Source of the DNA: Candidatus Vogelbacteria bacterium
GTDB taxonomy: Bacteria; Patescibacteriota; Minisyncoccia; Phycocordibacterales; XYD1-FULL-46-19
DNA length: 64,000 bases
Assembly: GCA_903878275.1 (NCBI GenBank)
Contig: CAIRHC010000007.1
Span: forward strand, 8,727 to 72,726
Direction of reading: 5' to 3'
Shown here: one piece after another, positions 1 through 64,000 of the stretch
Layout: every line of letters begins with the position of its first letter
Position numbering within the stretch: position 1 is the stretch's first letter
Notes under the pieces: model-generated
Seen by the model: only the letters and a program-made list of their open reading frames with translations
Told to the model about the DNA's origin: nothing
Database searches by the model: none
Translations under genes and position numbers: made by a program

Positions 1-1389
1 TCTGGTAATTCGGCTAATTTGACTGCTTTTTCTTCTAAATATTTTTTAGTGTTTAGTTCTGGGTTCTCAAGAACCTCTTCCATTAAGGCATTTAGAATAA
101 AACCAACTTTTGGCCCTGGTGTCTCACGTGTAACATCCATTATTTTTTTGCCGTCGATTTTCATCATTTTTACTGAAGTCGGCGCCCTCAATGCCTCTTC
201 GATCATTGATTCGTATTTTCTCAAGCGATAAGGCTCTTCTTTTGGACGACCCATTCCGATGCGGTCACAGAAGCGTAAATTCATCAAATCCCAAATGTAT
301 TCTGGCCCGACGTTTACGATAATCCGACGAACGGCTGATAAGGTGATTTTGTCCGGATCAGAGAAGAACATATGGTTTCTGACCAGTTTTACAACAATCT
401 CGGTTAGTTTCACGGGAAACTTTAACCTAGACATTATCTCCTTTACCATTCTTTCCCCTACTACGTCGTGACCGTAAAAGGTGTATTGCTTACCTTTTAC
501 TGATTCGCGTCTGGTTTTCATCTTACCAACGTCGTGTAACAAAGCCGAAAGTCTCACGTGAAACGGGTATTCCTTATCAGCTGAATACTGCAAAGCTCTC
601 AAGGAATGTTCCCAAACGTCATAAATATGCTCCCCTTTCTGCTCGACACCAATCCCCGTTTCTATCTCTGGTAAAATATACTGCAATAGCCCACATTTGT
701 GGCATAAAATAAGACCTTCTTGTGGATTTGGCGACATAATTATCTTAGAAAATTCATCTCGTATTCTTTCTATCGAAGTATTTTTTAATAACTTGGAGTT
801 TTTAAAGATACTTTTCTTGGTGTCGATGTTGCACGTGAAACCAAGCTCGCTGGCGAAACGAATGGCTCTAATAAGCCGTAAACTATCTTCTGTGAAGCGA
901 AGATCGGCTTCCCCTACCGTTTGTACTACTTTGTCCTTTATGTCCTTTATACCGCCGTATAAATCGATTATCTCTTCAGTGAAAGGATTATAAGCTAAAG
1001 CATTGATCGTAAAATCTCGCCGAGCCAAATCTTCTTCCAAACTTTTGCCAAATTTTACCTCATCCGGGTGTCTGTTGTCTGAATAACCAGATTCTAATCT
1101 GAAGGGGGTAATTTCTACAGCTTTTAATTTGGAATCCTCTATCTCTTCGTTGATTACGGTGACAGTGCCAAATTGATTTTCATAAACAGTTTTAGAATAT
1201 AGCGACACGATTTGTTCCGGCGTGGCATTTGTCGTTATATCCCAATCTTTTGGTTCCCGGCCGATTAAGCCGTCTCGGACACAACCGCCCACTAAAAAAG
1301 CCTCAAAACCGTTATTTTTCAAGGTTTTGGCGTTGTCCAAGATAATTTCTGGAATTTTTAATTTAATTTTCGGGTTATTTTCAGGCATT
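1..1389 (-). CDS. cca: CCA-adding enzyme / tRNA nucleotidyltransferase (head domain + HD domain); C-terminus runs off the window start
   Basis: Own translation of minus strand from ATG (revcomp of 1387-1389): MPENNPKIKLKIPEIILDNAKTLKNNGFEAFLVGGCVRDGLIGREPKDWD (GGxVRD head motif); HD motif LLHDVGK from revcomp around 520-545; no stop before position 1, which is why it is absent from the ORF track; plus-strand ORFs 19-993 are antisense to it. Confidence 0.8.
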
Positions 1390-1448
1390 ATTTTAATTTT
1401 AACTAAAATTTTGATATTTATCCAATTTTATGGTACTTTTTATCTATT

Positions 1449-1520
1449 GCCCTTGTAGTTTAATGGATAAAACGACGGTCTTCGGAACCGTTGATGTGGG
1501 TTCGATTCCTGCCAGGGGCA
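1449..1520 (+). tRNA. tRNA-Arg (anticodon TCG), 72 nt, no encoded CCA
   Basis: Hand-folded cloverleaf: acceptor GCCCTTG/CAGGGGC (one G-T pair), anticodon stem ACGGT/ACCGT, loop CTTCGGA, T-loop TTCGATT. Confidence 0.8.
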
Positions 1521-1695
1521 CACGAGTGAAACGAAGTGGGTCATTGGCAGGAATCGAACAGGAGTGGGGTCGGGAGAACATTTTGTTCTCCAGTGGAGGA
1601 AGGCAGGGAGTTCGTCTTCTGACGAACGACCGTCGGAAAACCGTGGGTTTCCGAGGAGTGAGATTTCCTCCATGGGCACACGGTAAAAAATAATT
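1521..1695 (+). repeat. tRNA-trailer structured module, copy A (diverged)
   Basis: GGCAGGAATCGAAC (1546-1559) is a perfect inverted copy of the tRNA-Arg T-arm GTTCGATTCCTGCC (1500-1513). A GC-rich hairpin GGGAGAAC-ATTTT-GTTCTCC follows, then further hairpins (GTTCGTC/GACGAAC, TCGGAAA/TTTCCGA), and the module ends with a degenerate direct repeat of the tRNA-Arg 3' end (ATTTCCTCCATGGGCACACGG, 1663-1683, versus ATTCCTGCCAGGGGCACACGA). Confidence 0.6.
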
Positions 1696-1696
1696 A

Positions 1697-1782
1697 GGGC
1701 ACGTGGCGGAATCTGGTATACGCGTACGTCTCAGAAGCGTATGGAGTGATCCTTGGGAGTTCGAGTCTCCCCGTGCCCACCA
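1697..1782 (+). tRNA. tRNA-Leu (anticodon CAG), long variable arm, CCA encoded
   Basis: Acceptor GGGCACG/CGTGCCC, anticodon stem TACGT/GCGTA, loop CTCAGAA, 13-nt variable arm, T-arm GGGAG-TTCGAGT-CTCCC, ends ACCA at 1782. Confidence 0.8.
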
Positions 1783-1960
1783 AATAATACTAGCTAGTGT
1801 TATTTGGTGGGCACGAGAAAGGCAACTGCTTGCCTTTTGTGGGAGACTCGAACAACGGAACGATATTTTTTCAGTAGAAAAAATTAGTGAGTTGGTGCCT
1901 AGACCAAGGTGAGCGACGGCGAACCTTGAGTCGAAGGAGAGTCGCTCCCCCGTGCCCACA
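1783..1960 (+). repeat. tRNA-trailer structured module, Leu copy
   Basis: TTATTTGGTGGGCACG (1800-1815) is a perfect inverted copy of CGTGCCCACCAAATAA (1772-1787). GGGAGACTCGAAC (1841-1853) is an inverted copy of the T-arm GTTCGAGTCTCCC (1759-1771). An inner hairpin AAAGGCAA-CTGC-TTGCCTTT is present, and the tRNA 3' end is repeated directly as GCTCCCCCGTGCCCACA (1944-1960). Confidence 0.6.
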
Positions 1961-2036
1961 CTTACCTATTTGAATTTTTGTAATAATTTGGTAAAATAGT
2001 TTTTGTTGGATTAGGTAAATAAATGAGCGGGTATGG

Positions 2037-2107
2037 TTTAGTGGTAGAACACGACCTTGCCAAGGTTGAGACGGGAGTCCGATTCTCCCTACCCGCACAA
2101 AAGACTT
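2037..2107 (+). tRNA. tRNA-Gly (anticodon GCC)
   Basis: Acceptor GCGGGTA/TACCCGC, anticodon stem CGACC/GGTTG with loop TTGCCAA, T-arm GGGAG-TCCGATT-CTCCC; no trailer module, followed by a plain terminator. Confidence 0.8.
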
Positions 2108-2134
2108 GTTTCATAGAATCAAGAAAAGAAAAAA

Positions 2135-2160
2135 GGACGGCGTTTGCCGTCCTTTTTTTG
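2135..2160 (+). terminator. Rho-independent terminator after the tRNA cluster
   Basis: GGACGGCG-TTT-GCCGTCC hairpin followed by a T7 run. Confidence 0.7.
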
Positions 2161-2419
2161 GGTCGTTTAGTCACTTTTAAACCTTAAAAAAACCAAAAAC
2201 TGTGGATAAACCTGTGTCCAATGGGGATAAGAGACGGCTTTTAACTTCTTTGGTTGTCCTTTGATTCGTCCGTTGCCTTTTAAAATATGGCTTAAAATAA
2301 CGTTATTCTGTAATTTTGACCAGAAATAAGGGTTTTTCACCCCGAAAGTGTTTCTTAAGAAACACTTTCGGGGCATTTTTCAGAAAAATGTCTAAAAATA
2401 GACAAAGAATGTCCGGTTT

Positions 2420-2893
2420 GTGCTAAAATTAAATTGTTTAAATATCTCAAAAATAATGTTTGGTAATTCTTCAAAAACAGACAATCGAACCGAAAAACAA
2501 ATTGTCGGTGCGAAAGGGGAGCAACTCGCTTGCGATTACTTAATAAAAAATGGTTATCGAATACTAAAACGAAATTATTGGAAACCGCAGGGCGAGATCG
2601 ATATCGTGGCTCAAAAGGGGAGCATTCTTTATTTTATCGAAGTAAAAACCGTTTCTTCGACACCGGAATTTGTCAAAATGTTGTCTGAAAATAGGGGAAT
2701 GTTTGATAATTATCAGCCTGAAGACAACATTCACCCTTGGAAAATAAAAAGATTATCGAGAGTTATTGAAATTTTCCTGTCCGAAAACCACATTGATGAC
2801 GATCAGGACTGGCAAGTCGATGCCATTTGCGTGTACTTAGAAAAGGGGAGCGACAAAATGCTGAAAATCGAGTATCTGGAAGATATTATGTAA
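2420..2893 (+). CDS. YraN-family (UPF0102) predicted PD-(D/E)xK endonuclease with C-terminal extension; true start probably the ATG at 2456
   Basis: GEQLACDYLIKNGYRILKRNYWKPQGEIDIVAQKGSILYFIEVKT matches the YraN signature (GE.LA..YL...GY.IL.RN.R...GEIDLIA......VFVEVK). Confidence 0.75.
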   Translation: MLKLNCLNISKIMFGNSSKTDNRTEKQIVGAKGEQLACDYLIKNGYRILKRNYWKPQGEIDIVAQKGSILYFIEVKTVSSTPEFVKMLSENRGMFDNYQPEDNIHPWKIKRLSRVIEIFLSENHIDDDQDWQVDAICVYLEKGSDKMLKIEYLEDIM

Positions 2894-2947
2894 AAAATTA
2901 AAGGGGCAGGATACTTTTTGTATCTGCCCCTAAACCTTAAACCATTT

Positions 2948-4102
2948 TTACTCTCCTTTCTGCCGGAAGTTCCAGCAACCTTCGGTGTCGACGAAACCGT
3001 CGCGACACAGTTGTTCATTTGATAACTCCTTGGCACGACGACCAAGGCATGAGTTGCACTTGCCTTCGGCGAAGTTGGCACACTTTGTGCCACACTTTCC
3101 ACCATAACACCGAGAACGGACAATCCGCATCTCGGTCGACTCCCAAGCTTGGTCGAGAGTCTTGGTTTTTACACTTCCTAATTTCACCTCCTCTGCCCCA
3201 ATGCAAGGGCGGACATCACCGTACTGTGATATGTACATATGGTGCATGTATCTATCGCAGACGGTACCGACATAGCTCTGGGATAACTCCCAGCTTTGAC
3301 CGAACTCATCTTTGTCGATTTGTTGGAGCTCAAGAAGCGCCACTTTGATTCCCTCGCCGGGGATTTTCAAGTGACAACTTTGAGCACGTCCCACATCAAG
3401 GACGGAGTCGCAGTCAAAGATAATATTATTCTTGCGACAGAAGCGCAAAACTTCTGCCACGTCATTGACGTTTGACGGACCATCAGGCTCGTCCGACGCC
3501 ATTATTGAAGTCACGAGTGCCAACCGGCTTTCGCGACCAAATTTTCTGGCAATCTCATCCTCTGGGGAATTGAAGCCAGCGTTAATCAGTGCTTGAAGGG
3601 TGGCGTTTCTTTTTGCGCCGTAACCTTCAATGTTGCGTCCGTGAGCTGGGTCGCTCACGAACTTGTCTTGCTCTTCCGGGTCGAGTGTGTTGCCCTTGAG
3701 CATTAGCTCGACCGGCAGTTTTTTTAACTTGGCGATAAGTTCCTCTGTCAGGAACTCGCCGGTTGTGAATACCGTGACAAACATTCCCAACTCGGTTGCC
3801 CGAGTCAAGAACCACATTGTGAGCTCGAGGTTCCGTTCAATGAACGGTTCCCCAGCCCCGGGGATACCAAGAGAATCGACACCGATACTCTCGGCTTCGG
3901 CCAGAAGGCGATTGTAGTCGTCTTTTGACAACAAATCGTCTGGCCTGTTTGGCTTTCCTCCTCTGGCGTAGCAGTATGTGCACGCCAAGTTGCAGAAGCC
4001 GGGCAACTCAACCCACAGACTCTGTAGTCTGCCGGTATTTGCACGGCGGAGGCCGTGCTGCACTGCCGTATTCTTCATTTTTTTACTCCTTTTAATTTTC
4101 AA
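2948..4102 (-). CDS. Radical SAM protein with C-terminal Cys-rich SPASM/twitch-like domain
   Basis: CNLACTYCYA (CxxxCxxC) near the N-terminus; C-terminal cysteine cluster CYGGKCGTKCANFAEGKCNSCLG...C...C; RBS AAAGGAG 8 nt before the ATG. Confidence 0.8.
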   Translation of the reverse strand: MKIKRSKKMKNTAVQHGLRRANTGRLQSLWVELPGFCNLACTYCYARGGKPNRPDDLLSKDDYNRLLAEAESIGVDSLGIPGAGEPFIERNLELTMWFLTRATELGMFVTVFTTGEFLTEELIAKLKKLPVELMLKGNTLDPEEQDKFVSDPAHGRNIEGYGAKRNATLQALINAGFNSPEDEIARKFGRESRLALVTSIMASDEPDGPSNVNDVAEVLRFCRKNNIIFDCDSVLDVGRAQSCHLKIPGEGIKVALLELQQIDKDEFGQSWELSQSYVGTVCDRYMHHMYISQYGDVRPCIGAEEVKLGSVKTKTLDQAWESTEMRIVRSRCYGGKCGTKCANFAEGKCNSCLGRRAKELSNEQLCRDGFVDTEGCWNFRQKGE

Positions 4103-4118
4103 CGTTCTTCTGGCGCTA

Positions 4119-4147
4119 AGTATACCAGATTATTGTAAATATGTCAA
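4119..4147 (-). promoter_or_regulatory. Consensus sigma70-type promoter for the radical SAM gene (TTGACA-17-TATACT on minus strand)
   Basis: Revcomp of 4119-4147 reads TTGACATATTTACAATAATCTGGTATACT, a perfect -35, 17-bp spacer and near-perfect -10, 20 nt upstream of the RBS; lies in a divergent intergenic region shared with the TrmB-like gene. Confidence 0.6.
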
Positions 4148-4248
4148 TATAATTTCGTCACTTTTACATAAAATTATCATATAATATATCTTTATTTTGC
4201 TTAATAAAAATGACTTGACTATGTAAAATAAGAGTATAAAATATAATA

Positions 4249-5046
4249 GTGACGACATATGTTCGTCAAAATAAAACTATGGATATTCAATTTATTATCG
4301 AAAAATTGGGACTAGGGGAGAAGCAAGCTGGGGTTTACATGGCTCTTCTTCAGATGGGATCAGGCAACATTAAACAAATTGCCAAAAATTCTGATCTCAA
4401 GCGGACGACTGTCTATAGTGTGTTAGATAATTTGATTCAAAAAGGATTTGTGATCTTGGTTAAAAAAGGTGCTCATCGTGTGTATTTTGCCGAAGATCCC
4501 AAAAAACTTTCTATTCTCTATGATAACGAAATATTAAAAATAAAAGAACGTCAGAAAGCCATAGCTGAAGTTTTACCAGAACTCGGTTCGCTTTATAATG
4601 CCAACGCGGCTAAACCCGCCATTCGTTTTTATGAAGGGTTGGAGGCTTTGAAGCAAGTTTTTAATGAAACTCTGGAGTTAAAGAAAGGGGAAGAAATTTT
4701 AGTCTATTCTTCAGCTGAATCAATCCATACTTATTTAGGTGATGTATATGTCAAGAATTATCTAGCCCAAAGAAAACAAAAGGGGATAATTCAAAGAGCT
4801 ATTGCTGAAGACTCTCTCTCTGCTCAAGAGCATCTTAAACACGACAAAGAAGAATTACGCCAGACTAGACTGGTAAGTAAGGAATTTTTTCCGTTTTCTA
4901 ATGAGATAAATATTTTTCGTAATAAAATGTTGATTATTTCTTATAAAGATTTCTTTGGGGTTGTTATCGAGAGTGCTGAAATTGCTAAAACCCAAAAAGC
5001 GATTTTTGAATTGGCATGGATTGGGTCTAAAAATATCAAAAAGTAA
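4249..5046 (+). CDS. TrmB-family HTH transcriptional regulator (start possibly the ATG at 4279, MDIQF)
   Basis: N-terminal winged helix LGLGEKQAGVYMALLQMGSGNIKQIAKNSDLKRTTVYSVLDNLIQKGFV, typical TrmB N-domain; 265 aa. Confidence 0.65.
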   Translation: MTTYVRQNKTMDIQFIIEKLGLGEKQAGVYMALLQMGSGNIKQIAKNSDLKRTTVYSVLDNLIQKGFVILVKKGAHRVYFAEDPKKLSILYDNEILKIKERQKAIAEVLPELGSLYNANAAKPAIRFYEGLEALKQVFNETLELKKGEEILVYSSAESIHTYLGDVYVKNYLAQRKQKGIIQRAIAEDSLSAQEHLKHDKEELRQTRLVSKEFFPFSNEINIFRNKMLIISYKDFFGVVIESAEIAKTQKAIFELAWIGSKNIKK

Positions 5047-5177
5047 TTTAGCTAGAGTTTTTGAAATATTCCTCCATAAAATTGACTTTTGTCTAAAATA
5101 TTGTATGATTGTAAAAGATTGGTCGGCTGTCGATCAATGAAACGAAGTTCTTTGTTTAATCTAGTTGGAGAAAAAAG

Positions 5178-5453
5178 ATGACCGAGCATAAAGTGAATGA
5201 AGAAGTGGAGTTGCGCATTTTGCGCAAATTATTCAAGAGACATATTTCGCAAGGTCGATTGATGTCGGCCAACGAGTTTAATCGCCATGTCACTAATCTG
5301 GCGAAAGAGCTCGGCGAGAATACAGATGATCTCCGTCAGTTGGCGGAAAAATTTCTGACCGAGATTGTTGGGGATATGCTCACACAATCTCTGAAAAAGT
5401 CAGTAACATCACAAATTCCCGAAGTCGAGCATTTTGGGAGTTCAGTGAAATAA
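5178..5453 (+). CDS. Hypothetical protein (91 aa)
   Basis: ORF with GGAGAAAAAAGATG RBS; no recognisable motif. Confidence 0.45.
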   Translation: MTEHKVNEEVELRILRKLFKRHISQGRLMSANEFNRHVTNLAKELGENTDDLRQLAEKFLTEIVGDMLTQSLKKSVTSQIPEVEHFGSSVK

Positions 5454-5669
5454 AGACGGCAAGGTCGAGCCCGCCCCGGCTCTCAAAGGGTAATTGAACC
5501 TCCTCGCTTGGCGAGCAAGGTTCAGAATAAGAACCCTCCTCCTGTCTTTGTTTTTTTGTAAGGCTAGGCGATTTGTCGCTTAGCCTTTTAATTTGGCTGG
5601 TTTTTCTTAGGTTTTTTAATATTTGAATTTAGATTGTTTTTAGGCTATAATTTTAGAGTTATTAAATAT

Positions 5670-5741
5670 CGGGGTGTAGTGCAACGGCTAGCACGAGTCC
5701 TTTGGGAGGATTTAATCCGAGTTCGAATCTCGGCACCCCGA
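5670..5741 (+). tRNA. tRNA-Pro (anticodon TGG), no encoded CCA
   Basis: Acceptor CGGGGTG/CACCCCG, anticodon stem AGTCC/GGATT with loop TTTGGGA, T-arm CCGAG-TTCGAAT-CTCGG. Confidence 0.8.
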
Positions 5742-5922
5742 CAAAAAACAAAAGAGCTGGAAATTTCCAGTTCTTTGTTTTTTGTCTCGAGATTCGAACC
5801 AGAGGTGGGGTCGGGAGGACTGGGTGTCCTCCCGTGGAGGAAATTATTCAAAACCGAGGGGTTTGAAAGCGCAATTCGCTTTAGCGAATGAGCAGTGAGT
5901 GTTCTCGGCACCCCGACAAAAT
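5742..5922 (+). repeat. tRNA-trailer structured module, copy B (canonical)
   Basis: In order: a terminator-like hairpin (AAAAAACAAAAGAGCTGGAAATTTCCAGTTCTTTGTTTTTT); TCGAGATTCGAAC, an inverted T-arm copy; the GC hairpin GGGAGGAC-TGGGT-GTCCTCCC; a 55-nt core TTATTCAAAACCGAGGGGTTTGAAAGCGCAATTCGCTTTAGCGAATGAGCAGTGAG (5844-5899); and a direct repeat of the tRNA-Pro 3' end, CTCGGCACCCCGACAAAA (5904-5922). Confidence 0.7.
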
Positions 5923-5978
5923 TTTTATATTCTCAACTTGTGTATTGACAAAGTAATTACATTGTCTATACTAGAATT

Positions 5979-6227
5979 ATGTCTACTTTAAGTATTAGGA
6001 TTGAAGATAAAACCAAAGCTGAAGCAAGTAAAACTCTGGCTCGTCTTGGGCTTGATATGTCTAGCGCGATCAAACTTTTTCTTTATCAGGTAGTAAAGGA
6101 AGACGGTCTGCCTTTTACTCCGACCAATAATCTGGCGATAATTAAAGCTCGCTTCGATACTCAAGTGCTTGAAGCCAAGAAAAACCGTGGTTTCAAGACG
6201 GCAAAAGAGGCGCTTGATGATTTATAA
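5979..6227 (+). CDS. dinJ: DinJ/RelB-family antitoxin
   Basis: MSTLSIRIEDKTKAEASKTLARLGLDMSSAIKLFLYQVVKEDGLPFTP matches the DinJ ribbon-helix-helix N-terminus; immediately followed by the yafQ-like toxin. Confidence 0.8.
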   Translation: MSTLSIRIEDKTKAEASKTLARLGLDMSSAIKLFLYQVVKEDGLPFTPTNNLAIIKARFDTQVLEAKKNRGFKTAKEALDDL

Positions 6228-6230
6228 AAT

Positions 6231-6515
6231 ATGTACATTATCAAGCGGACTAAAGATTTTGAAAGGTCTTTTAAAAAACTTAAGCAGGCGGGACTTTCAA
6301 AAAATAAAAGAAATATCTTAGAATCTGTAATTGATATAATAGCTTTGGGTCAAAAACCGAGCGAGAAATATAAAGACCATCAATTAAAAGGGGAATTGAG
6401 GTTTTTTCGTGAATGTCATATTTTTAATGATCTTTTGGTGATTTACAAAATCGAAAAAGACGAGTTGATCCTAGTTTTGGTTGACATTGGTAGTCATGCT
6501 CAATTATTTGGATAA
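6231..6515 (+). CDS. yafQ: YafQ-family mRNA interferase toxin (RelE/ParE superfamily)
   Basis: DHQLKGELRFFRECHIFNDLLVIYKIEKDELILVLVDIGSHAQLFG matches the YafQ C-terminal signature (H.LTG.W.GYRDCHI.PDWLLIY......L.LVRTGSHSELF). Confidence 0.85.
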   Translation: MYIIKRTKDFERSFKKLKQAGLSKNKRNILESVIDIIALGQKPSEKYKDHQLKGELRFFRECHIFNDLLVIYKIEKDELILVLVDIGSHAQLFG

Positions 6516-6563
6516 AACAGACGCATTTTGAATTAAGGTATTTTAAGTGGTAGGATAAAATAT

Positions 6564-6755
6564 CGGAGTGTAGTGTAACGGTAACATCCACGACACGCCC
6601 GCCTACCTTTTTATCGGGGCATAGTGTAACGGTAACATTTACGATTCGGGTTCGTAAGACTCAGGGTTCGAATCCCTGTGCCCCGACAAGAGAAGTGAGA
6701 AAAGGTGGGCAGGTGAAGGTTCGTGGGACTCAGGGTTCGAATCCCGGCACTCCGA
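6564..6755 (+). pseudogene. Disrupted or split tRNA-Pro-like gene: 5' half 6564-6590, 3' half about 6716-6755, interrupted by an insertion that carries a complete tRNA-Pro(CGG)
   Basis: The 5' half CGGAGTG-TA-GTGTAACGGTAACAT-CCACG matches the tRNA-Pro(CGG) 5' half through the D-arm. The 3' half CGTGG-GACT-CAGGG-TTCGAAT-CCCGG-CACTCCG-A carries the complementary acceptor strand and complementary anticodon-stem strands (CCACG/CGTGG). The T-stem has one mismatch. Confidence 0.45.
6615..6686 (+). tRNA. tRNA-Pro (anticodon CGG), no encoded CCA, nested between the halves of the split tRNA
   Basis: Acceptor CGGGGCA/TGCCCCG, anticodon stem TACGA/TCGTA with loop TTCGGGT, T-arm CAGGG-TTCGAAT-CCCTG. Confidence 0.75.
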
Positions 6756-6903
6756 CAAAACTGAAAAGTTTTTCGGAGTGCAGGGATTCGAACGGGAAGG
6801 GGTAGGGAAACGGGAGTTTCCCTTGGCGGAGTTATTCAAACCGAGGGGTTTGAAAGCGCAATTCGCTTTAGCGAATGAGCAGTGAGATTCCCGGCACTCC
6901 GAC
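6756..6903 (+). repeat. tRNA-trailer structured module, copy C
   Basis: TCGGAGTGCAGGGATTCGAAC is an inverted copy of the preceding 3' end GGTTCGAATCCCGGCACTCCGA. The GC hairpin is GGGAAAC-GGGA-GTTTCCC, which covaries with copies A and B. The 55-nt core (6832-6886) is near-identical to copy B. The module ends with a direct repeat ATTCCCGGCACTCCGACA (6886-6903). Confidence 0.7.
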
Positions 6904-6936
6904 ACAACGAAAAATTAATAATTTAATTAAACAGTT

Positions 6937-7449
6937 ATGATCGAACAAAATTCAAGTGTGGAAAAAATTGAAAATGTGAGGAAATTTCTAATTAGGTCGA
7001 ATGAGGCTGGTTATGCTGGTGGGGAAGATAAGAAATGGATTAAGGAGGCGGATAGCTCGACCACGATCGCTTATGAAGATGGTGATTGGAAATTTAATGA
7101 TAACTTCTTCGGTGGTGAGCCGTATGGTGGGCGGGAAGTGATTTTTAAAGAGGGAAAGCCGGAATGGATGATGGTTTATTACGGTTTGATTAGCGATAAG
7201 GACTTGGATAAAAACAAGGTTTATGGTTTTTTGCGCTCGGCTCTGAAATTGGCGCCAGCCGAAATGCCTTTGCGTGGCCCAGATCTTTTTGTGCAGGAAA
7301 TTGATGGTCAAAAGTGGGTTTATGAAAATAAGGTTGGTGGCAAGATGGAAAATTTTTCTGGTAAAGAAACTATTAGTATCGATGGCCGGGAGATTTTTTA
7401 TACGGATTATTTCGGTGGCTTGGTGGATGTGGATAGGGAGGCTATTTAA
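6937..7449 (+). CDS. Hypothetical protein (170 aa)
   Basis: Clean ORF after the tRNA region, followed by a bidirectional terminator; no motif recognised. Confidence 0.5.
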   Translation: MIEQNSSVEKIENVRKFLIRSNEAGYAGGEDKKWIKEADSSTTIAYEDGDWKFNDNFFGGEPYGGREVIFKEGKPEWMMVYYGLISDKDLDKNKVYGFLRSALKLAPAEMPLRGPDLFVQEIDGQKWVYENKVGGKMENFSGKETISIDGREIFYTDYFGGLVDVDREAI

Positions 7450-7484
7450 TCTTAAATTACGAAATTAGGTTTCCTATGCTTTTC

Positions 7485-7552
7485 TGTCATTCCCGCGTAG
7501 GCGGGAATCTAGGTTTTGTCGAGTTGGTCTAGATTCCCGGCGGGAATGACAA
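7485..7552. repeat. Inverted pair of REP-like palindromic units (TGTCATTCCCGC-N5-GCGGGAATCTAG family)
   Basis: GTCATTCCCGCGTAGGCGGGAATCTAG (7486-7512) and CTAGATTCCCGGCGGGAATGACA (7529-7551) face each other with a 17-nt spacer; each unit has an internal palindrome; a third copy lies at 63655-63684. Confidence 0.6.
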
Positions 7553-7605
7553 TCGTTAAGGTTATTAATTTGGGGGACTAGAACGCCAGGATTAAAATCT
7601 TAAAC

Positions 7606-7650
7606 TAAAACCGTCCCGACTCAGCTAGCTGAGTCGGGACGGTTTTTTTA
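7606..7650. terminator. Bidirectional rho-independent terminator between convergent genes
   Basis: ACCGTCCCGACTCAGC-TAGC-GCTGAGTCGGGACGGT perfect 16-bp stem flanked by A and T runs. Confidence 0.8.
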
Positions 7651-7670
7651 ACCTTTCGCACGCTGGCGAG

Positions 7671-7943
7671 TTATTTTTTACCCCAGCTCTTTTTGTGAGC
7701 GTAGAAGTAGTAGATCATGTCTAAAATACCCATAGTGTTGACTAGGAGTAAAACGACAAACCAAACTTTGGCACCGTTTCTGGCGGCGCGCCATAAGGCG
7801 AGACCTTTCCAGACGATTGTCCAAACTATTATGACCGCTATTAATGTGGCTGCACCTATTACAGCCGCAGCTGCTGAGATGCCCCAGACCATGTCTGGCA
7901 GTTTGTCTGCCATGAAGGCTGGATTATTTATTAATTTATCCAT
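7671..7943 (-). CDS. Small two-TM membrane protein (DUF-type, common in CPR)
   Basis: Two hydrophobic helices (AAAAVIGAATLIAVIIVWTIVW, VWFVVLLLVNTMGILDMIYY) and a WRAARNGAKVW motif. Confidence 0.5.
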   Translation of the reverse strand: MDKLINNPAFMADKLPDMVWGISAAAAVIGAATLIAVIIVWTIVWKGLALWRAARNGAKVWFVVLLLVNTMGILDMIYYFYAHKKSWGKK

Positions 7944-8098
7944 ATGCCATTTATTATAGCAAAATTTTTTGTAAAAAAATTATTAAAAAGAAATAGCTGT
8001 TGATAACTTTTTTTACCTGGTTAAATAAATTTGTTTTACAAATCTAGCTTTGCTATTTAACTGGGTGGATGTAAAGTATAATCAGGTTTGGCTTAAAA

Positions 8099-8629
8099 AT
8101 GGAATTTAATTATCAAATCAAAAAAAGTAGAATCGCTCGGCGTCTGAAAATTACGATTCATCATGATGGGCGAGTGGTGGTCACTTCACCTTTTTACTTA
8201 CCGGCCATTTTGGCGCGAAAATTTGTCGATAAAAAAAGTGATTGGATAAGAAAGAAGTTGGAATTTTTCGCGCGGAAAAAATTGATTGCGCCGGAAATTA
8301 AGGTGGGGAGTTTTCGAAAAAATAAAGAAGCCGCGCGAGCACTGGTGCTCGCGCGGGTCGCTCACTTTAATCAATTTTATAATTTCCGTTTTCAAAAAAT
8401 TTTTATCAAAAATCAAAAAACGGTGTGGGGGAGTTGTTCGCGAAAAGGCAATTTAAATTTTAATTACAAAATTTTATTTTTACCAAAAAATTTACAAGAC
8501 TATATTATTGTTCACGAACTTTGTCATCTTGGTGAAATGAATCACTCGTCAAAATTTTGGGCACTGGTGGAAAAAACTTTACCAGATTATTTGGTTGTGC
8601 GAAAAAATTTAAAAAGAAGGATTTTATAA
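8099..8629 (+). CDS. YgjP-like (DUF45/WLM) zinc metallohydrolase
   Basis: HEXXH in IIVHELCHLGEMNHSSKFWALVEKTLPDY matches the YgjP family motif (HEL.HL.e.nHs..FW.LV...lPdy). Confidence 0.8.
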   Translation: MEFNYQIKKSRIARRLKITIHHDGRVVVTSPFYLPAILARKFVDKKSDWIRKKLEFFARKKLIAPEIKVGSFRKNKEAARALVLARVAHFNQFYNFRFQKIFIKNQKTVWGSCSRKGNLNFNYKILFLPKNLQDYIIVHELCHLGEMNHSSKFWALVEKTLPDYLVVRKNLKRRIL

Positions 8630-8692
8630 ATTTTGAACAAAAAACATTTTAGTGGGATAATGAGATTATTAAAAGTTTAACTAAATAATTTT

Positions 8693-9097
8693 ATGATTGG
8701 ATATGTAAATAATATTGAAGAACTAACTTTGGCAAATGAAAATTTTCGCCAAGTTTTATACACGGGCAAACATTGCCAATTGGTTTTAATGAGTTTAAAA
8801 CCAAGTGAAGATATTGGAATGGAGGTGCACGAAAATGTTGATCAGTTTTTTCGGATTGAAAAAGGGGAAGGCAGGGTAATTATTGATGATGTCGAACATT
8901 TGATCAAAGATGGTTCGGCGATTATTATTCCCGCCGGAGCAAATCACAATGTGATAAATTCTTCAGCTGTTGATTCGTTGAAACTTTACACAATTTATTC
9001 GCCAGCCAATCATCAAAAAGATATTGTTCATAAAACAAAAGCTGATGCGGAAGCCGATGAAGGGGTCGAACATTTTGATGGCGTAACTTCAGAATAA
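8693..9097 (+). CDS. Cupin-domain protein
   Basis: Cupin motifs G-x-EVHENVDQ ... IPAGANHNVIN. Confidence 0.65.
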   Translation: MIGYVNNIEELTLANENFRQVLYTGKHCQLVLMSLKPSEDIGMEVHENVDQFFRIEKGEGRVIIDDVEHLIKDGSAIIIPAGANHNVINSSAVDSLKLYTIYSPANHQKDIVHKTKADAEADEGVEHFDGVTSE

Positions 9098-9102
9098 TTT
9101 GT

Positions 9103-9513
9103 ATGTATTTTGTCGCTCAAAATTGGCAGGCTTGGTATGAAGCTTTGATCAAGCCGACTTGGACACCGAGTGCTGGAACTATCGGATTGATTTGGACGAT
9201 TCTTTACCCGATTATTTTAGGGAGTTATATTTACACTATTTATTTGTGGCGTAAAGGCAAGTTGCCGATTAAAGTTCCGCTAATTTTTTCCGTAAACGTT
9301 TTAGCTAATTTAATTTTTACGCCAATTCAATTTGGTTTGGAAAATCTCTGGCTCGCTAGTCTGGATATTTTGGTGGTTTGGACAACGATCGTTTTGCTGA
9401 TTTTTAGTGCTTGGCGTCACAATAAATTTTTAGCGCTAGTCCAGATCCCGTATCTTACATGGGTTTCAATTGCGACTGTTTTACAACTGACCGTCAACGC
9501 TTGGAATTTTTAG
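9103..9513 (+). CDS. TspO/MBR-family tryptophan-rich sensory protein
   Basis: IKPTWTPSAGTIGLIWTILYPIIL matches the TspO N-terminal signature (KPSWTPP.WVF.PVWT.LY); five predicted TM helices, Trp-rich. Confidence 0.75.
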   Translation: MYFVAQNWQAWYEALIKPTWTPSAGTIGLIWTILYPIILGSYIYTIYLWRKGKLPIKVPLIFSVNVLANLIFTPIQFGLENLWLASLDILVVWTTIVLLIFSAWRHNKFLALVQIPYLTWVSIATVLQLTVNAWNF

Positions 9514-9859
9514 AAATCATTTTAGCCAAGTAAAACAAGGGTTTCACACCGGCTAAGGCAAAAATTGGCAGCGGAAATCTGACGTTTCACAGACAAGAGA
9601 ATTGAAAAAGGTGGGTGCTTAATTACTAAAATAGTTTAAAATCAAAAATATCTAGCTGTTTAAATCTAGAAGTCCAAGGTTCGTCGGTGGCAAGATTTAA
9701 TATTTTACTCCTGTTTTGTTTCGGCTGGAAGTTTGGTTTGACTTTGATATTACTTTTTGTTTTAATGTTTGTGTGTAGTAAGTTTCCTAAATTATTTTGG
9801 GTCAAAAATAATTTAGGAAGGTCAGCTTACTCAATATTAGAATTGTTAATTTGTGTTAA

Positions 9860-10240
9860 ATGTCTAGCAAGTTATATGTCGGGGGTTTGCCATACAAAAC
9901 AAATGATGGCGAAATGCAACAGTTGTTTGCTCAAGCAGGAAGTGTGACTTCCTCACGAGTTATTATTGATAAAATGACCGGTCGTTCACGAGGTTTTGGT
10001 TTTATTGAAATGGCGTCTGATGAAGATGCGCAAAAAGCGATTTCAATGTTTAACGGTCAAGAATATGAAGGACGAAAATTGATCGTCAACGAAGCTCGTC
10101 CGATGGAAGATCGTCCTCCACGTCGTGAAGGTGGTTACAATAATAATCGCGGTGGCAATGGCGGAGGCTATGGCAGTAATGGCAGTGGTTATGGTGGCAA
10201 CAATAGTTATGGCGGAAACGGCGGAGGCAATCGCTACTAA
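9860..10240 (+). CDS. RRM-type RNA-binding protein with Gly/Asn-rich C-terminal tail
   Basis: RNP-2 LYVGGL and RNP-1 RGFGFIEM motifs; C-terminal GGNGGGYGSNGSGYGG low-complexity tail; long structured 5' UTR (9540-9859) that includes a CCTAAATTATTTTGGGTCAAAAATAATTTAGG hairpin. Confidence 0.85.
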   Translation: MSSKLYVGGLPYKTNDGEMQQLFAQAGSVTSSRVIIDKMTGRSRGFGFIEMASDEDAQKAISMFNGQEYEGRKLIVNEARPMEDRPPRREGGYNNNRGGNGGGYGSNGSGYGGNNSYGGNGGGNRY

Positions 10241-10336
10241 TTTTATTTCTTGAATTTTTAATTAAATAAAACAAAAAATCTGGCAATCTTTGTCAGATTT
10301 TTTGTTTCTAAAATTTTATCGTGGTAAAATAAAACC

Positions 10337-10558
10337 ATGTTTTATGGTTTAGCAATTTTAGCTCTCGCCTGGTTGGTTCAACTTCTTTCTGTGTGGAAAG
10401 GAAGACACACTTTGCAACCATGGTTTCTTCGCTTATCGGTGGTCGGGTTTGTGCTGATCGTTCTGGAAACTTTTGATAAAAATAATTTGCCACACTCGTG
10501 GCCGGCGCTCGCTTCGCTCGCGATTATTTTGATTTTAACCTGGCGGTTTCGGAAATAG
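10337..10558 (+). CDS. Hypothetical small membrane protein (73 aa)
   Basis: Two hydrophobic helices; followed by a terminator hairpin at 10573-10598. Confidence 0.35.
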   Translation: MFYGLAILALAWLVQLLSVWKGRHTLQPWFLRLSVVGFVLIVLETFDKNNLPHSWPALASLAIILILTWRFRK

Positions 10559-10572
10559 GATCGCAAAATAAA

Positions 10573-10598
10573 AACCGGAAAAATCCGGTTTTTATTTT
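10573..10598. terminator. Bidirectional terminator (ACCGGA-AAAAT-CCGGT + T-run)
   Basis: The hairpin is flanked by A and T runs on both sides; it serves the plus-strand gene and the minus-strand tRNA-Trp. Confidence 0.6.
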
Positions 10599-10599
10599 G

Positions 10600-10670
10600 T
10601 GCGGGATGGGAGAGTCGAACTCCCCACCACAGTTTGGAAAACTGTTATTTTACCGATAAACTAATCCCGC
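10600..10670 (-). tRNA. tRNA-Trp (anticodon CCA)
   Basis: Revcomp gives GCGGGAT-TA-GTTTATCGGTAAAAT-A-ACAGT-TTTCCAA-ACTGT-GGTG-GGGAG-TTCGACT-CTCCC-ATCCCGC-A; acceptor and all stems pair. Confidence 0.8.
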
Positions 10671-10812
10671 CAAAATTCGCTGGAGCGAATTTTGGCGGGC
10701 AAATCCACCTCATTCGCATCTCAACAATCTTCAAAATCTTAGCAAAAAAAGTGACGAATGCCAAATCGATCAAAAATTTGAATACCATAAAAAATGGTGG
10801 TAGGATGGAAAA

Positions 10813-11643
10813 ATGAAAAAGTATTTTTATCTAAATGGCAAAATTTTACCGACGGCAAAGCCCGCTATTTTTATCAACGATCTTGGTTTGTTGCGTGGCT
10901 ATGGTGTCTTCGATTTTTTAAAAACTTACAATGGTAAACTTTTTGAGTTGTCCGAACATTACAAGCGATTTGTTAATTCGGCGAAAATGCTTGATTTGAA
11001 GGTGCCTGTGTCTGAAAAACAATTGGCCGAAATTTTATCTAAATTATTGAAAAAAAATAATTCTCGCGACGCTAGTTTCCGACTTTTGCTGACGCCTGGT
11101 CCGAGCGACAACGGTTTAAATTTTGGGACAGATAAAACCACGTTTGCTGTCTTGGTAGAGGATGTTTACGATTTACCGGCAAAACTTTTTACTCACGGCG
11201 GTAAATTGATGACTTGTGATTATCAACGAATGTTGCCGGAATCAAAGAATCTAAATTACATTCAAGCGGTCAAGCTGCAGAAAGAAAAAAACCGCAAAGG
11301 AGCGATTGAAATTCTTTATAAAAAAGAGGGTTTTATTACCGAGTGTACGACTAGTAATTTTTTCATTTTTAAAAAAGGTGTGCTGATCACCCCGAAAGAT
11401 AATATTCTCGGTGGAATTACGCGCAAAAAAGTTTTGGCTTTGGCAAAACATTTTTATCCGATTGAGGTTCGTGATTTGACCGAGAAAGAAATTTTTACTG
11501 CTGACGAAGCTTTTTTGACCGCGACCAATAAAAAAGTTTTACCAATTGTAATGATTGACGGGAAAAAGATTGGCAGTGGTAAAGTGGGTGAAGAGACCAA
11601 GAAGCTGATGAATTTGTTTGCTGATTATACTAATAATTATTAA
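10813..11643 (+). CDS. Class IV PLP-dependent aminotransferase (branched-chain / D-amino-acid aminotransferase family)
   Basis: LRGYGVFDFLK ... TADEAFLTATNKKVLPIVMIDGKKIG resembles the BCAT/DAAT fold-type IV signature (E.F.TGT...V.PV..ID). Confidence 0.8.
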   Translation: MKKYFYLNGKILPTAKPAIFINDLGLLRGYGVFDFLKTYNGKLFELSEHYKRFVNSAKMLDLKVPVSEKQLAEILSKLLKKNNSRDASFRLLLTPGPSDNGLNFGTDKTTFAVLVEDVYDLPAKLFTHGGKLMTCDYQRMLPESKNLNYIQAVKLQKEKNRKGAIEILYKKEGFITECTTSNFFIFKKGVLITPKDNILGGITRKKVLALAKHFYPIEVRDLTEKEIFTADEAFLTATNKKVLPIVMIDGKKIGSGKVGEETKKLMNLFADYTNNY

Positions 11644-11647
11644 AACT

Positions 11648-11690
11648 AAAAATACCCCGCCGGCTACAAGCCGGCGGGGTATTTTTTATC
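11648..11690. terminator. Bidirectional terminator between the aminotransferase and hup
   Basis: ATACCCCGCCGGCT-ACAA-GCCGGCGGGGTAT 14-bp stem with flanking A and T runs. Confidence 0.8.
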
Positions 11691-11692
11691 AC

Positions 11693-11965
11693 TTATTTAA
11701 CCCCATCTTTTAAAGCTTTTCCCGCTTTAAATTTTGGTACGCGCATCGCTGGGACGTGGACCGTCTCGCCTGTGCGTGGGTTTCGCGCTTCACGCGCTTT
11801 ACGGACATTGGCAGTAAAGATACCAAGACCAGAAATTGAGACTTCGTCACCTTTTTTCAATGTAGAGATGATTGAATCGATGATGAGTTCCATTACTTTT
11901 TCGGCACCAGCCTTTGTCCCTCCGATATTTTCATGAATCAATTCGATAAGAGCTTGCTTATTCAT
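11693..11965 (-). CDS. hup: DNA-binding protein HU
   Basis: MNKQALIELIHENIGGTKAGAEKVMELIIDSI...GFGTFEV-like core ...RNPRTGETVHVPAMRVPKFKAGKALKD; classic HU arm motif. Confidence 0.9.
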   Translation of the reverse strand: MNKQALIELIHENIGGTKAGAEKVMELIIDSIISTLKKGDEVSISGLGIFTANVRKAREARNPRTGETVHVPAMRVPKFKAGKALKDGVK

Positions 11966-12198
11966 AGTTATAATAAATTTTATTTATTAATAAAAGCGAC
12001 CTGACTATTTGACCTGGGGCTATTATATTACAACGCTATTTTAAGCGCAACCAAATCGCAACTATTGACGAATATAATTTTATCTAGCGTAATCAATAAC
12101 GCGAGTTTCACGGATGATAGGGATTTTGGCAGGATATTATTGTCACAGCGAACACATCGCTTTGTGGCAGTGTTATTTTTATGTATAATTAAAAGAAC

Positions 12199-12930
12199 AT
12201 GAAAAAATATTTTAATTCTTACTGCCTAATTTTTCCTATTTATTATATTATCTTCATAATCATTGGTGCTTTGGGGTACCTTTTTTTGTTTTCTAGTGGT
12301 GATTCTTTCGGTCAGGGGTTGGTATCAATATTAGGTATCCTGTTTTTCTTTTTCTGGCTTATCATCCCGCTCAATGTTTTTTTTCAATCACCACAGATTT
12401 CGGGTTATCTATCTTACTATCTGGTTGCTTTTTTGGTAAATGTGTTTATTTTATTCTATTTTGGTTTATGGTTAGATTTTTTTAGCCAAAGGAATAATCT
12501 AGAAACAAACAAGAAGGGTAATTATAAAACTAGATTAGTAATTTCTTCTTTTATCGTCATCCTTTTGATAATTAGCGCAGTATTTTCAAACATTTTTGGT
12601 TATGCTTGTGAAATCAATAAGAATTATGATAATTCTAATGACAAAGATGAGTGCTATTCCCAGCTAGGAAGTTCTCGAAAAGATATTTCGCTTTGTAACC
12701 GTATTGTTGAAGGTTCGCTTGATAGCAGAGCTTTTTATCATAAAGGATTGTGCTATGGGAAGATTGCCAAAGTCCGAAATGACGAATCTTTGTGTGGTAC
12801 ACTCAATAATAGTGGAGATCGAGATTCTTGTTACTTAATTTCTGGTTTCAGCAAAAATGATTGTTCTAAGTTGACAAGTCCAGTAGAGAAAAAATACTGC
12901 GAGTCTTCTTCCGCTGGAATTACTAGATAA
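12199..12930 (+). CDS. Hypothetical membrane protein with Cys-rich C-terminal repeats (D.D.CY)
   Basis: Four or more N-terminal TM helices; C-terminal repeated NDKDECY / GDRDSCY / KNDCSK motifs. Confidence 0.45.
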   Translation: MKKYFNSYCLIFPIYYIIFIIIGALGYLFLFSSGDSFGQGLVSILGILFFFFWLIIPLNVFFQSPQISGYLSYYLVAFLVNVFILFYFGLWLDFFSQRNNLETNKKGNYKTRLVISSFIVILLIISAVFSNIFGYACEINKNYDNSNDKDECYSQLGSSRKDISLCNRIVEGSLDSRAFYHKGLCYGKIAKVRNDESLCGTLNNSGDRDSCYLISGFSKNDCSKLTSPVEKKYCESSSAGITR

Positions 12931-12952
12931 AAAAAGTGGTAAAATTAAGAAG

Positions 12953-13477
12953 ATGAAAAAAGAAAACAACCTAGCTTTTATCGATGGGCAAAATTTGCAT
13001 CTTGGCACTAAATTAAACAATTGGGTCGTAGATTTATACAAATTTAGAATTTATTTAAAGGATAAGTATCACGTTACCGAGGCCTATTATTTTCTTGGCT
13101 GTGTCTCCGAAGCTGAACAAGATTTATACAATAACTTACAAAAAGCTGGTTTTATTATCGTTTTTAAAGAGCACATTACAACCTTAAAAGGAACAAAGAA
13201 GGGTAATGTGGATACTGATATTGTTTTTGAAATAATGAAAAATCTTATTGATAACAAAGATTTTGATAAAATTATTCTTGTTTCTTGCGATGGTGATTAT
13301 AAAAAGGTAGTTGATTATTCGATCAGAAAAAATCGGTTTAAAAAGATACTTTTTCCGAACCGGAAATTTGCCTCGTCTTTATATCGACATTTAGAATTGG
13401 CATTTTTTGATAATTTAGATAATCCCGATATTAGAGCAAAGATTGAATATTTACACCAAAAGAAAAGGGCTCCTTAG
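12953..13477 (+). CDS. NYN-domain (LabA-like) putative RNase
   Basis: N-terminal LAFIDGQNL and a central acidic cluster VSCDGDY, typical of the NYN/PIN-like fold; a truncated paralog lies at 33062-33241. Confidence 0.65.
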   Translation: MKKENNLAFIDGQNLHLGTKLNNWVVDLYKFRIYLKDKYHVTEAYYFLGCVSEAEQDLYNNLQKAGFIIVFKEHITTLKGTKKGNVDTDIVFEIMKNLIDNKDFDKIILVSCDGDYKKVVDYSIRKNRFKKILFPNRKFASSLYRHLELAFFDNLDNPDIRAKIEYLHQKKRAP

Positions 13478-13556
13478 GCACTTACACCGTTCGGATCCCT
13501 TTTCGTCTGAATATATTAATATAATATACCCTTTTCTCTTTGTGTCAAGTGGATAA

Positions 13557-15086
13557 TTATCTCGCGTAATCAATGACGCGAGTTTCACGGATGACGGTGA
13601 TTTTGATTTCACCAGGGTATTTTAGTTCTTGTTCTATTCTCAAGGCGACATCTCGGGCTAGACGACGAGCTTCCATATCGGTCACTTGTTCTGGACTGAC
13701 GAAAACTCGAATCTCGCGTCCAGCTTGGATGGCATAAGTTTTTTCAATGCCAGGGAAAGAATTGGCGATATCCTCAAGCTCCTTCAATCGTTTTAGGTAA
13801 TTTTCAAGACTGTCACGACGAGCGCCAGGGCGAGAGCTGGAAATAGCATCGGCGACTTTCACGATAATCGACTCTAGCGTCTCAAATGGGTATTCTTCGT
13901 GGTGAGATTGCATCGCTTTGATGATATTTTCACTTGTTCCGAATTTTTCGAGAATACGGCGACCAATTTCAACGTGAGTGCCGGGAATTTCGTGATCAAC
14001 AGCTTTGCCGATATCGTGAAGCAAGCCACCAGCTTTGGCGGTTTGCGGGTCAGCCCCAAGCTCTTCGGCGAGCATTCCCGAGAGGTGAGCCACTTCGATT
14101 GAGTGTTGCAAGACGTTTTGACCATAACTCGAACGGAAATGGAGGCGACCAAGAATCAACAAAACTCGGGGGTCAAGGTTGAAAACGCCGGCTTCATAAG
14201 CGGCACGCTCACCTTTTTCTTTGATGGTCTTGGAGATTTCCTCTTTAGCTTTTTCGACAATCTCTTCAATTTTTGCTGGTTGAATACGACCGTCGGCAAT
14301 GAGGTTTTCCAGAGCGGTTTTAGCAATTTGGCGACGAACAGGGTCAAAAGACGATAAAACAATTGAGCCCGGAGTATCGTCAATTATTACCTCGACGCCC
14401 GTGGCTTTTTCAAAAGCGCGGATGTTGCGACCTTCTTTACCGATAATCTTACCCTTGATGTCGTCGGAAGTGATATCGACGGTGGTGGACATTACATCTG
14501 GTACGGTCGAGGTCGAAAGTCGTTGAATTACGGTCGAAATAATCTCTTTAGATTTTTGCTCTAAGCGGTCAGTGGCTTCCATCTCGAGTTTTTGAATTCG
14601 GACGGTGAGATCTTCTTCGTAATTTTTCTCAATAATCTTCATCATTTCACCTTTAGCCTCCTCGACAGACAGGCGAGAGACTTTTTGGAGCTCTTTTTCT
14701 TTTTCTTCTTCGATTTTTACAATTCGCTCTTTAATTTCACGAACACTTTCAATTTTTTTCTTGATCTCGTCAGCTTCTTTATCGATATCGACTTGGCGAC
14801 GATCCAAAAGCTCGTCTTTTTTGATCAGACGATCCTCTGTTTTTTTAAACTCTTTTTCTTTTTCATCTCCTTTTTCGCGAGCTTCTTGGATGATTTTTGA
14901 AGCTTCTTGTTCGGCTTCGCCGGTGGTATGCTGGGCTTTATCTTTGGCTTCTAACAGGATTTGTTTGACCTGCAACTCCATCGAACCTTTTTGGGCGGAC
15001 AAGAGGAGCCAGCGTAAAACATAGCCAATCGCCAAGCCTAAAACACCAGATGCTCCCATTAGGAGAAAGGCAATTTTTAAACTCAT
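13557..15086 (-). CDS. rny: Ribonuclease Y
   Basis: N-terminal TM anchor, long coiled coil (E/K-rich), KH domain (GKIIGKEGRNIRAFE) and HD domain (LLHDIGKAVDHE); 509 aa. Confidence 0.9.
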   Translation of the reverse strand: MSLKIAFLLMGASGVLGLAIGYVLRWLLLSAQKGSMELQVKQILLEAKDKAQHTTGEAEQEASKIIQEAREKGDEKEKEFKKTEDRLIKKDELLDRRQVDIDKEADEIKKKIESVREIKERIVKIEEEKEKELQKVSRLSVEEAKGEMMKIIEKNYEEDLTVRIQKLEMEATDRLEQKSKEIISTVIQRLSTSTVPDVMSTTVDITSDDIKGKIIGKEGRNIRAFEKATGVEVIIDDTPGSIVLSSFDPVRRQIAKTALENLIADGRIQPAKIEEIVEKAKEEISKTIKEKGERAAYEAGVFNLDPRVLLILGRLHFRSSYGQNVLQHSIEVAHLSGMLAEELGADPQTAKAGGLLHDIGKAVDHEIPGTHVEIGRRILEKFGTSENIIKAMQSHHEEYPFETLESIIVKVADAISSSRPGARRDSLENYLKRLKELEDIANSFPGIEKTYAIQAGREIRVFVSPEQVTDMEARRLARDVALRIEQELKYPGEIKITVIRETRVIDYAR

Positions 15087-15402
15087 AAGCGTTTTGGAGT
15101 CGCTTAATATTTAGACGGTATATCTTTTTAGACAAAGAAAAATCAATTTTTCGGGCTTATTCTTGAATGATTTTTGAACATTTGTGATTTTTTTAAACAT
15201 AACCAGCTAAGTAGTAAGCAGACTTTAAATTAATATTTATAATAAAATCTTAAACTATCCTTTTTTATACGTAACATTATTATGATAGCAGACAAAAATA
15301 GGGTAGTCAAATTAGGCATAATATGGTAGAAATAAGGGTGGATAGGCTTGGTATCATTTCGGCATCAAGCTGGCTCTTTTTAAAATTAAGGAGGAAAAAA
15401 GA

Positions 15403-15672
15403 ATGAGTTCGAAAAAGAATAAGGTTGTGGTGCTCGGCGGTCACAAAATTGGTGCCGGTGACACCTTCCGGCTTTTAACGCCAAAAGAGATTTGGAAGCT
15501 TTCGCTCGAACTGGGCGAAAAAAATGCAAACTTAATTAAAAAATTTAGTGCGGTCCCTTTGGTTGTGTCGCGAGTTGAGCGGGCACCGGGTGGTCACGGA
15601 GTGGTACACTCGGAGTTTCAAGGAGAAGCCTTCTCGGTGATAAGTGGACTAGTCCGACCGACTAGCGGGTAG
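15403..15672 (+). CDS. Hypothetical protein (89 aa)
   Basis: Strong RBS AAGGAGGAAAAAAGAATG; no motif recognised; followed by a terminator. Confidence 0.45.
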   Translation: MSSKKNKVVVLGGHKIGAGDTFRLLTPKEIWKLSLELGEKNANLIKKFSAVPLVVSRVERAPGGHGVVHSEFQGEAFSVISGLVRPTSG

Positions 15673-15692
15673 TATTTTTTTTGGCAATAAAA

Positions 15693-15732
15693 CAGCCGGC
15701 GAAACTTCGTTTCGCCGGCTGTAATTTTTTAT
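15693..15732 (+). terminator. Rho-independent terminator
   Basis: CAGCCGGCGAAAC-TTCG-TTTCGCCGGCTG followed by TAATTTTTTAT. Confidence 0.75.
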
Positions 15733-15835
15733 CTTTCCCCCCCCCTTTTTTTTTAGTTTAAAAAATAAAGCGAGGCTTCAAAAAATCTGTACCCTAAACA
15801 AGAAGATGGTGAGTGAGTATTTTTCAATCTAAATT

Positions 15836-16417
15836 TTACTTCTTTTTATTTATTATCTCATCAATAATCCCGTATTTTTTAGCTTCGTCGGCAGACATAT
15901 AGAAGTCACGGTCGAGGTCTTTTTCAATTTGGGCTTCTTTGCGTCCGGTATTTTCAGCCATAATTTTGGTCAGGTTTCTCTTTGTTTTCAAGATGTGTTC
16001 GGCCGTGATCGCAATATCCGAAGCTTGACCTTCGGTGCCACCAAGTGGCTGGTGGATCATTACTTCAGAATTTGGTAAAGCGTAGCGTTTGCCTTTAGCT
16101 CCAGCGGACAAAACCCAGGCGCCACCGGAGGCGGCAATGCCGACACAGACCGTCGAAACGTCTGGTTTGATATGACTCATCGTGTCCATTATGGCGAGAG
16201 TAGAAGAGACTGAACCGCCGGGGGAATTTACGTATAATGTGATGTCTTTTTTGTTGTCTTCGGATTCTAGAAAAAGTAGTTGGGCAATAATAATGTTGGC
16301 GACATTGTCGTCAATGGGACCGCCGAGGAAAATAATGCGATCTCGTAATAGTCGTGAATAAATATCATAGGCTCGCTCTCCGAATTGTGATTTTTCAATA
16401 ACTGTCGGTATTAACAT
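15836..16417 (-). CDS. clpP: ATP-dependent Clp protease proteolytic subunit
   Basis: Catalytic Ser region [19 protein letters not shown], and the [17 protein letters not shown] signature. Confidence 0.9.
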
Positions 16418-16510
16418 ATTTTTTAAGAATTAAGTAATAATTTTTATTAAAGCACGGAAATGGAAAAAAGGCAAAATTTAACCGGCAAAAATCTGTGATT
16501 TTTGCCGGTA

Positions 16511-16753
16511 CTAGCCCGAATACGGATTTGGCGGAGCATTTATTATCCAGTCCCGATAATCATTTTCGGATACTGATTTTTCTCCGATCTGGTGGAGTGT
16601 TTCGTTTAACTTATTCAAGGGTACTCCCATTTCCGAGAGAACTTGAACTATTGGCACATTGCGTCGGAATTGCCGAATTGTAGCTTCGCCAAGTTGATCG
16701 ATCGTGATAGCTCCGGCGACAACCAAGTCCGATCCGAGTGGGTCTTTTTTCAT
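16511..16753 (-). CDS. Hypothetical protein (80 aa) between tig and clpP
   Basis: AGGAGG RBS 6 nt upstream of the ATG (revcomp of 16754-16775); no motif recognised. Confidence 0.5.
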   Translation of the reverse strand: MKKDPLGSDLVVAGAITIDQLGEATIRQFRRNVPIVQVLSEMGVPLNKLNETLHQIGEKSVSENDYRDWIINAPPNPYSG

Positions 16754-16989
16754 TGCAACCTCCTTTCTGGGGGATTTTGTGCTAAACCTTTAAAATTATG
16801 TCGAAAAAAAACAATAAAAGCAACCACTAAAACGAGGATTATTCCATTTTTAAACCCTTGCGGAATTGTCGCCAGCATGGTTTTCGCCCTTTGTTTTTTT
16901 GTTGCTTTAGCAACAAGGGCGAAATGGCGACTTGGAGCAGAGGAAAAAGCCCCGCTGGGGCTTTTTCTGTGGTTTTAAAATGGAATTAA

Positions 16990-18048
16990 TCAGAGTGACT
17001 CTAAGAACTCAAAAACTTTTTCATTAATAATCAGATTTCCCGCATAGGATTTCAGCCGTCTTTCGTCTACTGTCGGATATTGTTTTTTCAAATAATCAAC
17101 TTCACGTTCCAATTCTTCTTCTGGTGCTCCAATTTGTTCGGTGCGAGCAATTTCATTTAAAATCAGACTAACCTCTACTCGGTACTTAGCGTCTTTGTCC
17201 CAGCCGGTCATCAATTCATCGCGAGTTTTTTTGAGATGATTTAGATAATCGTCAAAATTCAAACCCATTTGACCGATCTGCCCTTCCATTTCTGCCATCA
17301 TTTTGTCTTTTTCGGCCTCAACCAAAATTTTCGGGATAATCATTTCCGATTTTTTGTTTATTTCATCGACAATTTTCAAGCGTTTTTTCTCTTTGGCGCG
17401 ATATTTTTTTTCTAAATCAAGATTTTCTTGAACCTTTGCTTTCAATTCGTCGAGAGTTTGAAATTGTCCGAGAGCCTTGGCAAAATCATCATTTAATTCA
17501 GGCAATTCGCCAGCCGGGGAAGGTTCGTGATCACATTTTTCACCTTCTTTGTGTTCGTGTTCGGCGTGACTATTTGTGGCACGTTGTTTGCGTAAATTTT
17601 CCAAAACATCACTTATCTCTTGATCGGTAATTTTAATTTCTTCGGCTTTTTCGCTATTCACCTCTTTGGCGATAGTTTTGTAGTCAGCCAAAGTTATCTT
17701 TGGCATCGTGGCGGTCTTTATTTTAAAACCGAGTGGATTATCTTTGGCTAGTTTGGTAATCGAGACTTCTGGTCGCCCAATAGCGTCGATTTTATGGTCA
17801 CTTAAAATATCGGGATAAATTTGACCGATGGCAATTTCACCCATTTCCAGCAATATTTTTTCTTCGCCGACTTTTTCCACCAAAACTTTTTCTGGAATAT
17901 GACCTTTGCGAAAGCCGTCAATTTGGGCATTTTCACCTAAATTCTTAATCGCTTTGGCTCGAAAAGTCGCAAAATCTTCGCTATTTAATTCGCCGACAAT
18001 TTCAATTTCGGCATCTCCAATTTTATTTATTTTAATATCTGGCTTCAT
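16990..18048 (-). CDS. tig: Trigger factor, short form that apparently lacks the PPIase domain
   Basis: N-terminal ribosome-binding signature GFRKGHIPEKV; after LENLRKQRAT the sequence passes directly into C-domain-like helices (ELPELNDDFAKALG...), with no FKBP-like segment; 352 aa versus about 430 aa typical. Confidence 0.8.
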   Translation of the reverse strand: MKPDIKINKIGDAEIEIVGELNSEDFATFRAKAIKNLGENAQIDGFRKGHIPEKVLVEKVGEEKILLEMGEIAIGQIYPDILSDHKIDAIGRPEVSITKLAKDNPLGFKIKTATMPKITLADYKTIAKEVNSEKAEEIKITDQEISDVLENLRKQRATNSHAEHEHKEGEKCDHEPSPAGELPELNDDFAKALGQFQTLDELKAKVQENLDLEKKYRAKEKKRLKIVDEINKKSEMIIPKILVEAEKDKMMAEMEGQIGQMGLNFDDYLNHLKKTRDELMTGWDKDAKYRVEVSLILNEIARTEQIGAPEEELEREVDYLKKQYPTVDERRLKSYAGNLIINEKVFEFLESL

Positions 18049-18051
18049 ATT

Positions 18052-18276
18052 TTATTCTGCTGGCGTAACTTCTGGTGAGGTTGTCGCTTCAATATTATTT
18101 TGGATAATTTCCGGATTTTTTTCGGTCGGAGTTACCTCGGAAGGTGGAGGAGTTGTCGGGCTAGTCGGGGCGACACCACCGTTGATGCCGTAAAACCAAA
18201 ACCAGCCACCAAAAAAGAGGATGGCGACAACGAGCGTAATAATAATGATTGGACCTTGAACGTCTTTGTTTTCCAT
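18052..18276 (-). CDS. Small membrane protein with Pro/Thr-rich tail
   Basis: One TM helix (IIIITLVVAILFFGGWFWFY) then a PTSPTTPPPSEVTPTEK tail. Confidence 0.4.
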   Translation of the reverse strand: MENKDVQGPIIIITLVVAILFFGGWFWFYGINGGVAPTSPTTPPPSEVTPTEKNPEIIQNNIEATTSPEVTPAE

Positions 18277-18339
18277 ATGATTTTACTTGGGCGAACATCC
18301 CGAAGGGATGTTTTAGCCTAGAATTAAACTATTAATTTT

Positions 18340-18960
18340 TTAAATAGCGTCTTTGATCGCCTTGTGAGCCTGACCAATTTCTTGATTGGCAATACGGATA
18401 TTTTTCACTGTATCTTTCACTAGTTCTTTTAGTTGTTTTAAGGTAATTGCTGATTTTGTTGGTTTTGAAGCTCCGTCTCTGGCGGAAATTATAACCAAAT
18501 TATTCTCGGCTTTTTCGATGGCTTCTCTGGCGGTATTCAAATGATTCGTCACTTCGGTTTTTTGGATTTGAGTTAGTGGTGAGCTGGTCGCTAGATTTTC
18601 GACTAATAGATAGTAGTTTTCAATTTTAATGATTGAAGTTTCCAAATTACTACCCATCATTCTGGAGTAACCATTGGCTTGAGTGTTGCCCCAAGCGTTA
18701 AACTTATTTTGCCAATAAGCTAGGCGATTGGTTAAAGCGGTTTTTTCTCGGCTCCAAAAATTTGGTTTGGCGACAAAAGTCGTACTGCTGGCTGGGTAAC
18801 CAAGCGTGGTAAAGCTGTTGGTTGGAACTTCTTCCGCCATAGACAAAACTGGCGAGAGGATAGCCAAGAGAATGATAATTTTTAGGGTTGTTTTTGACAC
18901 CCCGTCAGAAAAACACCCATCAGGGTAGCTATATTTACTGCTGTTTGATTTGCACATCAT
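18340..18960 (-). CDS. Hypothetical secreted protein
   Basis: Signal-like hydrophobic stretch IIILLAILSPVLSMA; start codon uncertain. Confidence 0.5.
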   Translation of the reverse strand: MMCKSNSSKYSYPDGCFSDGVSKTTLKIIILLAILSPVLSMAEEVPTNSFTTLGYPASSTTFVAKPNFWSREKTALTNRLAYWQNKFNAWGNTQANGYSRMMGSNLETSIIKIENYYLLVENLATSSPLTQIQKTEVTNHLNTAREAIEKAENNLVIISARDGASKPTKSAITLKQLKELVKDTVKNIRIANQEIGQAHKAIKDAI

Positions 18961-19061
18961 ATTTTTGTTGGTTTTTTAAATTTAGCTTCTAACGGGGCAA
19001 GTATTTTCAGTGTAAACCTTTTGCAGGATAATACAACAATAGGGTTGGTTTGGGAAGAGGC

Positions 19062-19097
19062 AAACCGCCCGCCCCGCTTTTGGCGGGGCGGGCGGTT
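19062..19097 (-). terminator. Terminator downstream of hppA
   Basis: AACCGCCCGCCCCGC-TTTT-GCGGGGCGGGCGGTT, GC-rich 15-bp stem. Confidence 0.75.
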
Positions 19098-19109
19098 AAT
19101 CCCACCTTC

Positions 19110-21116
19110 CTAACCCATCAAACTCACCAACAAGCCAACCATCAACAAAGCTACAATGTTTAAAATCTTAATCATCGGGTTGATCGCCGGACCAGCGGTA
19201 TCTTTGTAGGGATCACCGACAGTATCACCGGTCACCGCTGCTTTGTGAGCGTCCGAACCTTTACCACCGTGATTTCCTAATTCAATATATTTTTTGGCGT
19301 TATCCCAAGCGCCACCACCAGAGGTCATCGAGACTGCCAGGAAGAAGCCCGTGATTATAGAGCCAACTAGGAGGCCTCCAAGGGCAACTGGGCCCAAGAT
19401 TAAGCCGACAAGAATAGGCGTAAGCACCGGAATAAGAGCTGGAACAATCATTTGGCGAATTGCCGCCACCGTCACGATGTCCACACACTTAGCGTAATCC
19501 GGTTTGCCGGTACCAGCCATAATGCCGGGAATTTCGCGGAATTGTCGTCGGACTTCGTCCACAATTTTGCCAGCCGATTTGCCAACTGCCTCCATACATA
19601 GAGCGGCGAAATAATAAGGCAAAAGACCGCCGATAAACAAACCGACAATCACATAAGGATCATTCAAGCTAAAAGTTAATTCTTTGCCAAGAGTAATAAA
19701 TTCTTGAGCATAAGCCGCAAACAAAACCAACGCCGCGAGAGCCGCCGAACCAATAGCGTAACCCTTGGTCACGGCTTTGGTGGTGTTGCCGACCGCATCA
19801 AGCGGGTCGGTGACATTACGGACTGATTCTGGCAGCCCTGCCATTTCGGCGATACCACCAGCGTTGTCAGTGATTGGACCATAAGAATCAATCGCGACAA
19901 TAATACCGGTCATCGAGAGCATTCCCATCGCGGCAATCGCAATACCGTAAAGTTCGGCGAAATAATAAGCGGCGAGAATACCGCCGACAATTGTGACGAG
20001 CGGTAAAGCCGTTGATTTCATTGAGATGGCGAGACCTTGAATTACGTTTGTGCCGTGACCAGATTCAGAGGCTTTGGCAATCGATTTTACTGGTGCGTAT
20101 TCAGTTGAAGTAAAGTATTCTGTAATATAGACAAGCAAACCAGTGACAATCAATCCGACAATCGCACAAGCGAAAAGATCGAGGGTGTCGTAAAGACCGT
20201 TACTCGCCATCAGCCAGTTAGTCAAAGGATAAAAAGCGACAGCCGACAAGACGCCAGCGGCGATTAAACCTTTATAAAGAGCACCCATAATATTCTGGCT
20301 TTTGCCAAGACGGACAAACCAGGTGCCAACAATAGAGCAGAGGATGGCGACACCGCCAAGAGCGAGCGGATAAATCAAAGCCGATTCGTTGCCTTTGAAA
20401 AGTAAAGAGCCGAGCAACATTGTGGCAATCAAGGTCACCGCGTAAGTTTCAAATAAGTCTGCCGCCATACCGGCACAGTCTCCGACATTGTCGCCCACGT
20501 TATCGGCAATTACGGCTGGATTTCGAGGATCGTCTTCGGGGATTCCGGCTTCGACTTTGCCGACCAAGTCTGCGCCGACGTCGGCCGCCTTAGTATAAAT
20601 ACCACCACCAAGACGAGCGAAGACCGAAATTAAACTGGCGCCAAAACCAAGACCGATCAAGGCTTTGACATCACCGGTTAAAGCAAAGAAAACACTAACG
20701 CCAAGTAAAGCCAAACCGACGACCAGCAAACCAGTCACCGAGCCACCACGAAAGGCGAGTTGTAAAGCGTCATTTAAACCATTTTTCGCCGCTTCGGTGG
20801 TGCGGACATTGGTGCGAACAGAAACGTTCATTCCCACATAACCAGCTAGAGCCGAGAAGACGGCACCGATGACGAAACCTAAAGCGGTAACTGGACCGAG
20901 AGCCAGCCATAAAATCGCAAACAAAATCACCGCAATACCGGCAATAGTTTTGTATTGACGATTCAAATAAGCACTGGCACCTTCTTGGATTGCCAAAGCA
21001 ATTTCTTGCATTTTGGCGTCGCCAGCTGGGCGTTTGATAATAAGGCTAATCAGGACTAGTCCGTAAGCGATAGCGATTAACGAACTGCCGATAGCAAACC
21101 AGATGTAGATACTCAT
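19110..21116 (-). CDS. hppA: Membrane-bound proton-translocating pyrophosphatase (H+-PPase)
   Basis: 668 aa polytopic; signature [19 protein letters not shown] and [19 protein letters not shown]. Confidence 0.95.
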
Positions 21117-21247
21117 AGATTATGTTTGTTAAAAAGTGATTATAATTTGATAATAAATAATGGCTGTATCATAGCATATTTTCATAAATTGGCTAGGAAG
21201 TAATACTTCTTGTTTATTTTTGGTTATACGAATGGTAAAATTAAAAA

Positions 21248-21640
21248 ATGGAACAAAAATTTGATTTGTGGAATGAAATAAAGAAAAAAATTGACAGCGA
21301 AGACAATCTCACCGAACGATTTCCAAAAGAAGGTGAGGTCTGGATGAGCTCGTTGGGAAAAAATGTCGGTTTTGAACAAAATGGTTCCAATGACAACTTT
21401 TCTCGTCCCGTTTTGATAATAAAAAAGTTTAATAATCAGATGTTCTGGACTATTCCATTGTCTACCAAAAAGAAAGCCTTTGATTTTTACCACAACTATA
21501 CCGATCCTAGCGGAGAGAAGGTGTCAGCAATCTTGGCTCAACTGAAGTTGTCAAGTGTTAAAAGATTAAAAAGAAAAATTTATGATTTACCAAGCCAGCA
21601 ACTCCCAGAAATTAAAGAAAAATTGAAAAAATTTCTCTAA
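21248..21640 (+). CDS. MazF/PemK/EndoA-family endoribonuclease toxin homolog with about 25-aa N-terminal extension; no cognate antitoxin gene
   Basis: GEVWMSSLGKNVGFEQNGSNDNFSRPVLIIKK...IPLSTKK...AQLKLSSVKRLKRKIYDLPSQQLPEIKEKLKKFL aligns with B. subtilis EndoA ([28 protein letters not shown]...ITAQ...EQIRTIDKQRLTDKITHLDDEMMDKVDEAL); paralog at 31212. Confidence 0.65.
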   Translation: MEQKFDLWNEIKKKIDSEDNLTERFPKEGEVWMSSLGKNVGFEQNGSNDNFSRPVLIIKKFNNQMFWTIPLSTKKKAFDFYHNYTDPSGEKVSAILAQLKLSSVKRLKRKIYDLPSQQLPEIKEKLKKFL

Positions 21641-21682
21641 AATTCGAAACCCCGCCAATTGTGGCGGGGTTTCTCGGAGCCT
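21641..21682 (+). terminator. Terminator AAACCCCGCC-AATT-GTGGCGGGGTTTCTCGGAG; the same motif family recurs at 33346-33386
   Basis: Hairpin plus T-run; near-identical framework (AAACCCC...GGGGTTTCTCGGAG) at 33346-33386. Confidence 0.6.
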
Positions 21683-21733
21683 TACGGCACTTTATATTCA
21701 AAGAATATCAATTATAAAGGAAAAGTCAAGTTT

Positions 21734-22909
21734 TTACACTGGCTCCCCATCAATGACTTCCGCAATTTCTTCACCTTTTTCTTCAATCGCCTCGCCTTCT
21801 GGCGTGCTGATATCAATTTTCCAGCCGGTCAATTTAGCAGCGAGGCGAGCATTTTGACCACCTTTGCCGACGGCGAGCGAAAATTGATCGGGGCTGACCG
21901 AAATTTGAGCCTCGTGATTTTCTTCGTCTAATTCAATACTCAAAACTTTGGCTGGTGAGAGAGCATTGCTGATGAAAGTTTTGGCATCGTCTGACCATTC
22001 GGTAATATCAATTTTTTCACCACCCAATTCGCTGATGACGGTCGAAACACGAGCGCCTTTTTGTCCGACACAAGAACCAACCGGGTCAATGCTGGGATTG
22101 TTGGAAGCGACGGCAATCTTGGTACGGGCGCCGGCCTCGCGGGCGATAGATTTTATTTCTACAATACCGCTGGCAATTTCTGGGGCTTCAGTTTCAAAAA
22201 GCTTGGCAATAAATTTCGGATGCGAACGAGACAGTCTCAAATTTATGCCACGTGGCGTTTCTTCCACTTGATACAAATAAGCGCGGATTCTCTCACCTTG
22301 GCGATAAAATTCGCCAGCGATCTGATCTTCGCGTAAAATAATCCCAATTGCCCGTCCCAAATCGACAAAGACATTCCCGCGGTCAATTTTTTGCACCGTG
22401 CCATTCATAATTTGCCCTTCTTTTTCTTTGTATTCTTCGAGCGTGGTCTCTTTTTCGGCTTCACGGATACGCTGAATGATCACTTGTTTGGCAGTTTGGG
22501 CGGCAATTCGTCCGTAATCGTCTTGGGTGTCGAGTGGAAAAATAATTTCATCATCCACCTGCGAGTCTTTTTTCATCTTTCGAGCGTCTTCGACGGTCAT
22601 ATGGTGCTCGTCATTAAAGCGCGGCCGAAGATCTTTTTCCTCGCCATCTTCTTCGTTTTCGTCCTCATTCTCCAATTCCTCCGGCATTTTGACGGTTGTC
22701 TCGTCGGCAACAATCTTGATTTGGCTAAAATCTACCTTTCCGCTGTCAACATCAAAATGCGCCCGAATAATCTGACCTTTTTTGCCGTAGTCTTTTTTGT
22801 AAGCGGCGACCAAAGCATCTTCGATCGCTTCGATAATTCGCTGTCTTGGAATGTGTTTTTCTTCCTCAAGCTGTTCCAAACCAGCTTTTAGGGCTTTTAA
22901 ATCCATCAT
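21734..22909 (-). CDS. nusA: Transcription termination/antitermination factor NusA (start moved to MMDLKAL at 22909)
   Basis: N-terminal LEQLEEEKHIPRQRIIEAIEDALVAAYKK, an S1 domain, two KH domains (GSCVGQKGARVSTVISELGGEKIDI); the ORF-track N-terminal extension overlaps a 40-bp palindrome and is unlikely to be coding. Confidence 0.9.
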   Translation of the reverse strand: MMDLKALKAGLEQLEEEKHIPRQRIIEAIEDALVAAYKKDYGKKGQIIRAHFDVDSGKVDFSQIKIVADETTVKMPEELENEDENEEDGEEKDLRPRFNDEHHMTVEDARKMKKDSQVDDEIIFPLDTQDDYGRIAAQTAKQVIIQRIREAEKETTLEEYKEKEGQIMNGTVQKIDRGNVFVDLGRAIGIILREDQIAGEFYRQGERIRAYLYQVEETPRGINLRLSRSHPKFIAKLFETEAPEIASGIVEIKSIAREAGARTKIAVASNNPSIDPVGSCVGQKGARVSTVISELGGEKIDITEWSDDAKTFISNALSPAKVLSIELDEENHEAQISVSPDQFSLAVGKGGQNARLAAKLTGWKIDISTPEGEAIEEKGEEIAEVIDGEPV

Positions 22910-22921
22910 AATTTTGCTTGG

Positions 22922-22961
22922 GCGCCCGGTTTTTCTTGAAAATTCAAGAAAAACCGGGCGC
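22922..22961. promoter_or_regulatory. Perfect 18-bp-arm palindrome immediately upstream of nusA
   Basis: GCGCCCGGTTTTTCTTGA-AAATT-TCAAGAAAAACCGGGCGC; 13 nt upstream of the proposed nusA start. Confidence 0.5.
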
Positions 22962-23291
22962 ATCCTATTTTATTAATTAATAATAGTGTCTATTTAAAAA
23001 AATGACCCGGTTGCAGTGAGCAATCAGGATTAAATACATGGTAAACTTTGAAAGTGAATTTGTCAATTTGGTTAATAAAAAAATTTTTTAAAAATACTCG
23101 GAATTTTTGCTTGCAAAAATTCCGAGTATTTCCTTTTCCAAAAAGTTATCAACAGTTTTAAAGAAATTTATTTTCGGTGCTGTCAATTTTATTGTATAAT
23201 AAAAACAAACTAAAAAGCGTTCTGCGAAATCTTTTTTTGTGTAATAAAATTATTATTAATAAATAACATAAAGCTAAAACATTCCTTTGGA

Positions 23292-23669
23292 ATGTTCGCT
23301 AAAAAAATTATGGATCAATTAGCTCCTTCGGTTCCATCCGAAAATGGGACAAAAAAAATCACTATTATTAGTGTCGTGGTTATTGTGTTACTTCTGGTCG
23401 TTGCTTTTGTACTTCTTTCAACTGGTGGTAATCAATCAGCTCCGGGTATCACTACTGGTGGTGCTCAAAAGATGACCGATGCCCAGCGTCAAGCGATTAT
23501 GGATTCATTAGCCAAGTCCGCCGCGACCGCGCCAAAAATGACCGACAAAGAACGCACCGCCATTATGGACTCACTGGCCAAGTCCGCTGCAACTGCGCCA
23601 AAAATGACCGACGCCGAACGTCAAGCCATTATGGATTCACTCGCCAAGTCCGCTGCCTCGGCTCAATAA
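23292..23669 (+). CDS. Small N-terminally anchored protein with three tandem 22-aa repeats (KMTD.[QE]R.AIMDSLAKSAA.AP)
   Basis: TM helix ITIISVVVIVLLLVVAFVLL, then three 66-bp tandem repeats (23469-23666) that differ mostly at synonymous positions. Confidence 0.6.
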   Translation: MFAKKIMDQLAPSVPSENGTKKITIISVVVIVLLLVVAFVLLSTGGNQSAPGITTGGAQKMTDAQRQAIMDSLAKSAATAPKMTDKERTAIMDSLAKSAATAPKMTDAERQAIMDSLAKSAASAQ

Positions 23670-23767
23670 ATATTATAAATAAACCCGCCGAAATTTTTCC
23701 CAAAAAAATTTCGGCGGCCAATCATCCCAAACATTAAAAACTAATCATTAAACATTAACCAACAACT

Positions 23768-26700
23768 ATGTCAAAATATCAAAAACTTATCCCAACCCTA
23801 AAAATGCTTCTCTTGGTCGTGGCCTTGCTGGCTAGTAGTACGGTGGCTCTGGCTGACTACTCTGCACCGACAGACTCGCCACCAACCTGTAATCCAAATA
23901 CTCCGGGCTGTTTGGTTCCGATAAATGTTGGGACAAGTTCGGCAAGCTCACAAGAAAAGAAGGGATTGTTGAGTCTTGGTGTTTTGAGTTTGATAAGTGG
24001 TTACGTTGATACAACACTGGAAGCTGCAAAAAATATGGTCGCAACGATTGTTTCTGATACCACCTCTTTGAATATTTTTGGTAGAGGCACTTTTCCTAAT
24101 CGAGTAACAAAGGTTTGGGACAACCTTTGGGTTACTGGCACTGCCTCTTCGACAAATGTCGTAACCACAAATCTCTATGCAACAAGCACGTACGCCACTC
24201 ACTATTATTGTGCCGATGGTGGTACAACTTGTGGAATAGGTGGTACCGCTGGCGTAAAAACAATAACTGGTAATACTGGTATTACCGCATCCTCTCCTGA
24301 TTCGTCTGGTAATGTCAATTTGACAAACACTGGAATCGTCGGAATAGAACCTGGTAATGGTATCGAAGTCTCCTCAAAAGATTCTAACGGTAAAGTGACC
24401 ATAACAAACAAAAATCCGAATGCTGGTGTTTCTCAAATAACTAGCACGGGTGGTACGGTGAAAATTACCCCAACCGATGGTGGGGGGAAAGGGATTGTTA
24501 ATCTTGAGGTTGATCCTACTAAAATCGTTACCGGAGTTTCTGGCTTAAAGAAAAGTGGTAGCATAACCTTGACTGGAACTGAAACTGACGGTGTGTACAC
24601 TGGCGAAGTCACGATCGGAGGCGGAGGTCCCGGCGAATCTGTCTGGGTTCCAAACTATAATGATCCTGATCAACAGGGGCATATTGGTGTTAATTATCCG
24701 GCAGGTGCTGTCGGCATCGGTGAACATAGCCCAAATCACCAACTAGAGTTGGGAACCAATTTTACTGGTTCCACAGCTGCGCAGGACGAGTTGTTCGGCG
24801 ATATGATGGCCTCTTTTCTCGTGCTTAATTATTTTGAGACCAACCCGATAAGTAGTGTTGCTTCGAGCCGTGTAATAAATGCTCTCTATTCTGTCAAAAG
24901 AGCTGGTACAGATGGAAATACTCCACCATATAAACAAACTGATCTATATTTTAACGAAAACAAAGTTGCCACGAATGAAAATATAAATAATATCATTCAG
25001 GAATGTATCAATGCTGGCAGTTGTTCAAGTTTTGGCGACAATCTATGGTCAGTTTCAACCGACGCCAACGGTAAAAAGACAATGGCTCCGAACGGTAATC
25101 CCGATATTATAAGTCTCGGCACTGTAAATACTGGTGAATTAGGTGCTACCGACATTAAAACTATCGGCGGTGGCTTAGGCAATATTACCGCTGGACGTTA
25201 TGTTTATGCCAATCAAGGACTTTACCTTGGAAAACCGGATCCGAGTGTGCTTGGACAAAGCTCTGTCAGTCAGCTTATTGGTGATGAAAGGATTCTAAAG
25301 TGGGAAGATAGTCCGGTTTTGACTTTAAAAAACTATGCTGATTATATTACCAATTTGGGCGATAACTCTTGGATTGTTGGAGATGGTACTATTTCTCTAA
25401 AAACTCCAGCAAATAAAGTTAACATCGACTCAAAAGACATCACTATCGGTAAAATGACAGCTGACAACGTTTCCGATGGCACAGTCACTGTTCTTAGCAA
25501 TCTTGTAACAAAGAATATAGACACACCTAATGATATTACTGCTGGGAACATCAATGCTGTTTACGATGTTAAAGCAAACAGAGTTATAACTGGCCAAGAT
25601 CTTCAACTTGGTCTCGCCAACTCGATCATCCGTCAACAAAAAATTGGTGACACTGACGCTTCAGCTTTGACATTCTTAACTGGCGGACAAGCTGCCGCCA
25701 ACATTTATTCTGGCGGTCTATCTGTCGCCACTCAATACACCGCGGCGTCAATTCCTCCAAACAAAGGTGCTTATATCGAAGGTTCTGTCGGCATCGGCAC
25801 ACAGCCAGCTACCGATATGAAACTCGACGTTGTTGGTAATATCAAAGCCTCGGATAAAGTATTAGCTTCAAATCTATGTACCGTAGATGGGGCAAATTGT
25901 AAATCAACCGGAGATATTATAAACAATTTCGGCGGCACCAACGTCTGGGAGACTTCTTCTTATCCTAATGCTGTAACTGGTCCAAACATCCAAGCTGAAT
26001 ATTCTGATGCTCGAGCTGGAAATACTGGTGTTGTCGCGAAGAATATGAACGCTCTGGGTTCTTCGGGCTTTGGAGCTATTAAGGACTATGATCCCACCAA
26101 GCAGGCACCAGGAGCGCCTTATGTCGGAGATCCTTTCCGAGATTCGATCCGCTTTATGGCTTATGGAAGTAGTATTAGCGAGGGTTTGGATTCGATAAAA
26201 AAGAGCGGTGCGGAAATAATGTCTGGTGTAAATATGACCGGCGGTTTGTCTATTACTGCTGGTGCGCCTGCCGGTGATATTCGTTTCTATGCCGGCGGAC
26301 GTAAAGCTGAAAACAGGATAATGACTCTGACGAAGGCTAATGGTAAACAATATATTCAGGCTCCTTCTGCGACCTTGGGAGTAAAGGATATTACAGCAGA
26401 CTCTGTCGGCATCGGCACAGCTGCTCCCCGTGGCAGTCTAGACATCAACAAAGGTTCAGCAATGTGGTCCAGCTACAACTATGGCAAACAGCTTGTTCTT
26501 GATGCTGGTACCGGACAAAACACCGGTATGGCAATTGTCGGAGACGATGCAAAAAGCAAAAACTGGGGAATTACCGCTGGCTCTGACGGTGAGAGCTTGA
26601 CCATAAGTGCAATGCCTAAATTAGACGATTTTAGTACACCACCCGATGGTTTTATGAGTTTTAATAGAGCAACCGGTGTCTCTTTCAACAAAAATGTCGG

Positions 26701-29700
26701 TGTTAATGGGAATATTCAAGGCATTGGTGTCTTGGCTGATAATGTCACAGCAAATTCTGTACAACTAGCCGGCAATGGGGGTGGCGACGGTCTTACCTCC
26801 GATTCCAATAATAAACTTCTCTGGAATAATACTCCGGTTGGAGGCAATAATACTTTTATTGGTGGTGATAGCTCCTGGGCTTCGACTACTGATTTCTTAT
26901 ATCCAAATAGTGATCAATTCAGTAAAAACGTCGGCATCGGCACCCAATCTCCGTCCGAAAAACTAGAAGTTGCTGGAAATATTAAAGCCACTGGGAATAT
27001 CAGTGCTCAAGAAGGTTATTTCAATAAACTAGCCACATTTGGTGCCGGAGCTGTTACTTTTGGAAAACATGTTGTTAGTAGTATCTTGCAAGTCAACGGT
27101 GGTGTCGATCTGGCTGTTCACACAGGCAACGTCGGCATCGGGTTGCCTAAGATTATGCAGGCTGGAGACTCTCCCGGTAACCCCTCCGCTCCTGGCATAC
27201 CAACCGCTAAGTTAGATGTCGGCGGGGATATCAAGTCAAATTCTCTGATTTTAAATTCAAAAAATAGCGCTACTGACAACAGTGGAGCTCTTGAGGTTGT
27301 AAGGATTGGTGGAGTGCCAACTGTCCCACCTTCAGACGCAGTGACGGTTTCCAGTTGTCAGTCCTGGAGGAATGGTTACCCCACAAACTTTTTTACCGCT
27401 TACGATGATGTACAAGGTTGTAATGCCGCTGTTGATGCTGGCGATTTGGTTTTCCCTCATGAGATCATTCCTGCCTCTGGCGGGACTCCAGCTTCGGGCG
27501 GATCGGTCAGTCTCTATTTCGACGGCAAACCAGTCGGCGACAATGCGTGGACCAAAAACGGTAACGATATCACCAACAGTAATACTGGCAATGTTAATAT
27601 AAATTCAAATAACATAACGATCGGACGAATGAAAAGTGATGGCTATACCCCCGACGGTACAACACTCATCTTGAGTAATCTCGAAACAAAAAATCTTTTT
27701 TCCTATGGAGGTATTTCAAACCTAGGCAATATTACTACTCAAGGCAACGTCGGTATCGTCAATAATATCACTGGATATGTTCCCCGTGGCAGTCTAGACA
27801 TCAACAAAGGTTCAGCAATGTGGTCTGGCTCCAACTACGGCAAACAACTTGTTCTAGATGCTGGTGTCGGACAAAACACCGGTATGGCAATCGTCGGAGA
27901 TAATGGGGCTGGCAAAAACTGGGGAATTACTACCACTGGTAGTGGTGACAACCTGGTTATAAGTGCAATGCCTGGCTTGGAATATAGCGATACTGGTCAT
28001 CAACCTGATAATTTTATGAATTTTAGTAGAACAACCGGTGTATCCTTCAACAAAAATGTCAGTATCACTGGCAATGTAAATGCCAGCGGAAATATCACCG
28101 GAAACGATGTCGCCGCAAATACTCTGAATGTCCCGACAATCACGACGACCAACCTTATCGCTTCTGGTTCAGTCATCTCTCCTGTTGTCGCCTTAACTAA
28201 TAATTCTGCCAACCCCGTGTATAAAAGTCTCACTATGGACAATAGTGGAAAGCTGTTGTTTGGCGGCAAACCAGTCGGCGATAACAATTGGACAAAAGAT
28301 GCCCGGGAAAATATTAGTAACAGTAATACTGGCCTAGTCTCTGTCGGTCCAGTTAAAGATTATCTTTCGAGTTCGAACATTAAATTTGCTGTTAATGGTG
28401 GTAGTATGGTGGTAAGTGATGATCTGTATGTTGGTAGTGGAGGTTCTGACCCGAAGGGTGAGCTTATTTTGCAAGGGAAGAAGGGGATTCAGTTTTTAAA
28501 TTCGCTCGAAATTAGTGATACTGCCGCGCCTAATTCTTTGTACACAAAAAACTCCGGGTCGGACCTATACTACAATGGCCTACAGATAAATACCCCACCG
28601 TCTTGGAATCCAAGTGGCAATAATATCTCATATGCTGATACCGGCAACGTCGGCATCGGCACCAATGCTCCGCTTGGAAAATTAGATATTACTGGTGGAG
28701 CATCTTCTATCCCCCCTTCTTCAGGAGTTGCCCCGGCGACATCGCTTGCTCTTCGTTTGCACGACAACTCTAATGTCGTTTTAGATTTTGGTCTGAACAA
28801 CAGTAACGGTTCGTGGTTGCAAACAGCCAACAAAACAGACTTGAATGCAAACTATCCATTATCATTAAATCCAAACGGTGGAGGCGTCATTATTGGAAAA
28901 AACCCAATAAATGGTACCATCACTGCTGGATTGACATTGGATGTAGCCGGAGCCATAAAAGGTACCGATGTTTTTGCAACTCACTTGAATGTTGCTAATA
29001 ATGATTTTAATCCACTCGAACCAGCTATCAAGGCTGCTTCATATGTCTCTGGTCGATATGGTGGAGGATATGTTATGCGGGATAATACTAATAATTATGC
29101 GGGTATGTGGACAGACAACAACGGAAATACATTGAAGTTGTCCGCTGGCGGGTCGGCAGATAGTGGTAAATTGAATACGACCAACATAATGTCCTTAAAC
29201 TACAATGGAGATGTTGATGCGACAAATTTCTGTATAACCAGAGGTACCAAACGGAAATGTCTTTCTGACCTATTATTCACAAATTCTTCAATAAAGTTGG
29301 ATTCTCTTGGTGTAGATAAGAATACTGTTTCTTTTAAGATATCTTGGGGAAAGGTAGTCGTCTCGGATACTGTTAACTGGCGAGTTGCATACAAAGACAA
29401 CACCGGGGTGGAGAAAGAAAAATACAACATACCAATCACTGAGGCTGCCGGTGAGTACTCTGGAAGTTTTGAAGTTACTGGTGCGACCGGTAACTTTGTG
29501 TTGACAGCGTCTCTTGTTTCAGGTGGGGGTATTGATGATAGTGTTTTTGCACAATTTTATATTACCCCACCACCAACACCTAGTGTTAACATTGTGTATG
29601 CTGCCTCTGAAAAATGCCCTGCACCTATTACAGATCCAAATTGTTTCTTGCCTAAGTTTCGGTTTGACTACGCAAACATTCCTGATCACTATAAAGCGAT

Positions 29701-30898
29701 TGTCAACACTACTGGTCAATGGTTGTTTCCTGCGCCAAAACCAGGCGAGGGTGCAACTCACGGACCAGTCACCGGGGAAGGGATAGACGTTGTTGGCACC
29801 AACGTATTCAATAATGATGGTTTATCTCAACCTACTTACAGTGGCGTAGGTACGAAAGAGATGACGGTTCAAATAGTATCAGAATATGACATGGAAAATG
29901 TTCTCGTGAGTGACACGGTGCAATACAATTCTGACGGTACGATAAATGTCGATAAAGGAAGAATGGTATTTGAAGCTAACGGTATCCCGAAACAAGATGC
30001 TAACGGAAATGTGACTTGGGGCGTAGGTCTCTTTAATGACGGTGATTTTGACTGGAGTAGTGGTTACAAAATTGTTTGGTCTGAAAGCCGCAATCCTACT
30101 CTTTGGTACACTTTGGCCACTCTTGACAATCTATCTCTTACAAAAGGTGCTTCGGCGAGCTTGTATGACTACAGTGCTGGTCAAAGTACTTTCAATCCAT
30201 ACACCTCCCAGGGTCTCGTTGGTGGTCTTAGTTATGACATGAGTTTTAAAATTGTGAACGGTTCTGGGGTGGCAGTGTCACCTGTCGTGAGAGAGAACGT
30301 GACTATTTTAAAGAAAGATGGCGCTTGCGGTCCTAGTAATACTGCTTCAGGAGTTGTGCCAAATCACGTGTATTCAGTAGCTGGCTATAATAATGAAATT
30401 CGAGCAGATTCTGATTCCTGTTCAGTCGGTACTGTGGCGAGCACATTTACTCTCAATCCTGGTGGTGAACCTGGTTGGACTTGTGGCGGCTCTGGTAGTG
30501 GAACAATCAACCCGTCTCCTGACTGTAAGGGTTACTTTGCTCCGACTGCAAAGAGAGCCCCAACATATACTGTCCCATGGAGGCATACTAATAATGGCTA
30601 TTATGTAAATGTATATGATAATCAACAAATCGACCATGTAAATACTGCCACAGGGGGAGGGCTACCTTGTGTAATACGAGCATTATCAGAATTAGGGAGT
30701 GATCAGATATCTTGGATTGCTGCTAGACTTAACGCCTATGGTGCGAATAGCGGCGGGGCGCTAGAGTTAAAAATAGCTGAACCGGCATACGGGATGAGCA
30801 AGGTAACACTGGCATGGCTGTGTATGGGTGTGGACGAGAACTGGTATGAGGTTCCTAATGCTGGGCAGGTTTATAACCCTCCATTGACCACAGATTAG
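23768..30898 (+). CDS. Giant secreted surface protein (2376 aa), Gly/Thr/Asn-rich with recurring (N/S)VGIGT...KLDV motifs and internal ~100-aa duplications
   Basis: Signal peptide MSKYQKLIPTLKMLLLVVALLASSTVALA; at least 7 copies of the (V/I)GIGT motif; a duplicated block PRGSLDINKGSAMWS..NYGKQLVLDAG.GQNTGMAIVGD...NWGIT...ISAMP......F.R.TGVSFNKNV at about 26420-26720 and 27780-28090; Cys-containing C-terminal region; minus-strand ORFs inside it are antisense artefacts. Confidence 0.85.
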   Translation: MSKYQKLIPTLKMLLLVVALLASSTVALADYSAPTDSPPTCNPNTPGCLVPINVGTSSASSQEKKGLLSLGVLSLISGYVDTTLEAAKNMVATIVSDTTSLNIFGRGTFPNRVTKVWDNLWVTGTASSTNVVTTNLYATSTYATHYYCADGGTTCGIGGTAGVKTITGNTGITASSPDSSGNVNLTNTGIVGIEPGNGIEVSSKDSNGKVTITNKNPNAGVSQITSTGGTVKITPTDGGGKGIVNLEVDPTKIVTGVSGLKKSGSITLTGTETDGVYTGEVTIGGGGPGESVWVPNYNDPDQQGHIGVNYPAGAVGIGEHSPNHQLELGTNFTGSTAAQDELFGDMMASFLVLNYFETNPISSVASSRVINALYSVKRAGTDGNTPPYKQTDLYFNENKVATNENINNIIQECINAGSCSSFGDNLWSVSTDANGKKTMAPNGNPDIISLGTVNTGELGATDIKTIGGGLGNITAGRYVYANQGLYLGKPDPSVLGQSSVSQLIGDERILKWEDSPVLTLKNYADYITNLGDNSWIVGDGTISLKTPANKVNIDSKDITIGKMTADNVSDGTVTVLSNLVTKNIDTPNDITAGNINAVYDVKANRVITGQDLQLGLANSIIRQQKIGDTDASALTFLTGGQAAANIYSGGLSVATQYTAASIPPNKGAYIEGSVGIGTQPATDMKLDVVGNIKASDKVLASNLCTVDGANCKSTGDIINNFGGTNVWETSSYPNAVTGPNIQAEYSDARAGNTGVVAKNMNALGSSGFGAIKDYDPTKQAPGAPYVGDPFRDSIRFMAYGSSISEGLDSIKKSGAEIMSGVNMTGGLSITAGAPAGDIRFYAGGRKAENRIMTLTKANGKQYIQAPSATLGVKDITADSVGIGTAAPRGSLDINKGSAMWSSYNYGKQLVLDAGTGQNTGMAIVGDDAKSKNWGITAGSDGESLTISAMPKLDDFSTPPDGFMSFNRATGVSFNKNVGVNGNIQGIGVLADNVTANSVQLAGNGGGDGLTSDSNNKLLWNNTPVGGNNTFIGGDSSWASTTDFLYPNSDQFSKNVGIGTQSPSEKLEVAGNIKATGNISAQEGYFNKLATFGAGAVTFGKHVVSSILQVNGGVDLAVHTGNVGIGLPKIMQAGDSPGNPSAPGIPTAKLDVGGDIKSNSLILNSKNSATDNSGALEVVRIGGVPTVPPSDAVTVSSCQSWRNGYPTNFFTAYDDVQGCNAAVDAGDLVFPHEIIPASGGTPASGGSVSLYFDGKPVGDNAWTKNGNDITNSNTGNVNINSNNITIGRMKSDGYTPDGTTLILSNLETKNLFSYGGISNLGNITTQGNVGIVNNITGYVPRGSLDINKGSAMWSGSNYGKQLVLDAGVGQNTGMAIVGDNGAGKNWGITTTGSGDNLVISAMPGLEYSDTGHQPDNFMNFSRTTGVSFNKNVSITGNVNASGNITGNDVAANTLNVPTITTTNLIASGSVISPVVALTNNSANPVYKSLTMDNSGKLLFGGKPVGDNNWTKDARENISNSNTGLVSVGPVKDYLSSSNIKFAVNGGSMVVSDDLYVGSGGSDPKGELILQGKKGIQFLNSLEISDTAAPNSLYTKNSGSDLYYNGLQINTPPSWNPSGNNISYADTGNVGIGTNAPLGKLDITGGASSIPPSSGVAPATSLALRLHDNSNVVLDFGLNNSNGSWLQTANKTDLNANYPLSLNPNGGGVIIGKNPINGTITAGLTLDVAGAIKGTDVFATHLNVANNDFNPLEPAIKAASYVSGRYGGGYVMRDNTNNYAGMWTDNNGNTLKLSAGGSADSGKLNTTNIMSLNYNGDVDATNFCITRGTKRKCLSDLLFTNSSIKLDSLGVDKNTVSFKISWGKVVVSDTVNWRVAYKDNTGVEKEKYNIPITEAAGEYSGSFEVTGATGNFVLTASLVSGGGIDDSVFAQFYITPPPTPSVNIVYAASEKCPAPITDPNCFLPKFRFDYANIPDHYKAIVNTTGQWLFPAPKPGEGATHGPVTGEGIDVVGTNVFNNDGLSQPTYSGVGTKEMTVQIVSEYDMENVLVSDTVQYNSDGTINVDKGRMVFEANGIPKQDANGNVTWGVGLFNDGDFDWSSGYKIVWSESRNPTLWYTLATLDNLSLTKGASASLYDYSAGQSTFNPYTSQGLVGGLSYDMSFKIVNGSGVAVSPVVRENVTILKKDGACGPSNTASGVVPNHVYSVAGYNNEIRADSDSCSVGTVASTFTLNPGGEPGWTCGGSGSGTINPSPDCKGYFAPTAKRAPTYTVPWRHTNNGYYVNVYDNQQIDHVNTATGGGLPCVIRALSELGSDQISWIAARLNAYGANSGGALELKIAEPAYGMSKVTLAWLCMGVDENWYEVPNAGQVYNPPLTTD

Positions 30899-30934
30899 TA
30901 GCCGGAGGAGGCGAAGCCTTCGCTCTGGGTGCCA

Positions 30935-31150
30935 CAATAGGGGGAGGTCGAACCTCACCTCAAGGTGCCAAATAGGGGGAGGTCGAACCTCACCTCAAGG
31001 TGCCAAATGTGTTGTAATATAATTTGTTAACGAGGCGGGAAAAATGTGTTGTAATTTGCTGACGATAGGATAATTAAAAAAGAAAAAACCACCCCAGGAA
31101 TTTCGCCTAGCAAAATTCCTGGGGTGGTTTAGTTTTCCGGTTTTTGTTTT
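30935..31150 (+). repeat. Cassette-punctuating repeat unit 1 (with 34-nt tandem duplication and terminator hairpin)
   Basis: AATAGGGGGAGGTCGAACCTCACCTCAAGGTGCC occurs twice in tandem, followed by AAATGTGTTGTAAT...GCTGACGATAGGATAAT and then the hairpin CCACCCCAGGAATTT-CGCCTAGCA-AAATTCCTGGGGTGG + TTTAG. Confidence 0.7.
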
Positions 31151-31191
31151 TTCTCTTTTTTTTACAAAAGACTTCGTTTGGAAATAATGTT

Positions 31192-31202
31192 TGTGATATA
31201 AT
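31192..31202 (+). promoter_or_regulatory. Extended -10 promoter (TGTGATATAAT) 9 nt upstream of the ATG, giving a near-leaderless mRNA
   Basis: The same 60-nt promoter segment (TTTTACA[A/G]GAGACTTCGTTTGGAAATAATGTTTGTG[A/C]TATAAT) precedes the NYN fragment, with its -10 at 33044-33054. Confidence 0.5.
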
Positions 31203-31211
31203 CTTCTCAAG

Positions 31212-31601
31212 ATGATAAAAAGATTTTTGGAGTGGCTGGAGTTAAAAGTAAAACTTAATGATTTAGAAAGCGAGCCACCAATCGTTCATGAAAGAGAGCT
31301 TTGGTGGATTAGTTTTGGTGAAAATATTGGTTCGGAAATTGACGGGAAAAGTCAATTGTTTTCTCGTCCCGGTTTAATTCTCAAGAAACTATCCCGTAGT
31401 TTCTATCTTGTTGCTCCGACGACATCTCAAATAAAAACCGGTTCTTGGTATTCAACGATAAAACACAAGGGTAAAGAGATGTCTGTTTGTTTACATCAGG
31501 TCAGAACGGTTGATTGTCGACGTTTATCTAGCTTAATGGGGCAAGTTGACGAAAAAGATTTTACCGTAATCAAAGAGTCATTTTTCAAATTATATCGGTA
31601 A
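31212..31601 (+). CDS. MazF/PemK/EndoA-family toxin homolog (paralog of 21248-21640) with N-terminal extension; no antitoxin
   Basis: RELWWISFGENIGSEIDGKSQLFSRPGLILKK...VAPTTSQ...HQVRTVDCRRLSSLMGQVDEKDFTVIKESF aligns with EndoA (RPVLVIQ...ITAQ...EQIRTIDKQRL...LDDEMMDKVDEAL). Confidence 0.7.
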   Translation: MIKRFLEWLELKVKLNDLESEPPIVHERELWWISFGENIGSEIDGKSQLFSRPGLILKKLSRSFYLVAPTTSQIKTGSWYSTIKHKGKEMSVCLHQVRTVDCRRLSSLMGQVDEKDFTVIKESFFKLYR

Positions 31602-31716
31602 AGTTACTTGAAAAAAATATTCCTCACCTTTTTATGGGTGAGGCCGTGGCTAAATGCCGAATGTATTTTTAGTATAGACCTTATTTAAAAAAAGTCAAAT
31701 TTTACTGTTTTAACTC

Positions 31717-31845
31717 CTCCGAAAGTCGAGGTCGAACCTCATATTCGGGAAAAATGTGTTGTAATTTGTCGATGGTAGGCTAATCAAAAAAGAAAAAACC
31801 ACCCAAGGAATTTCGCTAGACGAAATTCCTTGGGTGGAGTTGTTT
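31717..31845 (+). repeat. Cassette-punctuating repeat unit 2
   Basis: GAGGTCGAACCTCA...AAATGTGTTGTAATTTGTCGATGGTAGGCTAATCAAAAAAGAAAAAA + hairpin CCACCCAAGGAATTTCG-CTAGA-CGAAATTCCTTGGGTGG; the compensatory CCAGG>CAAGG / CCTGG>CTTGG change preserves the stem. Confidence 0.7.
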
Positions 31846-31902
31846 TTTGGTCAGTTTTATCAACTTTATAAACTTACAGTATTTTGACAAACTTTATAAA
31901 GT

Positions 31903-32844
31903 TTGCTAATATCAGTTTTAATGACGATTAAAGAAAAATTACAAATTATCAAACAAACTACCGGTTTAACTCAAACCAAACTGGCAGAGCGCTTAGGCGT
32001 GTCTTTTGTCACCTTTAATAGTTGGTGGACGGGGAAAACCTTGCCTCGTTTGAAAAAGCAGGTTCTTATTGGCGAGTTGTTTCTAACCTTAACTGGTCAG
32101 AAAATTATCCCGACCGAACAACTGCTCGCGAAGAAGCAAGCTCTACAAAAAAAATCAGCTGAACACAAGAGTGTTATTTCTGAAATATTAAATAATCCAG
32201 ATCTTCGAGATAGTTTCCTGTTAAAACTTACTTACAATAGTAATAAAATTGAAGGGAGCACTTTGTCTGAATCAGAGACTGCCGCGATTCTTTTTGATAA
32301 CACCGCTTTACCAGACAAAAGTTTAATCGAACAATTAGAAGCCAAAAATCACCAGACTGCTCTTAATTATCTTTTTGATTATATCGCAAAAAATGATGAG
32401 TTGACTGAAAAATTGGTGTTAAAACTTCACAGTATTTTAATGAATGGCATTCGTGATGATGCTGGGGTTTATCGTAACCATGGCGTCAGAATTCTTGGGG
32501 TTGATTTGCCGACCGCTAATTATTTGAAAGTCCCCGAATTGATTCCCGGTATAATTAGGAGGGCGAATAGTAAATCTAAAGATGTCGTGGCTTTGTCGGC
32601 AGAAATTCATAGTCGGTTTGAACAAATCCACCCTTTTTCTGACGGTAACGGTCGGATCGGACGGATTTTGATGACCGCGATGTTGCTTCGGGCAAACATG
32701 GCGCCAGCGATAGTTAAACAGGAAGACAAACAGTTTTATTATGCTTGTCTTTATGGGGCTCAAGTCAAAGAAAACTATAACCAGTTAGAAGATTTTTTGT
32801 GTGATGCCATAACAAACGGTTTTAAAGTCTTGGAGCGAGATTAA
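31903..32844 (+). CDS. Fic/Doc-family protein (AMPylator) with N-terminal XRE-type HTH
   Basis: Fic motif HPFSDGNGRIGR; N-terminal LTQTKLAERLGVSFVTFNSWWTG helix-turn-helix; likely true start MTIKEK at 31921. Confidence 0.9.
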   Translation: MLISVLMTIKEKLQIIKQTTGLTQTKLAERLGVSFVTFNSWWTGKTLPRLKKQVLIGELFLTLTGQKIIPTEQLLAKKQALQKKSAEHKSVISEILNNPDLRDSFLLKLTYNSNKIEGSTLSESETAAILFDNTALPDKSLIEQLEAKNHQTALNYLFDYIAKNDELTEKLVLKLHSILMNGIRDDAGVYRNHGVRILGVDLPTANYLKVPELIPGIIRRANSKSKDVVALSAEIHSRFEQIHPFSDGNGRIGRILMTAMLLRANMAPAIVKQEDKQFYYACLYGAQVKENYNQLEDFLCDAITNGFKVLERD

Positions 32845-32846
32845 AC

Positions 32847-33000
32847 CGAAAGTCGCCGAAAGTCGAGGTCGAACCTCACCTCAAGGTGCCAAATGTGTTG
32901 TAATTTCCTGACGGTAGGATAATCAAAAACGAAAAAACCACCCCAGGAATTTCGCTTAGCGAAATTCCTGGGGTGGTTTTAGTCCTCTGGTTTTTATAAT
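32847..33000 (+). repeat. Cassette-punctuating repeat unit 3
   Basis: CGAAAGTCGAGGTCGAACCTCACCTCAAGGTGCCAAATGTGTTGTAATTTCCTGACGGTAGGATAATCAAAAACGAAAAAA + hairpin CCACCCCAGGAATTTCGC-TTAG-GCGAAATTCCTGGGGTGG + TTTTAG. Confidence 0.7.
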
Positions 33001-33061
33001 ATTTTTTCTTTTTTTACAGGAGACTTCGTTTGGAAATAATGTTTGTGCTATAATCAGAAAA

Positions 33062-33241
33062 ATGAAGAAAGAAAATAACTATGCCTTTATTGATAGTCAG
33101 AATTTGAATTTGGCAATTAGATATTTAGGGTGGGAATTGGATTTTGCTAAGTTTCGAATTTATCTAAAAGATTGTTTTGGCGTAGATAAAGCCTATCTTT
33201 TTATCGGTTTTGTAAACGACAATCAACCGCTTTATACTTAA
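33062..33241 (+). pseudogene. Truncated N-terminal fragment (59 aa) of an NYN-domain gene, paralogous to 12953-13477
   Basis: Own translation: MKKENNYAFIDSQNLNLAIRYLGWELDFAKFRIYLKDCFGVDKAYLFIGFVNDNQPLYT*. This matches the first ~55 aa of the full-length paralog (MKKENNLAFIDGQNLHLGTKLNNWVVDLYKFRIYLKDKYHVTEAYYFLGCV), then a stop. It is driven by the duplicated extended -10 promoter at 33044-33054. Confidence 0.6.
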
Positions 33242-33345
33242 GAAAAAGAGGCATAACCTAGGGACGAAACCCTTCGGGCAGCCTCTTTATCGTGATAGTT
33301 TAATAATAGCAAATATGGCTGATGTGTCAACGTAAGCTTAGTTAA

Positions 33346-33386
33346 AACATCGAAACCCCACATTGCTGTGGGGTTTCTCGGAGGCC
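33346..33386 (+). terminator. Terminator AAACCCCACATTGCTGTGGGGTTTCTCGGAGGCC, same family as 21641-21682
   Basis: Hairpin + T-run; shares the AAACCCC...GGGGTTTCTCGGAG framework. Confidence 0.5.
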
Positions 33387-33491
33387 GAAGCCATAATACT
33401 TATTATAATATACCACTTATTTTTTTAAGCAAGGGCGGGGGCGGTTTAGTTTCCGGTTTTTCTGATCTTTTCTAGCCACATTTCTTGTTTT

Positions 33492-33920
33492 ATGCTAAAA
33501 TTACAGTATATGGTTATCGATGTGGAAAAAAGAGATGAAATCATTGAATACTGGCGGGAAGGAGCGGGAGAAGCGCTTGAAAACGCTGAATATTTAATGG
33601 AGAAGAAAAGTTTTTCCTATGCTTTATTTTTTGCTCATTTAGCGACAGAAAAAATTCTTAAATCTCTGGTGATTAAGAAAACCAACGACCATGCTCCTCG
33701 GACTCATGATTTACTCTATTTGGTCGGGTTGTCGGGGGTTGATTTATCAAAAAGCCAAGAGAATCTGTTGTTAGAAATTGGTAAATTCAATATTGAAGGT
33801 CGTTATCCAGAAGAAAAACAAGAAGCTTCAAAAAAAATTAACCAAGCAATGGTAGAAAATTATCTAATTAAAATTAAAGAATTATATTTATGGTTATCGT
33901 CGGAGCAGAAAGAAAAATAA
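33492..33920 (+). CDS. HEPN-domain protein (toxin component of a HEPN/MNT module)
   Basis: All-helical; ALFFAHLATEKILKSLVIKK...HDLLYLV resembles HEPN helices; immediately followed by and overlapping an MNT nucleotidyltransferase gene. Confidence 0.6.
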   Translation: MLKLQYMVIDVEKRDEIIEYWREGAGEALENAEYLMEKKSFSYALFFAHLATEKILKSLVIKKTNDHAPRTHDLLYLVGLSGVDLSKSQENLLLEIGKFNIEGRYPEEKQEASKKINQAMVENYLIKIKELYLWLSSEQKEK

Positions 33921-34231
33921 TTAGTAGCGAGGAAATTAAAAAAATCCTGGCTCTTTTTAAAGAAAAGTTGGTGGCAGAAAAAGTGCCTTTTGCGAGCATT
34001 TATCTTTTTGGTTCTTATGCGACAGGCGAGGCTGACCGTGATAGTGATATTGATATTGCGGTGGTGATTTCGCCAAAGGCGAAAATTGACGAGGAGCTCG
34101 TTGACCATTGGCGTTGGTTAGCTAAAGAGATAAATGTTAAGACTGAAGTGCATATTATCAAAACTGAAGATTTTGATAATCGCTATCTATCTTTACCCGC
34201 TTATATTAAAAAAGACGGGATTGTTGTTTAG
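33890..34231 (+). CDS. Minimal nucleotidyltransferase (MNT) antitoxin-type protein
   Basis: GS-x9-DxD polymerase-beta-type motif LFGSYATGEADRDSDIDIAVV; overlaps the HEPN gene by 31 nt. Confidence 0.8.
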   Translation: MVIVGAERKIISSEEIKKILALFKEKLVAEKVPFASIYLFGSYATGEADRDSDIDIAVVISPKAKIDEELVDHWRWLAKEINVKTEVHIIKTEDFDNRYLSLPAYIKKDGIVV

Positions 34232-34232
34232 G

Positions 34233-34345
34233 GTAATATAATTTGCTGACGAGAAAATAATCAAAAACGAAAAAACCACCCCAGGAATTTCGCTTAGCGA
34301 AATTCCTGGGGTGGTTTTAGATTTCTGGTTTTTCTGATTTTTTTC
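34233..34345 (+). repeat. Cassette-punctuating repeat unit 4 (lacks the GAGGTCGAACCTC head)
   Basis: GGTAATATAATTTGCTGACGAGAAAATAATCAAAAACGAAAAAA + hairpin CCACCCCAGGAATTTCGC-TTAG-GCGAAATTCCTGGGGTGG + TTTTAG, directly upstream of pilB. Confidence 0.7.
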
Positions 34346-34386
34346 TTTCTCTTTTTCTGTTGTTCTGTTAAAATTAAATAAGTTTT

Positions 34387-36141
34387 ATGCCTATCGAAGT
34401 TGGACCACTAAAAAAGTTTTTACTTGATGCTCGCTTGATTTCCAAAAGTGATTTGGAAATTGCCGAGCAGGAATCGATCGAGAAAAAAACTCGACTCGAG
34501 GATGTTTTATTGAACAAGGGGCTTTTATCGGAAGACGATATTCGTCAGGTCAAAGCTTATGTTGGCGGTATTCCGTTTGTCGATTTAAAAAACCAAAAAA
34601 TTCCGAAAGATATTTTGTTTATCGTGCCCGAACCACTCGCTCGCAAGCACAACATAATTGCCTACAACAAGACACCGGCTGGTTTGGAGGTGGCGATGCT
34701 TGATCCGCTTGATCTCGAGCACATTGATTTCATCCGCAAAAGTTCTGGTCTGAAAATTTTACCTCGTCTGACCGACACCGAATCAATCAAAAAAACTTTA
34801 CTGCTCTATCAAAAAAGTTTGAAAGCCGAGTTTGGCGATATTATCCAAAAGGAAACTCTGGCGATTAAAAATTTGGCCAACACTAAAAGTGGTGAAGAAG
34901 TGAGTGCAGTTGAGTTACAAAAGCTTGCTGAAGATTTACCGGTTATTCGCATCGTCGATACGGTTTTGTCGCACGCCATTATGCAAAAAGCGTCGGATAT
35001 TCATATCGAGCCATTTGAAAAAGAAGTTTTGATTCGTTATCGGCTTGACGGCGTGCTTTACGACGCAATGGTCTTACCGAAAGAGACGGCTTCCGGCTTG
35101 GTCGCACGCATAAAAGTGCTGACCAATCTTCGTCTCGATGAAAAAAGATTGCCACAAGACGGGCGTTTCAAAATTCAAAACAAGGATCAGAATGTATCTT
35201 TTCGTGTTTCGACTTTGCCGACCAGCTTTGGTGAAAAGATTGTAATGCGTCTTTTGCCTGATGCGACCAGCGATCTGACGCTCGAGAGTATGGGTTTTCA
35301 CGGGACTGATTTGGAAAAAATCCAGGAAGCGCTCAAACAAACGACCGGGATGGTCTTGGTCACTGGTCCGACCGGTTCGGGAAAATCGACCACAGTTTAT
35401 ACGATTTTAAATATTTTAAATACGCCAGGGGTTAATATTTCCACTATTGAAGATCCGATCGAATATCAGATGCCGAGGATTAACCAAACTCAAGTCAAAC
35501 CAGAAATTGGTCTAACCTTTGCTGGCGGTTTGCGTGCCCTCGTCCGCCAAGATCCAGATATTATTATGGTTGGGGAAATTCGCGATCGTGAGACGGCGGG
35601 GCTGGCTATCAATGCCGCTTTGACTGGCCACTTGGTTTTATCGACCTTGCACACCAATTCGGCGGCGGGCACTTTGCCTCGTTTGCTTGATATGGGTGTC
35701 GAGCCATTTTTGGTGACCTCGACCATTAAAATTGTCATTGCTCAAAGACTGGTTCGACGCTTGACCGACGAAAAAGAAGAATACAAATTGACCGAAGCGG
35801 AACTGGCGGACATTGGCAAACACGCTGATTTGACGGCGGTGCTTGCTTTGCTAAAAAAAGAAAGAATTTTAAAAATGACCGACACTTGGCAAGATGTTAG
35901 TTTTTATCGACCGAAAGCTGGCGTTGATGAAAAAGAAGCCTATACTGGTCGGATTTGTATTACGGAAATTTTAACAATGAATCGGGCGTTGCGCGATTTG
36001 ATTACCGAAAACAAAACCGCCGACGAGCTAGAAGAGTTTGCCAAAAAAGCCGGAATGATCTCGATGCTCGAAGATGGTATTTTTAAAGCGGCACAAGGTA
36101 TTACGTCCATTGAAGAAGTTTTTCGAGCGGTAAGTGAATAA
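34387..36141 (+). CDS. pilB: Type IV pilus assembly ATPase PilB (GspE family)
   Basis: Walker A GPTGSGKST; GspE N-domain; His-box region LSTLHTNSAAG. Confidence 0.9.
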   Translation: MPIEVGPLKKFLLDARLISKSDLEIAEQESIEKKTRLEDVLLNKGLLSEDDIRQVKAYVGGIPFVDLKNQKIPKDILFIVPEPLARKHNIIAYNKTPAGLEVAMLDPLDLEHIDFIRKSSGLKILPRLTDTESIKKTLLLYQKSLKAEFGDIIQKETLAIKNLANTKSGEEVSAVELQKLAEDLPVIRIVDTVLSHAIMQKASDIHIEPFEKEVLIRYRLDGVLYDAMVLPKETASGLVARIKVLTNLRLDEKRLPQDGRFKIQNKDQNVSFRVSTLPTSFGEKIVMRLLPDATSDLTLESMGFHGTDLEKIQEALKQTTGMVLVTGPTGSGKSTTVYTILNILNTPGVNISTIEDPIEYQMPRINQTQVKPEIGLTFAGGLRALVRQDPDIIMVGEIRDRETAGLAINAALTGHLVLSTLHTNSAAGTLPRLLDMGVEPFLVTSTIKIVIAQRLVRRLTDEKEEYKLTEAELADIGKHADLTAVLALLKKERILKMTDTWQDVSFYRPKAGVDEKEAYTGRICITEILTMNRALRDLITENKTADELEEFAKKAGMISMLEDGIFKAAQGITSIEEVFRAVSE

Positions 36142-37372
36142 TAAAATGAAGCTTTATTATCGAGCAAAAAAACCAAATGGTGAAGAGGTGACCGGCATTC
36201 GCGATTCGGCAGATCGTTTTGCTTTGGCGCGCGAGCTTCGCGACCAAAATTTAACCGTCTTTTTTGTTAGTGAAGATATCCGAGGGGCTAGTCAGCAAGG
36301 GCGTTTGTCTTTTATTAATTCATTGACTAAACACATCAGCCTGAAAGAAAAAATTATTTTTATCAAAAATCTGGGCGCAATGATTGGTGCGGGCTTGTCG
36401 CTTATTCGGACATTGTCGGTTTTGGAGCGGCAGAGTGGTAGCGGTTATCTGAAAAAAATTATTGCTGATTTGGCGGATAAAATAAATAGTGGGCAAAATT
36501 TAAGTTCGGCGCTAGCAAGTTATCCAAAAGTTTTTTCGGAAATTTTAGTCTCAATGACGGCGGTGGGGGAAGAGACCGGCAAATTGCCCGAGACTTTAAA
36601 AACTGTCAGTGAACAACTGGCGAAAAATTATGATCTTCGACGCAAAGTGTCGGGGGCGTTGATTTATCCGGCGATTGTTATTTTTGCCATCATTGTCATC
36701 GGAATTTTAATGATGGTTTATCTCGTGCCATCTTTGACAGCGACCTTTAAAGATATGAAAGTGGCGTTGCCTTTTTCGACGCAAGCAATGATTTGGTTGA
36801 GCGATTTTTTTGTTAATAATCTCTATTATATTTTAGGAATGATGGCGGTTTCTTTTATCGCTTTTGGCGTTTGCCTGCGTTCGGCCACGGGGCGAATTAT
36901 TTTGGACCGTTTTATTTTAAGTTTGCCGTTTTTTGGGAAAATTACTCGTTGGTTTAATAGCGCGATTATTATGCGCAACGTATCCTCGCTCGTCAGCTCG
37001 GGAGTGAGTATGGTCAAGACGATTGAGATTACCGAACGTGTGACGCAAAATCATTATTACAAAAAAGTGATGAAAGAGGCTTTTGTCAAAGTGCAAAAAG
37101 GGACATCGTTATCTTCTATTTTTAATGATAACCAAAACTTGTTTCCGGTTTTTGTGATTGAATTGACGGCAGTCGGGGAAGAGACTGGTAAATTGCCGGA
37201 GATGCTTTTGCAAGGCGCATTTTTTTATGAAGAGGAGGTGGAGCAGGTGACCAAAAATATTTCGTCGGTGATTGAGCCAATTTTGATGATTGTGATTGGT
37301 GTTGCTGTCGGCTTTTTTGCGGTGTCGATGCTCGGACCGATGTATTCTTTAAGCAGCGCGATTAGTAAATAA
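36134..37372 (+). CDS. pilC: Type IV pilus platform protein PilC (GspF family)
   Basis: Duplicated GspF domains with the (A/S)VGEETGKLPE motif twice; polytopic. Confidence 0.9.
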   Translation: MNNKMKLYYRAKKPNGEEVTGIRDSADRFALARELRDQNLTVFFVSEDIRGASQQGRLSFINSLTKHISLKEKIIFIKNLGAMIGAGLSLIRTLSVLERQSGSGYLKKIIADLADKINSGQNLSSALASYPKVFSEILVSMTAVGEETGKLPETLKTVSEQLAKNYDLRRKVSGALIYPAIVIFAIIVIGILMMVYLVPSLTATFKDMKVALPFSTQAMIWLSDFFVNNLYYILGMMAVSFIAFGVCLRSATGRIILDRFILSLPFFGKITRWFNSAIIMRNVSSLVSSGVSMVKTIEITERVTQNHYYKKVMKEAFVKVQKGTSLSSIFNDNQNLFPVFVIELTAVGEETGKLPEMLLQGAFFYEEEVEQVTKNISSVIEPILMIVIGVAVGFFAVSMLGPMYSLSSAISK

Positions 37373-37378
37373 AAAAAC

Positions 37379-39193
37379 TTGTTTTTTTTACGTTCAAATC
37401 AAAACCTACAATCTACAACCTACAACCTACAAACTAGTTGGGTGTCCGGGTTCACTTTGGTTGAGACGCTGGTGGCGGTGGCGATTTTTGGCATTATTGC
37501 ACTCGCGGTTTACGATGGTTTCGCCAGTGTCAGTGTTTTATCGAATGCGTCTCAATTAAAATCTCAAGCTTTGGCGCTCGCGACCGAGCAGATCGAAGTA
37601 ATACGAAATTTGCCTTATTCTGATGTCGGACTTATTGATGGTTTGCCAGCGGGGAAAATTCCCAATACTCAAAATCTAACACGTGGTGGTAAAACTTTTT
37701 TGGTGACGACGGCTATCCGCAACATCGATGACCCATTTGATGGCACAATCGGTGGTACACCAAACGATCTTAGTCCGGCTGATTACAAACAAGCGGAAGT
37801 TACGGTGGAATGTCAGAGTTGTCGCAATTTTAGTCTGGTTGTTTCGGACACGATTGTTGGGCCTGGTGGTCTGGAGACGAGTACTGGTAATGGCGCTTTG
37901 TTTGTTAAAGTTTTTGATGCCAATGGTCAGCCGGTGATGAATGCGAACGTTCATATTGAAAATCTGACTAATTCTCCCAAGATTATTATCAATGACGTGT
38001 CCGACAAAAATGGTTTGCTCGCGGTTGTTGATGCTCCACCCGGTAATTTTGCTTATAAAATAACTGTCAGTAAAGATGGCTATTCTAGCGCTCAAACTTA
38101 TGCCAGTGGCGAAAATGGTTTGACCAACCCTGCTGATCCCAACGCGACAGTGGTGGCGGGGCAGGTGACGCAAGTCAGCTTGGTGATTGATAAATTGAGC
38201 CAGATCAAAGTGACGGCTTCTAATGCGCTTTGTCAGCCACTTGGACCGTTCAATTTTAGTTTGGCGGGTGATAAGTATTTGTCGGTTGATCCCGCGATTT
38301 TGAAATATCAAAAAGATTTGGTAGTTGATTCTTCCGGCTTGCTTAATTTGACTGGTCTGGAGTGGGGAACCTACACTCTTGAATCAAAAGATAATGTTTA
38401 TGATGTGGCTGGCTCGTTCCCACTTTTTTCGGTACCGGTGGCGCCTGGTTCGACCAACGAAGTGACTTTAGTTTTGACGCCGAAAATTCCCAAAGGGCTC
38501 TTGGTTTCAGTTAAAGATGGCGTGACGGGATTACCTTTGTCTGGTGCCAGCGTGAATTTGTCTGGTGAAAGCACCAACGATACATTGATGACCAACCAAG
38601 GTTTTTTTAATGATACTGACTGGTCGACCGGTTCTTTTGAAACTGATGGCAAAATCGAAACAGTAAGTCCCGCCGGTGAAATTAAATTAAAAAAACCGTT
38701 TGCGGTTTACGAGACGAGCGGGCAATTAATTTCCGGCATTTTTGATACCGGCACCAGCTCGGTTTCGTATTATAATATTTCTTGGACACCGACCGACCAG
38801 GCAACTTCAACTGGTGCTGATGCGGTGCGATTGCAGATTGCTTCAAGCGCCTCGTCGTCGCCAGATTCTTGGGACTTTACTGGGCCAGATGGCACAGCCA
38901 ATACTTTTTATACGGTCGGCAATAGTAATGTCAGCACCAATCATAATGGTCATCGCTATTTGCGCTATAAAGTTTTCTTACGTACGGCGGATGAAAATTT
39001 CACACCAAACGTGTCCGATATCTCTATTACTTACAGTTCGGCGTGTGTGCCGTTTGGACAAGTTTTTTTCAAAGGTCTGGCTAGTGGGACTTATAATTTA
39101 ACCGCCAGTTTATCTGGCTATCAGCCGTTTAATGGGCAAGTCAGTATCGCGAACAACTGGCAAAGTTATGAAATAATTTTAAATCCACAATAG
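37379..39193 (+). CDS. Large pilin-like protein with prepilin-type N-terminal cleavage/methylation motif (start may be the internal GTG at 37445)
   Basis: GFTLVETLVAVAIFGIIALAV class-III signal; 604 aa beta-rich; four CTACAAC heptamer repeats in the first 60 nt. Confidence 0.7.
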   Translation: MFFLRSNQNLQSTTYNLQTSWVSGFTLVETLVAVAIFGIIALAVYDGFASVSVLSNASQLKSQALALATEQIEVIRNLPYSDVGLIDGLPAGKIPNTQNLTRGGKTFLVTTAIRNIDDPFDGTIGGTPNDLSPADYKQAEVTVECQSCRNFSLVVSDTIVGPGGLETSTGNGALFVKVFDANGQPVMNANVHIENLTNSPKIIINDVSDKNGLLAVVDAPPGNFAYKITVSKDGYSSAQTYASGENGLTNPADPNATVVAGQVTQVSLVIDKLSQIKVTASNALCQPLGPFNFSLAGDKYLSVDPAILKYQKDLVVDSSGLLNLTGLEWGTYTLESKDNVYDVAGSFPLFSVPVAPGSTNEVTLVLTPKIPKGLLVSVKDGVTGLPLSGASVNLSGESTNDTLMTNQGFFNDTDWSTGSFETDGKIETVSPAGEIKLKKPFAVYETSGQLISGIFDTGTSSVSYYNISWTPTDQATSTGADAVRLQIASSASSSPDSWDFTGPDGTANTFYTVGNSNVSTNHNGHRYLRYKVFLRTADENFTPNVSDISITYSSACVPFGQVFFKGLASGTYNLTASLSGYQPFNGQVSIANNWQSYEIILNPQ

Positions 39194-39195
39194 TT

Positions 39196-39801
39196 ATGAA
39201 AAAAGGTTTTACTTTGATAGAAATTTTGGTAGTGATGGGAATCATCGTTTTAATCGGCGGGGCGATTATGCGTTTTGGTAGTGATATTTTTATCAATAAT
39301 CTTCGTCAGCAAAAAACTTTTAATAACGAAAGTGAAGCCAAATTGGCTTTGAGTCAACTGGTTACCGAATTGCGGACGATGTCCCAGTCAAACACTGGCA
39401 CTTATCCGATTGAAGCCGTTTCGACCAGCTCGCTAATTTTTTACAGTGACATTAATAAAGATAATTTAAAAGAGCGAGTTAGATATTTTCGTGATGGTGT
39501 TGTTTTTAAAAAAGGTTTGGTTGTTCCGACTGGTCAGCCGTATGTTTATAATTTAAGTAATGAAAAAGTTTCGACTTTGATTTCTTCGCTTGCTTCGACG
39601 ACCGAGCCAATTTTTTCTTTTTATGATCATTCTTATGCTGGCAGTACGACGACCGAGGCGCTGGCTGATCCGGTTTCAATTCAAAATATCCGGTTGATTA
39701 AAATTAATTTTTCAGTTGGTAGCACTGATTCATTTGCTAAACCGGTGACGATTAATTTGACCAGTCAGGTGACACCACGGAACTTGAAAGATAATTTGTA
39801 A
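39196..39801 (+). CDS. Type IV pilin / pseudopilin
   Basis: MKKGFTLIEILVVMGIIVLIGGAIM prepilin leader + methylation motif. Confidence 0.85.
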   Translation: MKKGFTLIEILVVMGIIVLIGGAIMRFGSDIFINNLRQQKTFNNESEAKLALSQLVTELRTMSQSNTGTYPIEAVSTSSLIFYSDINKDNLKERVRYFRDGVVFKKGLVVPTGQPYVYNLSNEKVSTLISSLASTTEPIFSFYDHSYAGSTTTEALADPVSIQNIRLIKINFSVGSTDSFAKPVTINLTSQVTPRNLKDNL

Positions 39802-39808
39802 AATCAAA

Positions 39809-41281
39809 ATGATAAATAAAAAATTAGAGAATTTAAACCGCCAAAATTTTTCAAGGAAAAATTTTGGCGGTCAAGAAAAAACTCAAGGCTACTTACTAAT
39901 CCAAGTCTTAGTTTTTGGCTCGATTGGCGTGATGATTGTCGGAGCGCTGATTGGTTGGGGGAACACCGCTTTTAAGTTGTCTGATTTTTTGGTTGCTAGG
40001 GAAAGAGCATTTCAGGTTGCCGAAGCTGGCATTGATTATTATCGTTGGCATTTGGCACATTCGCCAAAAGATTTTCAAGATGGCACCGCCACCTCTGGAC
40101 CATACATTCATATTTTCGAAGACAAACTTGGAAATCAGATTGGTAAATTTACTTTAAATATTATTCCACCAATGGTCGGTTCGACTATCGTGACCGTACA
40201 ATCAAATGGTTTGATTGATGGTTATCCGAATGTAAAAAGAACAATCGAAGCCAAATATGCGATTCCGTCACTGGCTAAATATGCGTTTGTTGCTAATTCA
40301 GCGATGCGTTTTGGCGAAGGGACTGAAGTGTTTGGACCAATCCATTCTAATGGCGGGATTCGTTTTGATGGTTTGGCTCACAACTTGGTGACGAGCGCTC
40401 AAGCGAGTTATCACGATCCCGACCAAGATACTGGTTTGGAATATGGCGTGCACACACACAAATTACCAGTTGATACTTTTCCGCCTACTTCGGTGCCGAG
40501 CAGAACGGATGTCTTTGCGACGGGGCGACAATTCCCGGTGCCGGCAGTAGATTTTACTGGTTTTACTGCTGATCTAGCGCAAATCAAAGCTGATGCCAAG
40601 ACGGCGGGTAAATACTTTGCGAGTTCGGGCGGTCTTGGTTATCGTGTTCTTCTAAAAATTGATAAAACTTTTGATTTGTACAAAGTAAATTCTTTTACCT
40701 CGGTCGATCGTAATTGTACAAATAGTGGCAATCAAACCGGTTGGGGGAGTTGGAGCGTCGATCGGGAAACAAAAATTGGCAACTATCCATTTCCGGTTAA
40801 CGGTCTAATCTTCCTGGAGGATAATGTTTGGGTTGAAGGGAAAATTAATGAATCTCGCTTGACGATTGCCTCGGGCGTTTTTCCGGAAAGTGCCAATACG
40901 AATACGAGTATTACGGTCAATAAGGATTTATTGTACACAAATTATGACGGTCGGGATGTTTTATCTTTAATTGCCCAAAATAATATAAATGTCGGCTTGT
41001 TTAGCGATGATGATTTAGAAATTGATGGGGCGCTGGTGGCAAAAACGGGTCGGGTTGGGCGATATTATTACACTAGTAGTTGCGGAAGCTCTTACAAGCG
41101 GTCAAAGCTGACTTTGTTTGGAATGATCGCCACCAATTTGCGTTATGGTTTTGCCTATACTGATGGCACTGGTTATAATGTTCGAAATATTACTTACGAT
41201 GGCAATATGCTCTATGGTCCGCCACCGTCTTTTCCTTTGACCTCGGATAAGTATCAGATTTTATCGTGGAGAGAAATATAG
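39809..41281 (+). CDS. Hypothetical pilus-associated protein (PilX/minor-pilin-like), N-terminal TM
   Basis: GYLLIQVLVFGSIGVMIVGALIGW hydrophobic segment; in-operon position after the pilins. Confidence 0.55.
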   Translation: MINKKLENLNRQNFSRKNFGGQEKTQGYLLIQVLVFGSIGVMIVGALIGWGNTAFKLSDFLVARERAFQVAEAGIDYYRWHLAHSPKDFQDGTATSGPYIHIFEDKLGNQIGKFTLNIIPPMVGSTIVTVQSNGLIDGYPNVKRTIEAKYAIPSLAKYAFVANSAMRFGEGTEVFGPIHSNGGIRFDGLAHNLVTSAQASYHDPDQDTGLEYGVHTHKLPVDTFPPTSVPSRTDVFATGRQFPVPAVDFTGFTADLAQIKADAKTAGKYFASSGGLGYRVLLKIDKTFDLYKVNSFTSVDRNCTNSGNQTGWGSWSVDRETKIGNYPFPVNGLIFLEDNVWVEGKINESRLTIASGVFPESANTNTSITVNKDLLYTNYDGRDVLSLIAQNNINVGLFSDDDLEIDGALVAKTGRVGRYYYTSSCGSSYKRSKLTLFGMIATNLRYGFAYTDGTGYNVRNITYDGNMLYGPPPSFPLTSDKYQILSWREI

Positions 41282-41318
41282 GGCTCAACTTTTTGCTTTT
41301 AAAAACCACAAAAAATTT

Positions 41319-41346
41319 CCCCCGAGCGACTTTGTCGCTCGGGGGA
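41319..41346. terminator. Bidirectional terminator CCCCCGAGCGAC-TTTG-TCGCTCGGGGG
   Basis: Perfect 12-bp GC stem between convergent genes. Confidence 0.75.
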
Positions 41347-41351
41347 TGATT

Positions 41352-41549
41352 CTAGCTAATTTTTTGTATTTCACCTTTGGCCACGTATGGGCAAAGTTTT
41401 CCAACTTTTAGCACGGAACAGTGCCGGTGTGTCGTCGGGTCTGGTGTAAAATTGCATAAGCAGAAACACCCAACTAGTTGACCAGCTAAACGATTTATAT
41501 TAATGGTCGGTTCATATTCGCACTTTGTGTGAACAAGGTTTTTGGTCAT
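41352..41549 (-). CDS. Small Cys-rich hypothetical protein (65 aa)
   Basis: RBS AGGAGAAAAAAATG; MTKNLVHTKCEYEPTININRLAGQLVGCFCLCNFTPDPTTHRHCSVLKVGKLCPYVAKGEIQKIS, 6 Cys. Confidence 0.45.
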   Translation of the reverse strand: MTKNLVHTKCEYEPTININRLAGQLVGCFCLCNFTPDPTTHRHCSVLKVGKLCPYVAKGEIQKIS

Positions 41550-41563
41550 TTTTTTCTCCTCAT

Positions 41564-41755
41564 TTAGTCCATCTGGAATGGACAACCTCTGTTCTTGGTA
41601 ATGTGTGGGCACTTAAGATTAATTGGGCAAGAGTACAGTGTTCTCTTGCCGTTCTTGTCGGCTGGTGAAGTGGTGATTGCCACTTGGCCATACTGACAGC
41701 GTACGTACTGGGAATTGATGTGTCGCCGATCAGCGACGGTTGCTGCGTTGCTCAT
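41564..41755 (-). CDS. Small Cys-containing hypothetical protein (63 aa)
   Basis: RBS GGAGGT 8 nt upstream; 4 Cys (C..C pattern: YSCPINLKCPH...GCP). Confidence 0.45.
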   Translation of the reverse strand: MSNAATVADRRHINSQYVRCQYGQVAITTSPADKNGKRTLYSCPINLKCPHITKNRGCPFQMD

Positions 41756-42018
41756 AATTTTAACCTCCGTTTGTTGTTAGTGAAATTACTCTTACTTTGA
41801 CAAGGAACAAATTAAATTAAACGAAAACCGGTTCGCCGTTGGGCGAACCGGTTTATTCGAAGAATTTTGAAATATCAACGAAATTAACCAATCGCCCGAG
41901 GCGAGTTGGTAAACCAAAAATAAAAACTGGTAATTCGTTGACTTATCATCCTGTTTTTAGTTTAGCAAAAACTTAAATTGATGGCAATGTCCAACAAATT
42001 TTGCTAAAATCTAGACAT

Positions 42019-42789
42019 ATGGCTACAAAAAAAATAATTGCGGGTAATTGGAAAATGAATCCCGTCAGCACAAAAGAAGCATTAGCACTTTATTCGGGGA
42101 TTAAAAAAAATTCAGCTCGCTTAAAACAAACAACCGCGGTAGTTTTTCCGCCGGCGGTATTTTTGGCAACTTTGCGTGATAAAGGTGTAAGTATCAAACT
42201 CGATTTGGGGGCGCAAAATGTTTTTTACGAAGAAATAGGAGCTTTTACGGGGCAAATTTCACCGTTGATGTTGAAAAATGTCGGAGCCAAATGGGTAATT
42301 ATTGGTCACTCGGAAGCTCGGGCGTCTGGTGATACGGATTTAGAAATAAACGTCAAGATTTTGTCGGCGTTAAAAAATGGTTTCAAGATAATTTTGTGTA
42401 TTGGTGAAAAAACTCGTGACGCTCAAGGAAAATATCTCGCGGTTTTGCAAGAGCAATTGGAGAAAGCACTGGTAAATTTTCCGGCTAAGAAACTAGGGCA
42501 GTTGGCTATTGCTTATGAACCGGTTTGGGCGATTGGTAAAGATGCGACTGGCGTAGAAACCCCAGATGGATTTTTACATAATTCAATTGTGATCAAAAAA
42601 ACTTTAAGTCAGATTTTTGACCCTAAAAAGGCAAAAACGGTGCCAATTTTATATGGCGGTTCGGTTGGTGTAAAAAACGCCGAGAGTTTTCTGGTGGCAG
42701 GGCATGCTGATGGTCTTTTAGTGGGACGAGAATCTCTGGATATTGCCAGTTTTAGCGAAATTTTAAAAATTGCAGAAAAGGTAAAATAG
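42019..42789 (+). CDS. tpiA: Triosephosphate isomerase
   Basis: IAGNWKMN, AYEPVWAIG, GGSV signature motifs; ORF track begins at an upstream TTG, but the ATG at 42019 (MATKK) fits the TIM N-terminus. Confidence 0.9.
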   Translation: MATKKIIAGNWKMNPVSTKEALALYSGIKKNSARLKQTTAVVFPPAVFLATLRDKGVSIKLDLGAQNVFYEEIGAFTGQISPLMLKNVGAKWVIIGHSEARASGDTDLEINVKILSALKNGFKIILCIGEKTRDAQGKYLAVLQEQLEKALVNFPAKKLGQLAIAYEPVWAIGKDATGVETPDGFLHNSIVIKKTLSQIFDPKKAKTVPILYGGSVGVKNAESFLVAGHADGLLVGRESLDIASFSEILKIAEKVK

Positions 42790-42811
42790 TCTAGAAAAAG
42801 TTTTAAAAACC

Positions 42812-42848
42812 GCCAGAACTCACAAGTGAGTTCTGGCGGTGGGCTTTC
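42812..42848. terminator. Bidirectional terminator AAAACCGCCAGAACTCAC-AAG-TGAGTTCTGGCGGT
   Basis: 13-bp stem between tpiA and a convergent small gene. Confidence 0.75.
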
Positions 42849-42857
42849 TGGTCAGCG

Positions 42858-43091
42858 CTAGGCGCTTTCCAGAAAAAATTCTAAAGCGCGCATATCGGCT
42901 TCGACTTTGCAGTCGAGCCGACAAAACGGGCCAGAAGAGTGTTTACTTTTTCTCCGGACAAACCAGGCTTTAGTTTGAGGCGCTATAGGCGCTTCACAAC
43001 AAAGGCAAACCGTCGGCAAACCGACTGGCTTTTTTTCTACTTTGCCAAGCAAAAAGTCTTTTGCCGACTTTCGGCAATTAATTTTAGTCAT
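42858..43091 (-). CDS. Hypothetical Cys-rich small protein (77 aa), possible zinc ribbon
   Basis: CLCC ... CRLDC cysteine pairs. Confidence 0.4.
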   Translation of the reverse strand: MTKINCRKSAKDFLLGKVEKKPVGLPTVCLCCEAPIAPQTKAWFVRRKSKHSSGPFCRLDCKVEADMRALEFFLESA

Positions 43092-43214
43092 TCAATGTCC
43101 TCCTTTCTGTTTTTATACTAACATCTTTTGAAATTTACGTCAAAAAAATTGGCAAGGTTTGGCAAAAAAATGACTGTGCTATAATGAAAGCATTAATAAA
43201 CTAATAAGTAATTT

Positions 43215-44336
43215 ATGAAATTTATCAGACAATTAAAAAAGAAAGATTTATCAGGAAAAACTGTTTTGCTTCGGGCTGATTTTAATGTGCCAATTAAAAA
43301 TGGAAAAGTGGAAGAAGATTATCGTATCGAGCATACTTTGCCGACGATAAATTATTTACAAAAAAATGGTGCGCGAATTATTTTGATGAGCCATTTGGGT
43401 GACGATGGTTCGGCGACCTTGGCACCAGTGGCAAAATATTTAACTAAGTTTTTTCCAACAAAATTAGAAAAAACACTCGAAAAAGATAAAATTTCGGCGA
43501 TTTTAGCTAAAAATGAGGTTGTTTTACTAGAAAATCTTCGTGGCAATGATGGTGAGAAAAAAAATGATTTGGTTTTTGCTAAAAAATTAGCTAGCTTAGC
43601 CGATCTTTACGTTAACGATGCTTTCGCTGTTTGTCACCGAGCTCACGCTTCGGTTGTCGGCGTACCGAAATTTTTGCCAAGCTGTGCTGGTTTTCGTTTA
43701 GAAAAAGAAATCAGTAATTTGGCGAAAGTGTTTAAACCAAAATTACCGTTTGTCGTGATTTTAGGTGGCATAAAATTTCAGACGAAAATTCCGTTGATTA
43801 AAAAATTAGAGAAAAATGCTGATAAAATTTTCTTGGGTGGAGCGCTCGCTAATTCTTTTTATAAAGCCAAAGGTTTTGAGGTCGGGCAATCGACCGCCGA
43901 GGACGAGGTGGCTTATTTGAAACCTTTTTTGAAAAATAAAAAACTGGTTTTGCCAGTTGATGTGGAAGTGCTAAATAAAAAAACCAACAAAAAAGCTTTT
44001 AAAAAGGCAGAAGAGGTGACTAAAGATGAAATGATTGTCGATGTTGGTTCCGAGGGCTTAAAAGCTATTGCCGAAGGGGTGAAAAAAGCCAAAACGATTC
44101 TCTGGAATGGTCCATTTGGTTGGTTTGAGCTTGGTTATAAAAAAGGCACACTGGAAATCGCCAAAATTTTGGCGAGCAGTAAAGCTTTTTCGGTGGTGGG
44201 TGGTGGTGATACCTTGGCGTCAATTAAAACTTTGAAATTGATGGATAAATTTGGTTTTGTCTCGACTGGTGGCGGTGCGATGCTTGATTTTATTGGTAGC
44301 GGGGGAAACTTGCCAGGGATTAAAGCTCTAAAATAA
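43215..44336 (+). CDS. pgk: Phosphoglycerate kinase
   Basis: LLRADFNVPI, ILMSHLGDDG, GGGAMLDF motifs; 373 aa. Confidence 0.9.
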   Translation: MKFIRQLKKKDLSGKTVLLRADFNVPIKNGKVEEDYRIEHTLPTINYLQKNGARIILMSHLGDDGSATLAPVAKYLTKFFPTKLEKTLEKDKISAILAKNEVVLLENLRGNDGEKKNDLVFAKKLASLADLYVNDAFAVCHRAHASVVGVPKFLPSCAGFRLEKEISNLAKVFKPKLPFVVILGGIKFQTKIPLIKKLEKNADKIFLGGALANSFYKAKGFEVGQSTAEDEVAYLKPFLKNKKLVLPVDVEVLNKKTNKKAFKKAEEVTKDEMIVDVGSEGLKAIAEGVKKAKTILWNGPFGWFELGYKKGTLEIAKILASSKAFSVVGGGDTLASIKTLKLMDKFGFVSTGGGAMLDFIGSGGNLPGIKALK

Positions 44337-44340
44337 AAAA

Positions 44341-44818
44341 ATGGAAAATAGTAAGAAATTTTTTTGTGGACGAAGAGCGACAATTTCTATTGGATTTTTC
44401 ATGGCTGTTTTCGGTGGTCTGTTGGTTTATTCTGTTTTTTTGGGCAAAACCAATGATTTTTTCGGAGTAATTTTAATGTTCACATTTTTTTCATTAATCG
44501 TTTTTCCGTTATCATATTTTAGTTTTCGTTGGTATGAAGTTTTAGAAAAAGAGATTACGATTAAATATCTTTTTGGCTATCGGACGGAATTTTTTTTTAC
44601 CAAGGTTCTTGGGACGTCGTTTTCCGTCTGTTATTAAGTTGGAAGAAATAAAAACAATAGAAACGTTAAATGCTTACTTTTCGGAGAGCATTTATCGTGA
44701 TTTTGTTAAAATCATCACAAATAATAGGCAGATTTTTTATCTAGTATTTGACAAACAAATAGAAGCGATAAATTTTAAATTTATTGTTGAACAAAATTTA
44801 CTTAAGATGAGAGATTAA
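44341..44818 (+). CDS. Probable bPH_2/YdbS-like membrane protein split into two ORFs by a frameshift in a T9 run (about 44595-44603)
   Basis: ORF 44341-44637 (2 TM helices) and ORF 44573-44818 overlap across ttttttttt; joining them at the T-run gives a protein of about 155 aa with 2 TM helices plus a beta-rich C-domain, the usual architecture of bacterial PH-domain proteins. Confidence 0.45.
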
Positions 44819-45229
44819 GTTTTCTTTAATCGAGATTTGAATATTCTTAAATTCTTGTTCGGTTTCCCCACCTTTGCCTTTCCAGTTTTGGAAACCGTCA
44901 TTTTCAAATCTTGGGACTAGGTGGATGTGAGAGTGGTCGATGAGCTGTCCTCCGGCACGGTTGTTGTTCATAATAATATTCAAACCGTCGGCATTAGTGC
45001 CGATTTTGACGGCTTCGGCTAATTTTTTAATTATTTCGCCAACAAAAGGGAAGATTTCTATCGGCGCATCAAAAATATTTACGAAATGTTTTTTAGGAAT
45101 AATGAGTGTGTGCCCGAGATTGACCGGATTGATGTCTAAGATTGATAAAAAATTTTCATCCTCGTAGACCTTGTAAGCGGGGATTTCCCCAGCGATTATT
45201 TTGCAAAAAAGACAATTATTGTTTTCCAT
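44798..45229 (-). CDS. HIT-family (histidine triad) hydrolase
   Basis: HIT motif DHSHIHLVPR; NLGHTLIIPKKHF. Confidence 0.9.
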   Translation of the reverse strand: MENNNCLFCKIIAGEIPAYKVYEDENFLSILDINPVNLGHTLIIPKKHFVNIFDAPIEIFPFVGEIIKKLAEAVKIGTNADGLNIIMNNNRAGGQLIDHSHIHLVPRFENDGFQNWKGKGGETEQEFKNIQISIKENLISHLK

Positions 45230-45231
45230 AT

Positions 45232-45486
45232 TTACCCGGTTAAATAAGATTTGATACGACGCTTGATAAACATTCGACCGTGGTATGTTTTAAAATATTT
45301 TTCTCGGTGGGTAGCATCATCTCTATTTAAACATGATTCATAGTAGACAAGCAATAGGGGACGGCGATCTTTTGTAGATTCGACTAACCCTCGACAGTGT
45401 TTATCAAATCTTAATTTTAAATCTTTGGTGTAACCAGTGTAGAAATTGTGATCTTTTTGAGATAGTAAAATATAAGTATAAAACAT
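45232..45486 (-). CDS. Stand-alone GIY-YIG nuclease domain protein (UPF0213-like), copy 1
   Basis: MFYTYILLSQKDHNFYTGYTKDLKLRFDKH: GIY (FYTYIL) and YIG (YTGYT) elements, conserved R and E. Confidence 0.85.
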   Translation of the reverse strand: MFYTYILLSQKDHNFYTGYTKDLKLRFDKHCRGLVESTKDRRPLLLVYYESCLNRDDATHREKYFKTYHGRMFIKRRIKSYLTG

Positions 45487-45533
45487 TGATATTTAGATTT
45501 AAAATTATTTAACTGGGTAAATTATAGCTTATC

Positions 45534-47327
45534 TTGGTGGTGTGCTACAATATTTTAATGTCAATAAAAAAATGGGCGTTAAAAAAGCCAATTAGTAAGA
45601 AAATTGCGGAAAATTTAAAAAATTACCCAGAATTAACGCAAAAATTACTCTTTTATCGGGGGATTAAAACAATTGAAGAAGCGGAAATTTATCTTAATCC
45701 AAATTTTGAGCGAGATGTGCTCGATCCATTTTTATTTGCCGATATGGACAAAGCGGTGGATCGTATTATCGAAGCGATTCATAAAAAAGAAAAAATAATT
45801 ATTTTTGGTGATTATGATGCAGATGGCGTGCCGGGGGCGGCGATTTTGGCATCGTTTTTTGAACGGATTGGGTATTCTGATTTTGATGTTTATATTCCCG
45901 ATCGTCACCTTGAAGCCTATGGTTTGAGCGAAAAAAGTGTCAAACAATTTATTGCGGATAAAATTGATTTGGTGATTACTGTCGATTGTGGGGTGACCAA
46001 TAACGAAGACATTGCTTTGGCGAAAGAAAATGGTTTGGATGTGATTGTGACTGATCACCATCTGACAGGCGAGACTTTGCCAGATGCTGTGGCGATTGTT
46101 GATGCGAAAAGAATCGATGACAAATATCCGTTTAAATCTTTGGCAGGTTCTGGCGTCGCTTTTAAGTTGGTCTGTGCGATTTTGACTCGAGATCGTTTTA
46201 ATGTGCCGGTCGGCTGGGAGAAGTGGCTTCTTGATTTGGTGGCGATTGCGACGGTGTCGGATATGGTGCCCTTGGTTGGCGAGAATCGCGTGCTGACTTA
46301 TTTTGGTCTGAAAGTGCTTCGACAGACGAGGCGACTTGGAATGATTGCTTTACTTCACGAATTGAAAATTAAACCAGAAAATGTAATGGAAGATGATATT
46401 GGTTTCATGATTGGACCGCGGCTAAATTCGGCGGGGCGAATGTCTCACGCCTCGCAAGCTTATTTTTTACTGCAAACAAAAGACGGTATTGAAGCGGTGA
46501 CGATCGCTAAGCATTTGGAAGAAAAAAATAAAGAGCGGAAAGATTCAGTGGATGTCATTTTGCGAGGAGCGGAAGAAAAATTGTTGGGTAAAAATTTGCC
46601 ACCGGTTATTGTGGTCGGGAGTGTCGATTGGAGCTTGGGAGTTTTAGGTTTGACCAGTAGTCGTTTGGTGGAAAAATATAATCGCCCAGTTTTTTTGTGG
46701 GGTAAAAATGGTAACGGCGAAATAAAAGGTTCTTGTCGGTCTGATGGTACGGTTAATTTGGTTGAATTGATGAAAGAAGCCGGCGGGGAAGATTATTTTA
46801 TAAATTTTGGTGGGCACATCATGGCGGGTGGTTTTTCGATTACCGAAGATAAAGTTGGTGAGTTGGCAGAGAGAATAAATAAGGCGTATGAAAAAATAGA
46901 GAAAAAAGACGTAGCCGTGTCTATCGAGGTTGATGAGCAATTAAGTTTGGACGAGGTGACCTGGGATAATTATTATCAAGTGGAAAAACTAGGACCATTT
47001 GGAATAGAAAATACGAAACCGGTTTTTTTGCTGGCGGGGGTTGATATTTTTTCAGCCAAAACTTTTGGTAATGGCGGAATTCATTTGGAATTGGCTTTTA
47101 AGAACAGTAAAGGCAAAGTCATTCCGGCAATTGGTTTTTTTGTTTGCCCGCCAAGTTTGGTTGGCGAAAATTTTGATGGTCAAAATGGGCATCATTTTCC
47201 CGAAGTTAATCTGACCGCTGGTCAGAAAGTAGATATTTTAGTGAATTTGGAAAAATCAACATTTAAGAATTTCCCCGAACTCCGGATGAGGATTGTCGAC
47301 ATTAAAAAAGTTCACCCAGTTAAATAA
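45534..47327 (+). CDS. recJ: Single-stranded-DNA-specific exonuclease RecJ
   Basis: DHH motifs (IFGDYDADG, VDCG, TDHH) and a DHHA1 domain with GGH. Confidence 0.9.
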   Translation: MVVCYNILMSIKKWALKKPISKKIAENLKNYPELTQKLLFYRGIKTIEEAEIYLNPNFERDVLDPFLFADMDKAVDRIIEAIHKKEKIIIFGDYDADGVPGAAILASFFERIGYSDFDVYIPDRHLEAYGLSEKSVKQFIADKIDLVITVDCGVTNNEDIALAKENGLDVIVTDHHLTGETLPDAVAIVDAKRIDDKYPFKSLAGSGVAFKLVCAILTRDRFNVPVGWEKWLLDLVAIATVSDMVPLVGENRVLTYFGLKVLRQTRRLGMIALLHELKIKPENVMEDDIGFMIGPRLNSAGRMSHASQAYFLLQTKDGIEAVTIAKHLEEKNKERKDSVDVILRGAEEKLLGKNLPPVIVVGSVDWSLGVLGLTSSRLVEKYNRPVFLWGKNGNGEIKGSCRSDGTVNLVELMKEAGGEDYFINFGGHIMAGGFSITEDKVGELAERINKAYEKIEKKDVAVSIEVDEQLSLDEVTWDNYYQVEKLGPFGIENTKPVFLLAGVDIFSAKTFGNGGIHLELAFKNSKGKVIPAIGFFVCPPSLVGENFDGQNGHHFPEVNLTAGQKVDILVNLEKSTFKNFPELRMRIVDIKKVHPVK

Positions 47328-47340
47328 TTTTAAATCTAAA

Positions 47341-47600
47341 TGACAATGTTCTATACCTACGTTCTATTATCAAAGAAAGATAACCAATTCTATACTGGTT
47401 ACACCAAAGATTTAAAATTAAGATTTGATAAGCACAATAAAGGTTTAGTAGAATCCACAAAAAAATCTTCGTCCACTATTGCTTGTGTACTATGAGTCGT
47501 GCTTAAATAGAGATGATGCTACTCATCGTGAGAAGTATTTAAAGACATATCACGGTCGAATGTTTATCAAACGTCGTATCAAATCTTATTTAACCGGGTA
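47341..47600 (+). pseudogene. GIY-YIG nuclease gene, copy 2, frameshifted; inverted duplicate of 45232-45486
   Basis: Translates MTMFYTYVLLSKKDNQFYTGYTKDLKLRFDKHNKGLVESTKKSSSTIACVL*; the +1 frame continues YESCLNRDDATHREKYLKTYHGRMFIKRRIKSYLTG*; versus copy 1 there is one extra A in an A9 run (aaaaaaaaa versus aaaagat). Confidence 0.6.
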
Positions 47601-47601
47601 A

Positions 47602-48048
47602 ATGGAAAAAATTTATTTAAATACTGATGGCGGGTCACGAGGTAATCCCGGTCCGGCGGGAGCGGGAGCTTTTATTTATAATGAAAAAGGGGAGATGGTG
47701 CGTAAGGCGCACTTGTTTCTCGGGGTGATGACCAACAACGAAGCGGAGTATCAGGCGGTGATTCTTGGTTTGGAGACTTTGAAAAAAGTTTTTGGCAAAG
47801 AAAAAATAAAAGATTTGGACGTGACCATCAGGTTGGATAGCGAACTGGTTTGTCGGCAACTAAAAAACGAATATCAAATTAAAGAAGAAAAACTAATTCC
47901 ACTTTTTATTAAAGTCCACAATTTGCAAGTGTCAGAATTTAAACATTTAAATTTTGAGGCGATTCCGCGTGAGAAAAATTTTGAAGCGGATAAACTGGCG
48001 AACGAAGCGATGGATTTGGGTAGTAGTCAGCCGGCCGGTCTCTTTTAA
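47602..48048 (+). CDS. rnhA: Ribonuclease HI
   Basis: TDGGSRGNPGPAGAGA catalytic Asp region, NNEAEYQAVILGLE, and the C-terminal D..AN motif. Confidence 0.85.
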   Translation: MEKIYLNTDGGSRGNPGPAGAGAFIYNEKGEMVRKAHLFLGVMTNNEAEYQAVILGLETLKKVFGKEKIKDLDVTIRLDSELVCRQLKNEYQIKEEKLIPLFIKVHNLQVSEFKHLNFEAIPREKNFEADKLANEAMDLGSSQPAGLF

Positions 48049-48052
48049 AAAA

Positions 48053-49585
48053 ATGTTGGAGAAAATAAGAAAAACCGCTACGTTTTTAATTGGCGGTTTT
48101 TTCTTGGGTGTCTTTCTGCAATCTTTAATTGACTTTGGCTGGTCATTTTTTTATTTGGCGATTTTGTTGGCGTTGGCTTTTTTATTTTTATTTTTAATTT
48201 TTAAAAAATCTGGTTATTTAATTTTGGCTATTATTTTTTGTGGGTTAGCTCTTGGTGGTGGGCGATTGGAAATGACCAATCCGCAGATCGAGAAAATTCC
48301 GGTTGGTCAAACTTTTATTTTAAAAGCGAAAATAATTGAAGAACCGGATGAGCGGGAAGCTAAAACGCGATTGATTGTCTCGGAAAATAAAACTGGGACA
48401 AAAATTTTAATTAGCACCGAACGTTTTCCGAAATATAATCTTGGCGATGAAATAAAAGTGACCGGCAAATTAGCTAAGCCGGCGAATTTTTTAACGACCA
48501 TTGGTAAAGAATTTGATTATCAAAATTATTTGGCGACAAGTGAAATTTATTATCAAATGTTTAGTCCGCAAATTGAGCTTTTAAAAACGGGAGGAGTATC
48601 TTTAACTGGTCTATTGATTGGCATAAAAAATAATTTCTTAACCGCTTTGGCAAAAGTTTTGCCGGAACCACAAAATTCTTTGATGGGCGGTTTGGTTTTG
48701 GGTTTGAAATCGGGCTTGGGTACGGAAATAGAAAATAATTTTCGTCGTACCGGCTTGTCACATATGATTGTGTTGTCTGGTTACAATATTACTATCATTT
48801 CGGCGGGAATAATGAGCGCGTTGTTTTTCTTGCCGAGAATTATTTCTTTTGGTGGGGGAATTATCGGGATTATTTTATTTATTTTAATGGTCGGCAGTGG
48901 TGCCTCGGCGGTGCGAGCGGCGACGATGGCGATATTGGCGCTTTTAGCTCGTGGTTATGGTCGGCTGTACGATGCGGGACTCGCTTTAATCATCGCCGGT
49001 TTTTTTATGGTCGTTTGGAATCCGCGGTTGCTGGTTTTTGATTTTGGTTTTCAGTTGTCGTTTTTGGCGACGCTCGGTATTATTTTTTTAGCTCCAGTGA
49101 TTGAAGATTTTTTATGTTTTCTCCCCCAAGTTTGGACACGTTTGGGTTCACCAAATATTAATATCGTTAATTTGAAACCGAAAAATAAAATGGAAAAAGG
49201 TTTCCGCGAACTAGTCGCGACTACACTTGGCGCGCAAATTATGGTGTTTCCGTGGATTTTGTACAAAATGGGAAACTTGTCGATTGTCGGTTTATTGGCG
49301 AATATCATTGTTTTGCCGATTGTGCCGATCGCAATGTTTTTTGGATTTATTACTGGTGCCCTTGGTATTATTTCAACAACAGTTTCAATGCCTTTTGCTT
49401 ACATTTCCCATTTTTTACTTAGTTATATTTTGTTTGCGGCAGAAAAATTTGCCCAAATTCCGTTCGCCTCTTTGGAGCTTAAAAATTTTCCGTTAGTATT
49501 GGTTCTCTTAGTCTATATTTTAATTTTGGTCTTTTTGCTAAAATACCAAGCAAATGTGGCCAAGAATCAGATGGATAATAATTAG
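48053..49585 (+). CDS. comEC: ComEC/Rec2 DNA-internalisation channel, membrane (competence) domain
   Basis: Polytopic, with the ComEC competence-domain signature (GLSHMIVLSGYNITII); start moved to the ATG at 48053, after the rnhA stop. Confidence 0.8.
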   Translation: MLEKIRKTATFLIGGFFLGVFLQSLIDFGWSFFYLAILLALAFLFLFLIFKKSGYLILAIIFCGLALGGGRLEMTNPQIEKIPVGQTFILKAKIIEEPDEREAKTRLIVSENKTGTKILISTERFPKYNLGDEIKVTGKLAKPANFLTTIGKEFDYQNYLATSEIYYQMFSPQIELLKTGGVSLTGLLIGIKNNFLTALAKVLPEPQNSLMGGLVLGLKSGLGTEIENNFRRTGLSHMIVLSGYNITIISAGIMSALFFLPRIISFGGGIIGIILFILMVGSGASAVRAATMAILALLARGYGRLYDAGLALIIAGFFMVVWNPRLLVFDFGFQLSFLATLGIIFLAPVIEDFLCFLPQVWTRLGSPNINIVNLKPKNKMEKGFRELVATTLGAQIMVFPWILYKMGNLSIVGLLANIIVLPIVPIAMFFGFITGALGIISTTVSMPFAYISHFLLSYILFAAEKFAQIPFASLELKNFPLVLVLLVYILILVFLLKYQANVAKNQMDNN

Positions 49586-50399
49586 CGTTTTCGTTTTGGT
49601 GACCGTTTTGGTCTGGGTGACTGTTTGGCTGGAAATGCCGAGTAAATTTTTGACGGTGGCTTTTCTCGATGTCGGGCAAGGTGATGCGATTTTAATTACG
49701 ACGCCAAATAAAAATCAGGTGTTGATTGATGGCGGACCAGATAAAAAAATTTTACGAGCTCTTGGATCGGCAATGCCATTTTTTGATCATTCGCTTGATC
49801 TGGTGATGGAGTCTCATCCTGATGCGGATCACATTAATGGCTTGCCAGATGTTTTTCAGCGATTTTCGGTCGGGGCATTTATGGAGCCGCCAATTTCGGG
49901 TAAGACGAATATTTATCAAGCTTTAAAAACCGAGGTGAAAAATGAACCAGCTCCAGATATTATTGCTCAAAAAGGGACGAGAATTGTTTTAGATAACAAT
50001 GTTTATCTTGACGTTCTGTGGACTAATGCCGGCGGTAAAAAAGCGGATACCAACGAAGCCTCAATCGTCGCCAAACTAACTTATGGTCAAAATTCTTTTT
50101 TGTTTACGGGTGATTCGCCAGAAAGCGTCGAAAGCTACATGGCTTATCCGGCTGGCGATAAATTAAAAGCTGATGTGTTGAAGGTAAGTCACCACGGCTC
50201 GAAAAATTCTAATCCGGAAATTTTTCTAAAAAAAGTAAAACCAGAATTTGCCGTGATTTCGGTCGGGGCGAAAAATAAATACGGTCATCCAAATCAAGAG
50301 GTGGTTGATCGGCTGAACAGTATTAAAGCCCAAATTTTGATGACGAAAGATCTGGGAACGATTACTTTAAAATCGGATGGGGAAAGTGTAGGGTTTTAA
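49554..50399 (+). CDS. ComEC C-terminal metallo-beta-lactamase-fold domain encoded as a separate, overlapping ORF
   Basis: N-terminal TM helix, then MBL motifs DVGQGDAILI and HPDADHINGL (HxHxDH); overlaps the channel ORF by 32 nt in another frame. Confidence 0.8.
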   Translation: MWPRIRWIIISVFVLVTVLVWVTVWLEMPSKFLTVAFLDVGQGDAILITTPNKNQVLIDGGPDKKILRALGSAMPFFDHSLDLVMESHPDADHINGLPDVFQRFSVGAFMEPPISGKTNIYQALKTEVKNEPAPDIIAQKGTRIVLDNNVYLDVLWTNAGGKKADTNEASIVAKLTYGQNSFLFTGDSPESVESYMAYPAGDKLKADVLKVSHHGSKNSNPEIFLKKVKPEFAVISVGAKNKYGHPNQEVVDRLNSIKAQILMTKDLGTITLKSDGESVGF

Positions 50400-50552
50400 C
50401 CCTTACAAAATAAAGCTTATTTTCGTCGAAACTTAGTTTCGATTTTTTTAATTTTCAAATATTGACTAATCTAGATAATGCTTGTATAGTCAAAAATAGA
50501 TAATGATCTGGGTAAATGGTTACCTGGTTAACTTAAAGAAGGAGTTTTGTTA

Positions 50553-50729
50553 TGAAGAAGTTTTTAGTTGGGGCGTTGTTGGCGATCTTTGTGTTTGGAT
50601 TGTCTGGGTGCCTGTCTCTTTCTTTTGGGACAAAGACTGTGTACGTTTGTCATCCAGAACCAGCTCCGACAACCTGTATCGTCGAGATGAAGATTCCGAT
50701 TGAACCGAAACCTCAATCGCAATAAAAAT
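50553..50729 (+). CDS. Small lipoprotein (58 aa); not in ORF track (below 60 aa)
   Basis: RBS AAGGAG; MKKFLVGALLAIFVFGLSGCLS, a signal peptide with LSGC lipobox; the ORF-track entry 50503-50703 is in a different frame. Confidence 0.55.
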
Positions 50730-50737
50730 GATTGAGG

Positions 50738-50778
50738 AGAAAAAATGCCCGGCGGAACGAAGTTCCGCCGGGCATTCT
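50738..50778. terminator. Bidirectional terminator ATGCCCGGCGGAAC-GAA-GTTCCGCCGGGCAT
   Basis: 14-bp stem between the lipoprotein gene and convergent rpmB. Confidence 0.8.
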
Positions 50779-50784
50779 ATTTAA

Positions 50785-51048
50785 TTATTTAACCGTAACC
50801 ACTTTTTCTTGCGGGCGAACAGCTTTAGCTGTTTTAGCCTTGGTCACCTTAGATTTAACCAAAAGATTTTTTCCACCTTTTAAGCATCTGGTGCAAACCA
50901 TAATTCGGCTACCATCGGCGGTTTTACCCCACTGTAAATTTGGCTTCTTGCGAAGTTTTGGAATTGGATTATATTTGGTGGCGCGGACGCGGTTTGAGTA
51001 ACCACCGACCACACTGGAACCTTTATCGCAGATTGGGCAAGTTTTCAT
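50785..51048 (-). CDS. rpmB: Ribosomal protein L28
   Basis: CPIC..G......R..AT.......PNLQ pattern typical of bL28, with a lysine-rich C-terminal extension. Confidence 0.7.
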   Translation of the reverse strand: MKTCPICDKGSSVVGGYSNRVRATKYNPIPKLRKKPNLQWGKTADGSRIMVCTRCLKGGKNLLVKSKVTKAKTAKAVRPQEKVVTVK

Positions 51049-51113
51049 ATAAGTGTTCTTATGTTATCATAAAAATCAGTTTTAGCAAGTTTTTGCTTAA
51101 AATCAAATATAAA

Positions 51114-51728
51114 ATGGATACTACTATTATTTTTTCTATAGCGGTCTTGGTAATGTCGGTCGTTGTTCACGAAGTGGCTCACGGCTCAATTGCTTACGCG
51201 TTAGGCGATCCGACTGCCAAAATGGCCGGACGTTTGACTTTGAACCCGATTAAACACATTGACCCATTCGGCTCGATTATTGTGCCACTTATTCTCGCGA
51301 TGATTCCGGGGGGGATGATTTTTGGTTGGGCAAAGCCGGTCCCTTACAATCCTTACAATTTAAAAGCCGGCAAGTATGGTCCGGCTTATGTCGCTCTGGC
51401 TGGACCAGTGTCAAATTTTTTTCTCGCTCTGATCTTCGGCTTGTTTGTTCGGTTTGGAGCGCTGGCAGTATCTTTAAATACTCAAACTATCTCTCTTCTA
51501 TCGATGATTGTAATGATCAATATAATGCTGGGGCTATTTAACCTTATTCCGGTACCGCCCCTCGATGGTTCGACCGTGCTTTTTTCGGTTTTACCGTATC
51601 GTTTTCAGAAATGGTATGACGAAATGGCGCGCTACCAACTTGTCTTTATTGTCGTCATTATTTTTAGTGCCGGCTTTTTTATTGATAAATTGTCCTTAAT
51701 TTTCTTTCATCTCCTGACTGGACTCTAA
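51114..51728 (+). CDS. Site-2 protease family (M50-like) membrane metalloprotease
   Basis: HEVAHG (HExxH) in the first TM helix; GDPTAKMAGRLTLNPIKHIDPFGS typical of this family; start at MDTTIIF (51114); the ORF-track N-terminal extension was rejected. Confidence 0.8.
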   Translation: MDTTIIFSIAVLVMSVVVHEVAHGSIAYALGDPTAKMAGRLTLNPIKHIDPFGSIIVPLILAMIPGGMIFGWAKPVPYNPYNLKAGKYGPAYVALAGPVSNFFLALIFGLFVRFGALAVSLNTQTISLLSMIVMINIMLGLFNLIPVPPLDGSTVLFSVLPYRFQKWYDEMARYQLVFIVVIIFSAGFFIDKLSLIFFHLLTGL

Positions 51729-51776
51729 ACGATATTTATTGTCAAAATCCTCGGGAAAGAGGTATAATGCAAAAGT

Positions 51777-52004
51777 ATGAAAAATATCGCTCAATTTAGA
51801 ATTACTCAAGAAGACGGTTATTATACTGCCAGCGGAATGGATTTGCCGATTGTAACCCAGGGTAAAAGTTGGGATAAATTGGTGAACAATATTCGCGAGG
51901 CAGTTGAGCTGACCTTGGAAGGTGAAGACCTTGCCGATTTTGGTTTTGCCAGTAAACCCTCACTCCTAATGAGTTTCGAGTTGTCTACGGCTTGCCATGC
52001 CTAA
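51777..52004 (+). CDS. hicB: HicB-family antitoxin
   Basis: ITQEDGYYTASGMDLPIVTQGKSWDKLVNNIREAVELTLEGED matches the small HicB/UPF0150 pattern (EDG.Y.A.VPELPG..TQG.T.EEA..N..EAIEL.LE). Confidence 0.75.
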   Translation: MKNIAQFRITQEDGYYTASGMDLPIVTQGKSWDKLVNNIREAVELTLEGEDLADFGFASKPSLLMSFELSTACHA

Positions 52005-52242
52005 CAAGTTGAAGGTTTTATCTAGACCGGATATAGTTAAAATTCTGACTGTTTTTGGTTTCAATTTTTACTCACAGAGAGGTAGTCATATAAAATTAAG
52101 AAGAACAAAAAATGGTCACAATCAGGTTTTGACTGTTCCTGCCCACAAAGAATTAGTCAAAAGCACGACTAAGGCCGTTTATGAACAAGCCTTGAAATAT
52201 ATTCCAGCAGAAGACTTGAAAGAGTATTTTTATAACAAATAA
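51997..52242 (+). CDS. hicA: HicA-family mRNA interferase toxin
   Basis: LTVFGFNFYSQRGSHIKLRRTKNGHNQVLTVPAHKELVKSTTKAVYEQA matches HicA (..GSH..L........VP.H.EL..GTL..IL.QA). Confidence 0.75.
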   Translation: MPNKLKVLSRPDIVKILTVFGFNFYSQRGSHIKLRRTKNGHNQVLTVPAHKELVKSTTKAVYEQALKYIPAEDLKEYFYNK

Positions 52243-52383
52243 ACCATTATTTTTAATCTATGGTGGGGTGTTGCACTCACTTGTCGAACTAACGGGTTGC
52301 ATTTTCTCTCGGTTTATATTAAAGTACTAATTGCTAGCTTCAAACGCTTTTTCTGTTTGGGTTGGTGATATTTTTTTCTAAAA

Positions 52384-52821
52384 ATGCCTACAATTAATCA
52401 ATTAGTCAAAAGACCAAGAAAGTTGATCCGAAAAAAGTCTCGTTCGGTAGCTTTAGCGCGTGGTTTTAACTCTTTATTAAACAAGCCGATTCTTTACCCA
52501 TCTCCTTTTAAGAGAGGCGTTTGTCTGCAAGTCAAAACTACTACTCCAAAGAAACCAAACTCCGCTTTGCGTAAAATTGCTCGTGTTCGCTTGACTAATG
52601 GAATGGAAGTAACCGCCTATATTCCCGGTGAAGGTCACAATTTACAAGAACACTCGGTCGTGATGCTTCGTGGTGGTCGCGTGAAAGACTTGCCCGGTGT
52701 GCGTTATCACATTGTCCGTGGTGTGCTCGATGCGTCTGGTGTAGAGAAGCGCCGACAAGGTAGAAGCTTGTATGGTAACAAACGACCGAAGGCTGGAGCG
52801 GTAACGGCTAAGAAAAAATAA
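52384..52821 (+). CDS. rpsL: Ribosomal protein S12
   Basis: [13 protein letters not shown]...[10 protein letters not shown]...[15 protein letters not shown]. Confidence 0.95.
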
Positions 52822-52827
52822 AATACT

Positions 52828-53307
52828 ATGCGACGACCAATCAAAAGAACAAACAGACTAAAGCCTGATTTTGAATACAAATCTCTAAAAGTTGAGAAGC
52901 TTATCAACTATATTATGGAACGAGGCAAGAAAAATGCTGCTCGGAAGATTGTTTATGGTGCTTTTGATATTATCAAGAAAGATACCAAAGAAGACTCGCT
53001 TGAAATTTTTGAAACTGCCATTCGTAATATCTCGCCGGTAATGGAAATTCGTTCTCGCCGTATTGGTGGTGCCAACTATCAAGTGCCTCACGAAGTTCGC
53101 CCAGAACGAAAATTAGCTTTGGCTTACCGTTGGATTATTGAAGCCGCCAAATCAAAGAAAGGCAAGCCAATGGCACAAAAATTGGCGACCGAACTTATCT
53201 TGTCTAGCAAAAACGAAGGTGACGCGTTCAAAAAGCGTGAGAATGTCCACAAGATGGCGGAAGCCAACCGAGCTTTTGCGCACTTTGCTTTTGCTAAGAG
53301 TAAATAG
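52828..53307 (+). CDS. rpsG: Ribosomal protein S7
   Basis: Conserved uS7 C-terminal block KRENVHKMAEANRAFAHFAF. Confidence 0.95.
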   Translation: MRRPIKRTNRLKPDFEYKSLKVEKLINYIMERGKKNAARKIVYGAFDIIKKDTKEDSLEIFETAIRNISPVMEIRSRRIGGANYQVPHEVRPERKLALAYRWIIEAAKSKKGKPMAQKLATELILSSKNEGDAFKKRENVHKMAEANRAFAHFAFAKSK

Positions 53308-53442
53308 GAAGCACAAAGCTTAAAGCCCAAAAACACAAAGCTTAAGCTTTAAGTTAAAAACTTGCCGAATCTAGTTTTGAGCTAGTAGTTTAAGTTTTAA
53401 GTTAAAATAAAATTAATAGAATTAAATTTAAATATTTTTAAA

Positions 53443-55587
53443 ATGGCACGTGATTATCCATTAGAGAAAGTAAGAAATATTGGAATTATTGCTCACATTG
53501 ACGCGGGGAAAACTACCACCTCGGAACGCGTTCTTTTTTATACAGGTGTTTCTCATAAAATTGGTGAAGTCCACGAAGGAGAGGCGACAATGGACTGGAT
53601 GGAACAAGAACGAGAGCGTGGTATTACGATTACTTCAGCCGCGACCACGGCTTTTTGGACGCCAACTTATGACAATGGCAATCCTGACCGAAAACATCGT
53701 CTTAATATTATTGATACACCGGGACACATTGACTTTACTGTGGAAGTCAAACGAAGTCTTCGCGTGCTCGATGGCGCGGTGGTGGTTTTTGACGGTGTCG
53801 CTGGTGTAGAACCACAATCAGAAACTAACTGGCGTTATGCCGACGAAGGCAAAGTGCCACGAATTTGTTTCATCAACAAGCTCGATCGTATGGGTGCGTC
53901 TTTTGATCACTCTTATAAAACCATTCTTGATCGTCTATCGAAAAAAGCCGTGCGTATTCAAATTCCGATTGGTGTTGATTCTGAACACGAAGGCGTGATT
54001 GATTTGATCAAAATGAAAGGATATCACTTTGAGGGCGATAAGGGTAAAGACATTGTCGAGATTGAAATCCCAGCGAACTTGCTCGAAGATGCCAAGGCTG
54101 TTCGCGCGGAAATGGTAGAAAAAATTGTCGAGCACGATGACAAGACGATGGCCGATTATTTGGATGGCAAAGAAATTTCTGTTGATGATTTGAAACGAGT
54201 TTTACGCAAAGCGGTTATTCATAATGAAATTTTCCCGGTTATGTGTGGTTCGGCTTTGAAAAACAAAGGTGTCCAATTGATGCTCGATGCGGTCGTTGAT
54301 TATTTAACATCACCACTTGATATGCCAGAAATTCACGGTGTAAATCCTACAACTGGGGAAGAAGAAACTCGGAAAATGACTGATGATGAATCTTTTGCGG
54401 CCTTGGCTTTTAAAATGCAAGCCGATCCATTTGTTGGGCAATTAACTTTCTTTCGTGTTTACTCGGGGATGATTAGCTCTGGTTCTTATGTTTACAACTC
54501 GGTCAATGGTGAGCGAGAGCGTGTCGGACGTATCGTGCGTTTGCATGCGAATCACCGTGAAGAAGTATCCGAAGCCTACGCTGGTGAAATTGCGGCGATC
54601 GTGGGTTTGAAAAGCACCAAAACTGGAAATACGCTTTGTGATGAAAATCACCCAATCATTTTGGAAGGTATTAAAGTGCCGGAACCGGTGGTGGAAATGC
54701 GAATTGAACCAAAGACCAAGGCGGATCAAGAAAAGATGGGCCTTGCGATGAAGAAATTGTCTGACGAAGATCCAACTTTCAAAATCAAAACTGATCCAGA
54801 AACGATGGAAACGATTATCGCTGGTATGGGCGAATTGCACCTAGAGGTTCTAGTAGAAAGAATGAAGCGTGAATTTAATGTCGAAGCGAATGTTGGTAAA
54901 CCGCAAGTGGCTTACAAAGAAACCATCACTGGCGAAGCGGAAGCGGAAGGTAAATATATCAAACAGTCTGGTGGTCGTGGTCAGTATGGTCACGTGCGGA
55001 TTCGGGTTAAACCATTGGAGAAAAATATTGATCCCGAAGCTAAAGTCGCCAAGAATATTAAACGTGAAGCTAATTTTGAATTTATTAACAGCATCAAAGG
55101 TGGCGCGATTCCTGGTGAATTTATCCCGCCAGCCGAAAAAGGTATTCGCGAAGGTTTGAGCCGTGGTATTTTGGCTGGTTTCGAAGTGGTGGATGTGTCC
55201 GTCGAGCTTTACGATGGTTCTTATCACGATGTTGACTCGTCAGAAATGGCGTTCAAAATGGCGGGTTCGATGGCGGTACAAGATGCCGCTCGCCGAGCGA
55301 AACCAGTATTGCTTGAACCATTGATGAAAGTAGAAGTGACGGTGCCGGAGAAATTTATGGGTGATATCACTGGGCACATTTCTTCAAAGCGCGGTCAAAT
55401 CGAATCAATGGGAGAAAGAGGTGAACTTAAGGTCATTACTGCCAAAGTTCCGCTCGCCGAAATGTTCGGCTATGTGACCACTCTTCGCTCGATGACCGAA
55501 GGTCGCGGCAACTACACAATGGAATTTTCCGAATACGCGATCATCCCAAACAATGTCGCTTTGGGAATTATTGAAGCGAGAAAATAA
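53443..55587 (+). CDS. fusA: Elongation factor G
   Basis: [21 protein letters not shown]1 motif, DTPGHIDF, the five-domain length of 714 aa. Confidence 0.95.
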
Positions 55588-55595
55588 CTAAAAAC

Positions 55596-55640
55596 AAAAA
55601 AGTTTACTCAAAAAATCCGCCTCTGGCGGATTTTTCTGAT
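55596..55640 (+). terminator. fusA terminator AAAATCCGCC-TCT-GGCGGATTTTTCTG
   Basis: 10-bp stem plus T-run. Confidence 0.75.
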
Positions 55641-55775
55641 AAGTTTTATCAAACACCGGGTGTTGATAGTCTCTGGTGTCGGACATTTTTGTGCTGTGTT
55701 ATCCACCTATTTACCTTGCCAACTTGCCTTGGGGGGGGGTATTATTAGGGGATTAGAAGTTAATCATAAAAATAT

Positions 55776-56589
55776 GGAAGGAGATAAAAATTACAAAAAC
55801 ACAAGAGAAGACTACGCTGAAATAGAAAAATTTGGTCCAGAGTTCGAAGAAAAGATTCAAGAAGGGTCTTTGGAAAAAAAAGATCTTGTTGCTAAAATAA
55901 TTGGTGATATTGAAAATATTGTTAAAGAAACAGGTGAAGACTTGTCACTTGAAAATGGCACGAAGAGGGAAATAGAGGAACTTTCTTTGATTTTGTCGAA
56001 GATGGAGTTGCTTGAAATCATAGATCCAGAAAATTTAAGTAATTTGAAAGAAAAGATTACCTCTTTTTATAACTTACGGCTGGAATACTTAACTTTAGGT
56101 AAATTCGATAAAACATTAGAAGAGAGAGATGGTATCTATTCAAGAATGCCACCTCAATTTCGAGCACCGATATCGAAAGGGACAGAATTAAGACACCGCT
56201 TGTTTTCGGAGAGTAATGATTTTGTCAAAGAATTAAGAGGAGCTCTTCTCTTAGAATTAAAAGCGGACGATGTTGAAAATGACGAAGATTTTTCTGGGAA
56301 ATTGGAAATGTTTGAGGAAAATATGAAGTTGTTAAAATCTTTAAAGGAGGGGGATTTGATAAAAATAACACATAATAAGGGAGAGAAGTTAAAAAAAGAA
56401 AAGTCTGATGTGGTTGTGAGAACTGTTCGTTTCTGTGAATTTAAACCAGCTTTTCGCGGTTCTTTTCAGGGAGATCTAGTGTCTCCAGAGGTATTTTTTA
56501 GCGAAGATATTAAAGGGAAAAAACCATTTTTTTATACCGATAGTGTTAGCCTTGGGCAACTTTTGCGAGTCGAGATAGCCACGGAATAA
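55776..56589 (+). CDS. Hypothetical acidic protein, cargo of the REP-bounded insertion
   Basis: Start taken at MEGDKNYKNT; E/K-rich, no motif recognised; the upstream part of ORF-track entry 55660 overlaps the REP palindrome. Confidence 0.5.
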
Positions 56590-56672
56590 CGGAATAATTG
56601 CGACTAGGGGTTTTTATGTCTTATGTCAAACACCGGGCGTTGATAATTACCCGGGTATTTGGTAGTTTTGGG

Positions 56673-57383
56673 TTATTCAAAATCTAATTCGTCATCTTTA
56701 TCTTTAATTTCTTTGGCACCACTTTCCTCAACCCATTTTTGGTAATCATCACCATTTTCTTTTATTTGCTCTAAAATAATACTTGAATCAAGTAACCGAT
56801 CCCAGCGATTTTGACCGACAAAATCACCAAAGCTTGACCAGCGGTATTTAGTTTCTTTTCCCTGTTGACCAATTTCCATGGGGTTTAGATGAATATAAGC
56901 CGAAGTACAAAGTAATTGTTCGTTATCTTTAACGTGAACAGCACGAAATGGTCCTTGAAATAAGTGTCCAGATTGTTGGTATTTGGCATTAAAATATTTA
57001 GTATAACCGTTAAGAACTTTTTGCATATAAATTGAAACTCCATTGTCTACTGCCGACTGAACTAAAATATGAAAATGATTAGGCATTAAAGAAAAGGCGA
57101 TAATTTTTACTATTTGATTGTCGGTAATTTCTTTTGTCTCTTTATCGCTAATCCCGAAATCATTAGTTTGAAGAAAATTTTTTGTATGAAATCCAATATT
57201 ATTAATACTTTTTAGCGACTGGAAATAGAGAAGATAAAACATAAACCTTGCTCGATCTTTATCGTCTTTAAAAATTTCACACTTTAAATTCCCGCGATTA
57301 ACTAGGTGAAAATATTCTCCAGCGACAAACGGAACTTGACGGTAGGGCATAGCGTTATTATACCACATAAATCTTATTATCAA
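56673..57383 (-). CDS. HUH-family transposase (IS200/IS605 TnpA-like / REP-associated tyrosine transposase-like)
   Basis: HUH motif HFHILVQ, downstream catalytic-Tyr-region YIHLNPM; flanked on both sides by the palindromic repeats. Confidence 0.65.
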   Translation of the reverse strand: MIIRFMWYNNAMPYRQVPFVAGEYFHLVNRGNLKCEIFKDDKDRARFMFYLLYFQSLKSINNIGFHTKNFLQTNDFGISDKETKEITDNQIVKIIAFSLMPNHFHILVQSAVDNGVSIYMQKVLNGYTKYFNAKYQQSGHLFQGPFRAVHVKDNEQLLCTSAYIHLNPMEIGQQGKETKYRWSSFGDFVGQNRWDRLLDSSIILEQIKENGDDYQKWVEESGAKEIKDKDDELDFE

Positions 57384-57873
57384 ACACCGGGTGTTGATAA
57401 CGTTGTGATTGTTCCCAATAATGTGGTGTGGAGCTTGGATTTTTTGATGCTGGTGATCACTGTGTTACAATAGAAGTATTATAAAATATCGTGAAATTTC
57501 AGATCTTAAAATTTATTTAAAATAATATGCTACAAAATACAACAGAAGAATCATCTGGCGAGTTGGAAAAAGAAGATGCTAAAAATACTGAAGACCTTCC
57601 ATTGGAAGCTTTCGGTCTTGATGAGAAAGAAGCCGCAGATATATCCAAAAATTCTGACGAGGTGGAAGATATGAAAAATTTTCTAAATTAATCAAAAAAG
57701 TATCTAAGCAAATTATTGACTGGGAGGGGAAAATTTCCCTGCGTTTCTGCTACCCGGTTGACTTATCTAGTCATTTTGTTATGATAATTACTACGTTCGT
57801 TGCCTGCATTTTGTGGGTGTCGCGTTTTGTTTTTTAATTAAAAATTATTACTAGTTAGCTAATTTTAAATAAT

Positions 57874-59067
57874 ATGGCAGAGAAATTTGATCGGTCTAAG
57901 CCACACTTGAATGTGGGCACCATCGGCCACGTAGACCACGGCAAAACAACATTAACAGCGGCTATTTTGCATGTCTTGAATCTTGCGGGAAACAAGGTGA
58001 AAATGCGAGGCGTCAATGAAATCGACAACGCTCCAGAAGAACGAGAGCGTGGTATTACGATTGCTTTGTCTCACAATGAATACGAGACTGGAAAGCGTCA
58101 CTATGCTCACATCGATGCTCCTGGTCACGCTGACTACATTAAAAATATGATTACCGGTGCTGCTCAAATGGACGGTGCGGTTATCGTCGTTGCCGCGACT
58201 GATGGTCTTATGCCTCAAACTCGCGAGCACGTTCTTTTGGCTCGTCAGGTTGGTGTGCCAAAAATCATTGTTTTCATCAATAAAGTTGATATGGTTGATG
58301 ATCCCGAATTGATAGATTTAGTAGAAGAAGAAATTCGTGAACTTTTGACCAAGCAAGAATACGATGGTGCCAACGCCCCAGTTATTCGTGGCTCGGCTTT
58401 GAAAGCTCTTGATACCAAGTCTGTTGATGATGAATGGGCAAAACCAATTTTGGCTTTGGCTCAAGCGATGGACGATTATTTCCCAGATCCTGTCCGTGAG
58501 ACAGATAAGCCTTTCCTTATGCCGGTCGAAGACATTTTCTCAATTGAAGGTCGTGGTACTGTTGTCACTGGCCGTATCGAACGAGGTATCGTGAAGGTTG
58601 GTGAAGAAATCGAAATTGTCGGTCTTAAACCAACTCAAAAAACTACCGTTACTGGTATCGAAATGTTCAACAAGCAACTCGATGAAGGTATGGCTGGCGA
58701 CAATGCCGGTATCTTGATTCGCGGTTTGAAGAAAGACGATGTGACTCGTGGTCAAGTCTTGGCAAAACCAGGGACGATCACTCCTCATACCGATTTTACA
58801 GCTGAAGTTTACATCTTGAGCAAGGAAGATGGTGGACGACACACTCCATTCTTCAACGGTTACAAACCACAATTCTACATCCGAACCACCGACGTCACTG
58901 GTGAAGTCCAATTAGCTGAAGACGTAAAAATGGTTATGCCAGGTGATACCGTCACTTTCACTGTTAAATTGATTGCTCCGGTTGCGATGGATGAAAAACT
59001 ACGTTTCGCTATTCGTGAAGGCGGGCGCACTGTCGGGGCGGGTGTTGTTACTAAAATTCTTGCCTAA
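57874..59067 (+). CDS. tuf: Elongation factor Tu
   Basis: [26 protein letters not shown] motifs; 397 aa. Confidence 0.95.
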
Positions 59068-59099
59068 TCCAGATTTTATCTAGCATTTTGTAAATTAAT

Positions 59100-59459
59100 A
59101 TGGCCACTACCACTAAAACAAAAAAGACTGTCAAAAAAGAAGACGCCAAAGAAACTTCTCGTTTACGCATCAAAGTTTCGGCTTACGAGCACAAACTTTT
59201 AGATGCTAGTATCAAGCAAATTGTTGATACGGCGATGCGTCACGATGCCAAGCTTCTTGGTCCGATTCCTTTGCCAACAGAAATTAAGAAATATACGGTC
59301 AATCGTAGCTCTTTCATTGATAAAAACTCTCGCGAGCAATTTGAAATGAGAGTACACAAGCGATTGATTGATATTGTCAGTCCTTCTCCAAAAATTATCG
59401 AGAGCCTAACAAATCTAAATTTGCCTAGTGGGGTGAATATTGATGTGAAGATGCTGTAG
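59100..59459 (+). CDS. rpsJ: Ribosomal protein S10 with about 18-aa Lys-rich N-terminal extension
   Basis: RLRIKVSAYEHKLLDASIKQIVDTA...VHKRLIDIVSPSPKIIESL. Confidence 0.95.
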   Translation: MATTTKTKKTVKKEDAKETSRLRIKVSAYEHKLLDASIKQIVDTAMRHDAKLLGPIPLPTEIKKYTVNRSSFIDKNSREQFEMRVHKRLIDIVSPSPKIIESLTNLNLPSGVNIDVKML

Positions 59460-59492
59460 AGAGGCTCAACCTTTTATTTTTTGAAACCACAG

Positions 59493-59720
59493 AAAACCCC
59501 TCCCGCGAGGGGTTTTCCTCTGCTTCGTATCTGGCCGTTCCGCCTTTGTTGCACTAAAAGTGCAACACGACCAAAGGTCAAAAGGCGGAAACCATGCCGG
59601 CCAGCTCTCCGCAAGGGTTTCAAAAAGCAAAAGGTCTCGCCTTGATGGCAAGAATGAACCTTTTTTGATAATTCGCAGATTTACCCGCCTTAATTTTGCT
59701 TTGCAAAATTAAGGCGGGGG
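59493..59720 (+). other. Structured intergenic element downstream of rpsJ: terminator plus nested-helix region
   Basis: Terminator AAAACCCCTCCCGCGAGGGGTTTT; then CTGGCCG-TTCCGCCTTTG-TTGCAC-TAAAA-GTGCAA-...-AAAGGCGGAA-...-CCGGCCAG nested helices; then a perfect hairpin CCCGCCTTAATTTTGC-TTTG-GCAAAATTAAGGCGGG (terminator for the minus-strand gene 59747-60244). Confidence 0.45.
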
Positions 59721-59746
59721 TTTTGGGTCGAGATTTTTTACTTTAT

Positions 59747-60244
59747 TTAACTATTCTGTTTTTTTTTAAATAAAGAAGAAATATTTTTATTGAAGCATAA
59801 AATTAGAACAGCGAGACTCCACCCGATAGGTATTAGCGTGGGGATTAATATAAGAAGAATAGCGGTTATCGATGGTTTCATAAGAAAAATACCAAATGGG
59901 CCAATTAAGAATATTATTACGGTAAATAAACCACCTCCCGAAGGTATCAGGGAAAAAATTCCATAAACAATGGCAAGAGTTCTAGCCCATTTTTTAGTTT
60001 TTAAAAGACCAAAACTAACAAATAATGGGATTATGATGGCGACGATTGCTATTATAAAAATAAATACTCCCATTTTTAGGATTATTTCATAAAAAGTCAT
60101 GGGAATCGGTGCTGGGACAATGGAACCACCCGGTGGCGACATTAACTCCCTAATTGAGGTAAAAAGGTACCATGAGGAAAAGACCGGAAGAATAAAAAAA
60201 AGAAGCGAAAGAATTTTTAAACCAAGAGGTTTAGAATCATTCAT
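59747..60244 (-). CDS. Hypothetical polytopic membrane protein (165 aa) inserted between rpsJ and rplC
   Basis: 5-6 hydrophobic helices; no motif recognised. Confidence 0.5.
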   Translation of the reverse strand: MNDSKPLGLKILSLLFFILPVFSSWYLFTSIRELMSPPGGSIVPAPIPMTFYEIILKMGVFIFIIAIVAIIIPLFVSFGLLKTKKWARTLAIVYGIFSLIPSGGGLFTVIIFLIGPFGIFLMKPSITAILLILIPTLIPIGWSLAVLILCFNKNISSLFKKKQNS

Positions 60245-60367
60245 ATTTTTATGATTAAAATAATAATTTATCTAAACTTATTGTAACATAATCGGCATAT
60301 TTCTTTGCTATTATCTTTGCCAAGACGTATAATTAAGGTATTAAAAATTATTAATAATAAATATCTT

Positions 60368-60799
60368 ATGGATCAATTTATAAAAACTCTTGATGAATAT
60401 TTTGGCAAGAAGGCACCCCAACTGCCAGTCAAAGCCAAAGAAATTATTGTAAAGGTTAGCCCATACTTGGCGATTTTGGGGATTGTTTTTATGGTTATGA
60501 GTATTGTCCCGTTGATGATGCTAGTGTTTGGTTTGGGGGCGGTCAGTGTTTTGGCTGGTTATGTTCCGATGCAAAATGCCTATATTTCTATCGCGGTAAT
60601 GCTGGCAACCGGAATTATCTGTGCGATGGCAATTCCTGGTTTATTTAAAAGAACAAAATATGCTTGGAATCTAATGTTTTATTCCCAGCTTGTTTCGGCG
60701 GTTGGTAGTCTTTTGTCTCTAAATATCATCAGCTTGATTATTGGTTTGGCTATCGGATTCTATATTCTTTTCCAGGTTAAATCTTATTACGTGAATTAA
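60368..60799 (+). CDS. Hypothetical membrane protein (143 aa); start taken at MDQFIK
   Basis: Three or four TM helices; terminator GGGAAACTCCCGCCGGCGAC-TTGTCGCCGGCGGGAGTTTG follows at 60812-60852. Confidence 0.5.
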   Translation: MDQFIKTLDEYFGKKAPQLPVKAKEIIVKVSPYLAILGIVFMVMSIVPLMMLVFGLGAVSVLAGYVPMQNAYISIAVMLATGIICAMAIPGLFKRTKYAWNLMFYSQLVSAVGSLLSLNIISLIIGLAIGFYILFQVKSYYVN

Positions 60800-60945
60800 G
60801 TGAAATTTTAAGGGGAAACTCCCGCCGGCGACTTGTCGCCGGCGGGAGTTTGATTTCTGCCAATTCTAAGCCAACCTCAATTTGACTTTTGGCTGTTATC
60901 TGATAATATACTTTGGAGCTCGGGTCGAGCTATTTTTATCTTTTT

Positions 60946-61572
60946 ATGAAATTTATACTCGGAAAAAAGGAGGGAATGTCACAAATTTTCGATGAATCAG
61001 GCAAAGTTATTGCCGGGACGGTTGTTTTGGCTGGTCCAGTGATTGTGACGAAACTTAAGACTGAAAACGAGACGATCAAAGCTATTCAGGTTGGTTATGG
61101 CGAGCGAAAGCTTAAAAATGTTGCCAAGCCACAGCGAACCATTGCCAAGAAATATGGCAAAGACGGCTTCGGTTTTACTTACTTAAAAGAATTTTCGACT
61201 AAAAAAGGTGTTTTGCCAGAAGTCCAGCTTGGTGACTCGATCGATGTGTCCACTTTTGCTGAAGGTGATACTGTCGAAGTCAGTGCTATTTCCAAAGGTA
61301 AGGGTTTCCAGGGTGTAGTCAAAAGACATGGTTTCAAAGGTGGTCGTCGTAGCCACGGTCAAAAACATTCCGAACGTGAACCAGGTTCTATTGGTGCTGG
61401 TGGTAAGCAAAAAGTTTTGAAAGGTCTCCGAATGGGTGGACGAATGGGTGGCGATCGCATTACGGTCCGTAATTTGAAAGTGGTAAAAATCGACCAAGCT
61501 GGCAATCAGTTATTCATAAGTGGTGCCATTCCTGGACGAAAGGGAACTTTAATCGAGATCGTTAGTCGGTAG
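60946..61572 (+). CDS. rplC: Ribosomal protein L3 (start at MKFILGKKEGMSQIF)
   Basis: N-terminus matches uL3 (MKGLLGKK.GMTQIFDE.G); GKGFQGVVKRHGF motif; ORF-track TTG at 60913 rejected. Confidence 0.95.
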   Translation: MKFILGKKEGMSQIFDESGKVIAGTVVLAGPVIVTKLKTENETIKAIQVGYGERKLKNVAKPQRTIAKKYGKDGFGFTYLKEFSTKKGVLPEVQLGDSIDVSTFAEGDTVEVSAISKGKGFQGVVKRHGFKGGRRSHGQKHSEREPGSIGAGGKQKVLKGLRMGGRMGGDRITVRNLKVVKIDQAGNQLFISGAIPGRKGTLIEIVSR

Positions 61573-61607
61573 TTTGTAGTGAGTAGACAGAAAAAATCAA
61601 AAATATC

Positions 61608-62348
61608 ATGGAAACAAAAACCAAAAAAATCAAAGAAAACTTAACTACTGAAAAGAAAGTGGTTGTTCCTGTGGAAGTCAAAATTTACAACACTGACGGT
61701 AAAGAAAAAGGCGTTTTGGATTTACCAAACAATCTTTTTGGTTTGAAGTGGAATGCCGACTTGGTCCACCAAGTAGTCAACTCAATGCTCTCAAGCGCCA
61801 GGACAGTCATTGCCGATACTAAAGGCCGTGGCGAAGTCCGTGGAGGTGGTAAGAAGCCTTGGCGTCAGAAAGGGACCGGCCGGGCTCGTCACGGCTCATC
61901 TCGTTCGCCGATCTGGAAAGGTGGCGGTGCGACTCACGGTCCTCACGCCGAAAAAAACTACGACAAAAAGGTCAACAAAAAAATGAAGACCAAAGCTTTT
62001 TTCACGGTTTTGTCTCGCAAGCTAAAAGATGGCGAAATTGTTTTTGTGGAGTCTTTAGGATTAGATAAACCAAAAACCAAAGAAGCCCAAATTTATTTAA
62101 ACAATCTCTCAAAAGTGGCTGGTTTGGAAAAAATTAATTTCAAGTCTGGCAAACGAGCTTTGGTGTCTGTTCCGGCCAAGAGTGAAATTGCCGAAAAAAG
62201 TTTTAAAAATATCAAAAGTGCGCACGTTGTTGACCTTCGCAATTTGAACCCTGTCGATCTTTTAACTTATAAATATCTTGTCGTCGCTTCACCAGTCGAA
62301 AGTCTTGGTGTGTTGACCGAGAGAGCAAAAACGATATGTCAAAAATAG
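61608..62348 (+). CDS. rplD: Ribosomal protein L4
   Basis: RGGGKKPWRQKGTGRAR signature. Confidence 0.95.
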   Translation: METKTKKIKENLTTEKKVVVPVEVKIYNTDGKEKGVLDLPNNLFGLKWNADLVHQVVNSMLSSARTVIADTKGRGEVRGGGKKPWRQKGTGRARHGSSRSPIWKGGGATHGPHAEKNYDKKVNKKMKTKAFFTVLSRKLKDGEIVFVESLGLDKPKTKEAQIYLNNLSKVAGLEKINFKSGKRALVSVPAKSEIAEKSFKNIKSAHVVDLRNLNPVDLLTYKYLVVASPVESLGVLTERAKTICQK

Positions 62349-62641
62349 GTAATCAATTAAAAAATGGCATCATCTTGATGGCGCCAAGAATCACCGAGAA
62401 ATCGACTGATTTAGCTGAAGGAGGCAAAAGTGCCACTTACGTTTTCGAGGTGGCAAAAGGTAGCACCAAGACGGAAATCAAACAAGCTTTCATTGCTAAA
62501 TACAAAGCGAAGCCGGTCAAAATCAACGTCATCAATTTGCCATCAAAGACCGTCGTTCGTCGTGGCAAAAAAGGGGTGAAATCTGGTGTCCGCAAAGCCC
62601 TGGTCTTTTTAAAAGCCGGTGAAAAAATTGAAATAATGTAA
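62336..62641 (+). CDS. rplW: Ribosomal protein L23
   Basis: Size, position between L4 and L2, and KYVFEV-type beta strands. Confidence 0.9.
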   Translation: MSKIGNQLKNGIILMAPRITEKSTDLAEGGKSATYVFEVAKGSTKTEIKQAFIAKYKAKPVKINVINLPSKTVVRRGKKGVKSGVRKALVFLKAGEKIEIM

Positions 62642-62642
62642 T

Positions 62643-63482
62643 ATGAAAAAGTACGCTCCTACAACTCCATCACAAAGAAATACTTTGACCGTGACTTACA
62701 AAGGTGTTTTGACGACCAACGAACCACACAAAGCTTTGGTTCGCGGGGCGCAAAGACACGTCGGACGAAACAATCAGGGACGAATTACCGTCAGACACAA
62801 GGGTGGTGGTCACAAGCGATTGGAGCGAGATGTTGATTTTCTATACAACAAAATAAATATTCCGGCCAAAGTGGAGACTGTCGAATACGATCCAAATCGT
62901 TCTGGCTTTATTACTTTGGTTTGTTATCGTGATGGCGAACGACGCTATCACTTGATGCCAAAAAACATCAAAGTTGGCGATACTTTTCTGGCTTCCGAAG
63001 AGGCTGATATCAAAGCTGGTAATCGTTTACCTCTTAAAAAAATTCCGGTTGGAACTTTCATCTACAATCTCGAAATCAAACCTCGTGGTGGTGCCAAGAT
63101 GATCCGTTCGGCGGGGAACTATGGTGAAGTGTTGTCGCACGACGCTGGCTATACTTCCGTCAAAATGCCTTCGACCGAAGTCCGCAAAATTACTGATGAT
63201 TCTTGGGCGTCAATTGGTGAAGTTTCCAACGAAGAACACAAATTAGTCAAATTCGGTAAAGCTGGTCGCTCTCGCTGGATGGGTATCCGCCCAACCGTCC
63301 GAGGTACCGCTATGAACCCTGTCGATCACCCATACGGAGGTGGAGAAGGAAGTCAAGGTCGTGGTACCAAGAGACCAAAGACAATGTGGGGTAAGATTAC
63401 TGGTGGTCGCAAGACTCGAACACCAAAAAAATACTCAAACCACTTGGTGGTATCTCGCCGAAAAGTGGGCAAGAGACGATAG
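62643..63482 (+). CDS. rplB: Ribosomal protein L2
   Basis: GRNNQGRITVRHKGGGHKR and the MNPVDHPYGGGEG signature. Confidence 0.95.
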   Translation: MKKYAPTTPSQRNTLTVTYKGVLTTNEPHKALVRGAQRHVGRNNQGRITVRHKGGGHKRLERDVDFLYNKINIPAKVETVEYDPNRSGFITLVCYRDGERRYHLMPKNIKVGDTFLASEEADIKAGNRLPLKKIPVGTFIYNLEIKPRGGAKMIRSAGNYGEVLSHDAGYTSVKMPSTEVRKITDDSWASIGEVSNEEHKLVKFGKAGRSRWMGIRPTVRGTAMNPVDHPYGGGEGSQGRGTKRPKTMWGKITGGRKTRTPKKYSNHLVVSRRKVGKRR

Positions 63483-63579
63483 TAAATTAAAAAGCAAAAA
63501 GCAAATATCAAAAATTATAAACAAAAAATCCCCAGAGCTTGTCGAAGGGGATTTTTTGTTTAAACTATTTTTTTGCCAC

Positions 63580-63618
63580 CTACTCAATCGTGCGACCGCA
63601 CGATTGAGTAGGTGCAGA
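63580..63618. terminator. Perfect 17-bp palindrome CCACCTACTCAATCGTGC-GAC-CGCACGATTGAGTAGGTG after the rplB operon fragment
   Basis: Follows a weaker hairpin ATCCCC...GGGGAT + T-run at about 63527-63560. Confidence 0.55.
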
Positions 63619-63654
63619 TTTTATAAAAATATTTACCATAATGCATATTCCGGC

Positions 63655-63684
63655 CTAGATTCCCGCCTGCGCGGGAATGACAAA
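63655..63684. repeat. Third copy of the REP-like palindromic unit CTAGATTCCCGC-CTGCG-CGGGAATGACAA
   Basis: Same unit as 7485-7552. Confidence 0.6.
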
Positions 63685-63880
63685 AAGAGTTTTTGTTATA
63701 AATCCCTTTGTTTGAGCTATTTTAGAGTTTTTGGATTCACGGTCGGTGGTCTTGACTAAATATTAAAACCGTGATACAGTCAAAGCAGATACCCTTGTCT
63801 GGGTTTTTGGTCGGTTGCGGGACGCATTGGGCGTTTCCGTGACTTTTGTCAAAAAATGAGAGAAAAAAAGGAGAAGTACA

Positions 63881-64000
63881 ATGAAGAAGATGGCAGTAGT
63901 TGTCGCAGTGTCGTTGTTTGCTGTGGTGTTGGTTGGTTGTCCAAACGGAAATCTGGGCAGTGGTAATTTACCCACTCCGGAAGTCGGGACGAACCAACCA
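63881..64000 (+). CDS. Lipoprotein, N-terminal part (runs off window end)
   Basis: RBS AAAGGAGAAG; MKKMAVVVAVSLFAVVLVGCPNG signal peptide with LVGC lipobox; rpsS is not found after rplB. Confidence 0.55.
   Translation, partial: MKKMAVVVAVSLFAVVLVGCPNGNLGSGNLPTPEVGTNQP

Follow-up and report, generated by a model that had tools for sequence, protein, structure and literature searches.

Structured modules with tRNA-derived flanks and covarying cores behind tRNA genes of Patescibacteria

Three tRNA genes in the window, by which we mean the whole 64-kb stretch of DNA analysed, are followed by modules (A, B and C) with a homologous core, and the module behind tRNA-Leu has the same tRNA-derived flanks around another core. 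Selection maintains a folded structure in the module cores. We tentatively favour the reading, plausible although we hold it without conviction, that the modules are non-autonomous insertion cassettes bounded by T-loop sequence, which would be transcribed together with the tRNA as a multi-helix RNA that the tRNA caps, and would be swapped by recombination at the T-loop.

tRNA genes and modules of the window

1449..1521, + strand: tRNA-Arg(TCG), host of module A (ARAGORN; Rfam tRNA, 66.9 bits)
1536..1559, + strand: module A inverted copy of the tRNA-Arg T-loop, T-stem 3' strand and acceptor 3' strand, terminal ...TCGAAC (24 nt, 83% complementary to 1500-1523)
1560..1661, + strand: module A core, type I, with GGGGTC, hairpin S2 GGGAGAAC/GTTCTCC, GTGGAGGAAGG, extra hairpin GTTCGTC/GACGAAC, hairpin S3 CGGAAAACC/GGTTTCCG and GAGTGAG (covariance-model match 1542-1672, 90.1 bits; fold)
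1662..1682, + strand: module A degenerate direct repeat of the tRNA-Arg 3' end, GATTTCCTCCATGGGCACACG (sequence; 12/16 identity to the tRNA end)
1697..1782, + strand: tRNA-Leu(CAG), encoding CCA, host of the Leu module (ARAGORN; Rfam)
1794..1853, + strand: left part of the Leu module as a whole (inverted-repeat pairs 1772-1793/1794-1815 and 1759-1771/1841-1853)
1794-1815, + strand: its inverted trailer and acceptor strand (22 nt, 95% complementary to 1772-1793)
1816-1840, + strand: its conserved hairpin H0, AAAGGCAACTGCTTGCCTTT, also in L004, L057, L087 and L127
1841-1853, + strand: its inverted T-stem and T-loop, GGGAGACTCGAAC (13 nt, 100% complementary to 1759-1771)
1854..1944, + strand: Leu module core, type III, with an AT hairpin, GGTGCCTAGA, a hairpin and TCGAAGGAGAGTC (only 5.1 bits in covariance model R1; aligns with L087 Leu-CAG, L087 Val-TAC and L127 Pro-CGG)
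1945..1960, + strand: Leu module direct repeat of the tRNA-Leu T-stem 3' strand, acceptor 3' strand and discriminator (sequence)
2027..2098, + strand: tRNA-Gly(GCC), without module, internal negative control (ARAGORN; covariance-model scan)
5670..5742, + strand: tRNA-Pro(TGG), host of module B (ARAGORN; Rfam; identical module-free gene in L119, L122 and L128)
5743..5785, + strand: module B spacer, an A/T-rich palindrome, terminator-like on both strands (inverted-repeat pairs; terminator scan)
5786..5799, + strand: module B inverted T-stem and T-loop copy, CTCGAGATTCGAAC, acceptor part deleted (sequence; same deletion in the L119 module)
5800..5900, + strand: module B core, 5' half type-I-like and 3' half type II, the 3' 49 nt equal to C (covariance-model match 5782-5885, 55.1 bits)
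5901..5921, + strand: module B direct repeat of the tRNA-Pro(TGG) 3' end with 5 nt of trailer (direct-repeat family D1)
6564..6593, + strand: 5' half of a disrupted resident tRNA-Pro(CGG), called X (direct repeat; 1 mismatch to the intact L119 Pro-CGG across both halves)
6594..6717, + strand: 124-nt insert in the X anticodon loop with imperfect 12-nt inverted ends, CGCCCGCCTACC/GGTGGGCAGGTG (ARAGORN; sequence; L119 comparison)
6615-6687, + strand: intact tRNA-Pro(CGG), different from X, inside the insert (ARAGORN)
6718..6756, + strand: 3' half of X, host of module C (direct repeat)
6769..6793, + strand: module C inverted copy of the X T-loop, T-stem, acceptor 3' strand and trailer (25 nt, 92% complementary to 6735-6759)
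6794..6885, + strand: module C core, type II, a four-way junction with S2, S3 and S4 (covariance-model match 6776-6872, 46 bits; MFE -60.1 kcal/mol, z = -5.65)
6886..6903, + strand: module C direct repeat of the X 3' end (direct-repeat family D1; L119 comparison)

Whole modules thus span 1536-1682 (A), 5786-5921 (B), 6769-6903 (C) and 1794-1960 (Leu), and in all four the fold of the sense strand is more stable than that of the antisense strand. A sequence-only reading of this DNA had described four tRNA-linked modules as one family, an interpretation that is partly supported. ARAGORN placed the tRNAs where that reading had put them, and the near-identical core of B and C stands at 49 nt with 100% identity (5851-5899 and 6838-6886; 0/100 shuffles matched), next to 5' halves that differ. 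Direct repeats of the tRNA end (family D1) were matched at 5900-5928 and 6886-6914. All three pairs of the GC-rich hairpin S2 whose strands were said to change together were found (GGGAGAAC/GTTCTCC, GGGAGGAC/GTCCTCCC and GGGAAAC/GTTTCCC). The inverted tRNA-arm copies were confirmed at Arg, Leu and the split Pro, but only those of C and Leu extend over the entire acceptor strand, this part being deleted in B and degenerate in A. The single family did not hold, as the Leu core is unrelated to the A/B/C covariance model (5.1 bits, E = 9.4) and represents a second family, also seen at loci L087 and L127. A covariance-model scan of the 64-kb window gave no match besides A, B and C, and none behind tRNA-Gly-GCC, in agreement with the claim that this gene carries no module; its orthologues in L017 and L114 have one. 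The nesting of an insert in a tRNA, as in X, recurs in L126.

Family size and tRNA association

The search of related CPR genomes that had been proposed, carried out with a pattern scan and a covariance model, yielded 114 module copies in approximately 100 Patescibacteria genomes and no copy among 20 non-CPR chance hits. A tRNA or tmRNA of any isotype lies on the same strand less than 200 nt upstream of 94 of the 114 copies, and an opposite-strand one upstream of none. The host tRNAs span 33 different anticodons, tRNA-His is a host in three species (L099, L100, L118), and some loci contain tandem arrays. In most loci a terminator-like hairpin separates tRNA and module, so sense transcription of the modules may be weak, but modules also lie within tRNA operons with no terminator between (window A and Leu; L017, L024, L032). 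The searches of Rfam and of phage, plasmid and IMG/VR collections matched no RNA or mobile-element family, which agrees with the earlier impression that no such element had been described.

tRNA-derived flanks

The direct repeat begins at around nt 57-61 of the tRNA and ends 0-5 nt beyond the discriminator, and the flanking duplication is 17-24 nt; the end lies at most 5 nt from the discriminator in 55/62 copies, and in a few loci (L001, L109) the repeat extends through a second hairpin copy. The terminus of the inverted copy is TCGAAC in every case, and the core is bounded on both sides by near-universal T-loop sequence (GGAWTCGAAC ... GTKMGAWTCC). Inverted arms reach the acceptor end in just 16/84 copies, and in the closing helix the T-stem part is 86% paired and the inverted-copy acceptor part about 52%, so the minihelix with an authentic tRNA 3' terminus that had been envisaged is not generally supported. 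The acceptor part of the direct copy is 95% identical to the host tRNA, and this identity, kept where a pairing partner is lacking, hints at a constraint beyond our favoured model.

Fold and covariation of the core

Over the 110 further copies, 97.6% of the cells in the two core hairpins pair, versus 87.6% after shuffling, and double changes occur at 12/15 hairpin pairs (131 cells; slid controls, at most 25). The covariation and its controls bear out the claim of a conserved folded structure beyond mere sequence, and extend the hairpin covariation seen in the window. On the tRNA-sense strand there are 19 G-U versus 7 A-C pairs, with 8 and 0 in hairpin S2 taken singly. Conservation reaches at least 90% in 36 alignment columns and is highest in an internal purine-rich junction, the sequence of which is invariant across very distant CPR lineages; peripheral stems vary, and many loops are GNRA-like. 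Unrelated core types III to V occur between the same tRNA-derived flanks.

Filled and empty sites

Comparison of orthologous loci in related genomes found empty sites and stumps, although all filled/empty comparisons are between different species, so that gain is inseparable from an exact loss through repeat-to-repeat recombination. Neither an excision product nor polymorphism at strain level was seen. The Pro-TGG site is filled in the window, L121, L123, L126 and L127, reduced to a stump in L129, and empty in L119, L122, L124/125/130 and L128. At Pro-CGG, L123 is empty, L119 has a stump, L127 a type III module and the window a type II module; the Arg, Leu and Gly-GCC sites also differ in module state among the window, L119, L017 and L114. 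In L127 the decayed distal repeat of Pro-CGG adjoins the same ACAGCGC flank, and the distal direct repeat is the original gene end. Empty sites at the same tRNAs and the position of the distal repeat next to the original flank both match the earlier comparison of the terminal repeat to an att or target duplication.

Exchange between copies is indicated by modules B and C, with their identical 3' 49 nt and unlike 5' halves, and by cores behind different tRNAs of one genome, which often exceed the 95th percentile of similarity and have different spacers. The flanks also become homogenised with the tRNA: the direct repeat of module C shares with X a derived T-to-G change (CCCGG), while the C inverted copy retains CAGGG, and in L127 Pro-TGG is followed by a retained Pro-GGG-type repeat.

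Origin and possible function

In the reading we favour, a cassette would be a small, protein-less insert in the 3' flank of a Patescibacteria tRNA or tmRNA gene. On either side of it stands a direct copy of one tRNA segment, which starts in the T-loop (about nt 57) and ends 0-5 nt downstream of the discriminator. These copies enclose a spacer hairpin, the segment in inverted orientation as far as the complement of G53 (...TCGAAC), and a 60-110-nt core; in the tRNA sense the core is predicted to form 2-4 hairpins around a junction rich in purines, which in types I and II reads GGGGUC / GUGGNGGA / GAGNAGUGAG. The inverted and distal direct copies would pair, enclosing the core in a helix like the host T-stem, which in a minority of copies would also reproduce the acceptor stem. 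Made with the tRNA, in an operon or by read-through, the cassette would form a tRNA-capped structured RNA. Host enzymes, through recombination or copy-choice within the T-loop sequence, would add cassettes or cores to tRNA genes, remove them and exchange them among these genes, and gene conversion would keep the flanking copies like the local tRNA. T-loop recombination alone does not explain how the inverted copy first appears at a new tRNA.

A host-beneficial, vertically inherited ncRNA family seems to us rather unlikely. The modules would then be ancient tRNA-linked small RNAs, for instance ribonucleoprotein scaffolds, freed from the tRNA precursor by RNase P/Z-type processing at the tRNA-like helix, with presence and absence due to repeat-recombination loss and within-genome similarity due to concerted evolution rather than transposition. 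The unchanged junction (the 36 conserved columns), the strong covariation, the variable stems with many GNRA-like loops, the fixed orientation to the tRNA, the modules at tRNA-His in three species and the demonstrated gene conversion would all suit it. Near-identical cores at 33 anticodons, however, require spread after divergence, related genomes have different core families at one site, stumps and tandem arrays are seen, a terminator-like hairpin precedes many copies, and the acceptor mimic that tRNA-type processing requires is degenerate in most. Plant tRNA-snoRNA dicistrons, gammaherpesvirus tRNA-miRNA units and E. coli 3'ETS-leuZ resemble the modules in their placement in a tRNA unit and in being ncRNAs releasable by tRNA-processing enzymes, but the modules differ in a closing helix copied from the host tRNA, occurrence behind many tRNAs and insertion/deletion polymorphism.

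We also regard as unlikely, and more so, that the modules are DNA recombination sites. As miniature integrative cassettes they would fold in single-stranded DNA, through their core hairpins and the palindrome made up of tRNA 3' part, spacer and inverted copy, and would mimic the T-arm duplex of the tRNA gene; the attC sites of integrons and the attP hairpin of CTX phage mimic their partner sites in this way. Insertion at the T-loop would be the work of a host enzyme acting in trans, either a tyrosine recombinase or an HUH enzyme. The repeat from T-loop to gene end recalls the att sites of T-loop-sublocation integrases, tmRNA genes are targeted too, and the order of proximal 3' copy, hairpin, inverted copy, core and distal original could be that of a folded circle opened at the T-loop arm; tandem arrays, shared flanks around unrelated cargo cores, and the strand-specific hairpin covariation typical also of attC point the same way. 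The window also encodes a Y1 HUH gene (IS200/RAYT-like), but this is bordered by its own palindromes, unrelated to the modules. Integrases, transposases and reverse transcriptases are not enriched around 84 copies and none adjoins the window copies, in line with the earlier remark that a module is far too small to encode an integrase. The lack of matches in phage, plasmid and IMG/VR collections, the need for tRNA-specific arms for dozens of tRNAs, and conservation that peaks at the internal junction and not at the ends also count against such sites.

Among known mobile elements, tRNA/tmRNA-targeting integrative elements (tyrosine-integrase att, T-loop sublocation) share the 3'-side target, the T-loop-to-gene-end repeat with the displaced distal copy as the original, and tandem accretion, but the modules are 100-200-nt inserts without integrase, contain an inverted target copy and covarying core hairpins, use any isotype as host and are absent from phage/plasmid collections. 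Integron attC sites and CTX-phage-type IMEX are alike in imperfect palindromes, structure kept over sequence, strand-specific folds, cassette-like arrays, exchange and recombinase-free cargo; the modules have no IntI/attI platform, dif site or R/L box consensus, their palindrome arms copy the adjoining tRNA, and their internal junction is most conserved. MITEs and REPINs (RAYT-mobilised REP doublets) are likewise short, non-coding, multi-copy and hairpin-forming, with higher similarity of copies within a genome, and the window has its RAYT-like Y1 gene. The modules, in contrast, have target-derived and not element-specific terminal repeats, a 17-24 nt flanking duplication and a strict position behind tRNAs in a single orientation, and the RAYT-like gene has another palindrome.

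A cis-acting switch of tRNA maturation is quite improbable. Here the inverted copy would have two alternative partners: the tRNA 3' half, which would leave the precursor misfolded, and the distal copy, in a helix that closes the core. The core would be an aptamer for a ligand or protein and would choose between the two pairings. The tRNA 3' half, its complement and the second copy are mutually exclusive segments in classic attenuator geometry, a helix of the inverted and direct copies closes the core junction, and the direct copy is 95% identical to the tRNA; yet in most loci the terminator-like hairpin comes before the inverted copy, the acceptor part of that copy is usually lost, no known aptamer in Rfam matched, and the same flanks serve unrelated cores.

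Neutral, functionless by-products of template switching (quasipalindrome extension or inverted triplication, ODIRA, at the tRNA terminator and T-arm palindrome) are very improbable and already disfavoured: they would give the direct-inverted-direct order with turn-arounds at hairpins, the palindrome centre is a hairpin native to L119, and the direct repeats of a few loci (L001, L109) continue through a second hairpin copy, but template switching leaves unexplained a homologous core that is about 100 nt long and covaries across about 100 genomes, conserved and structured at the second junction, and a fixed short direct repeat that in 55/62 copies ends by the discriminator and not in a second terminator copy.

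Unrelated cores (III to V) on shared flanks are compatible with a site-driven mechanism. The modules appear to be a new and widespread class of tRNA-linked elements of the CPR.

Modules of the window and their host tRNAs

The sequence-only reading had described structured modules behind four tRNAs as one family. The tRNAs themselves, tRNA-Arg(TCG), Leu(CAG), Gly(GCC), Pro(TGG), and Pro(CGG), were found by ARAGORN and Rfam at the positions it had given, and a repeat finder recovered both the inverted copies of each tRNA's 3' part (pairs I6, I4, I18, and I1) and the terminal direct repeats of the tRNA ends (family D1); tRNA-Gly carries no module, as stated. The features concerned are as follows.

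1536-1682, module A, behind tRNA-Arg
1794-1960, Leu module, behind tRNA-Leu
5786-5921, module B, behind tRNA-Pro(TGG)
6564-6593 and 6718-6756, the two parts of the split resident tRNA-Pro(CGG)
6769-6903, module C, behind the resident tRNA-Pro(CGG)

The block common to B and C is exact over 49 nt in the repeat finder and was matched in 0 of 100 shuffles. A covariance model matched the 64-kb window significantly at exactly three places, A (90 bits), B (55 bits), and C (46 bits), and the Leu module scored 5 bits with this A/B/C model, so that A, B, and C make up one family and the Leu module has only the tRNA-derived flanks in common with them. Open reading frames within the modules were disregarded as coding, as they overlap tRNAs on both strands. 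An antisense tRNA-like gene was ruled out, since the reverse strand lacks D and anticodon arms, yields nothing by ARAGORN, and folds less stably.

In module A, the degenerate direct repeat (UUUCCUCCAU, 1662-1672) is now complementary to the conserved junction strand GUGGAGGAAG (1596-1606), and in the predicted minimum-energy fold these two segments pair in place of the usual closing helix. The CCA-adding enzyme gene (PolyA_pol plus HD; window 1-1388, minus strand) adjoins the tRNA-Arg cluster in nine module-bearing loci; among the loci fetched from other genomes (L numbers), it stands beside this cluster in L050, L051, L072, L107, L114, L017, and L119. CCA is encoded in 7 of 62 host tRNA genes, most being without it.

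Anatomy and fold of the modules

Read 5' to 3' on the tRNA strand, the layout is tRNA, spacer hairpin (often terminator-like), inverted copy, core, and direct copy. The inverted copy is the complement of the trailer, the acceptor 3' strand, the T-stem 3' strand, and the T-loop, with an invariable TCGAAC end (the complement of G53). The direct copy runs from the T-loop at about nucleotide 57 through the T-stem 3' strand, the acceptor 3' strand, and the discriminator to 0 to 5 nt beyond; its T-loop reads GTTCGAT or GTGAGAT, the latter giving tandem G-A pairs in the closing helix. The type I/II core (type I in A, type II in C) is NGGAAA-GGGGUC-(S2)-GUGGNGGA-(optional hairpin)-(S3 ..AACC GNGG GGUU..)-(optional S4)-GAGNAGUGAG, where S2, S3, and S4 are core hairpins.

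Module C is predicted to fold into a four-way junction (-60.1 kcal/mol, z = -5.65), and the predicted fold is more stable on the sense than on the antisense strand in 4 of 4 window modules. RNAalifold on a MAFFT alignment recovered S2 alone, and a hand-annotated covariance model was required. When the 110 copies are aligned on the model, 97.6% of cells pair compared with 87.6% in shuffled ones, which bears out the conserved paired hairpins proposed from the sequence; double changes occur at 12 of 15 pairs (131 cells, against at most 25 in slid controls). Among non-Watson-Crick pairs, G-U outnumbers A-C by 19 to 7, and by 8 to 0 in S2 by itself, an excess that identifies the tRNA-sense strand as the folding strand. 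At least 90% conservation is seen in 36 columns, mostly in the junction. Covariation is thus statistically supported on one strand, as for structured noncoding RNA (ncRNA), and the sense-strand fold of the cassettes is under selection.

The heptamer GCGAAGC, known as the very stable GNA mini-hairpin, is found repeatedly, within the optional hairpin (GAGCGAAGCGAG), within a 3' insert (GATAGCGAAGCGTC), and within spacers; it is seen in many type I copies (e.g., L013, L032, and L099) and in the L127 spacer.

A family restricted to the candidate phyla radiation

The degenerate seed pattern drawn from A, B, and C (TCGAAC..GGGGTNGGGA..TGGNGGA) matched at least 120 species-representative genomes, a sample that it biases toward types I and II. 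About 100 of the pattern-matched loci belong to Patescibacteria (among them Saccharibacteria, many Parcubacteria/Paceibacterota, Berkelbacteria, Moranbacteria, and Pacebacteria), and a scan of IMG/VR with the core pattern gave 0 matches. A copy count by covariance model had been suggested with the sequence-only reading; the model R1, which has a low effective sequence number and rough E-values (short calibration), counts 110 matches in the window and 99 loci of the candidate phyla radiation (CPR), with 4 further significant matches in L119 and metagenome loci. None of the 20 non-CPR pattern matches was significant with R1, and we therefore regard them as chance. The modules are a large CPR-restricted family of noncoding cassettes, each lying between two copies of the tRNA segment from T-loop to end.

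Whether the modules always follow tRNAs had been proposed as a check; most of them do, as 94 of the 114 matches lie less than 200 nt behind the end of a same-strand tRNA or tmRNA and 0 of 114 are associated with an opposite-strand tRNA. The remainder are otherwise placed, at a locus edge (6/114), in tandem behind another module (2/114), or behind nothing detected by ARAGORN (12/114, most with tRNA-end remnants or another module type upstream). Hosts cover 33 anticodons plus tmRNA, with type I modules 43 to 45 nt behind the tmRNA genes of L112 (973-1075) and L046 (4839-4960); the target must therefore be the tRNA-like T-arm and acceptor end and not tRNAs as such.

In the fetched loci, 17 more tRNAs have their own 3' end directly repeated around other core sequences. 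Type III, which includes the window Leu module, the L087 Leu-CAG and Val-TAC modules, and the L127 Pro-CGG module, is marked by a conserved GCAACTGCTTGC hairpin that separates the inverted acceptor strand from the inverted T-stem strand; GGYGCCYAGA and TCGRAGGRRARTC come next. Families with different cores and the same T-loop-bounded inverted and direct flanks from their own tRNA were seen in L004, L009, L057, L100, L104, L110, and L099, as well as in L087 and L127. Several of them likewise start with the GCAACTGCTTGC hairpin, whose placement gives a tRNA-like arrangement of acceptor, one arm, and expanded T-arm. Insertions of 50 to 100 nt lie within S2 or S3 in the L126 Pro-TGG module (reverse strand), L027, L056, L058, and L091, which indicates that the core loops tolerate further nested inserts.

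Match of the flanks to the host tRNA

The direct repeat is identical to the tRNA end at 14 or more of 16 positions in 60 of 84 copies, with a sharp right edge (0 to 5 nt beyond the discriminator in 55 of 62 copies) and a left edge at nucleotides 57 to 61. It equals the tRNA at 95% of positions, in T-stem and acceptor alike. The ungapped inverted arm measures 7 to 27 nt (median, 15) and extends as far as the acceptor end in just 16 of the 84 copies; it pairs at 86% of T-stem positions versus only 52% of acceptor positions, so it is the T-stem that the closing helix always copies. The acceptor mimic proposed for each module is, with these values, an exception and not a general feature: a continuous 12-bp helix of acceptor and T-stem is present in C, in Leu, and in the 16 long-arm copies. 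A pure inverted triplication predicts a direct repeat running into a second terminator copy, an arrangement seen only in L001, L109, and partly L006 and L040, and was rejected.

The flanks also follow changes in the host. A T-to-G change in the T-stem of the resident tRNA-Pro(CGG) is common to the C direct repeat and absent from the C inverted copy. A module with a toxin/antitoxin block follows Pro-GGG in L119 and Pro-TGG in the window, its repeats matching the local tRNA each time, and L127 is an intermediate, in which Pro-TGG is followed by an inverted T-loop of the TGG type and a direct repeat of the GGG type.

Filled sites, empty sites, and exchange of cores

A look-up of close relatives met a 170-amino-acid neighbor protein without a database record and a nearest radical-SAM homolog that is 63% identical. 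As no close relative was found, empty sites were sought through synteny with L119 and a metagenome scan with the exact 30-nt 3' end of Pro-TGG, which returned ten contigs that were combined with the window and L119. L119 has the gene order of the window (cca, Arg, Leu, Gly, YraN ... Pro-TGG ... Pro-CGG), with gaps of 50 nt between Arg and Leu and 48 nt between Leu and Gly, and its Pro-TGG gene, 100% identical to that of the window, is followed directly by a gene. It is thus empty for modules A, Leu, and B, providing the empty sites that the sequence-only reading had proposed to look for in relatives.

Table. State of two tRNA-Pro sites in the window, L119, and metagenome contigs. Loci are species representatives, and filled/empty comparisons do not polarize gain versus loss.
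Site; state; loci
Pro-TGG; module present; L121, L123, L126, L127, window
Pro-TGG; stump, spacer and inverted copy only; L129
Pro-TGG; no module; L122, L124, L125, L128, L130, L119
Pro-CGG; empty, ...CACTCCGACA/ACAGCGC/Pro-GGG; L123
Pro-CGG; type III module, decayed distal repeat abutting the same ACAGCGC flank; L127
Pro-CGG; only spacer and decayed inverted acceptor left; L119
Pro-CGG; type II core; window
Pro-CGG; B-like core; L126

Because the decayed distal repeat of L127 abuts the ACAGCGC flank of L123, the distal copy must be the original gene end. The 3' 49 nt of B are those of C; the 5' half of C is three bases off the L119 module, and B has a 5' half of a different subtype. Within one genome, cores at different tRNAs often exceed the 95th percentile of between-genome similarity (e.g., His and Gly-TCC, 89%), and their spacer hairpins are unrelated. 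The cassettes are therefore polymorphic at orthologous sites, exchange cores, and are homogenized with the tRNA. The spacer hairpin was rejected as part of the mobile unit, since spacers differ between near-identical cores of one genome.

The order of tRNA-Pro genes differs between the window (5743-6903) and L119 (2006-3703). Pro-GGG is absent from the window, and a RelB/YafQ toxin-antitoxin pair follows the Pro-TGG module in the window and the Pro-GGG module in L119. This suggests that the region was rearranged through recombination, either between modules or between the 3' ends of paralogous tRNAs.

A tRNA nested within tRNA-Pro(CGG)

The resident tRNA-Pro(CGG) (window 6564-6756) is one mismatch from its L119 ortholog and is split in the anticodon loop, with nucleotides 32 to 35 lost. 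The 124-nt insert holds an intact but different tRNA-Pro(CGG), bounded by imperfect inverted ends of 12 nt (CGCCCGCCTACC/GGTGGGCAGGTG) that are complementary and GC rich and recall the split-tRNA leaders of Nanoarchaeum. In L126 (reverse strand, about 2560-2900 of the reverse-complement read), this second tRNA is likewise split by a third Pro(CGG), a three-deep nesting. From its sequence, the insert looks like a tRNA-carrying mini-element inserting into its own homolog, and the cassettes are possibly linked to these tRNA-in-tRNA replacements at the same loci.

Searches for a known family or a mobilizing enzyme

In an Rfam 15 cmscan of window positions 1-12000 with E up to 5, tRNAs alone passed; overlaps with module or nested-tRNA DNA were at chance level (bits/gathering threshold: tmRNA_permuted, 22/47; isrK, 22.3/50; beta_tmRNA, 15.9/84). 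No hammerhead, HDV, or pistol-type core was seen by eye. A T-box was rejected, as the N of UGGNGGA is A, A, and C in A, B, and C, all three discriminators are A, and no Rfam T-box matched. Searches of phages and plasmids by blastn gave no match to the modules, and we found no description of such modules in the literature, where the one related paper deals with group I introns that interrupt Patescibacteria tRNAs at position 35/36 (PMC13011429).

No integrase, transposase, or reverse transcriptase is enriched around the 84 copies, whose 772 surrounding open reading frames cluster into synteny families only (the CCA-adding enzyme gene in 9 loci, a small membrane protein, and YraN). The 40 open reading frames of the window include no tyrosine or serine recombinase and are, with one exception, housekeeping genes (among them those for RNase Y, ClpP, NusA, EF-G/Tu, and type IV pili). 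An integrase is accordingly missing from both sets; from the sequence, the modules had been judged far too small to encode one.

The exception is a RAYT-like Y1 (IS200-family) gene between EF-G and EF-Tu (56673-57368, minus strand; Pfam Y1_Tnp, E = 3e-9; motifs HFHILV and YIHLNP). Three copies of the palindrome TCAAACACCGGGTGTTGATA (55649, 56626, and 57380) surround it and an upstream open reading frame, and by its sequence this region (55649-57399) is a classic RAYT/REP arrangement. On the evidence of the window and the other fetched loci, the Y1 transposase is improbable as the mobilizer, as TCAAACACCGGGTGTTGATA is in no module and those loci contain no homolog.

Comparison with known systems and interpretation

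Integrative elements that carry an integrase share with the modules a direct repeat (att core) at the 3' end of the tRNA, the distal copy being the original one, and integrative elements at tRNA sites also share tmRNA targets and tandem accretion; the modules differ in an insert of 130 to 200 nt without an element-encoded recombinase. Like MITEs, the modules are short, multicopy, noncoding, and protein-less. Unlike MITEs, their arms vary by copy beyond the T-loop bases to match the local tRNA, and no autonomous partner was found. MITEs have short target-site duplications; the duplication of the modules is 17 to 24 nt and tied to tRNA structure. REPINs are also short, multicopy, and protein-less, but the module repeats are not identical to the palindrome flanking the RAYT-like gene. 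We found no precedent for a clamp made from both orientations of a host tRNA 3' half around a radiation-wide core, which we regard as a new class; the odds that the modules will in time be counted as an extreme form of site-specific nonautonomous elements seem to us about even.

We lean toward a combined reading, tentatively and at somewhat less than even confidence, of cotranscribed tRNA-capped RNAs with recombination or copy-choice of cores handled by the T-loop. The cassettes would be transcribed with the tRNA and act as tRNA-capped structured RNAs, and the T-loop sequence, inverted around every core, would be the handle by which recombination or copy-choice moves cores between tRNA genes. 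Modules clearly within tRNA operons are window A and Leu, L017, L024, and L032; many others stand behind a terminator-like hairpin, and scans for consensus promoters and terminators were equivocal. With greater caution, we can envisage Patescibacteria-specific protein-less cassettes that use the tRNA T-loop as boundary and recombination handle, hold a both-orientation copy of the host tRNA 3' half, and might be expressed as tRNA-capped RNAs that the tRNA maturation machinery would process; small RNAs would thereby have a mobile "tRNA-scaffold" platform.

Among the alternatives, a vertically inherited host ncRNA with concerted evolution appears unlikely. The strong covariation and the gene conversion speak for it, and the different core families at one site in related genomes speak against it; the modules resemble tRNA-linked ncRNAs in their placement behind the tRNA but differ in that no known RNA model matches them. 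Att sites folded in single-strand DNA, for a recombinase or HUH enzyme acting in trans, are less probable still. Here the modules share with attC a strand-specific folded palindrome of conserved structure and variable sequence, and with CTX-type folded sites structure-conserved palindromes and cassette behavior. Unlike attC, they end in TTCGAAC ... GTTCGAT or GTGAGAT (T-loop) and not in R''-L''/L'-R' boxes (RYYYAAC ... GTTRRRY), and unlike in an integron with its IntI/attI platform, the window open reading frames include no integrase. A cis-switch on tRNA maturation, against which the terminator-like hairpin ahead of the inverted copy in most loci counts, we consider very improbable, and neutral template-switch debris can practically be set aside. 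The origin of the inverted copy at a naive tRNA is accounted for, among all readings, by snap-back/fold-back synthesis alone, a process that lacks support in most copies, where the direct repeat goes no further than the gene end.

Patescibacteria genomes are tiny, with little noncoding DNA, yet about 100 sampled species-level genomes keep at least one 100- to 200-nt module behind tRNAs, a large conserved feature absent from RNA and mobile-element annotation. As RNAs, the modules would belong to the very few lineage-wide structured ncRNAs known for CPR and would show that RNA display on a scaffold derived from tRNA occurs in nature; as DNA elements, they would represent a site-specific insertion route at tRNA genes without an element-encoded recombinase. 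Either way, they account for what look like partial tRNA duplications and rearrangements near the tRNA clusters of CPR, are recombination hot spots, as in the tRNA-Pro gene order that differs between the window and L119, and open tRNA processing and genome dynamics to concrete tests in hard-to-culture organisms.

Follow-up and report, generated by a model that had tools for sequence, protein, structure and literature searches.

How does a complete tRNA gene come to lie within the anticodon of another, and what becomes of the gene that is thereby interrupted? This question is raised by a short segment of the 64-kb stretch of DNA analysed here (the window), in which 6564-6597 and 6718-6755 are the two halves of one tRNA-Pro(CGG) gene and a second, complete tRNA-Pro(CGG) is found between them. 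Bacterial tRNA genes have been described as structurally uniform, group I and group II introns being the only significant departure from this uniformity (2014 review, PMC4033280). Limited literature searches retrieved no report of nested tRNA genes or tRNA-like RNAs in CPR bacteria.

The window has a G+C content of ~40% and belongs to an AT-rich bacterium. Its RNase Y, H+-pyrophosphatase, type IV pilus ATPase, YraN and RelB/YafQ find their best matches in MAGs of Candidatus Paceibacterota and other Patescibacteria. Six tRNA genes are called by ARAGORN, among them a tRNA-Pro(TGG) at 5670 and the tRNA-Pro(CGG) at 6615-6687 that forms the centre of the nested locus. The neighbours of this locus encode RelB, YafQ, DUF5680 and DUF5652 proteins, TrmB and a radical SAM protein.

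Anatomy of the nested locus

The features of the locus are, in order:

6528-6556, + strand: weak sigma-70-like promoter, TTGAAT-17 nt-TAGGAT, read by eye, with its end 7 nt 5′ of base 6564
6564-6593, + strand: outer 5′ half (acceptor, D arm, anticodon-stem 5′ strand), 30/30 bases as in the uninterrupted allele (L241, L246, L251, L255, L068, L035)
6564-6570, + strand: outer acceptor 5′ strand CGGAGTG, read from the sequence
6573-6587, + strand: outer D arm GTGT-AACGGTA-ACAT, read from the sequence
6588-6593, + strand: outer anticodon-stem 5′ strand (C)CACGA, read from the sequence
6594-6597, + strand: anticodon-loop remnant CACG, positions 32-35 (TTCG in the uninterrupted allele, CGCG in L072, TTCG in L126a)
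6598-6607, + strand: 5′ strand of the closing helix (CCCGCCTACC), paired with 6704-6713 in the MFE fold, with compensatory changes in three pairs across four nested units
6608-6614, + strand: linker TTTTTAT, the 5′ leader of the inner tRNA, whose T-run pairs with the A-run 6700-6703
6615-6686, + strand: inner tRNA-Pro(CGG), complete and canonical (ARAGORN; Rfam tRNA model 62.5 bits against a gathering score of 29)
6687-6703, + strand: A-rich spacer of 17 nt, the 3′ trailer of the inner tRNA, unlike the spacers of the other nested units in sequence and length
6704-6713, + strand: 3′ strand of the closing helix (GGTGGGCAGG), from the MFE fold and covariation
6714-6720, + strand: invariant TGAAGGT, of which TGAA (6714-6717) is the last 4 nt of the insert and GGT represents outer loop positions 36-38
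6721-6755, + strand: outer 3′ half (anticodon-stem 3′ strand, variable loop, T arm, acceptor, A73), 34/35 bases as in the uninterrupted allele
6721-6726, + strand: outer anticodon-stem 3′ strand TCGTG(G), read from the sequence
6727-6730, + strand: outer variable loop, read from the sequence
6731-6747, + strand: outer T arm CAGGG-TTCGAAT-CCCGG, with CCCGG instead of CCCTG and hence one A.G mismatch
6748-6754, + strand: outer acceptor 3′ strand CACTCCG, read from the sequence
6755, + strand: outer A73, read from the sequence
6774-6902, + strand: tRNA-matched element 3′ of the nested unit, separate from the unit and anchored on the outer tRNA (covariance model R1, 140 bits)

An earlier note on this DNA had described the two halves from their complementary acceptor and anticodon-stem strands, and a re-reading of the sequence bears this out. 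Its distance of about 125 nt is to be corrected slightly, as 127 nt (6594-6720) separate the two anticodon-stem strands, namely 120 nt of insert plus a loop remnant of 7 nt (CACG and GGT). Likewise, its designation of the outer gene as Pro-like was right as to proline and can be made more exact: the gene is a tRNA-Pro(CGG) with 69/72 identity to an intact allele known from other genomes, from which it differs by the 120-nt insertion and three base changes (CA instead of TT at 32-33, G instead of T at 64). Its D arm is identical to that of the inner gene. The loop remnant retains C34 and G35, while U32 and U33 are gone; the lack of U33 had also been pointed out before and is correct. In silico deletion of 6598-6717 leaves 72 nt that ARAGORN calls as tRNA-Pro(cgg) with default settings, with the hypothetical junction 6597/6718 reading ...ACAUCCACGACACG/GGUUCGUGGGACU... 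(CCACGACACG/GGTTCGTGG), the loop CACGGGU (A33) and an A.G pair at 50:64 of the T stem. As encoded, the outer halves give no match to the Rfam tRNA model. Intron-tolerant ARAGORN, which the earlier note had proposed as a check, did not deliver the outer gene, since only the inner gene is called with -i0,300. The outer gene also stayed uncalled when introns of 0-300 nt were combined with lowered thresholds, and -ps80 merely added a spurious tRNA-Ala in the downstream element.

The insert comprises 6598-6717 and separates anticodon nucleotides 35 and 36 (G35 and G36) of the outer tRNA. The gene that it carries has all features of a canonical bacterial tRNA as well as the proline identity elements; it shows C1:G72, A73, U33, G35, G36, G37 and a CGG anticodon, and CCA is not encoded. 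The ARAGORN call (6615-6687) and the Rfam match (6615-6686) thus uphold the previous description of a complete tRNA-Pro(CGG) between the halves. The linker TTTTTAT in front of it is the same in the window and in the related locus L072, and reads TTTTTATC in L126a. The closing helix extends over 10 bp. When the whole 192-nt unit is folded (MFE -76.1 kcal/mol, z = -3.84, 0/200 shuffles as stable), the outer acceptor stem, D arm and anticodon stem, the closing helix, the inner tRNA and the outer T arm all form.

No ORF lies in the insert, and no direct repeats or target-site duplication flank it at the junctions (CCACGA-CACG-CCC... versus ...GG-TGAAGGT-TCGTGG). No recombinase or homing endonuclease was found, and the ORFs within about 5 kb include no integrase or transposase. 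A reading of the insert as a MITE is not supported: as DNA inverted repeats the arms are identical in only 7-8/10 positions and a target-site duplication is absent. The arms pair better as RNA, where G.U pairs are used. Regarding transcription, the TTGAAT-17-TAGGAT promoter matches the consensus at 8/12 positions and falls under the threshold of 9 applied in the promoter scan; at this threshold, no promoter-like site is present on the + strand from 6324 to the inner tRNA, including the interval between the outer 5′ half and the inner tRNA.

Empty alleles, recurrence and covariation of the nested unit

A scan of genomes (one per species) with the outer 3′ end as query yielded at least 120 loci, and the matches listed were mostly Patescibacteria tRNA-Pro genes. 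Two of them, L035 and L068, contain the uninterrupted outer gene, ...ACATCCACGA-TTCGGGT-TCGTGGGACTCAGGGTTCGAATCCCTGCACTCCGA, at a locus that is syntenic with the window according to tblastn (YraN, RelB, YafQ, DUF5680, DUF5652 and a class IV aminotransferase). The same 72-nt intact tRNA occurs in L241, L246, L251 and L255, which are further YraN-syntenic contigs, and acceptor variants of it in L249 and L253. A comparison with related genomes, as envisaged in the earlier note, therefore reveals that at least six relatives have an uninterrupted allele, with TTCGGGT as its loop, at the syntenic locus. In L241, the intact allele is followed by a hairpin and the downstream element as in the window. 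Nested copies were absent from eight further YraN-syntenic lineages, which provide empty alleles for comparison. L243 possesses only the inner-type tRNA-Pro(CGG), which stands alone; to judge from the sequence, this state would look like the expected end of a replacement in which the relic halves were eventually lost.

The nested unit itself recurs. It is found in L072, a Paceibacterota MAG, within the same tRNA cluster as in the window, and twice, 0.4 kb apart, on the metagenome contig L126. The first of these two units, L126a, encloses a tRNA-Pro(CGG), while L126b encloses a tRNA-Pro(GGG) within halves that resemble a resident tRNA-Pro(GGG). This amounts to at least four nested units from three assemblies, and because the design recurs in three independent assemblies, an assembly artefact can be ruled out. 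The insertion point is common to all four units, as are a homologous 10-bp helix with the T-run/A-run behind it and the identical TGAAGGT before the anticodon-stem 3′ strand, and the nested design is recovered by energy-only folding in 4/4 of them. L126 came from a metagenome scan with AAGGTGNNNNGGTGAAGGTT, in which at least this one relevant locus was among the 120 matches listed, the others being chance matches. A scan of viral contigs for the 3′ signature of the insert gave 88 chance matches, none of which adjoins a T arm, and a screen for orphan T arms over all loci gathered brought no further nested unit to light. The suggestion that the outer halves might be inert debris, or the whole a one-off accident, is hence not established, given the recurrence at no fewer than three further loci in two other assemblies.

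The distribution of the nested state was set against YraN as a host marker. By YraN identity, L072 lies inside a clade of eight genomes (73-85%) with un-nested tRNA-Pro(CGG), and the window (57-64%) and L126 (50-55%) fall outside this clade and far from each other. On this one marker of 140 aa, the sequences point to a polyphyletic nested state. The unit probably moves laterally between lineages: lateral spread is the simpler reading, since repeated losses that each restore a perfect TTCGGGT loop are unlikely. As is usual for mobile introns in general, the same junction is used in four units, empty alleles exist in at least six relatives, and the distribution conflicts with the host phylogeny (as judged by YraN only). 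The common insertion point, the compensatory helix, the invariant TGAAGGT and the polyphyletic distribution argue for a travelling or selected unit rather than for random damage.

Covariation was assessed in an 83-column core alignment of the four units, which was built by hand from selected segments and leaves out the D arms, inner tRNAs, spacers and lineage-specific hairpins. In this alignment, 91% of the cells are paired versus 37-52% in slid controls, nine pairs have changes on both sides, and 0/500 shuffles reach the observed values. Three compensatory pairs fall in the closing helix, which exists only in the insert. With four sequences and a hand-built alignment that leans to the proposed structure, the covariation in the nested units is supportive rather than conclusive, and that seen in the acceptor and T stems of the outer gene could go back to differences between the resident tRNAs instead of selection that acted once the insert was in place.

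The stems of the outer gene are largely intact in every unit, with one acceptor mismatch in L126b. L072 and L126a carry two extra hairpins in their outer parts, which are homologous to each other and located in or near the D arm and beside the anticodon stem; the D arms of both are disrupted. The outer halves differ from the intact allele by ~4%, while the window and L072 diverge by 30-50% in the helix strands and spacer of the insert. Such a pattern would result from a recent insertion into a very conserved gene or, alternatively, from constraint of some kind on the outer halves. For an old unit, the outer stems are better kept than neutral decay predicts, which, together with the common hairpins, suggests some constraint on the outer halves. 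After hypothetical excision, the anticodon loop would read CACGGGU in the window, CGCGGGU (G33) in L072 and a perfect UUCGGGU in L126a, and would be irregular in L126b. U33 is close to universal in elongator tRNAs, and a spliced product would thus be a poor decoder in the window and in L072, where it is lost.

Elements matched to the preceding tRNA

The nested unit is followed by a structured element at 6774-6902, which had gone unmentioned in the earlier note and which begins with an inverted copy of the outer tRNA 3′ end (CGGAGTG-CAGGG-ATTCGAAC), continues with three covarying hairpins and ends with a direct copy (TTCCCGGCACTCCGA). The inverted copy corresponds to about the last 20 nt of the tRNA and the direct copy to about the last 14 nt. 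An orthologue follows the intact allele in L241, and the window holds three paralogs:

5784-5916: paralog after tRNA-Pro(TGG)
1544-1678: paralog after tRNA-Arg(TCG)
1783-1960: paralog of a second subfamily, after tRNA-Leu(CAG)

Four tRNA genes of the window are accordingly each accompanied by a structured 3′ element whose ends copy the 3′ end of that very tRNA. An alignment of five element sequences comprises 32 consensus pairs, ten of them compensatory, and the covariance model derived from it detects three copies in the window and 11 in 88 CPR loci. Each of the 14 elements found with the model closely follows a tRNA in the same orientation and matches that particular tRNA (Pro, Arg or Gly) at both ends. 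No Rfam family matches these elements, which are undescribed. A retrovirus-like primer-binding site was rejected as an explanation for the inverted copy, as the complementarity runs into the genomic trailer instead of CCA and through the whole T loop; the exception among the inverted copies is the tRNA-Leu element, whose tRNA gene encodes CCA. The insert in the nested unit may be related to these tRNA-matched elements.

Origin of the locus, rival readings and known systems

Starting from the demonstrated anatomy, syntenic empty alleles, recurrence and closing-helix covariation, we consider it probable that a resident tRNA-Pro(CGG) was interrupted between nucleotides 35 and 36 by a promoterless, helix-closed 120-nt insert carrying a complete tRNA-Pro(CGG). 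The earlier note had preferred a tRNA split in its anticodon loop by a segment bearing a replacement, and this view gains support from the uninterrupted alleles at the syntenic locus, including that of L241 with the same downstream element. The whole unit would then be transcribed from the promoter of the interrupted gene. The outer 5′ half and the 5′ arm of the insert would serve as leader, and the 3′ arm of the insert and the outer 3′ half as trailer, both being kept paired by the closing helix together with the former anticodon and acceptor stems. The inner tRNA is most likely the working tRNA-Pro(CGG); RNase P and a 3′ endonuclease, RNase Z for instance, would free it from the transcript, after which CCA would be added. 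The outer halves in the window would no longer provide a decoding tRNA because of A33 and one broken T-stem pair, and the insertion would be harmless since it supplies its own copy of the gene that it destroys. As for the route of movement, it appears most plausible, albeit speculative, that the unit is taken up as DNA and recombines via the tRNA halves on either side of it, which are 30-38 nt long and nearly invariant.

On a more general level, the insert may tentatively be regarded as representing a new class of laterally mobile, tRNA-gene-specific, ‘self-compensating’ cassette of CPR bacteria that contains neither a ribozyme nor an enzyme gene. Such a cassette would sit in the anticodon of tRNA-Pro, use the promoter of the host gene and bring along a full copy of the isoacceptor, so that the host loses nothing. 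In a stronger version of this proposal, it could be a bacterial tRNA intron that itself encodes a tRNA and depends on protein or on RNase P.

Other readings of the locus have to be weighed against this one. A functional, non-decoding role of the outer halves is rather unlikely. They might form a two-piece tRNA-like scaffold that remains after removal of the inner tRNA and consists of the acceptor stem, the T arm and an anticodon arm that is long and broken, or act as a leader-trailer clamp for processing of the inner tRNA. In line with such a role, the acceptor, anticodon and T stems still pair in 4/4 units despite sequence differences, the additional hairpins of L072 and L126a are homologous and clean rather than random damage, and the outer halves have diverged by ~4% from the intact allele where the spacer and helix of the insert differ by 30-50% between the window and L072. 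However, recent insertions into a very conserved resident tRNA would create the same pattern, the T stem of the window has suffered a disruptive change and the acceptor stem of L126b a mismatch, and relatives with a stand-alone tRNA-Pro(CGG) need no scaffold. Less probable still is a true intron, i.e. excision of the 120-nt insert and ligation of the outer halves, whereby two tRNA-Pro(CGG) species would arise from the locus. The inner tRNA would then be an intron-encoded gene, and its release would be due either to RNase P/RNase Z, with trimming and ligation afterwards, or to an endonuclease not known so far. A single exact site in the anticodon, closure by a helix, lack of a target-site duplication and sporadic occurrence make up the usual footprint of a mobile intron; the outer stems are preserved, and the window, L072 and L126a have kept C34, G35 and G36. 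In L126a, excision would moreover produce the perfect UUCGGGU loop, and the 5′ exon end UUCG can pair with UGAA, the last four nucleotides of the insert. These points are countered by the loss of U33 in the window (A33) and L072 (G33), the irregular loop of L126b and the disrupted D arms of L072 and L126a.

The machinery for splicing speaks against an intron as well. Rfam searches of 6540-6940 (E <= 10) and of eight related loci (E <= 1) returned only tRNAs, hairpin-driven microRNA noise and a sub-threshold tmRNA_permuted match, on the basis of which a group I intron, a tmRNA, a Y RNA and known ribozymes were rejected. In particular, a group I core (P3-P9; Intron_gpI) is unmatched at E <= 10 in 6540-6940 and at E <= 1 in L126, and a catalytic core would not fit into 120 nt of which a tRNA takes up 72. 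The boundary bases of group I introns (5′ exon U, terminal intron G) are absent too, as the 5′ exon ends in ...CACG and the insert in ...TGAA. A bulge-helix-bulge motif (two 3-nt bulges, 4-bp helix) is lacking in the window, where CACG and UGAA form only 2/4 pairs without a 5′ bulge and the junction folds into a continuous helix with an asymmetric internal loop; the L126a junction has 4 bp (UUCG/UGAA), again without a 5′ bulge. None of 20 ORFs searched with Pfam (19 in the first 21 kb, plus 34387-36141 of the 64-kb window) matches the EndA family of splicing endonucleases, and a tRNA splicing endonuclease is not known in Bacteria (PMC4033280). Integrase debris, with tRNA-Pro genes as integration hot spots and the orphan halves as att-site remnants, is very improbable. 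In the window, L072, L068 and L251, the RelB-YafQ module takes different positions with respect to the tRNA-Pro genes, and classic orphan tRNA-Pro 3′ halves do occur in Oscillospiraceae loci, L071, L086 and L114. Yet a single integration leaves a restored tRNA and one displaced 3′ fragment with direct repeats, while here both halves are orphaned around a complete third gene, the closing helix covaries, and neither direct repeats next to the insert nor an integrase or transposase among the ORFs within about 5 kb could be detected. Finally, 6701-6814 might be a tmRNA-like gene of the permuted, two-piece type (T arm with acceptor 3′ strand, loop, acceptor 5′ strand, D-loop analogue), as hinted at by weak Rfam matches (tmRNA_permuted 22 bits, beta_tmRNA 15.9 bits). 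This candidate is effectively refuted, because 22 bits is far under the gathering score of 47, CGGAGUG/CACUCCG gives G3:C70 and not the alanine identity pair G3:U70, and its downstream part is a member of a repeated family: the covariance model scores three copies in the window, and the tRNA that a copy matches differs from one to the next. In addition, the Rfam match is limited to the T arm, the acceptor hairpin and GGAUUCGA, and ARAGORN calls no tmRNA.

Being recurrent, closed by a covarying helix and showing signs of lateral spread, a complete tRNA gene within the anticodon of a second one would represent a gene architecture new to Bacteria. Should the outer halves be joined after all, Bacteria would possess a new intron type, although protein-dependent tRNA splicing is considered absent from this domain. 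In the other case, the locus would illustrate how an insertion into a single-copy, essential gene turns neutral through the replacement that it carries. Such outer genes are missed by tRNA finders, and the ‘intergenic’ DNA near CPR tRNA clusters is evidently rich in conserved RNA-like structure outside all Rfam families.

Several known systems share traits with the nested locus. Bacterial group I introns reside in the anticodon loops of cyanobacterial tRNA-Leu(UAA) and tRNA-fMet as well as of proteobacterial tRNA-Arg and tRNA-Ile. Like these, the insert is an anticodon-loop intervening sequence of sporadic occurrence with uninterrupted close relatives and no target-site duplication. Unlike them, it is 120 nt long, lacks the group I core, sits between 35/36 and not 37/38 behind a 5′ exon that does not end in U, and carries a whole tRNA gene; self-splicing is implausible. 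A second parallel is offered by archaeal bulge-helix-bulge introns and the split and tri-split tRNAs of Nanoarchaeum and Caldivirga, in which halves are likewise held together by a helix that extends from the anticodon stem, and an RNA gene in a tRNA intron has a precedent in the C/D box RNA of an archaeal tRNA-Trp intron. The nested locus differs in being bacterial, in having no 3-4-3 motif and in its halves, which by sequence would lie in cis on one transcript, and it carries the same tRNA a second time, so that the halves need not be joined.

In permuted tmRNA genes, too, a loop comes after the T arm and the 3′ acceptor strand and leads to a complementary 5′ acceptor strand and GGAUUCGA, whereas the locus in the window stays below the Rfam threshold and has no G3:U70, tag reading frame or pseudoknots, its downstream piece being a repeated tRNA-matched element. 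With tRNA pseudogenes and rearrangement fragments, the outer gene of the window shares the missing U33, a T-stem mismatch and a probable inability to decode; unlike random debris, the nested design recurs at no fewer than three other loci, where the closing helix covaries and one motif is invariant. In tRNA-targeting integrative elements (tyrosine-integrase islands, anticodon-loop sublocation), entry likewise takes place at the anticodon loop and a replacement tRNA sequence makes the insertion harmless. Whereas these elements measure kilobases, are flanked by direct repeats, encode an integrase and bring only a 3′ portion, the nested insert brings the complete tRNA, so that a replacement-carrying logic familiar from genomic islands appears here shrunk to 120 nt.

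Structured elements matched to the tRNA upstream

Three tRNA genes of the window are each followed, 18–42 nt 3′ of the tRNA, by a structured element:

1544–1678 (+), element after tRNA-Arg(TCG)
5784–5916 (+), element after tRNA-Pro(TGG)
6774–6902 (+), element after the outer, i.e. interrupted, tRNA-Pro(CGG)

Each begins with an inverted copy of the 3′ end of its own tRNA and ends with a direct copy, and covarying hairpins are enclosed between the two. A covariance model (R1), built from a five-sequence alignment of such elements, retrieved 11 further copies among 88 CPR loci, all of which lie 3′ of a matching tRNA (Pro or Gly). This kind of tRNA-matched structured element is undescribed; Rfam holds no family that matches it.

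The window also has a second subfamily of such elements, represented by the first of the following features and possibly by the second:

1783–1960 (+), element after tRNA-Leu(CAG)
about 10490–10598 (−), degenerate stretch with GAGCGAAGCGAG, 3′ of tRNA-Gly(TCC)

In the tRNA-Leu(CAG) element, TGGTGGGCACG is the complement of the tRNA 3′ end including CCA. The element also has a hairpin (GGCAACTGCTTGCC), the T arm in inverted orientation, a loop with GAGCGACGGCGA, and the tRNA 3′ end once more as a direct copy. Relatives are found in eight loci (L023, L029, L035, L045, L050, L060, L076 and L098).

Surroundings of the tRNA-Pro genes

With respect to the tRNA-Pro genes, a RelB-YafQ toxin-antitoxin pair (window 5979–6515) is placed differently in the window, the nested Paceibacterota MAG L072 and the syntenic loci L068 and L251 with an uninterrupted outer allele. 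It precedes the nested gene in the window, follows it in L072 and follows tRNA-Pro(GGG) in L068. This shifting placement makes the surroundings of the tRNA-Pro genes look like a hot spot of rearrangement. Window 1–64000 contains no tRNA-Pro(GGG) gene; in L072, the acceptor variant L249 and the uninterrupted relatives L035, L068, L241, L251 and L255, this gene lies about 100–700 nt from tRNA-Pro(CGG). Separately, a 2376-amino-acid open reading frame occupies 23768–30898 (+) of the window.

Two other loci provide a stand-alone and a paired arrangement:

L243 6951–7023, stand-alone inner-type tRNA-Pro(CGG), acceptor CGGGGCA
L126 9448–9633 and 10053–10292 (−), two nested units 0.4 kb apart on a metagenome contig

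The L243 gene has an unusual T loop (TCCGAAT versus TTCGAAT), and this 12-kb locus contains no outer-type gene. In one of the L126 units, tRNA-Pro(GGG) is enclosed by halves like those of a resident tRNA-Pro(GGG). The two units have near-identical 3′ halves, which suggests that they have undergone recombination or homogenisation with each other. Independently, the Saccharibacteria contig L045 gave a type III hammerhead ribozyme match at 6772–6826 (−) with 40.5 bits (gathering score 48.5; E = 2.5e-5).

Comparison with other tRNA-Pro duplications and fragments

Partial tRNA-Pro copies are also found at other loci:

L071 about 5960–6070, also L086 and L114: tRNA-Pro(TGG), then 3′ duplication

Here, the tRNA is followed by about 65 nt with a hairpin (CAGAAACATGTTATGTTTCTG) and then by a second copy of its last 32 nt, whose T stem in L086 is altered with compensation (CCGAG/CTCGG). 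This duplication differs in kind from the nested unit. Five Oscillospiraceae loci (L001, L055, L074, L095 and L117) carry orphan tRNA-Pro(CGG) 3′ halves. These begin in the anticodon loop, with unrelated sequence upstream, and resemble the usual remnants of attachment sites at which elements have integrated.

What the first reader, a model, noticed from the sequence alone, without database searches (positions are those of the whole stretch)
21248..31601. Two antitoxin-less MazF/EndoA-like paralogs bracketing the giant-protein locus
Both proteins (130 and 129 aa) align with EndoA/MazF through the core (RPVLI..KK, PLSTK/APTTSQ, Q[IV]RT[IV]D..RL, C-terminal helix). Both carry a ~25-aa N-terminal extension absent from canonical MazF. 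Neither has an upstream MazE/PemI-type gene: one follows hppA after a 130-nt gap, the other follows a repeat unit with a leaderless promoter. They share only ~30% identity, so this is not a recent duplication. Together they flank a 9.6-kb insert made of the tandem-repeat protein, the 2376-aa surface protein and the first repeat unit. The extension could be an intramolecular antitoxin, or these could be non-toxic MazF-fold RNases.
Basis: partly seen in the sequence, partly recalled or inferred. Interest (0 to 1): 0.55.

Follow-up and report, generated by a model that had tools for sequence, protein, structure and literature searches.

The report
MazF toxins paired with small RNAs
The two MazF-like toxin genes are real and have no protein antitoxin, but each is followed by a conserved small RNA gene on the opposite strand that is probably its antitoxin, a pairing found in about 160 related loci and seen experimentally on a Campylobacter plasmid.

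Summary
Both ORFs exist as described: 130 aa and 129 aa, Pfam PemK/MazF above threshold, MazF fold, catalytic Arg and Ser/Thr conserved, 29% identical. Both carry a conserved ~24-aa N-terminal helix (F-x-x-W-N-E-x-K-K) that canonical MazF lacks. No conserved protein antitoxin lies beside them.

They are not partnerless. Directly after each stop codon, on the opposite strand, sits a conserved small RNA gene:
- It has a sigma-70-type promoter (TTGACa, 16 nt, TAtAcT) in fixed register.
- The transcript is about 50-57 nt with two covarying hairpins.
- The second hairpin abuts the toxin stop codon.

Covariance models found the cognate RNA in 79 of 79 MazF-1-type loci and 79 of 79 MazF-2-type loci that have sequence downstream. 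Neither model ever matched directly behind the other toxin type. Neither RNA is in Rfam 15.

A full-length relative on C. jejuni plasmid pVir (pVir0047) has, at the position I predicted, a published transcription start and the Northern-confirmed 77-nt sRNA CJpv3. pVir also carries a reported RNA-antitoxin system, CjrA/CjpT, which is probably this pair.

The "bracketing an insert" idea fails because nusA lies between the genes. A third, toxin-less copy of the RNA sits at 33344-33405.

Verdict: two toxin plus convergent-sRNA modules, a little-recognised variant of RNA-antitoxin systems.

The parts
21248..21640 (+). MazF-1-type toxin gene (130 aa): N-terminal helix plus MazF core
   Evidence: ORF and translation. 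Pfam PF02452 at 34.1 bits. AF2 model has pLDDT 79 and Foldseek top hits are MazF-mt1, SaMazF and BsMazF. R53 and S72/T73 align to BsMazF R25 and T48.
21233..21241 (+). Extended -10 promoter (TGGTAAAAT) of toxin 1, ending 6 nt before the ATG, which implies a leaderless mRNA
   Evidence: Sequence. In 39 of 73 homologous loci a -10 hexamer ends 6-7 nt before the ATG.
21638..21696 (-). sRNA-1: 5' tail, P1 (21679-21688, GUAA loop), GAG linker, P2 (21646-21673), then a U-rich tail overlapping the complement of the toxin stop codon
   Evidence: Covariance model R1 scores 75.5 bits, E 1.7e-23. Fold energy is -28.1 kcal/mol, z -5.1.
21702..21729 (-). Promoter of sRNA-1: TTGACT, 16 nt, TATTCT, with TG before the -10
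   Evidence: Independent scan. Family-wide promoter statistics.
31212..31601 (+). MazF-2-type toxin gene (129 aa)
   Evidence: ORF and translation. Pfam PF02452 at 36.5 bits. 155 full-length homologs.
31194..31202 (+). Extended -10 promoter (TGATATAAT) of toxin 2, 9 nt before the ATG. It lies inside the intergenic repeat unit.
   Evidence: Sequence. The repeat copy at 32993-33055 is 84% identical.
31610..31666 (-). sRNA-2: 5'-ACAUUC tail, P1 (31648-31658), P2 (31622-31643), then AAUAUUUUUUU tail
   Evidence: Covariance model R2 scores 59.2 bits, E 1.2e-9. Fold z is -4.6. A terminator-like call covers 31643-31622.
31671..31698 (-). Promoter of sRNA-2: TTGACT, 16 nt, TATACT
   Evidence: Independent scan, 10 of 12 matches. 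Family statistics.
33344..33405 (-). Orphan sRNA-1-like gene with no MazF gene beside it. The linker, P2 and 3' tail are conserved. P1 and the 5' tail have diverged.
   Evidence: Model R1 scores 44.1 bits, E 1.9e-12. tblastn finds no MazF remnant nearby. Fold z is -3.9.

Best explanation
Each MazF-like gene is half of a self-contained two-gene module of about 0.55 kb.

Toxin half: a MazF-fold endoribonuclease with an extra basic N-terminal helix. It is transcribed from its own promoter as a leaderless or nearly leaderless mRNA.

RNA half: a 50-57-nt structured small RNA, transcribed towards the toxin gene from a strong sigma-70-type promoter. It ends at a GC-rich hairpin that abuts the toxin stop codon. 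This RNA replaces MazE as the antitoxin.

Shown:
- The RNA gene is conserved, with covarying structure and a promoter in fixed register.
- Each RNA type is strictly and specifically coupled to one toxin subfamily.
- An sRNA is expressed at the equivalent position beside a homolog on C. jejuni pVir.

Inferred:
- The RNA neutralises the toxin.
- The main route is direct binding of the folded RNA by the toxin dimer, as in type III systems, with the family-specific N-terminal helix as the RNA-binding add-on.
- Pairing of the sRNA with the 3' end of the toxin mRNA at the shared hairpin, as in type I systems, may add to this or may be the real route.

The two modules in the window are independent. 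Their position on either side of the giant-protein gene has no demonstrated meaning.
For: (1) Toxin identity rests on Pfam, the fold match and the catalytic residues.

(2) No conserved protein partner exists. Neighbours vary between loci. No small-ORF cluster was found upstream. The only recurrent small ORFs overlap the RNA and occur in about 35% of loci.

(3) RNA-1 (69 sequences): 96.5% of cells are paired, 12 of 15 pairs show changes on both sides, and 0 of 500 shuffles reach this. RNA-2 (66 sequences): 94.9% paired, 10 of 11 pairs compensatory, 0 of 500 shuffles.

(4) Strand. By my tally of the output, P1 loops read on the minus strand are GNRA or UUCG in 66 of 69 sequences. G-U pairs outnumber A-C mismatches 34 to 16 for RNA-1. 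The invariant GAG and CGA at the base of P2 fit tandem G.A pairs only on that strand.

(5) Promoters. A TTGACA match with at most 1 mismatch occurs in 69 of 76 and 58 of 62 loci. The spacer is 16 nt in most. The -10 ends 6-7 nt before the conserved 5'-ACA. The independent scan calls the same promoters in the window.

(6) Coupling. R1 is found behind 79 of the 80 MazF-1 loci and R2 behind 79 of the 80 MazF-2 loci; the single miss in each set is a locus where the contig ends at the toxin stop codon. R2 has no hit in the MazF-1 loci. R1 has 3 hits in the MazF-2 loci; the two I located, L105 and L111, are not adjacent to the toxin.

(7) The pair travels together across Patescibacteria classes and into a Saprospiraceae and an Ignavibacteriaceae MAG.

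(8) Experimental anchor. The relative pVir0047 aligns to W1 at 41% identity over residues 4-98 and shares the N-terminal motif. Its convergent TSS at 31119, which I predicted before looking, has step height 16164 against 28 for the toxin TSS. It is listed as sRNA CJpv3, 77 nt, detected on Northern blot (PMC3656092 Tables S5 and S12). Citing papers state that pVir carries the RNA antitoxin CjrA.

(9) L004 gives a natural contrast. A 113-aa PemK without the extension has an upstream 83-aa gene. Two extended paralogs have sRNAs instead.
Against: - No transcript data exist for the window organism.
- Toxicity and neutralisation are untested.
- I could not read Shen et al. 2016, so the equation CjpT = pVir0047 and CjrA = CJpv3 is unverified.
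- That system is cited as type I (antisense), which argues against my preference for direct protein binding.
- G-U versus A-C counts do not favour the minus strand for RNA-2 (14 against 30). Most of the A-C cells are at the pair closing the loop.
- The Campylobacterota sRNAs share the architecture but have no detectable sequence similarity with the CPR models.
- The N-terminal helix is only moderately confident in the model (pLDDT 56-70). Its contact with RNA is pure inference.
Confidence: 0.65

Rival explanations
1. Pure type I mechanism. The sRNA acts only as a cis-encoded antisense RNA. It pairs with the 3' end of the toxin mRNA at the shared bidirectional hairpin, or with read-through transcript. 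This triggers decay or blocks expression. It does not touch the toxin protein.
For: The convergent layout with a shared hairpin right after the stop codon is that of par/Fst, TxpA/RatA and BsrG/SR4 (established knowledge). The probable pVir homolog CjrA is cited as a type I antisense antitoxin. The sRNA promoter is far stronger than the toxin promoter on pVir.
Against: Antisense pairing needs no sequence conservation. Yet unpaired nucleotides, the GNRA/UUCG loop class and a G.A motif are nearly invariant while the stems covary freely. An antisense-only model gives no reason for the clade-specific basic N-terminal helix. On pVir the sRNA ends 5 nt past the stop codon and does not overlap the ORF. 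I found no specific pairing site inside the ORF.
Confidence: 0.25
2. The proteins are regulated intramolecularly by the N-terminal extension or are non-toxic RNases. The downstream element is then only a bidirectional terminator plus an unrelated promoter.
For: The extension is conserved and helical. No protein antitoxin exists.
Against: A mere terminator would not keep an upstream P1 hairpin, an invariant linker and a promoter in fixed register in about 160 loci. It would not come in subfamily-specific versions. The catalytic Arg and Ser/Thr are retained. Homologs sit on plasmids and prophages, like addiction modules.
Confidence: 0.05
3. The conserved element works as DNA, for example as a recombination or attC-like site or a mobile-element end that moves the toxin cassette, and not as an RNA.
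For: The toxin genes lie in cassette-like arrays separated by repeat units (L001 and L004). The element is an imperfect inverted repeat at the 3' end of the gene, as attC sites are.
Against: GNRA and UUCG tetraloops interchange with each other. G-U wobble pairs are tolerated. A promoter sits 6-7 nt from the conserved 5' end. An abundant transcript is seen at the homologous place on pVir. By eye there is no match to the attC core sites RYYYAAC and GTTRRRY.
Confidence: 0.04
4. The sRNA is the dedicated substrate, cofactor or guide of a non-toxic processing RNase, and not an antitoxin.
For: Coupling is strict and the RNA is structured. The RNAs begin with (U)ACA, which resembles MazF recognition sites.
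Against: The distribution on plasmids, prophages and variable chromosomal sites, often several paralogs per genome and within toxin islands, is that of selfish TA modules. ACA is not invariant in RNA-1: it is UAUAAAG in about 10 of 69 sequences, the window copy included.
Confidence: 0.06

Closest known systems
CjrA/CjpT on Campylobacter jejuni pVir (Shen et al. 2016, Mol Microbiol 101:909) and sRNA CJpv3 (Dugar et al. 2013)
   Same: pVir0047 is a homolog carrying the same N-terminal F-D-x-W-N-E-x-K-K helix and the MazF core. It has no protein antitoxin. A strongly expressed convergent sRNA starts at the position I predicted and ends 5 nt past the stop codon, with a GC-rich terminal hairpin.
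   Different: The RNAs share no detectable sequence with the CPR RNAs. CJpv3 is longer, 77 nt with three hairpins. The pVir toxin mRNA has a 26-nt leader. I could not verify that CjpT and CjrA are pVir0047 and CJpv3. The CPR-wide families, the covariation models and the link to the N-terminal extension did not turn up in my searches of the accessible literature.
Type III toxin-antitoxin systems (ToxIN, CptIN, TenpIN, AbiQ/antiQ)
   Same: The toxin is an endoRNase of MazF/Kid-like fold neutralised by a structured RNA. CptN (4rmo) appears among the fold matches.
   Different: In type III the antitoxin is an array of tandem repeats upstream on the same strand, separated from the toxin by a terminator and processed by the toxin. 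Here it is a single-copy RNA with its own promoter, downstream and convergent. Sequence membership fails: NCBIfam CptIN scores 13.9 bits against a cut-off of 90.
Type I systems with convergent 3' overlap (par/Fst RNAI-RNAII, TxpA/RatA, BsrG/SR4)
   Same: The toxin and the RNA antitoxin are transcribed convergently and meet at a shared hairpin directly after the toxin ORF.
   Different: Those toxins are small membrane peptides, and their RNAs are poorly conserved in sequence. Here the toxin is a 130-aa RNase and the RNA has near-invariant unpaired positions.
Canonical type II MazEF/PemIK
   Same: Toxin family, fold and catalytic residues.
   Different: There is no MazE/PemI gene. The protein has an added N-terminal helix. 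The toxin has its own promoter and a leaderless mRNA.
pemK RNA motif (Rfam RF02913, Weinberg et al. 2017)
   Same: A conserved RNA associated with pemK-family genes. From memory it lies upstream of pemK genes in Firmicutes.
   Different: It was not detected at either locus even at E up to 10, nor in related loci at E up to 0.01. Position and strand also differ.

Membership tests
PemK/MazF toxin family (PF02452) | Profile match above the curated threshold | tested here: met
   34.1 and 36.5 bits against a gathering score of 23.1.
PemK/MazF toxin family (PF02452) | MazF/Kid SH3-like barrel fold | tested here: met
   AF2 model with pLDDT 79. Foldseek top hits are MazF-mt1, SaMazF and BsMazF at probability 1.00, TM 0.6-0.7.
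PemK/MazF toxin family (PF02452) | Catalytic Arg and Thr/Ser (BsMazF R25 and T48, recalled from memory) | tested here: met
   R53/R52 is invariant. S72-T73 and T70-T71 align to T48.
Type II MazEF/PemIK system | Adjacent co-transcribed protein antitoxin (MazE/PemI) | tested here: not met
   No such ORF exists in the window. There is no conserved neighbour or small-ORF cluster upstream in 143 non-identical loci.
Type III TA (ToxIN/CptIN/TenpIN/AbiQ) | Toxin belongs to the ToxN/CptN/TenpN/AbiQ sequence families | tested here: not met
   NCBIfam CptIN scores 13.9 bits against a cut-off of 90. PADLOC gives no hit.
Type III TA (ToxIN/CptIN/TenpIN/AbiQ) | Tandem-repeat RNA antitoxin upstream on the same strand | tested here: not met
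   The 35-nt duplication at 30944-31018 belongs to an intergenic repeat unit. The same unit also precedes the Fic gene and the 59-aa ORF. Upstream regions of homologs are unrelated.
Type III TA (ToxIN/CptIN/TenpIN/AbiQ) | RNA binds and inhibits the toxin protein directly | not testable with these tools
   This needs EMSA, co-purification or a protein-RNA structure prediction.
Type I TA | Separately transcribed cis-encoded RNA antitoxin opposite the toxin gene | tested here: met
   Promoter, structure and hairpin end on the minus strand. A transcript is seen for the pVir homolog.
Type I TA | Small hydrophobic peptide toxin | tested here: not met
   The toxin is a 129-130-aa soluble MazF-fold RNase.
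Type I TA | Neutralisation by RNA-mRNA pairing | not testable with these tools
   Only the shared hairpin is certain to overlap. No extra pairing site was found in the ORF.
Any Rfam 15 family, including pemK motif RF02913 | Covariance-model match | tested here: not met
   No match at gathering score in the window. Nothing relevant at E up to 10 at either locus or at E up to 0.01 in 8 related loci.

The most novel reading that the evidence does not exclude
This would be a separate class of toxin-antitoxin system: MazF-fold toxins neutralised by a single-copy, independently transcribed, structured sRNA. The toxin would grip the RNA through a family-specific N-terminal helix. The architecture is neither type I, II nor III. 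The class is spread over Patescibacteria. It also reaches mobile elements of Bacteroidota, Ignavibacteriota and Campylobacterota. Toxin-less sRNA copies, such as 33344-33405, would act as anti-addiction immunity genes.
Probability: 0.35. Interest if true: 0.8.

Novelty: new variant of a known kind. Interest (0 to 1): 0.66.

Why it matters
MazF is the textbook type II toxin. Databases label these genes "type II PemK/MazF family toxin" although they never have a protein antitoxin.

A large clade is always paired with a cognate structured sRNA. A profile of the two families matches 3081 clusters at 50% identity at E up to 1e-3, 181 of them at E up to 1e-30. This has several consequences:
- It corrects the annotation of these genes.
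- It adds two well-supported RNA families that Rfam lacks.
- It gives tiny CPR genomes a compact RNA-based way to control toxins.
- It offers a clean system to ask how one toxin fold switched from a protein inhibitor to an RNA inhibitor, with the N-terminal helix as the candidate adaptation.
- The sRNA models make such "solo" toxins recognisable in metagenomes.

Tried and rejected
- Protein antitoxin search. I clustered all 20-110-aa ORFs within 350 nt of 143 non-identical loci. The only recurrent ones overlap the RNA element and occur in about 35% of loci. Loop-length differences that are not multiples of 3, and a UAA inside the GUAA loop, break any reading frame.
- Type III-style repeats upstream of MazF-2. 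The 35-nt duplication belongs to the intergenic repeat unit and is absent from homologs.
- Rfam, including the pemK motif. Nothing matched.
- PDB sequence search. It was uninformative.
- Trans pairing of the sRNA with the toxin ORF by duplex folding. Energies equal those of shuffled controls and the duplexes are incoherent.
- Substrate mimicry by the 5'-ACA. ACA is invariant in RNA-2, but the C is U in about 10 of 69 RNA-1 sequences. I keep this only as speculation.
- CPR RNA models on Campylobacterota loci. No hits.
- Shen et al. 2016 and the Weinberg 2017 supplement could not be read.
- MazF remnant next to the orphan RNA. None found.
Full report
**The observation.**
- Both match Pfam PemK_toxin above its curated threshold, at 34.1 and 36.5 bits against 23.1.
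- They are 29% identical over their whole length, N-terminus included.
- An AlphaFold2 model (mean pLDDT 79) has an N-terminal helix at residues 2-17 followed by a MazF barrel. The flexible loop at 37-50 corresponds to the beta1-beta2 loop.
- The best Foldseek matches in the PDB are MazF-mt1, S. aureus MazF and B. subtilis MazF/YdcE. The type III toxin CptN ranks lower.
- Profile alignment puts residues 25-127 on B. subtilis MazF residues 2-108. The invariant Arg of F-S-R-P aligns to R25 and the S/T pair to T48.

These are therefore probably active MazF-type RNases with about 24 extra residues. The extension is not an annotation artefact. Its motif F-x-x-W-(N)-E-x-K-K is conserved in both subfamilies and in distant relatives.

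The interval between the genes contains nusA (21734-22963, minus strand), a housekeeping gene. It also holds the 125-aa repeat protein and the 2376-aa protein. hppA is divergent from the first gene rather than upstream of it on the same strand. Homologs of both proteins sit in unrelated contexts:
- between hutH and hutU;
- after asparagine synthase;
- next to type IV pilus genes;
- beside NYN genes.

The flanking of the giant gene therefore has no support as a functional arrangement.

**No protein antitoxin.** No neighbour is conserved. A systematic clustering of small ORFs within 350 nt of 143 non-identical loci found nothing upstream. The only recurrent small ORFs read through the conserved nucleotide element described next. 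They are present in about a third of loci and are broken by loop-length changes.

**The missing partner is an RNA gene.** I compared flanks of the first few homologous loci and found a conserved non-coding element starting 0-8 nt after the stop codon in every case. I then fetched 80 loci for each subfamily. Read on the strand opposite to the toxin, the consensus RNAs are:
- MazF-1 type: 5'-UACAAAGUGCC-GAAA-GGCUCCGAGAAACCCCGCC-loop-GGCGGGGUUUCGAUUUU-3'.
- MazF-2 type: 5'-UACAUUCGGC-AUUC-GCCGCGGCCCCGCC-loop-GGCGGGGAAUAU-3'.

Both have a short hairpin P1 and a long GC-rich hairpin P2. Covariation is strong in both:

| RNA | Sequences | Cells paired | Pairs changed on both sides | Shuffles reaching this |
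|---|---|---|---|---|
| RNA-1 | 69 | 96.5% | 12 of 15 | 0 of 500 |
| RNA-2 | 66 | 94.9% | 10 of 11 | 0 of 500 |

Pairing collapses when the partner columns are slid.

**Which strand.** Four lines of evidence point to the strand antisense to the toxin.
- By my tally of the output, P1 loops of RNA-1 are GNRA (GAAA, GCAA, GUAA) or UUCG in 66 of 69 sequences on that strand. On the other strand they would be UUUC, UUGC, UUAC or CGAA.
- G-U pairs outnumber A-C mismatches 34 to 16 for RNA-1.
- The six invariant nucleotides GAG and CGA flanking P2 fit tandem G.A pairs only on that strand.
- A sigma-70-type promoter lies in fixed register on that strand. TTGACA with at most one mismatch occurs in 69 of 76 and 58 of 62 distinct loci. 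The spacer is 16 nt in most. The -10 is TATACT or TATAAT, usually preceded by TG, and ends 6-7 nt before the conserved A of ACA.

The RNA-2 wobble count does not help (14 against 30, mostly at the loop-closing pair). Its P2 loops are frequently GNRA on the minus strand.

In the window, an independent scan calls the same promoters at 21729-21702 and 31698-31671. It also calls a terminator-like hairpin at 31643-31622. The window RNAs fold as predicted, with z-scores of -5.1 and -4.6.

**Coupling and specificity.**
- Model R1 finds a full-length minus-strand match directly behind the toxin in 79 of 80 MazF-1 loci. The exception is a contig that ends at the stop codon.
- Model R2 does the same in 79 of 80 MazF-2 loci, again with one contig end as the exception.
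- R2 has no hit in the MazF-1 loci. R1 has three hits in the MazF-2 loci; the two I located (L105, L111) are not adjacent to the toxin.
- A third extended paralog in L004 carries a third RNA variant. A canonical 113-aa PemK in the same locus has an ordinary upstream antitoxin gene.
- The pair is found across many Patescibacteria classes and in a Saprospiraceae and an Ignavibacteriaceae MAG.
- Neither RNA matches any Rfam 15 family, the pemK motif RF02913 included.

**Experimental anchor.** tblastn against plasmids found relatives on Campylobacterota plasmids, including pVir of C. jejuni 81-176. The Helicobacter and Nitratiruptor proteins align to W1 over 97-98% of its length. The pVir gene pVir0047 (405 nt) aligns at 41% identity over residues 4-98 and shares the N-terminal motif. 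Related genes also lie in C. jejuni CJIE4 prophages. None has an annotated antitoxin. All have hairpins and a reversed -10 just downstream.

From the sequence I predicted a minus-strand start near position 31119 of NC_008770. The published dRNA-seq tables list a TSS at 31119 on the minus strand with step height 16164, against 28 for the toxin TSS. They also list the sRNA CJpv3, running from 31119 to 31043 (77 nt), between pVir0047 and pVir0048 in convergent orientation, "Detected on Northern blot" (PMC3656092, Tables S5 and S12). Its 3' end is 5 nt past the toxin stop codon.

Two papers state that Shen et al. 2016 showed an antisense sRNA, CjrA, to be the RNA antitoxin of a type I system on pVir of 81-176. 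pVir0047 is the only annotated toxin on the plasmid, so CjpT/CjrA is probably this pair. I could not read that paper.

**How it most likely works.**
- Shown: a conserved, structured, independently promoted convergent sRNA gene is an obligate companion of this toxin clade. A homologous locus expresses such an RNA at high level.
- Inferred: the RNA is the antitoxin.

Two routes are possible.
- Antisense pairing at the shared hairpin, as in type I. This fits the layout and the label given to CjrA.
- Direct binding of the folded RNA by the toxin, as in type III.

I lean to direct binding for three reasons. Pairing in cis needs no sequence conservation, yet the unpaired tail, the linker, the tetraloop class and the G.A motif are nearly invariant while stems covary. 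The module works across phyla, so it should not depend on host factors. The only protein feature that distinguishes this clade from MazE-controlled MazFs is a conserved basic N-terminal helix, which an antisense-only mechanism does not explain. Nothing here tests this directly.

Toxin mRNAs appear leaderless in most loci, with a -10 ending 6-7 nt before the ATG in 39 of 73 MazF-1 loci.

**Other things in the window.**
- R1 found a third, toxin-less copy at 33344-33405 (44 bits, E 2e-12), with no MazF remnant nearby.
- It lies in a toxin island made of the MazF-2 module, HTH-Fic, a 59-aa ORF with its own convergent promoter and hairpin, and a HEPN/nucleotidyltransferase pair.
- The genes of this island are separated by a repeated unit of about 120-220 nt that supplies a bidirectional terminator and the promoter of MazF-2.

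**Novelty and score.** RNA-antitoxin systems are known, and one member of this family has probably been studied on pVir. My searches of the accessible literature and the family libraries turned up none of the following:
- the toxin being a bona fide MazF-family protein with a clade-specific N-terminal helix;
- the two covariation-supported sRNA families;
- their 100% coupling to the toxin;
- their wide spread in CPR bacteria.

I rate it a new variant of a known kind, with interest 0.66.

Noticed in passing
window 33344-33405 (-): Toxin-less copy of the MazF-1-type sRNA (R1 44.1 bits, E 1.9e-12). It has a plausible promoter of its own (TTGCTT, 16 nt, TATTAT). It may be an orphan antitoxin or anti-addiction gene, or the remnant of a lost module. 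Similar extra R1 matches occur at L071 767-823 and L105 738-793.
   Followed up: partly
window 33062-33330: A 59-aa ORF (33062-33241) whose start looks like the beginning of a NYN domain by eye, with no Pfam hit. It is followed by another convergent promoter (TTGACA 33325-33330, TATTAT 33303-33308). This would drive an RNA ending in a hairpin plus U-tract (33243-33288), the same layout as the MazF modules. NYN fragments also lie upstream of MazF homologs in L001 and L008.
   Followed up: partly
window 30944-31203, 31720-31873, 32865-33055: An intergenic repeat unit with three parts: a GAGGTCGAACCTC hairpin, a long bidirectional terminator hairpin (AAAACCACCCCAGGAATTTCGC...) and a promoter region. 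It separates successive toxin genes (MazF-2, HTH-Fic, the 59-aa ORF) like cassette boundaries. Different repeat units flank toxin genes in L001 and L004.
   Followed up: partly
window 21734-22963 (-): nusA (NusA_N, S1, KH) lies between the two MazF genes.
   Followed up: yes
loci L093-L172, just beyond the sRNA -35: DnaA-box-like 9-mers (TTATCCACA, at most 1 mismatch, either orientation) lie within about 30 nt of the sRNA -35 in 20 of 62 MazF-2-type loci. Background is 0.03 per 80 nt. They are absent from the window copy and rare in MazF-1 loci (3 of 75).
   Followed up: partly
L004 2338-3916: One Vogelbacteria locus holds a canonical MazEF pair (113-aa PemK plus an 83-aa upstream gene). Next to it are two N-extended MazF paralogs, each with its own sRNA variant. 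This is a natural side-by-side contrast of the two control modes.
   Followed up: partly
window 31903-32844 and 33492-34231: An HTH-Fic protein and an overlapping HEPN / nucleotidyltransferase pair sit directly downstream of the MazF-2 module, so this stretch is a toxin or defence island.
   Followed up: no
window 23292-23669 (+): A 125-aa ORF with three 66-nt (22-aa) tandem repeats sits directly upstream of the 2376-aa protein, which has no Pfam domain.
   Followed up: no
L013 2044-2165 (+): A LOOT RNA (RF03000, 88 bits) lies about 110 nt beyond the toxin-sRNA module in a MAG labelled Saccharibacteria.
   Followed up: no
phage records KF751793-KF751797, MZ047271, MW373745: N-extended MazF relatives (34% identity, 95% coverage) are carried by C. 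jejuni CJIE4 prophages and phage PC10. I did not check whether they have a downstream sRNA.
   Followed up: no
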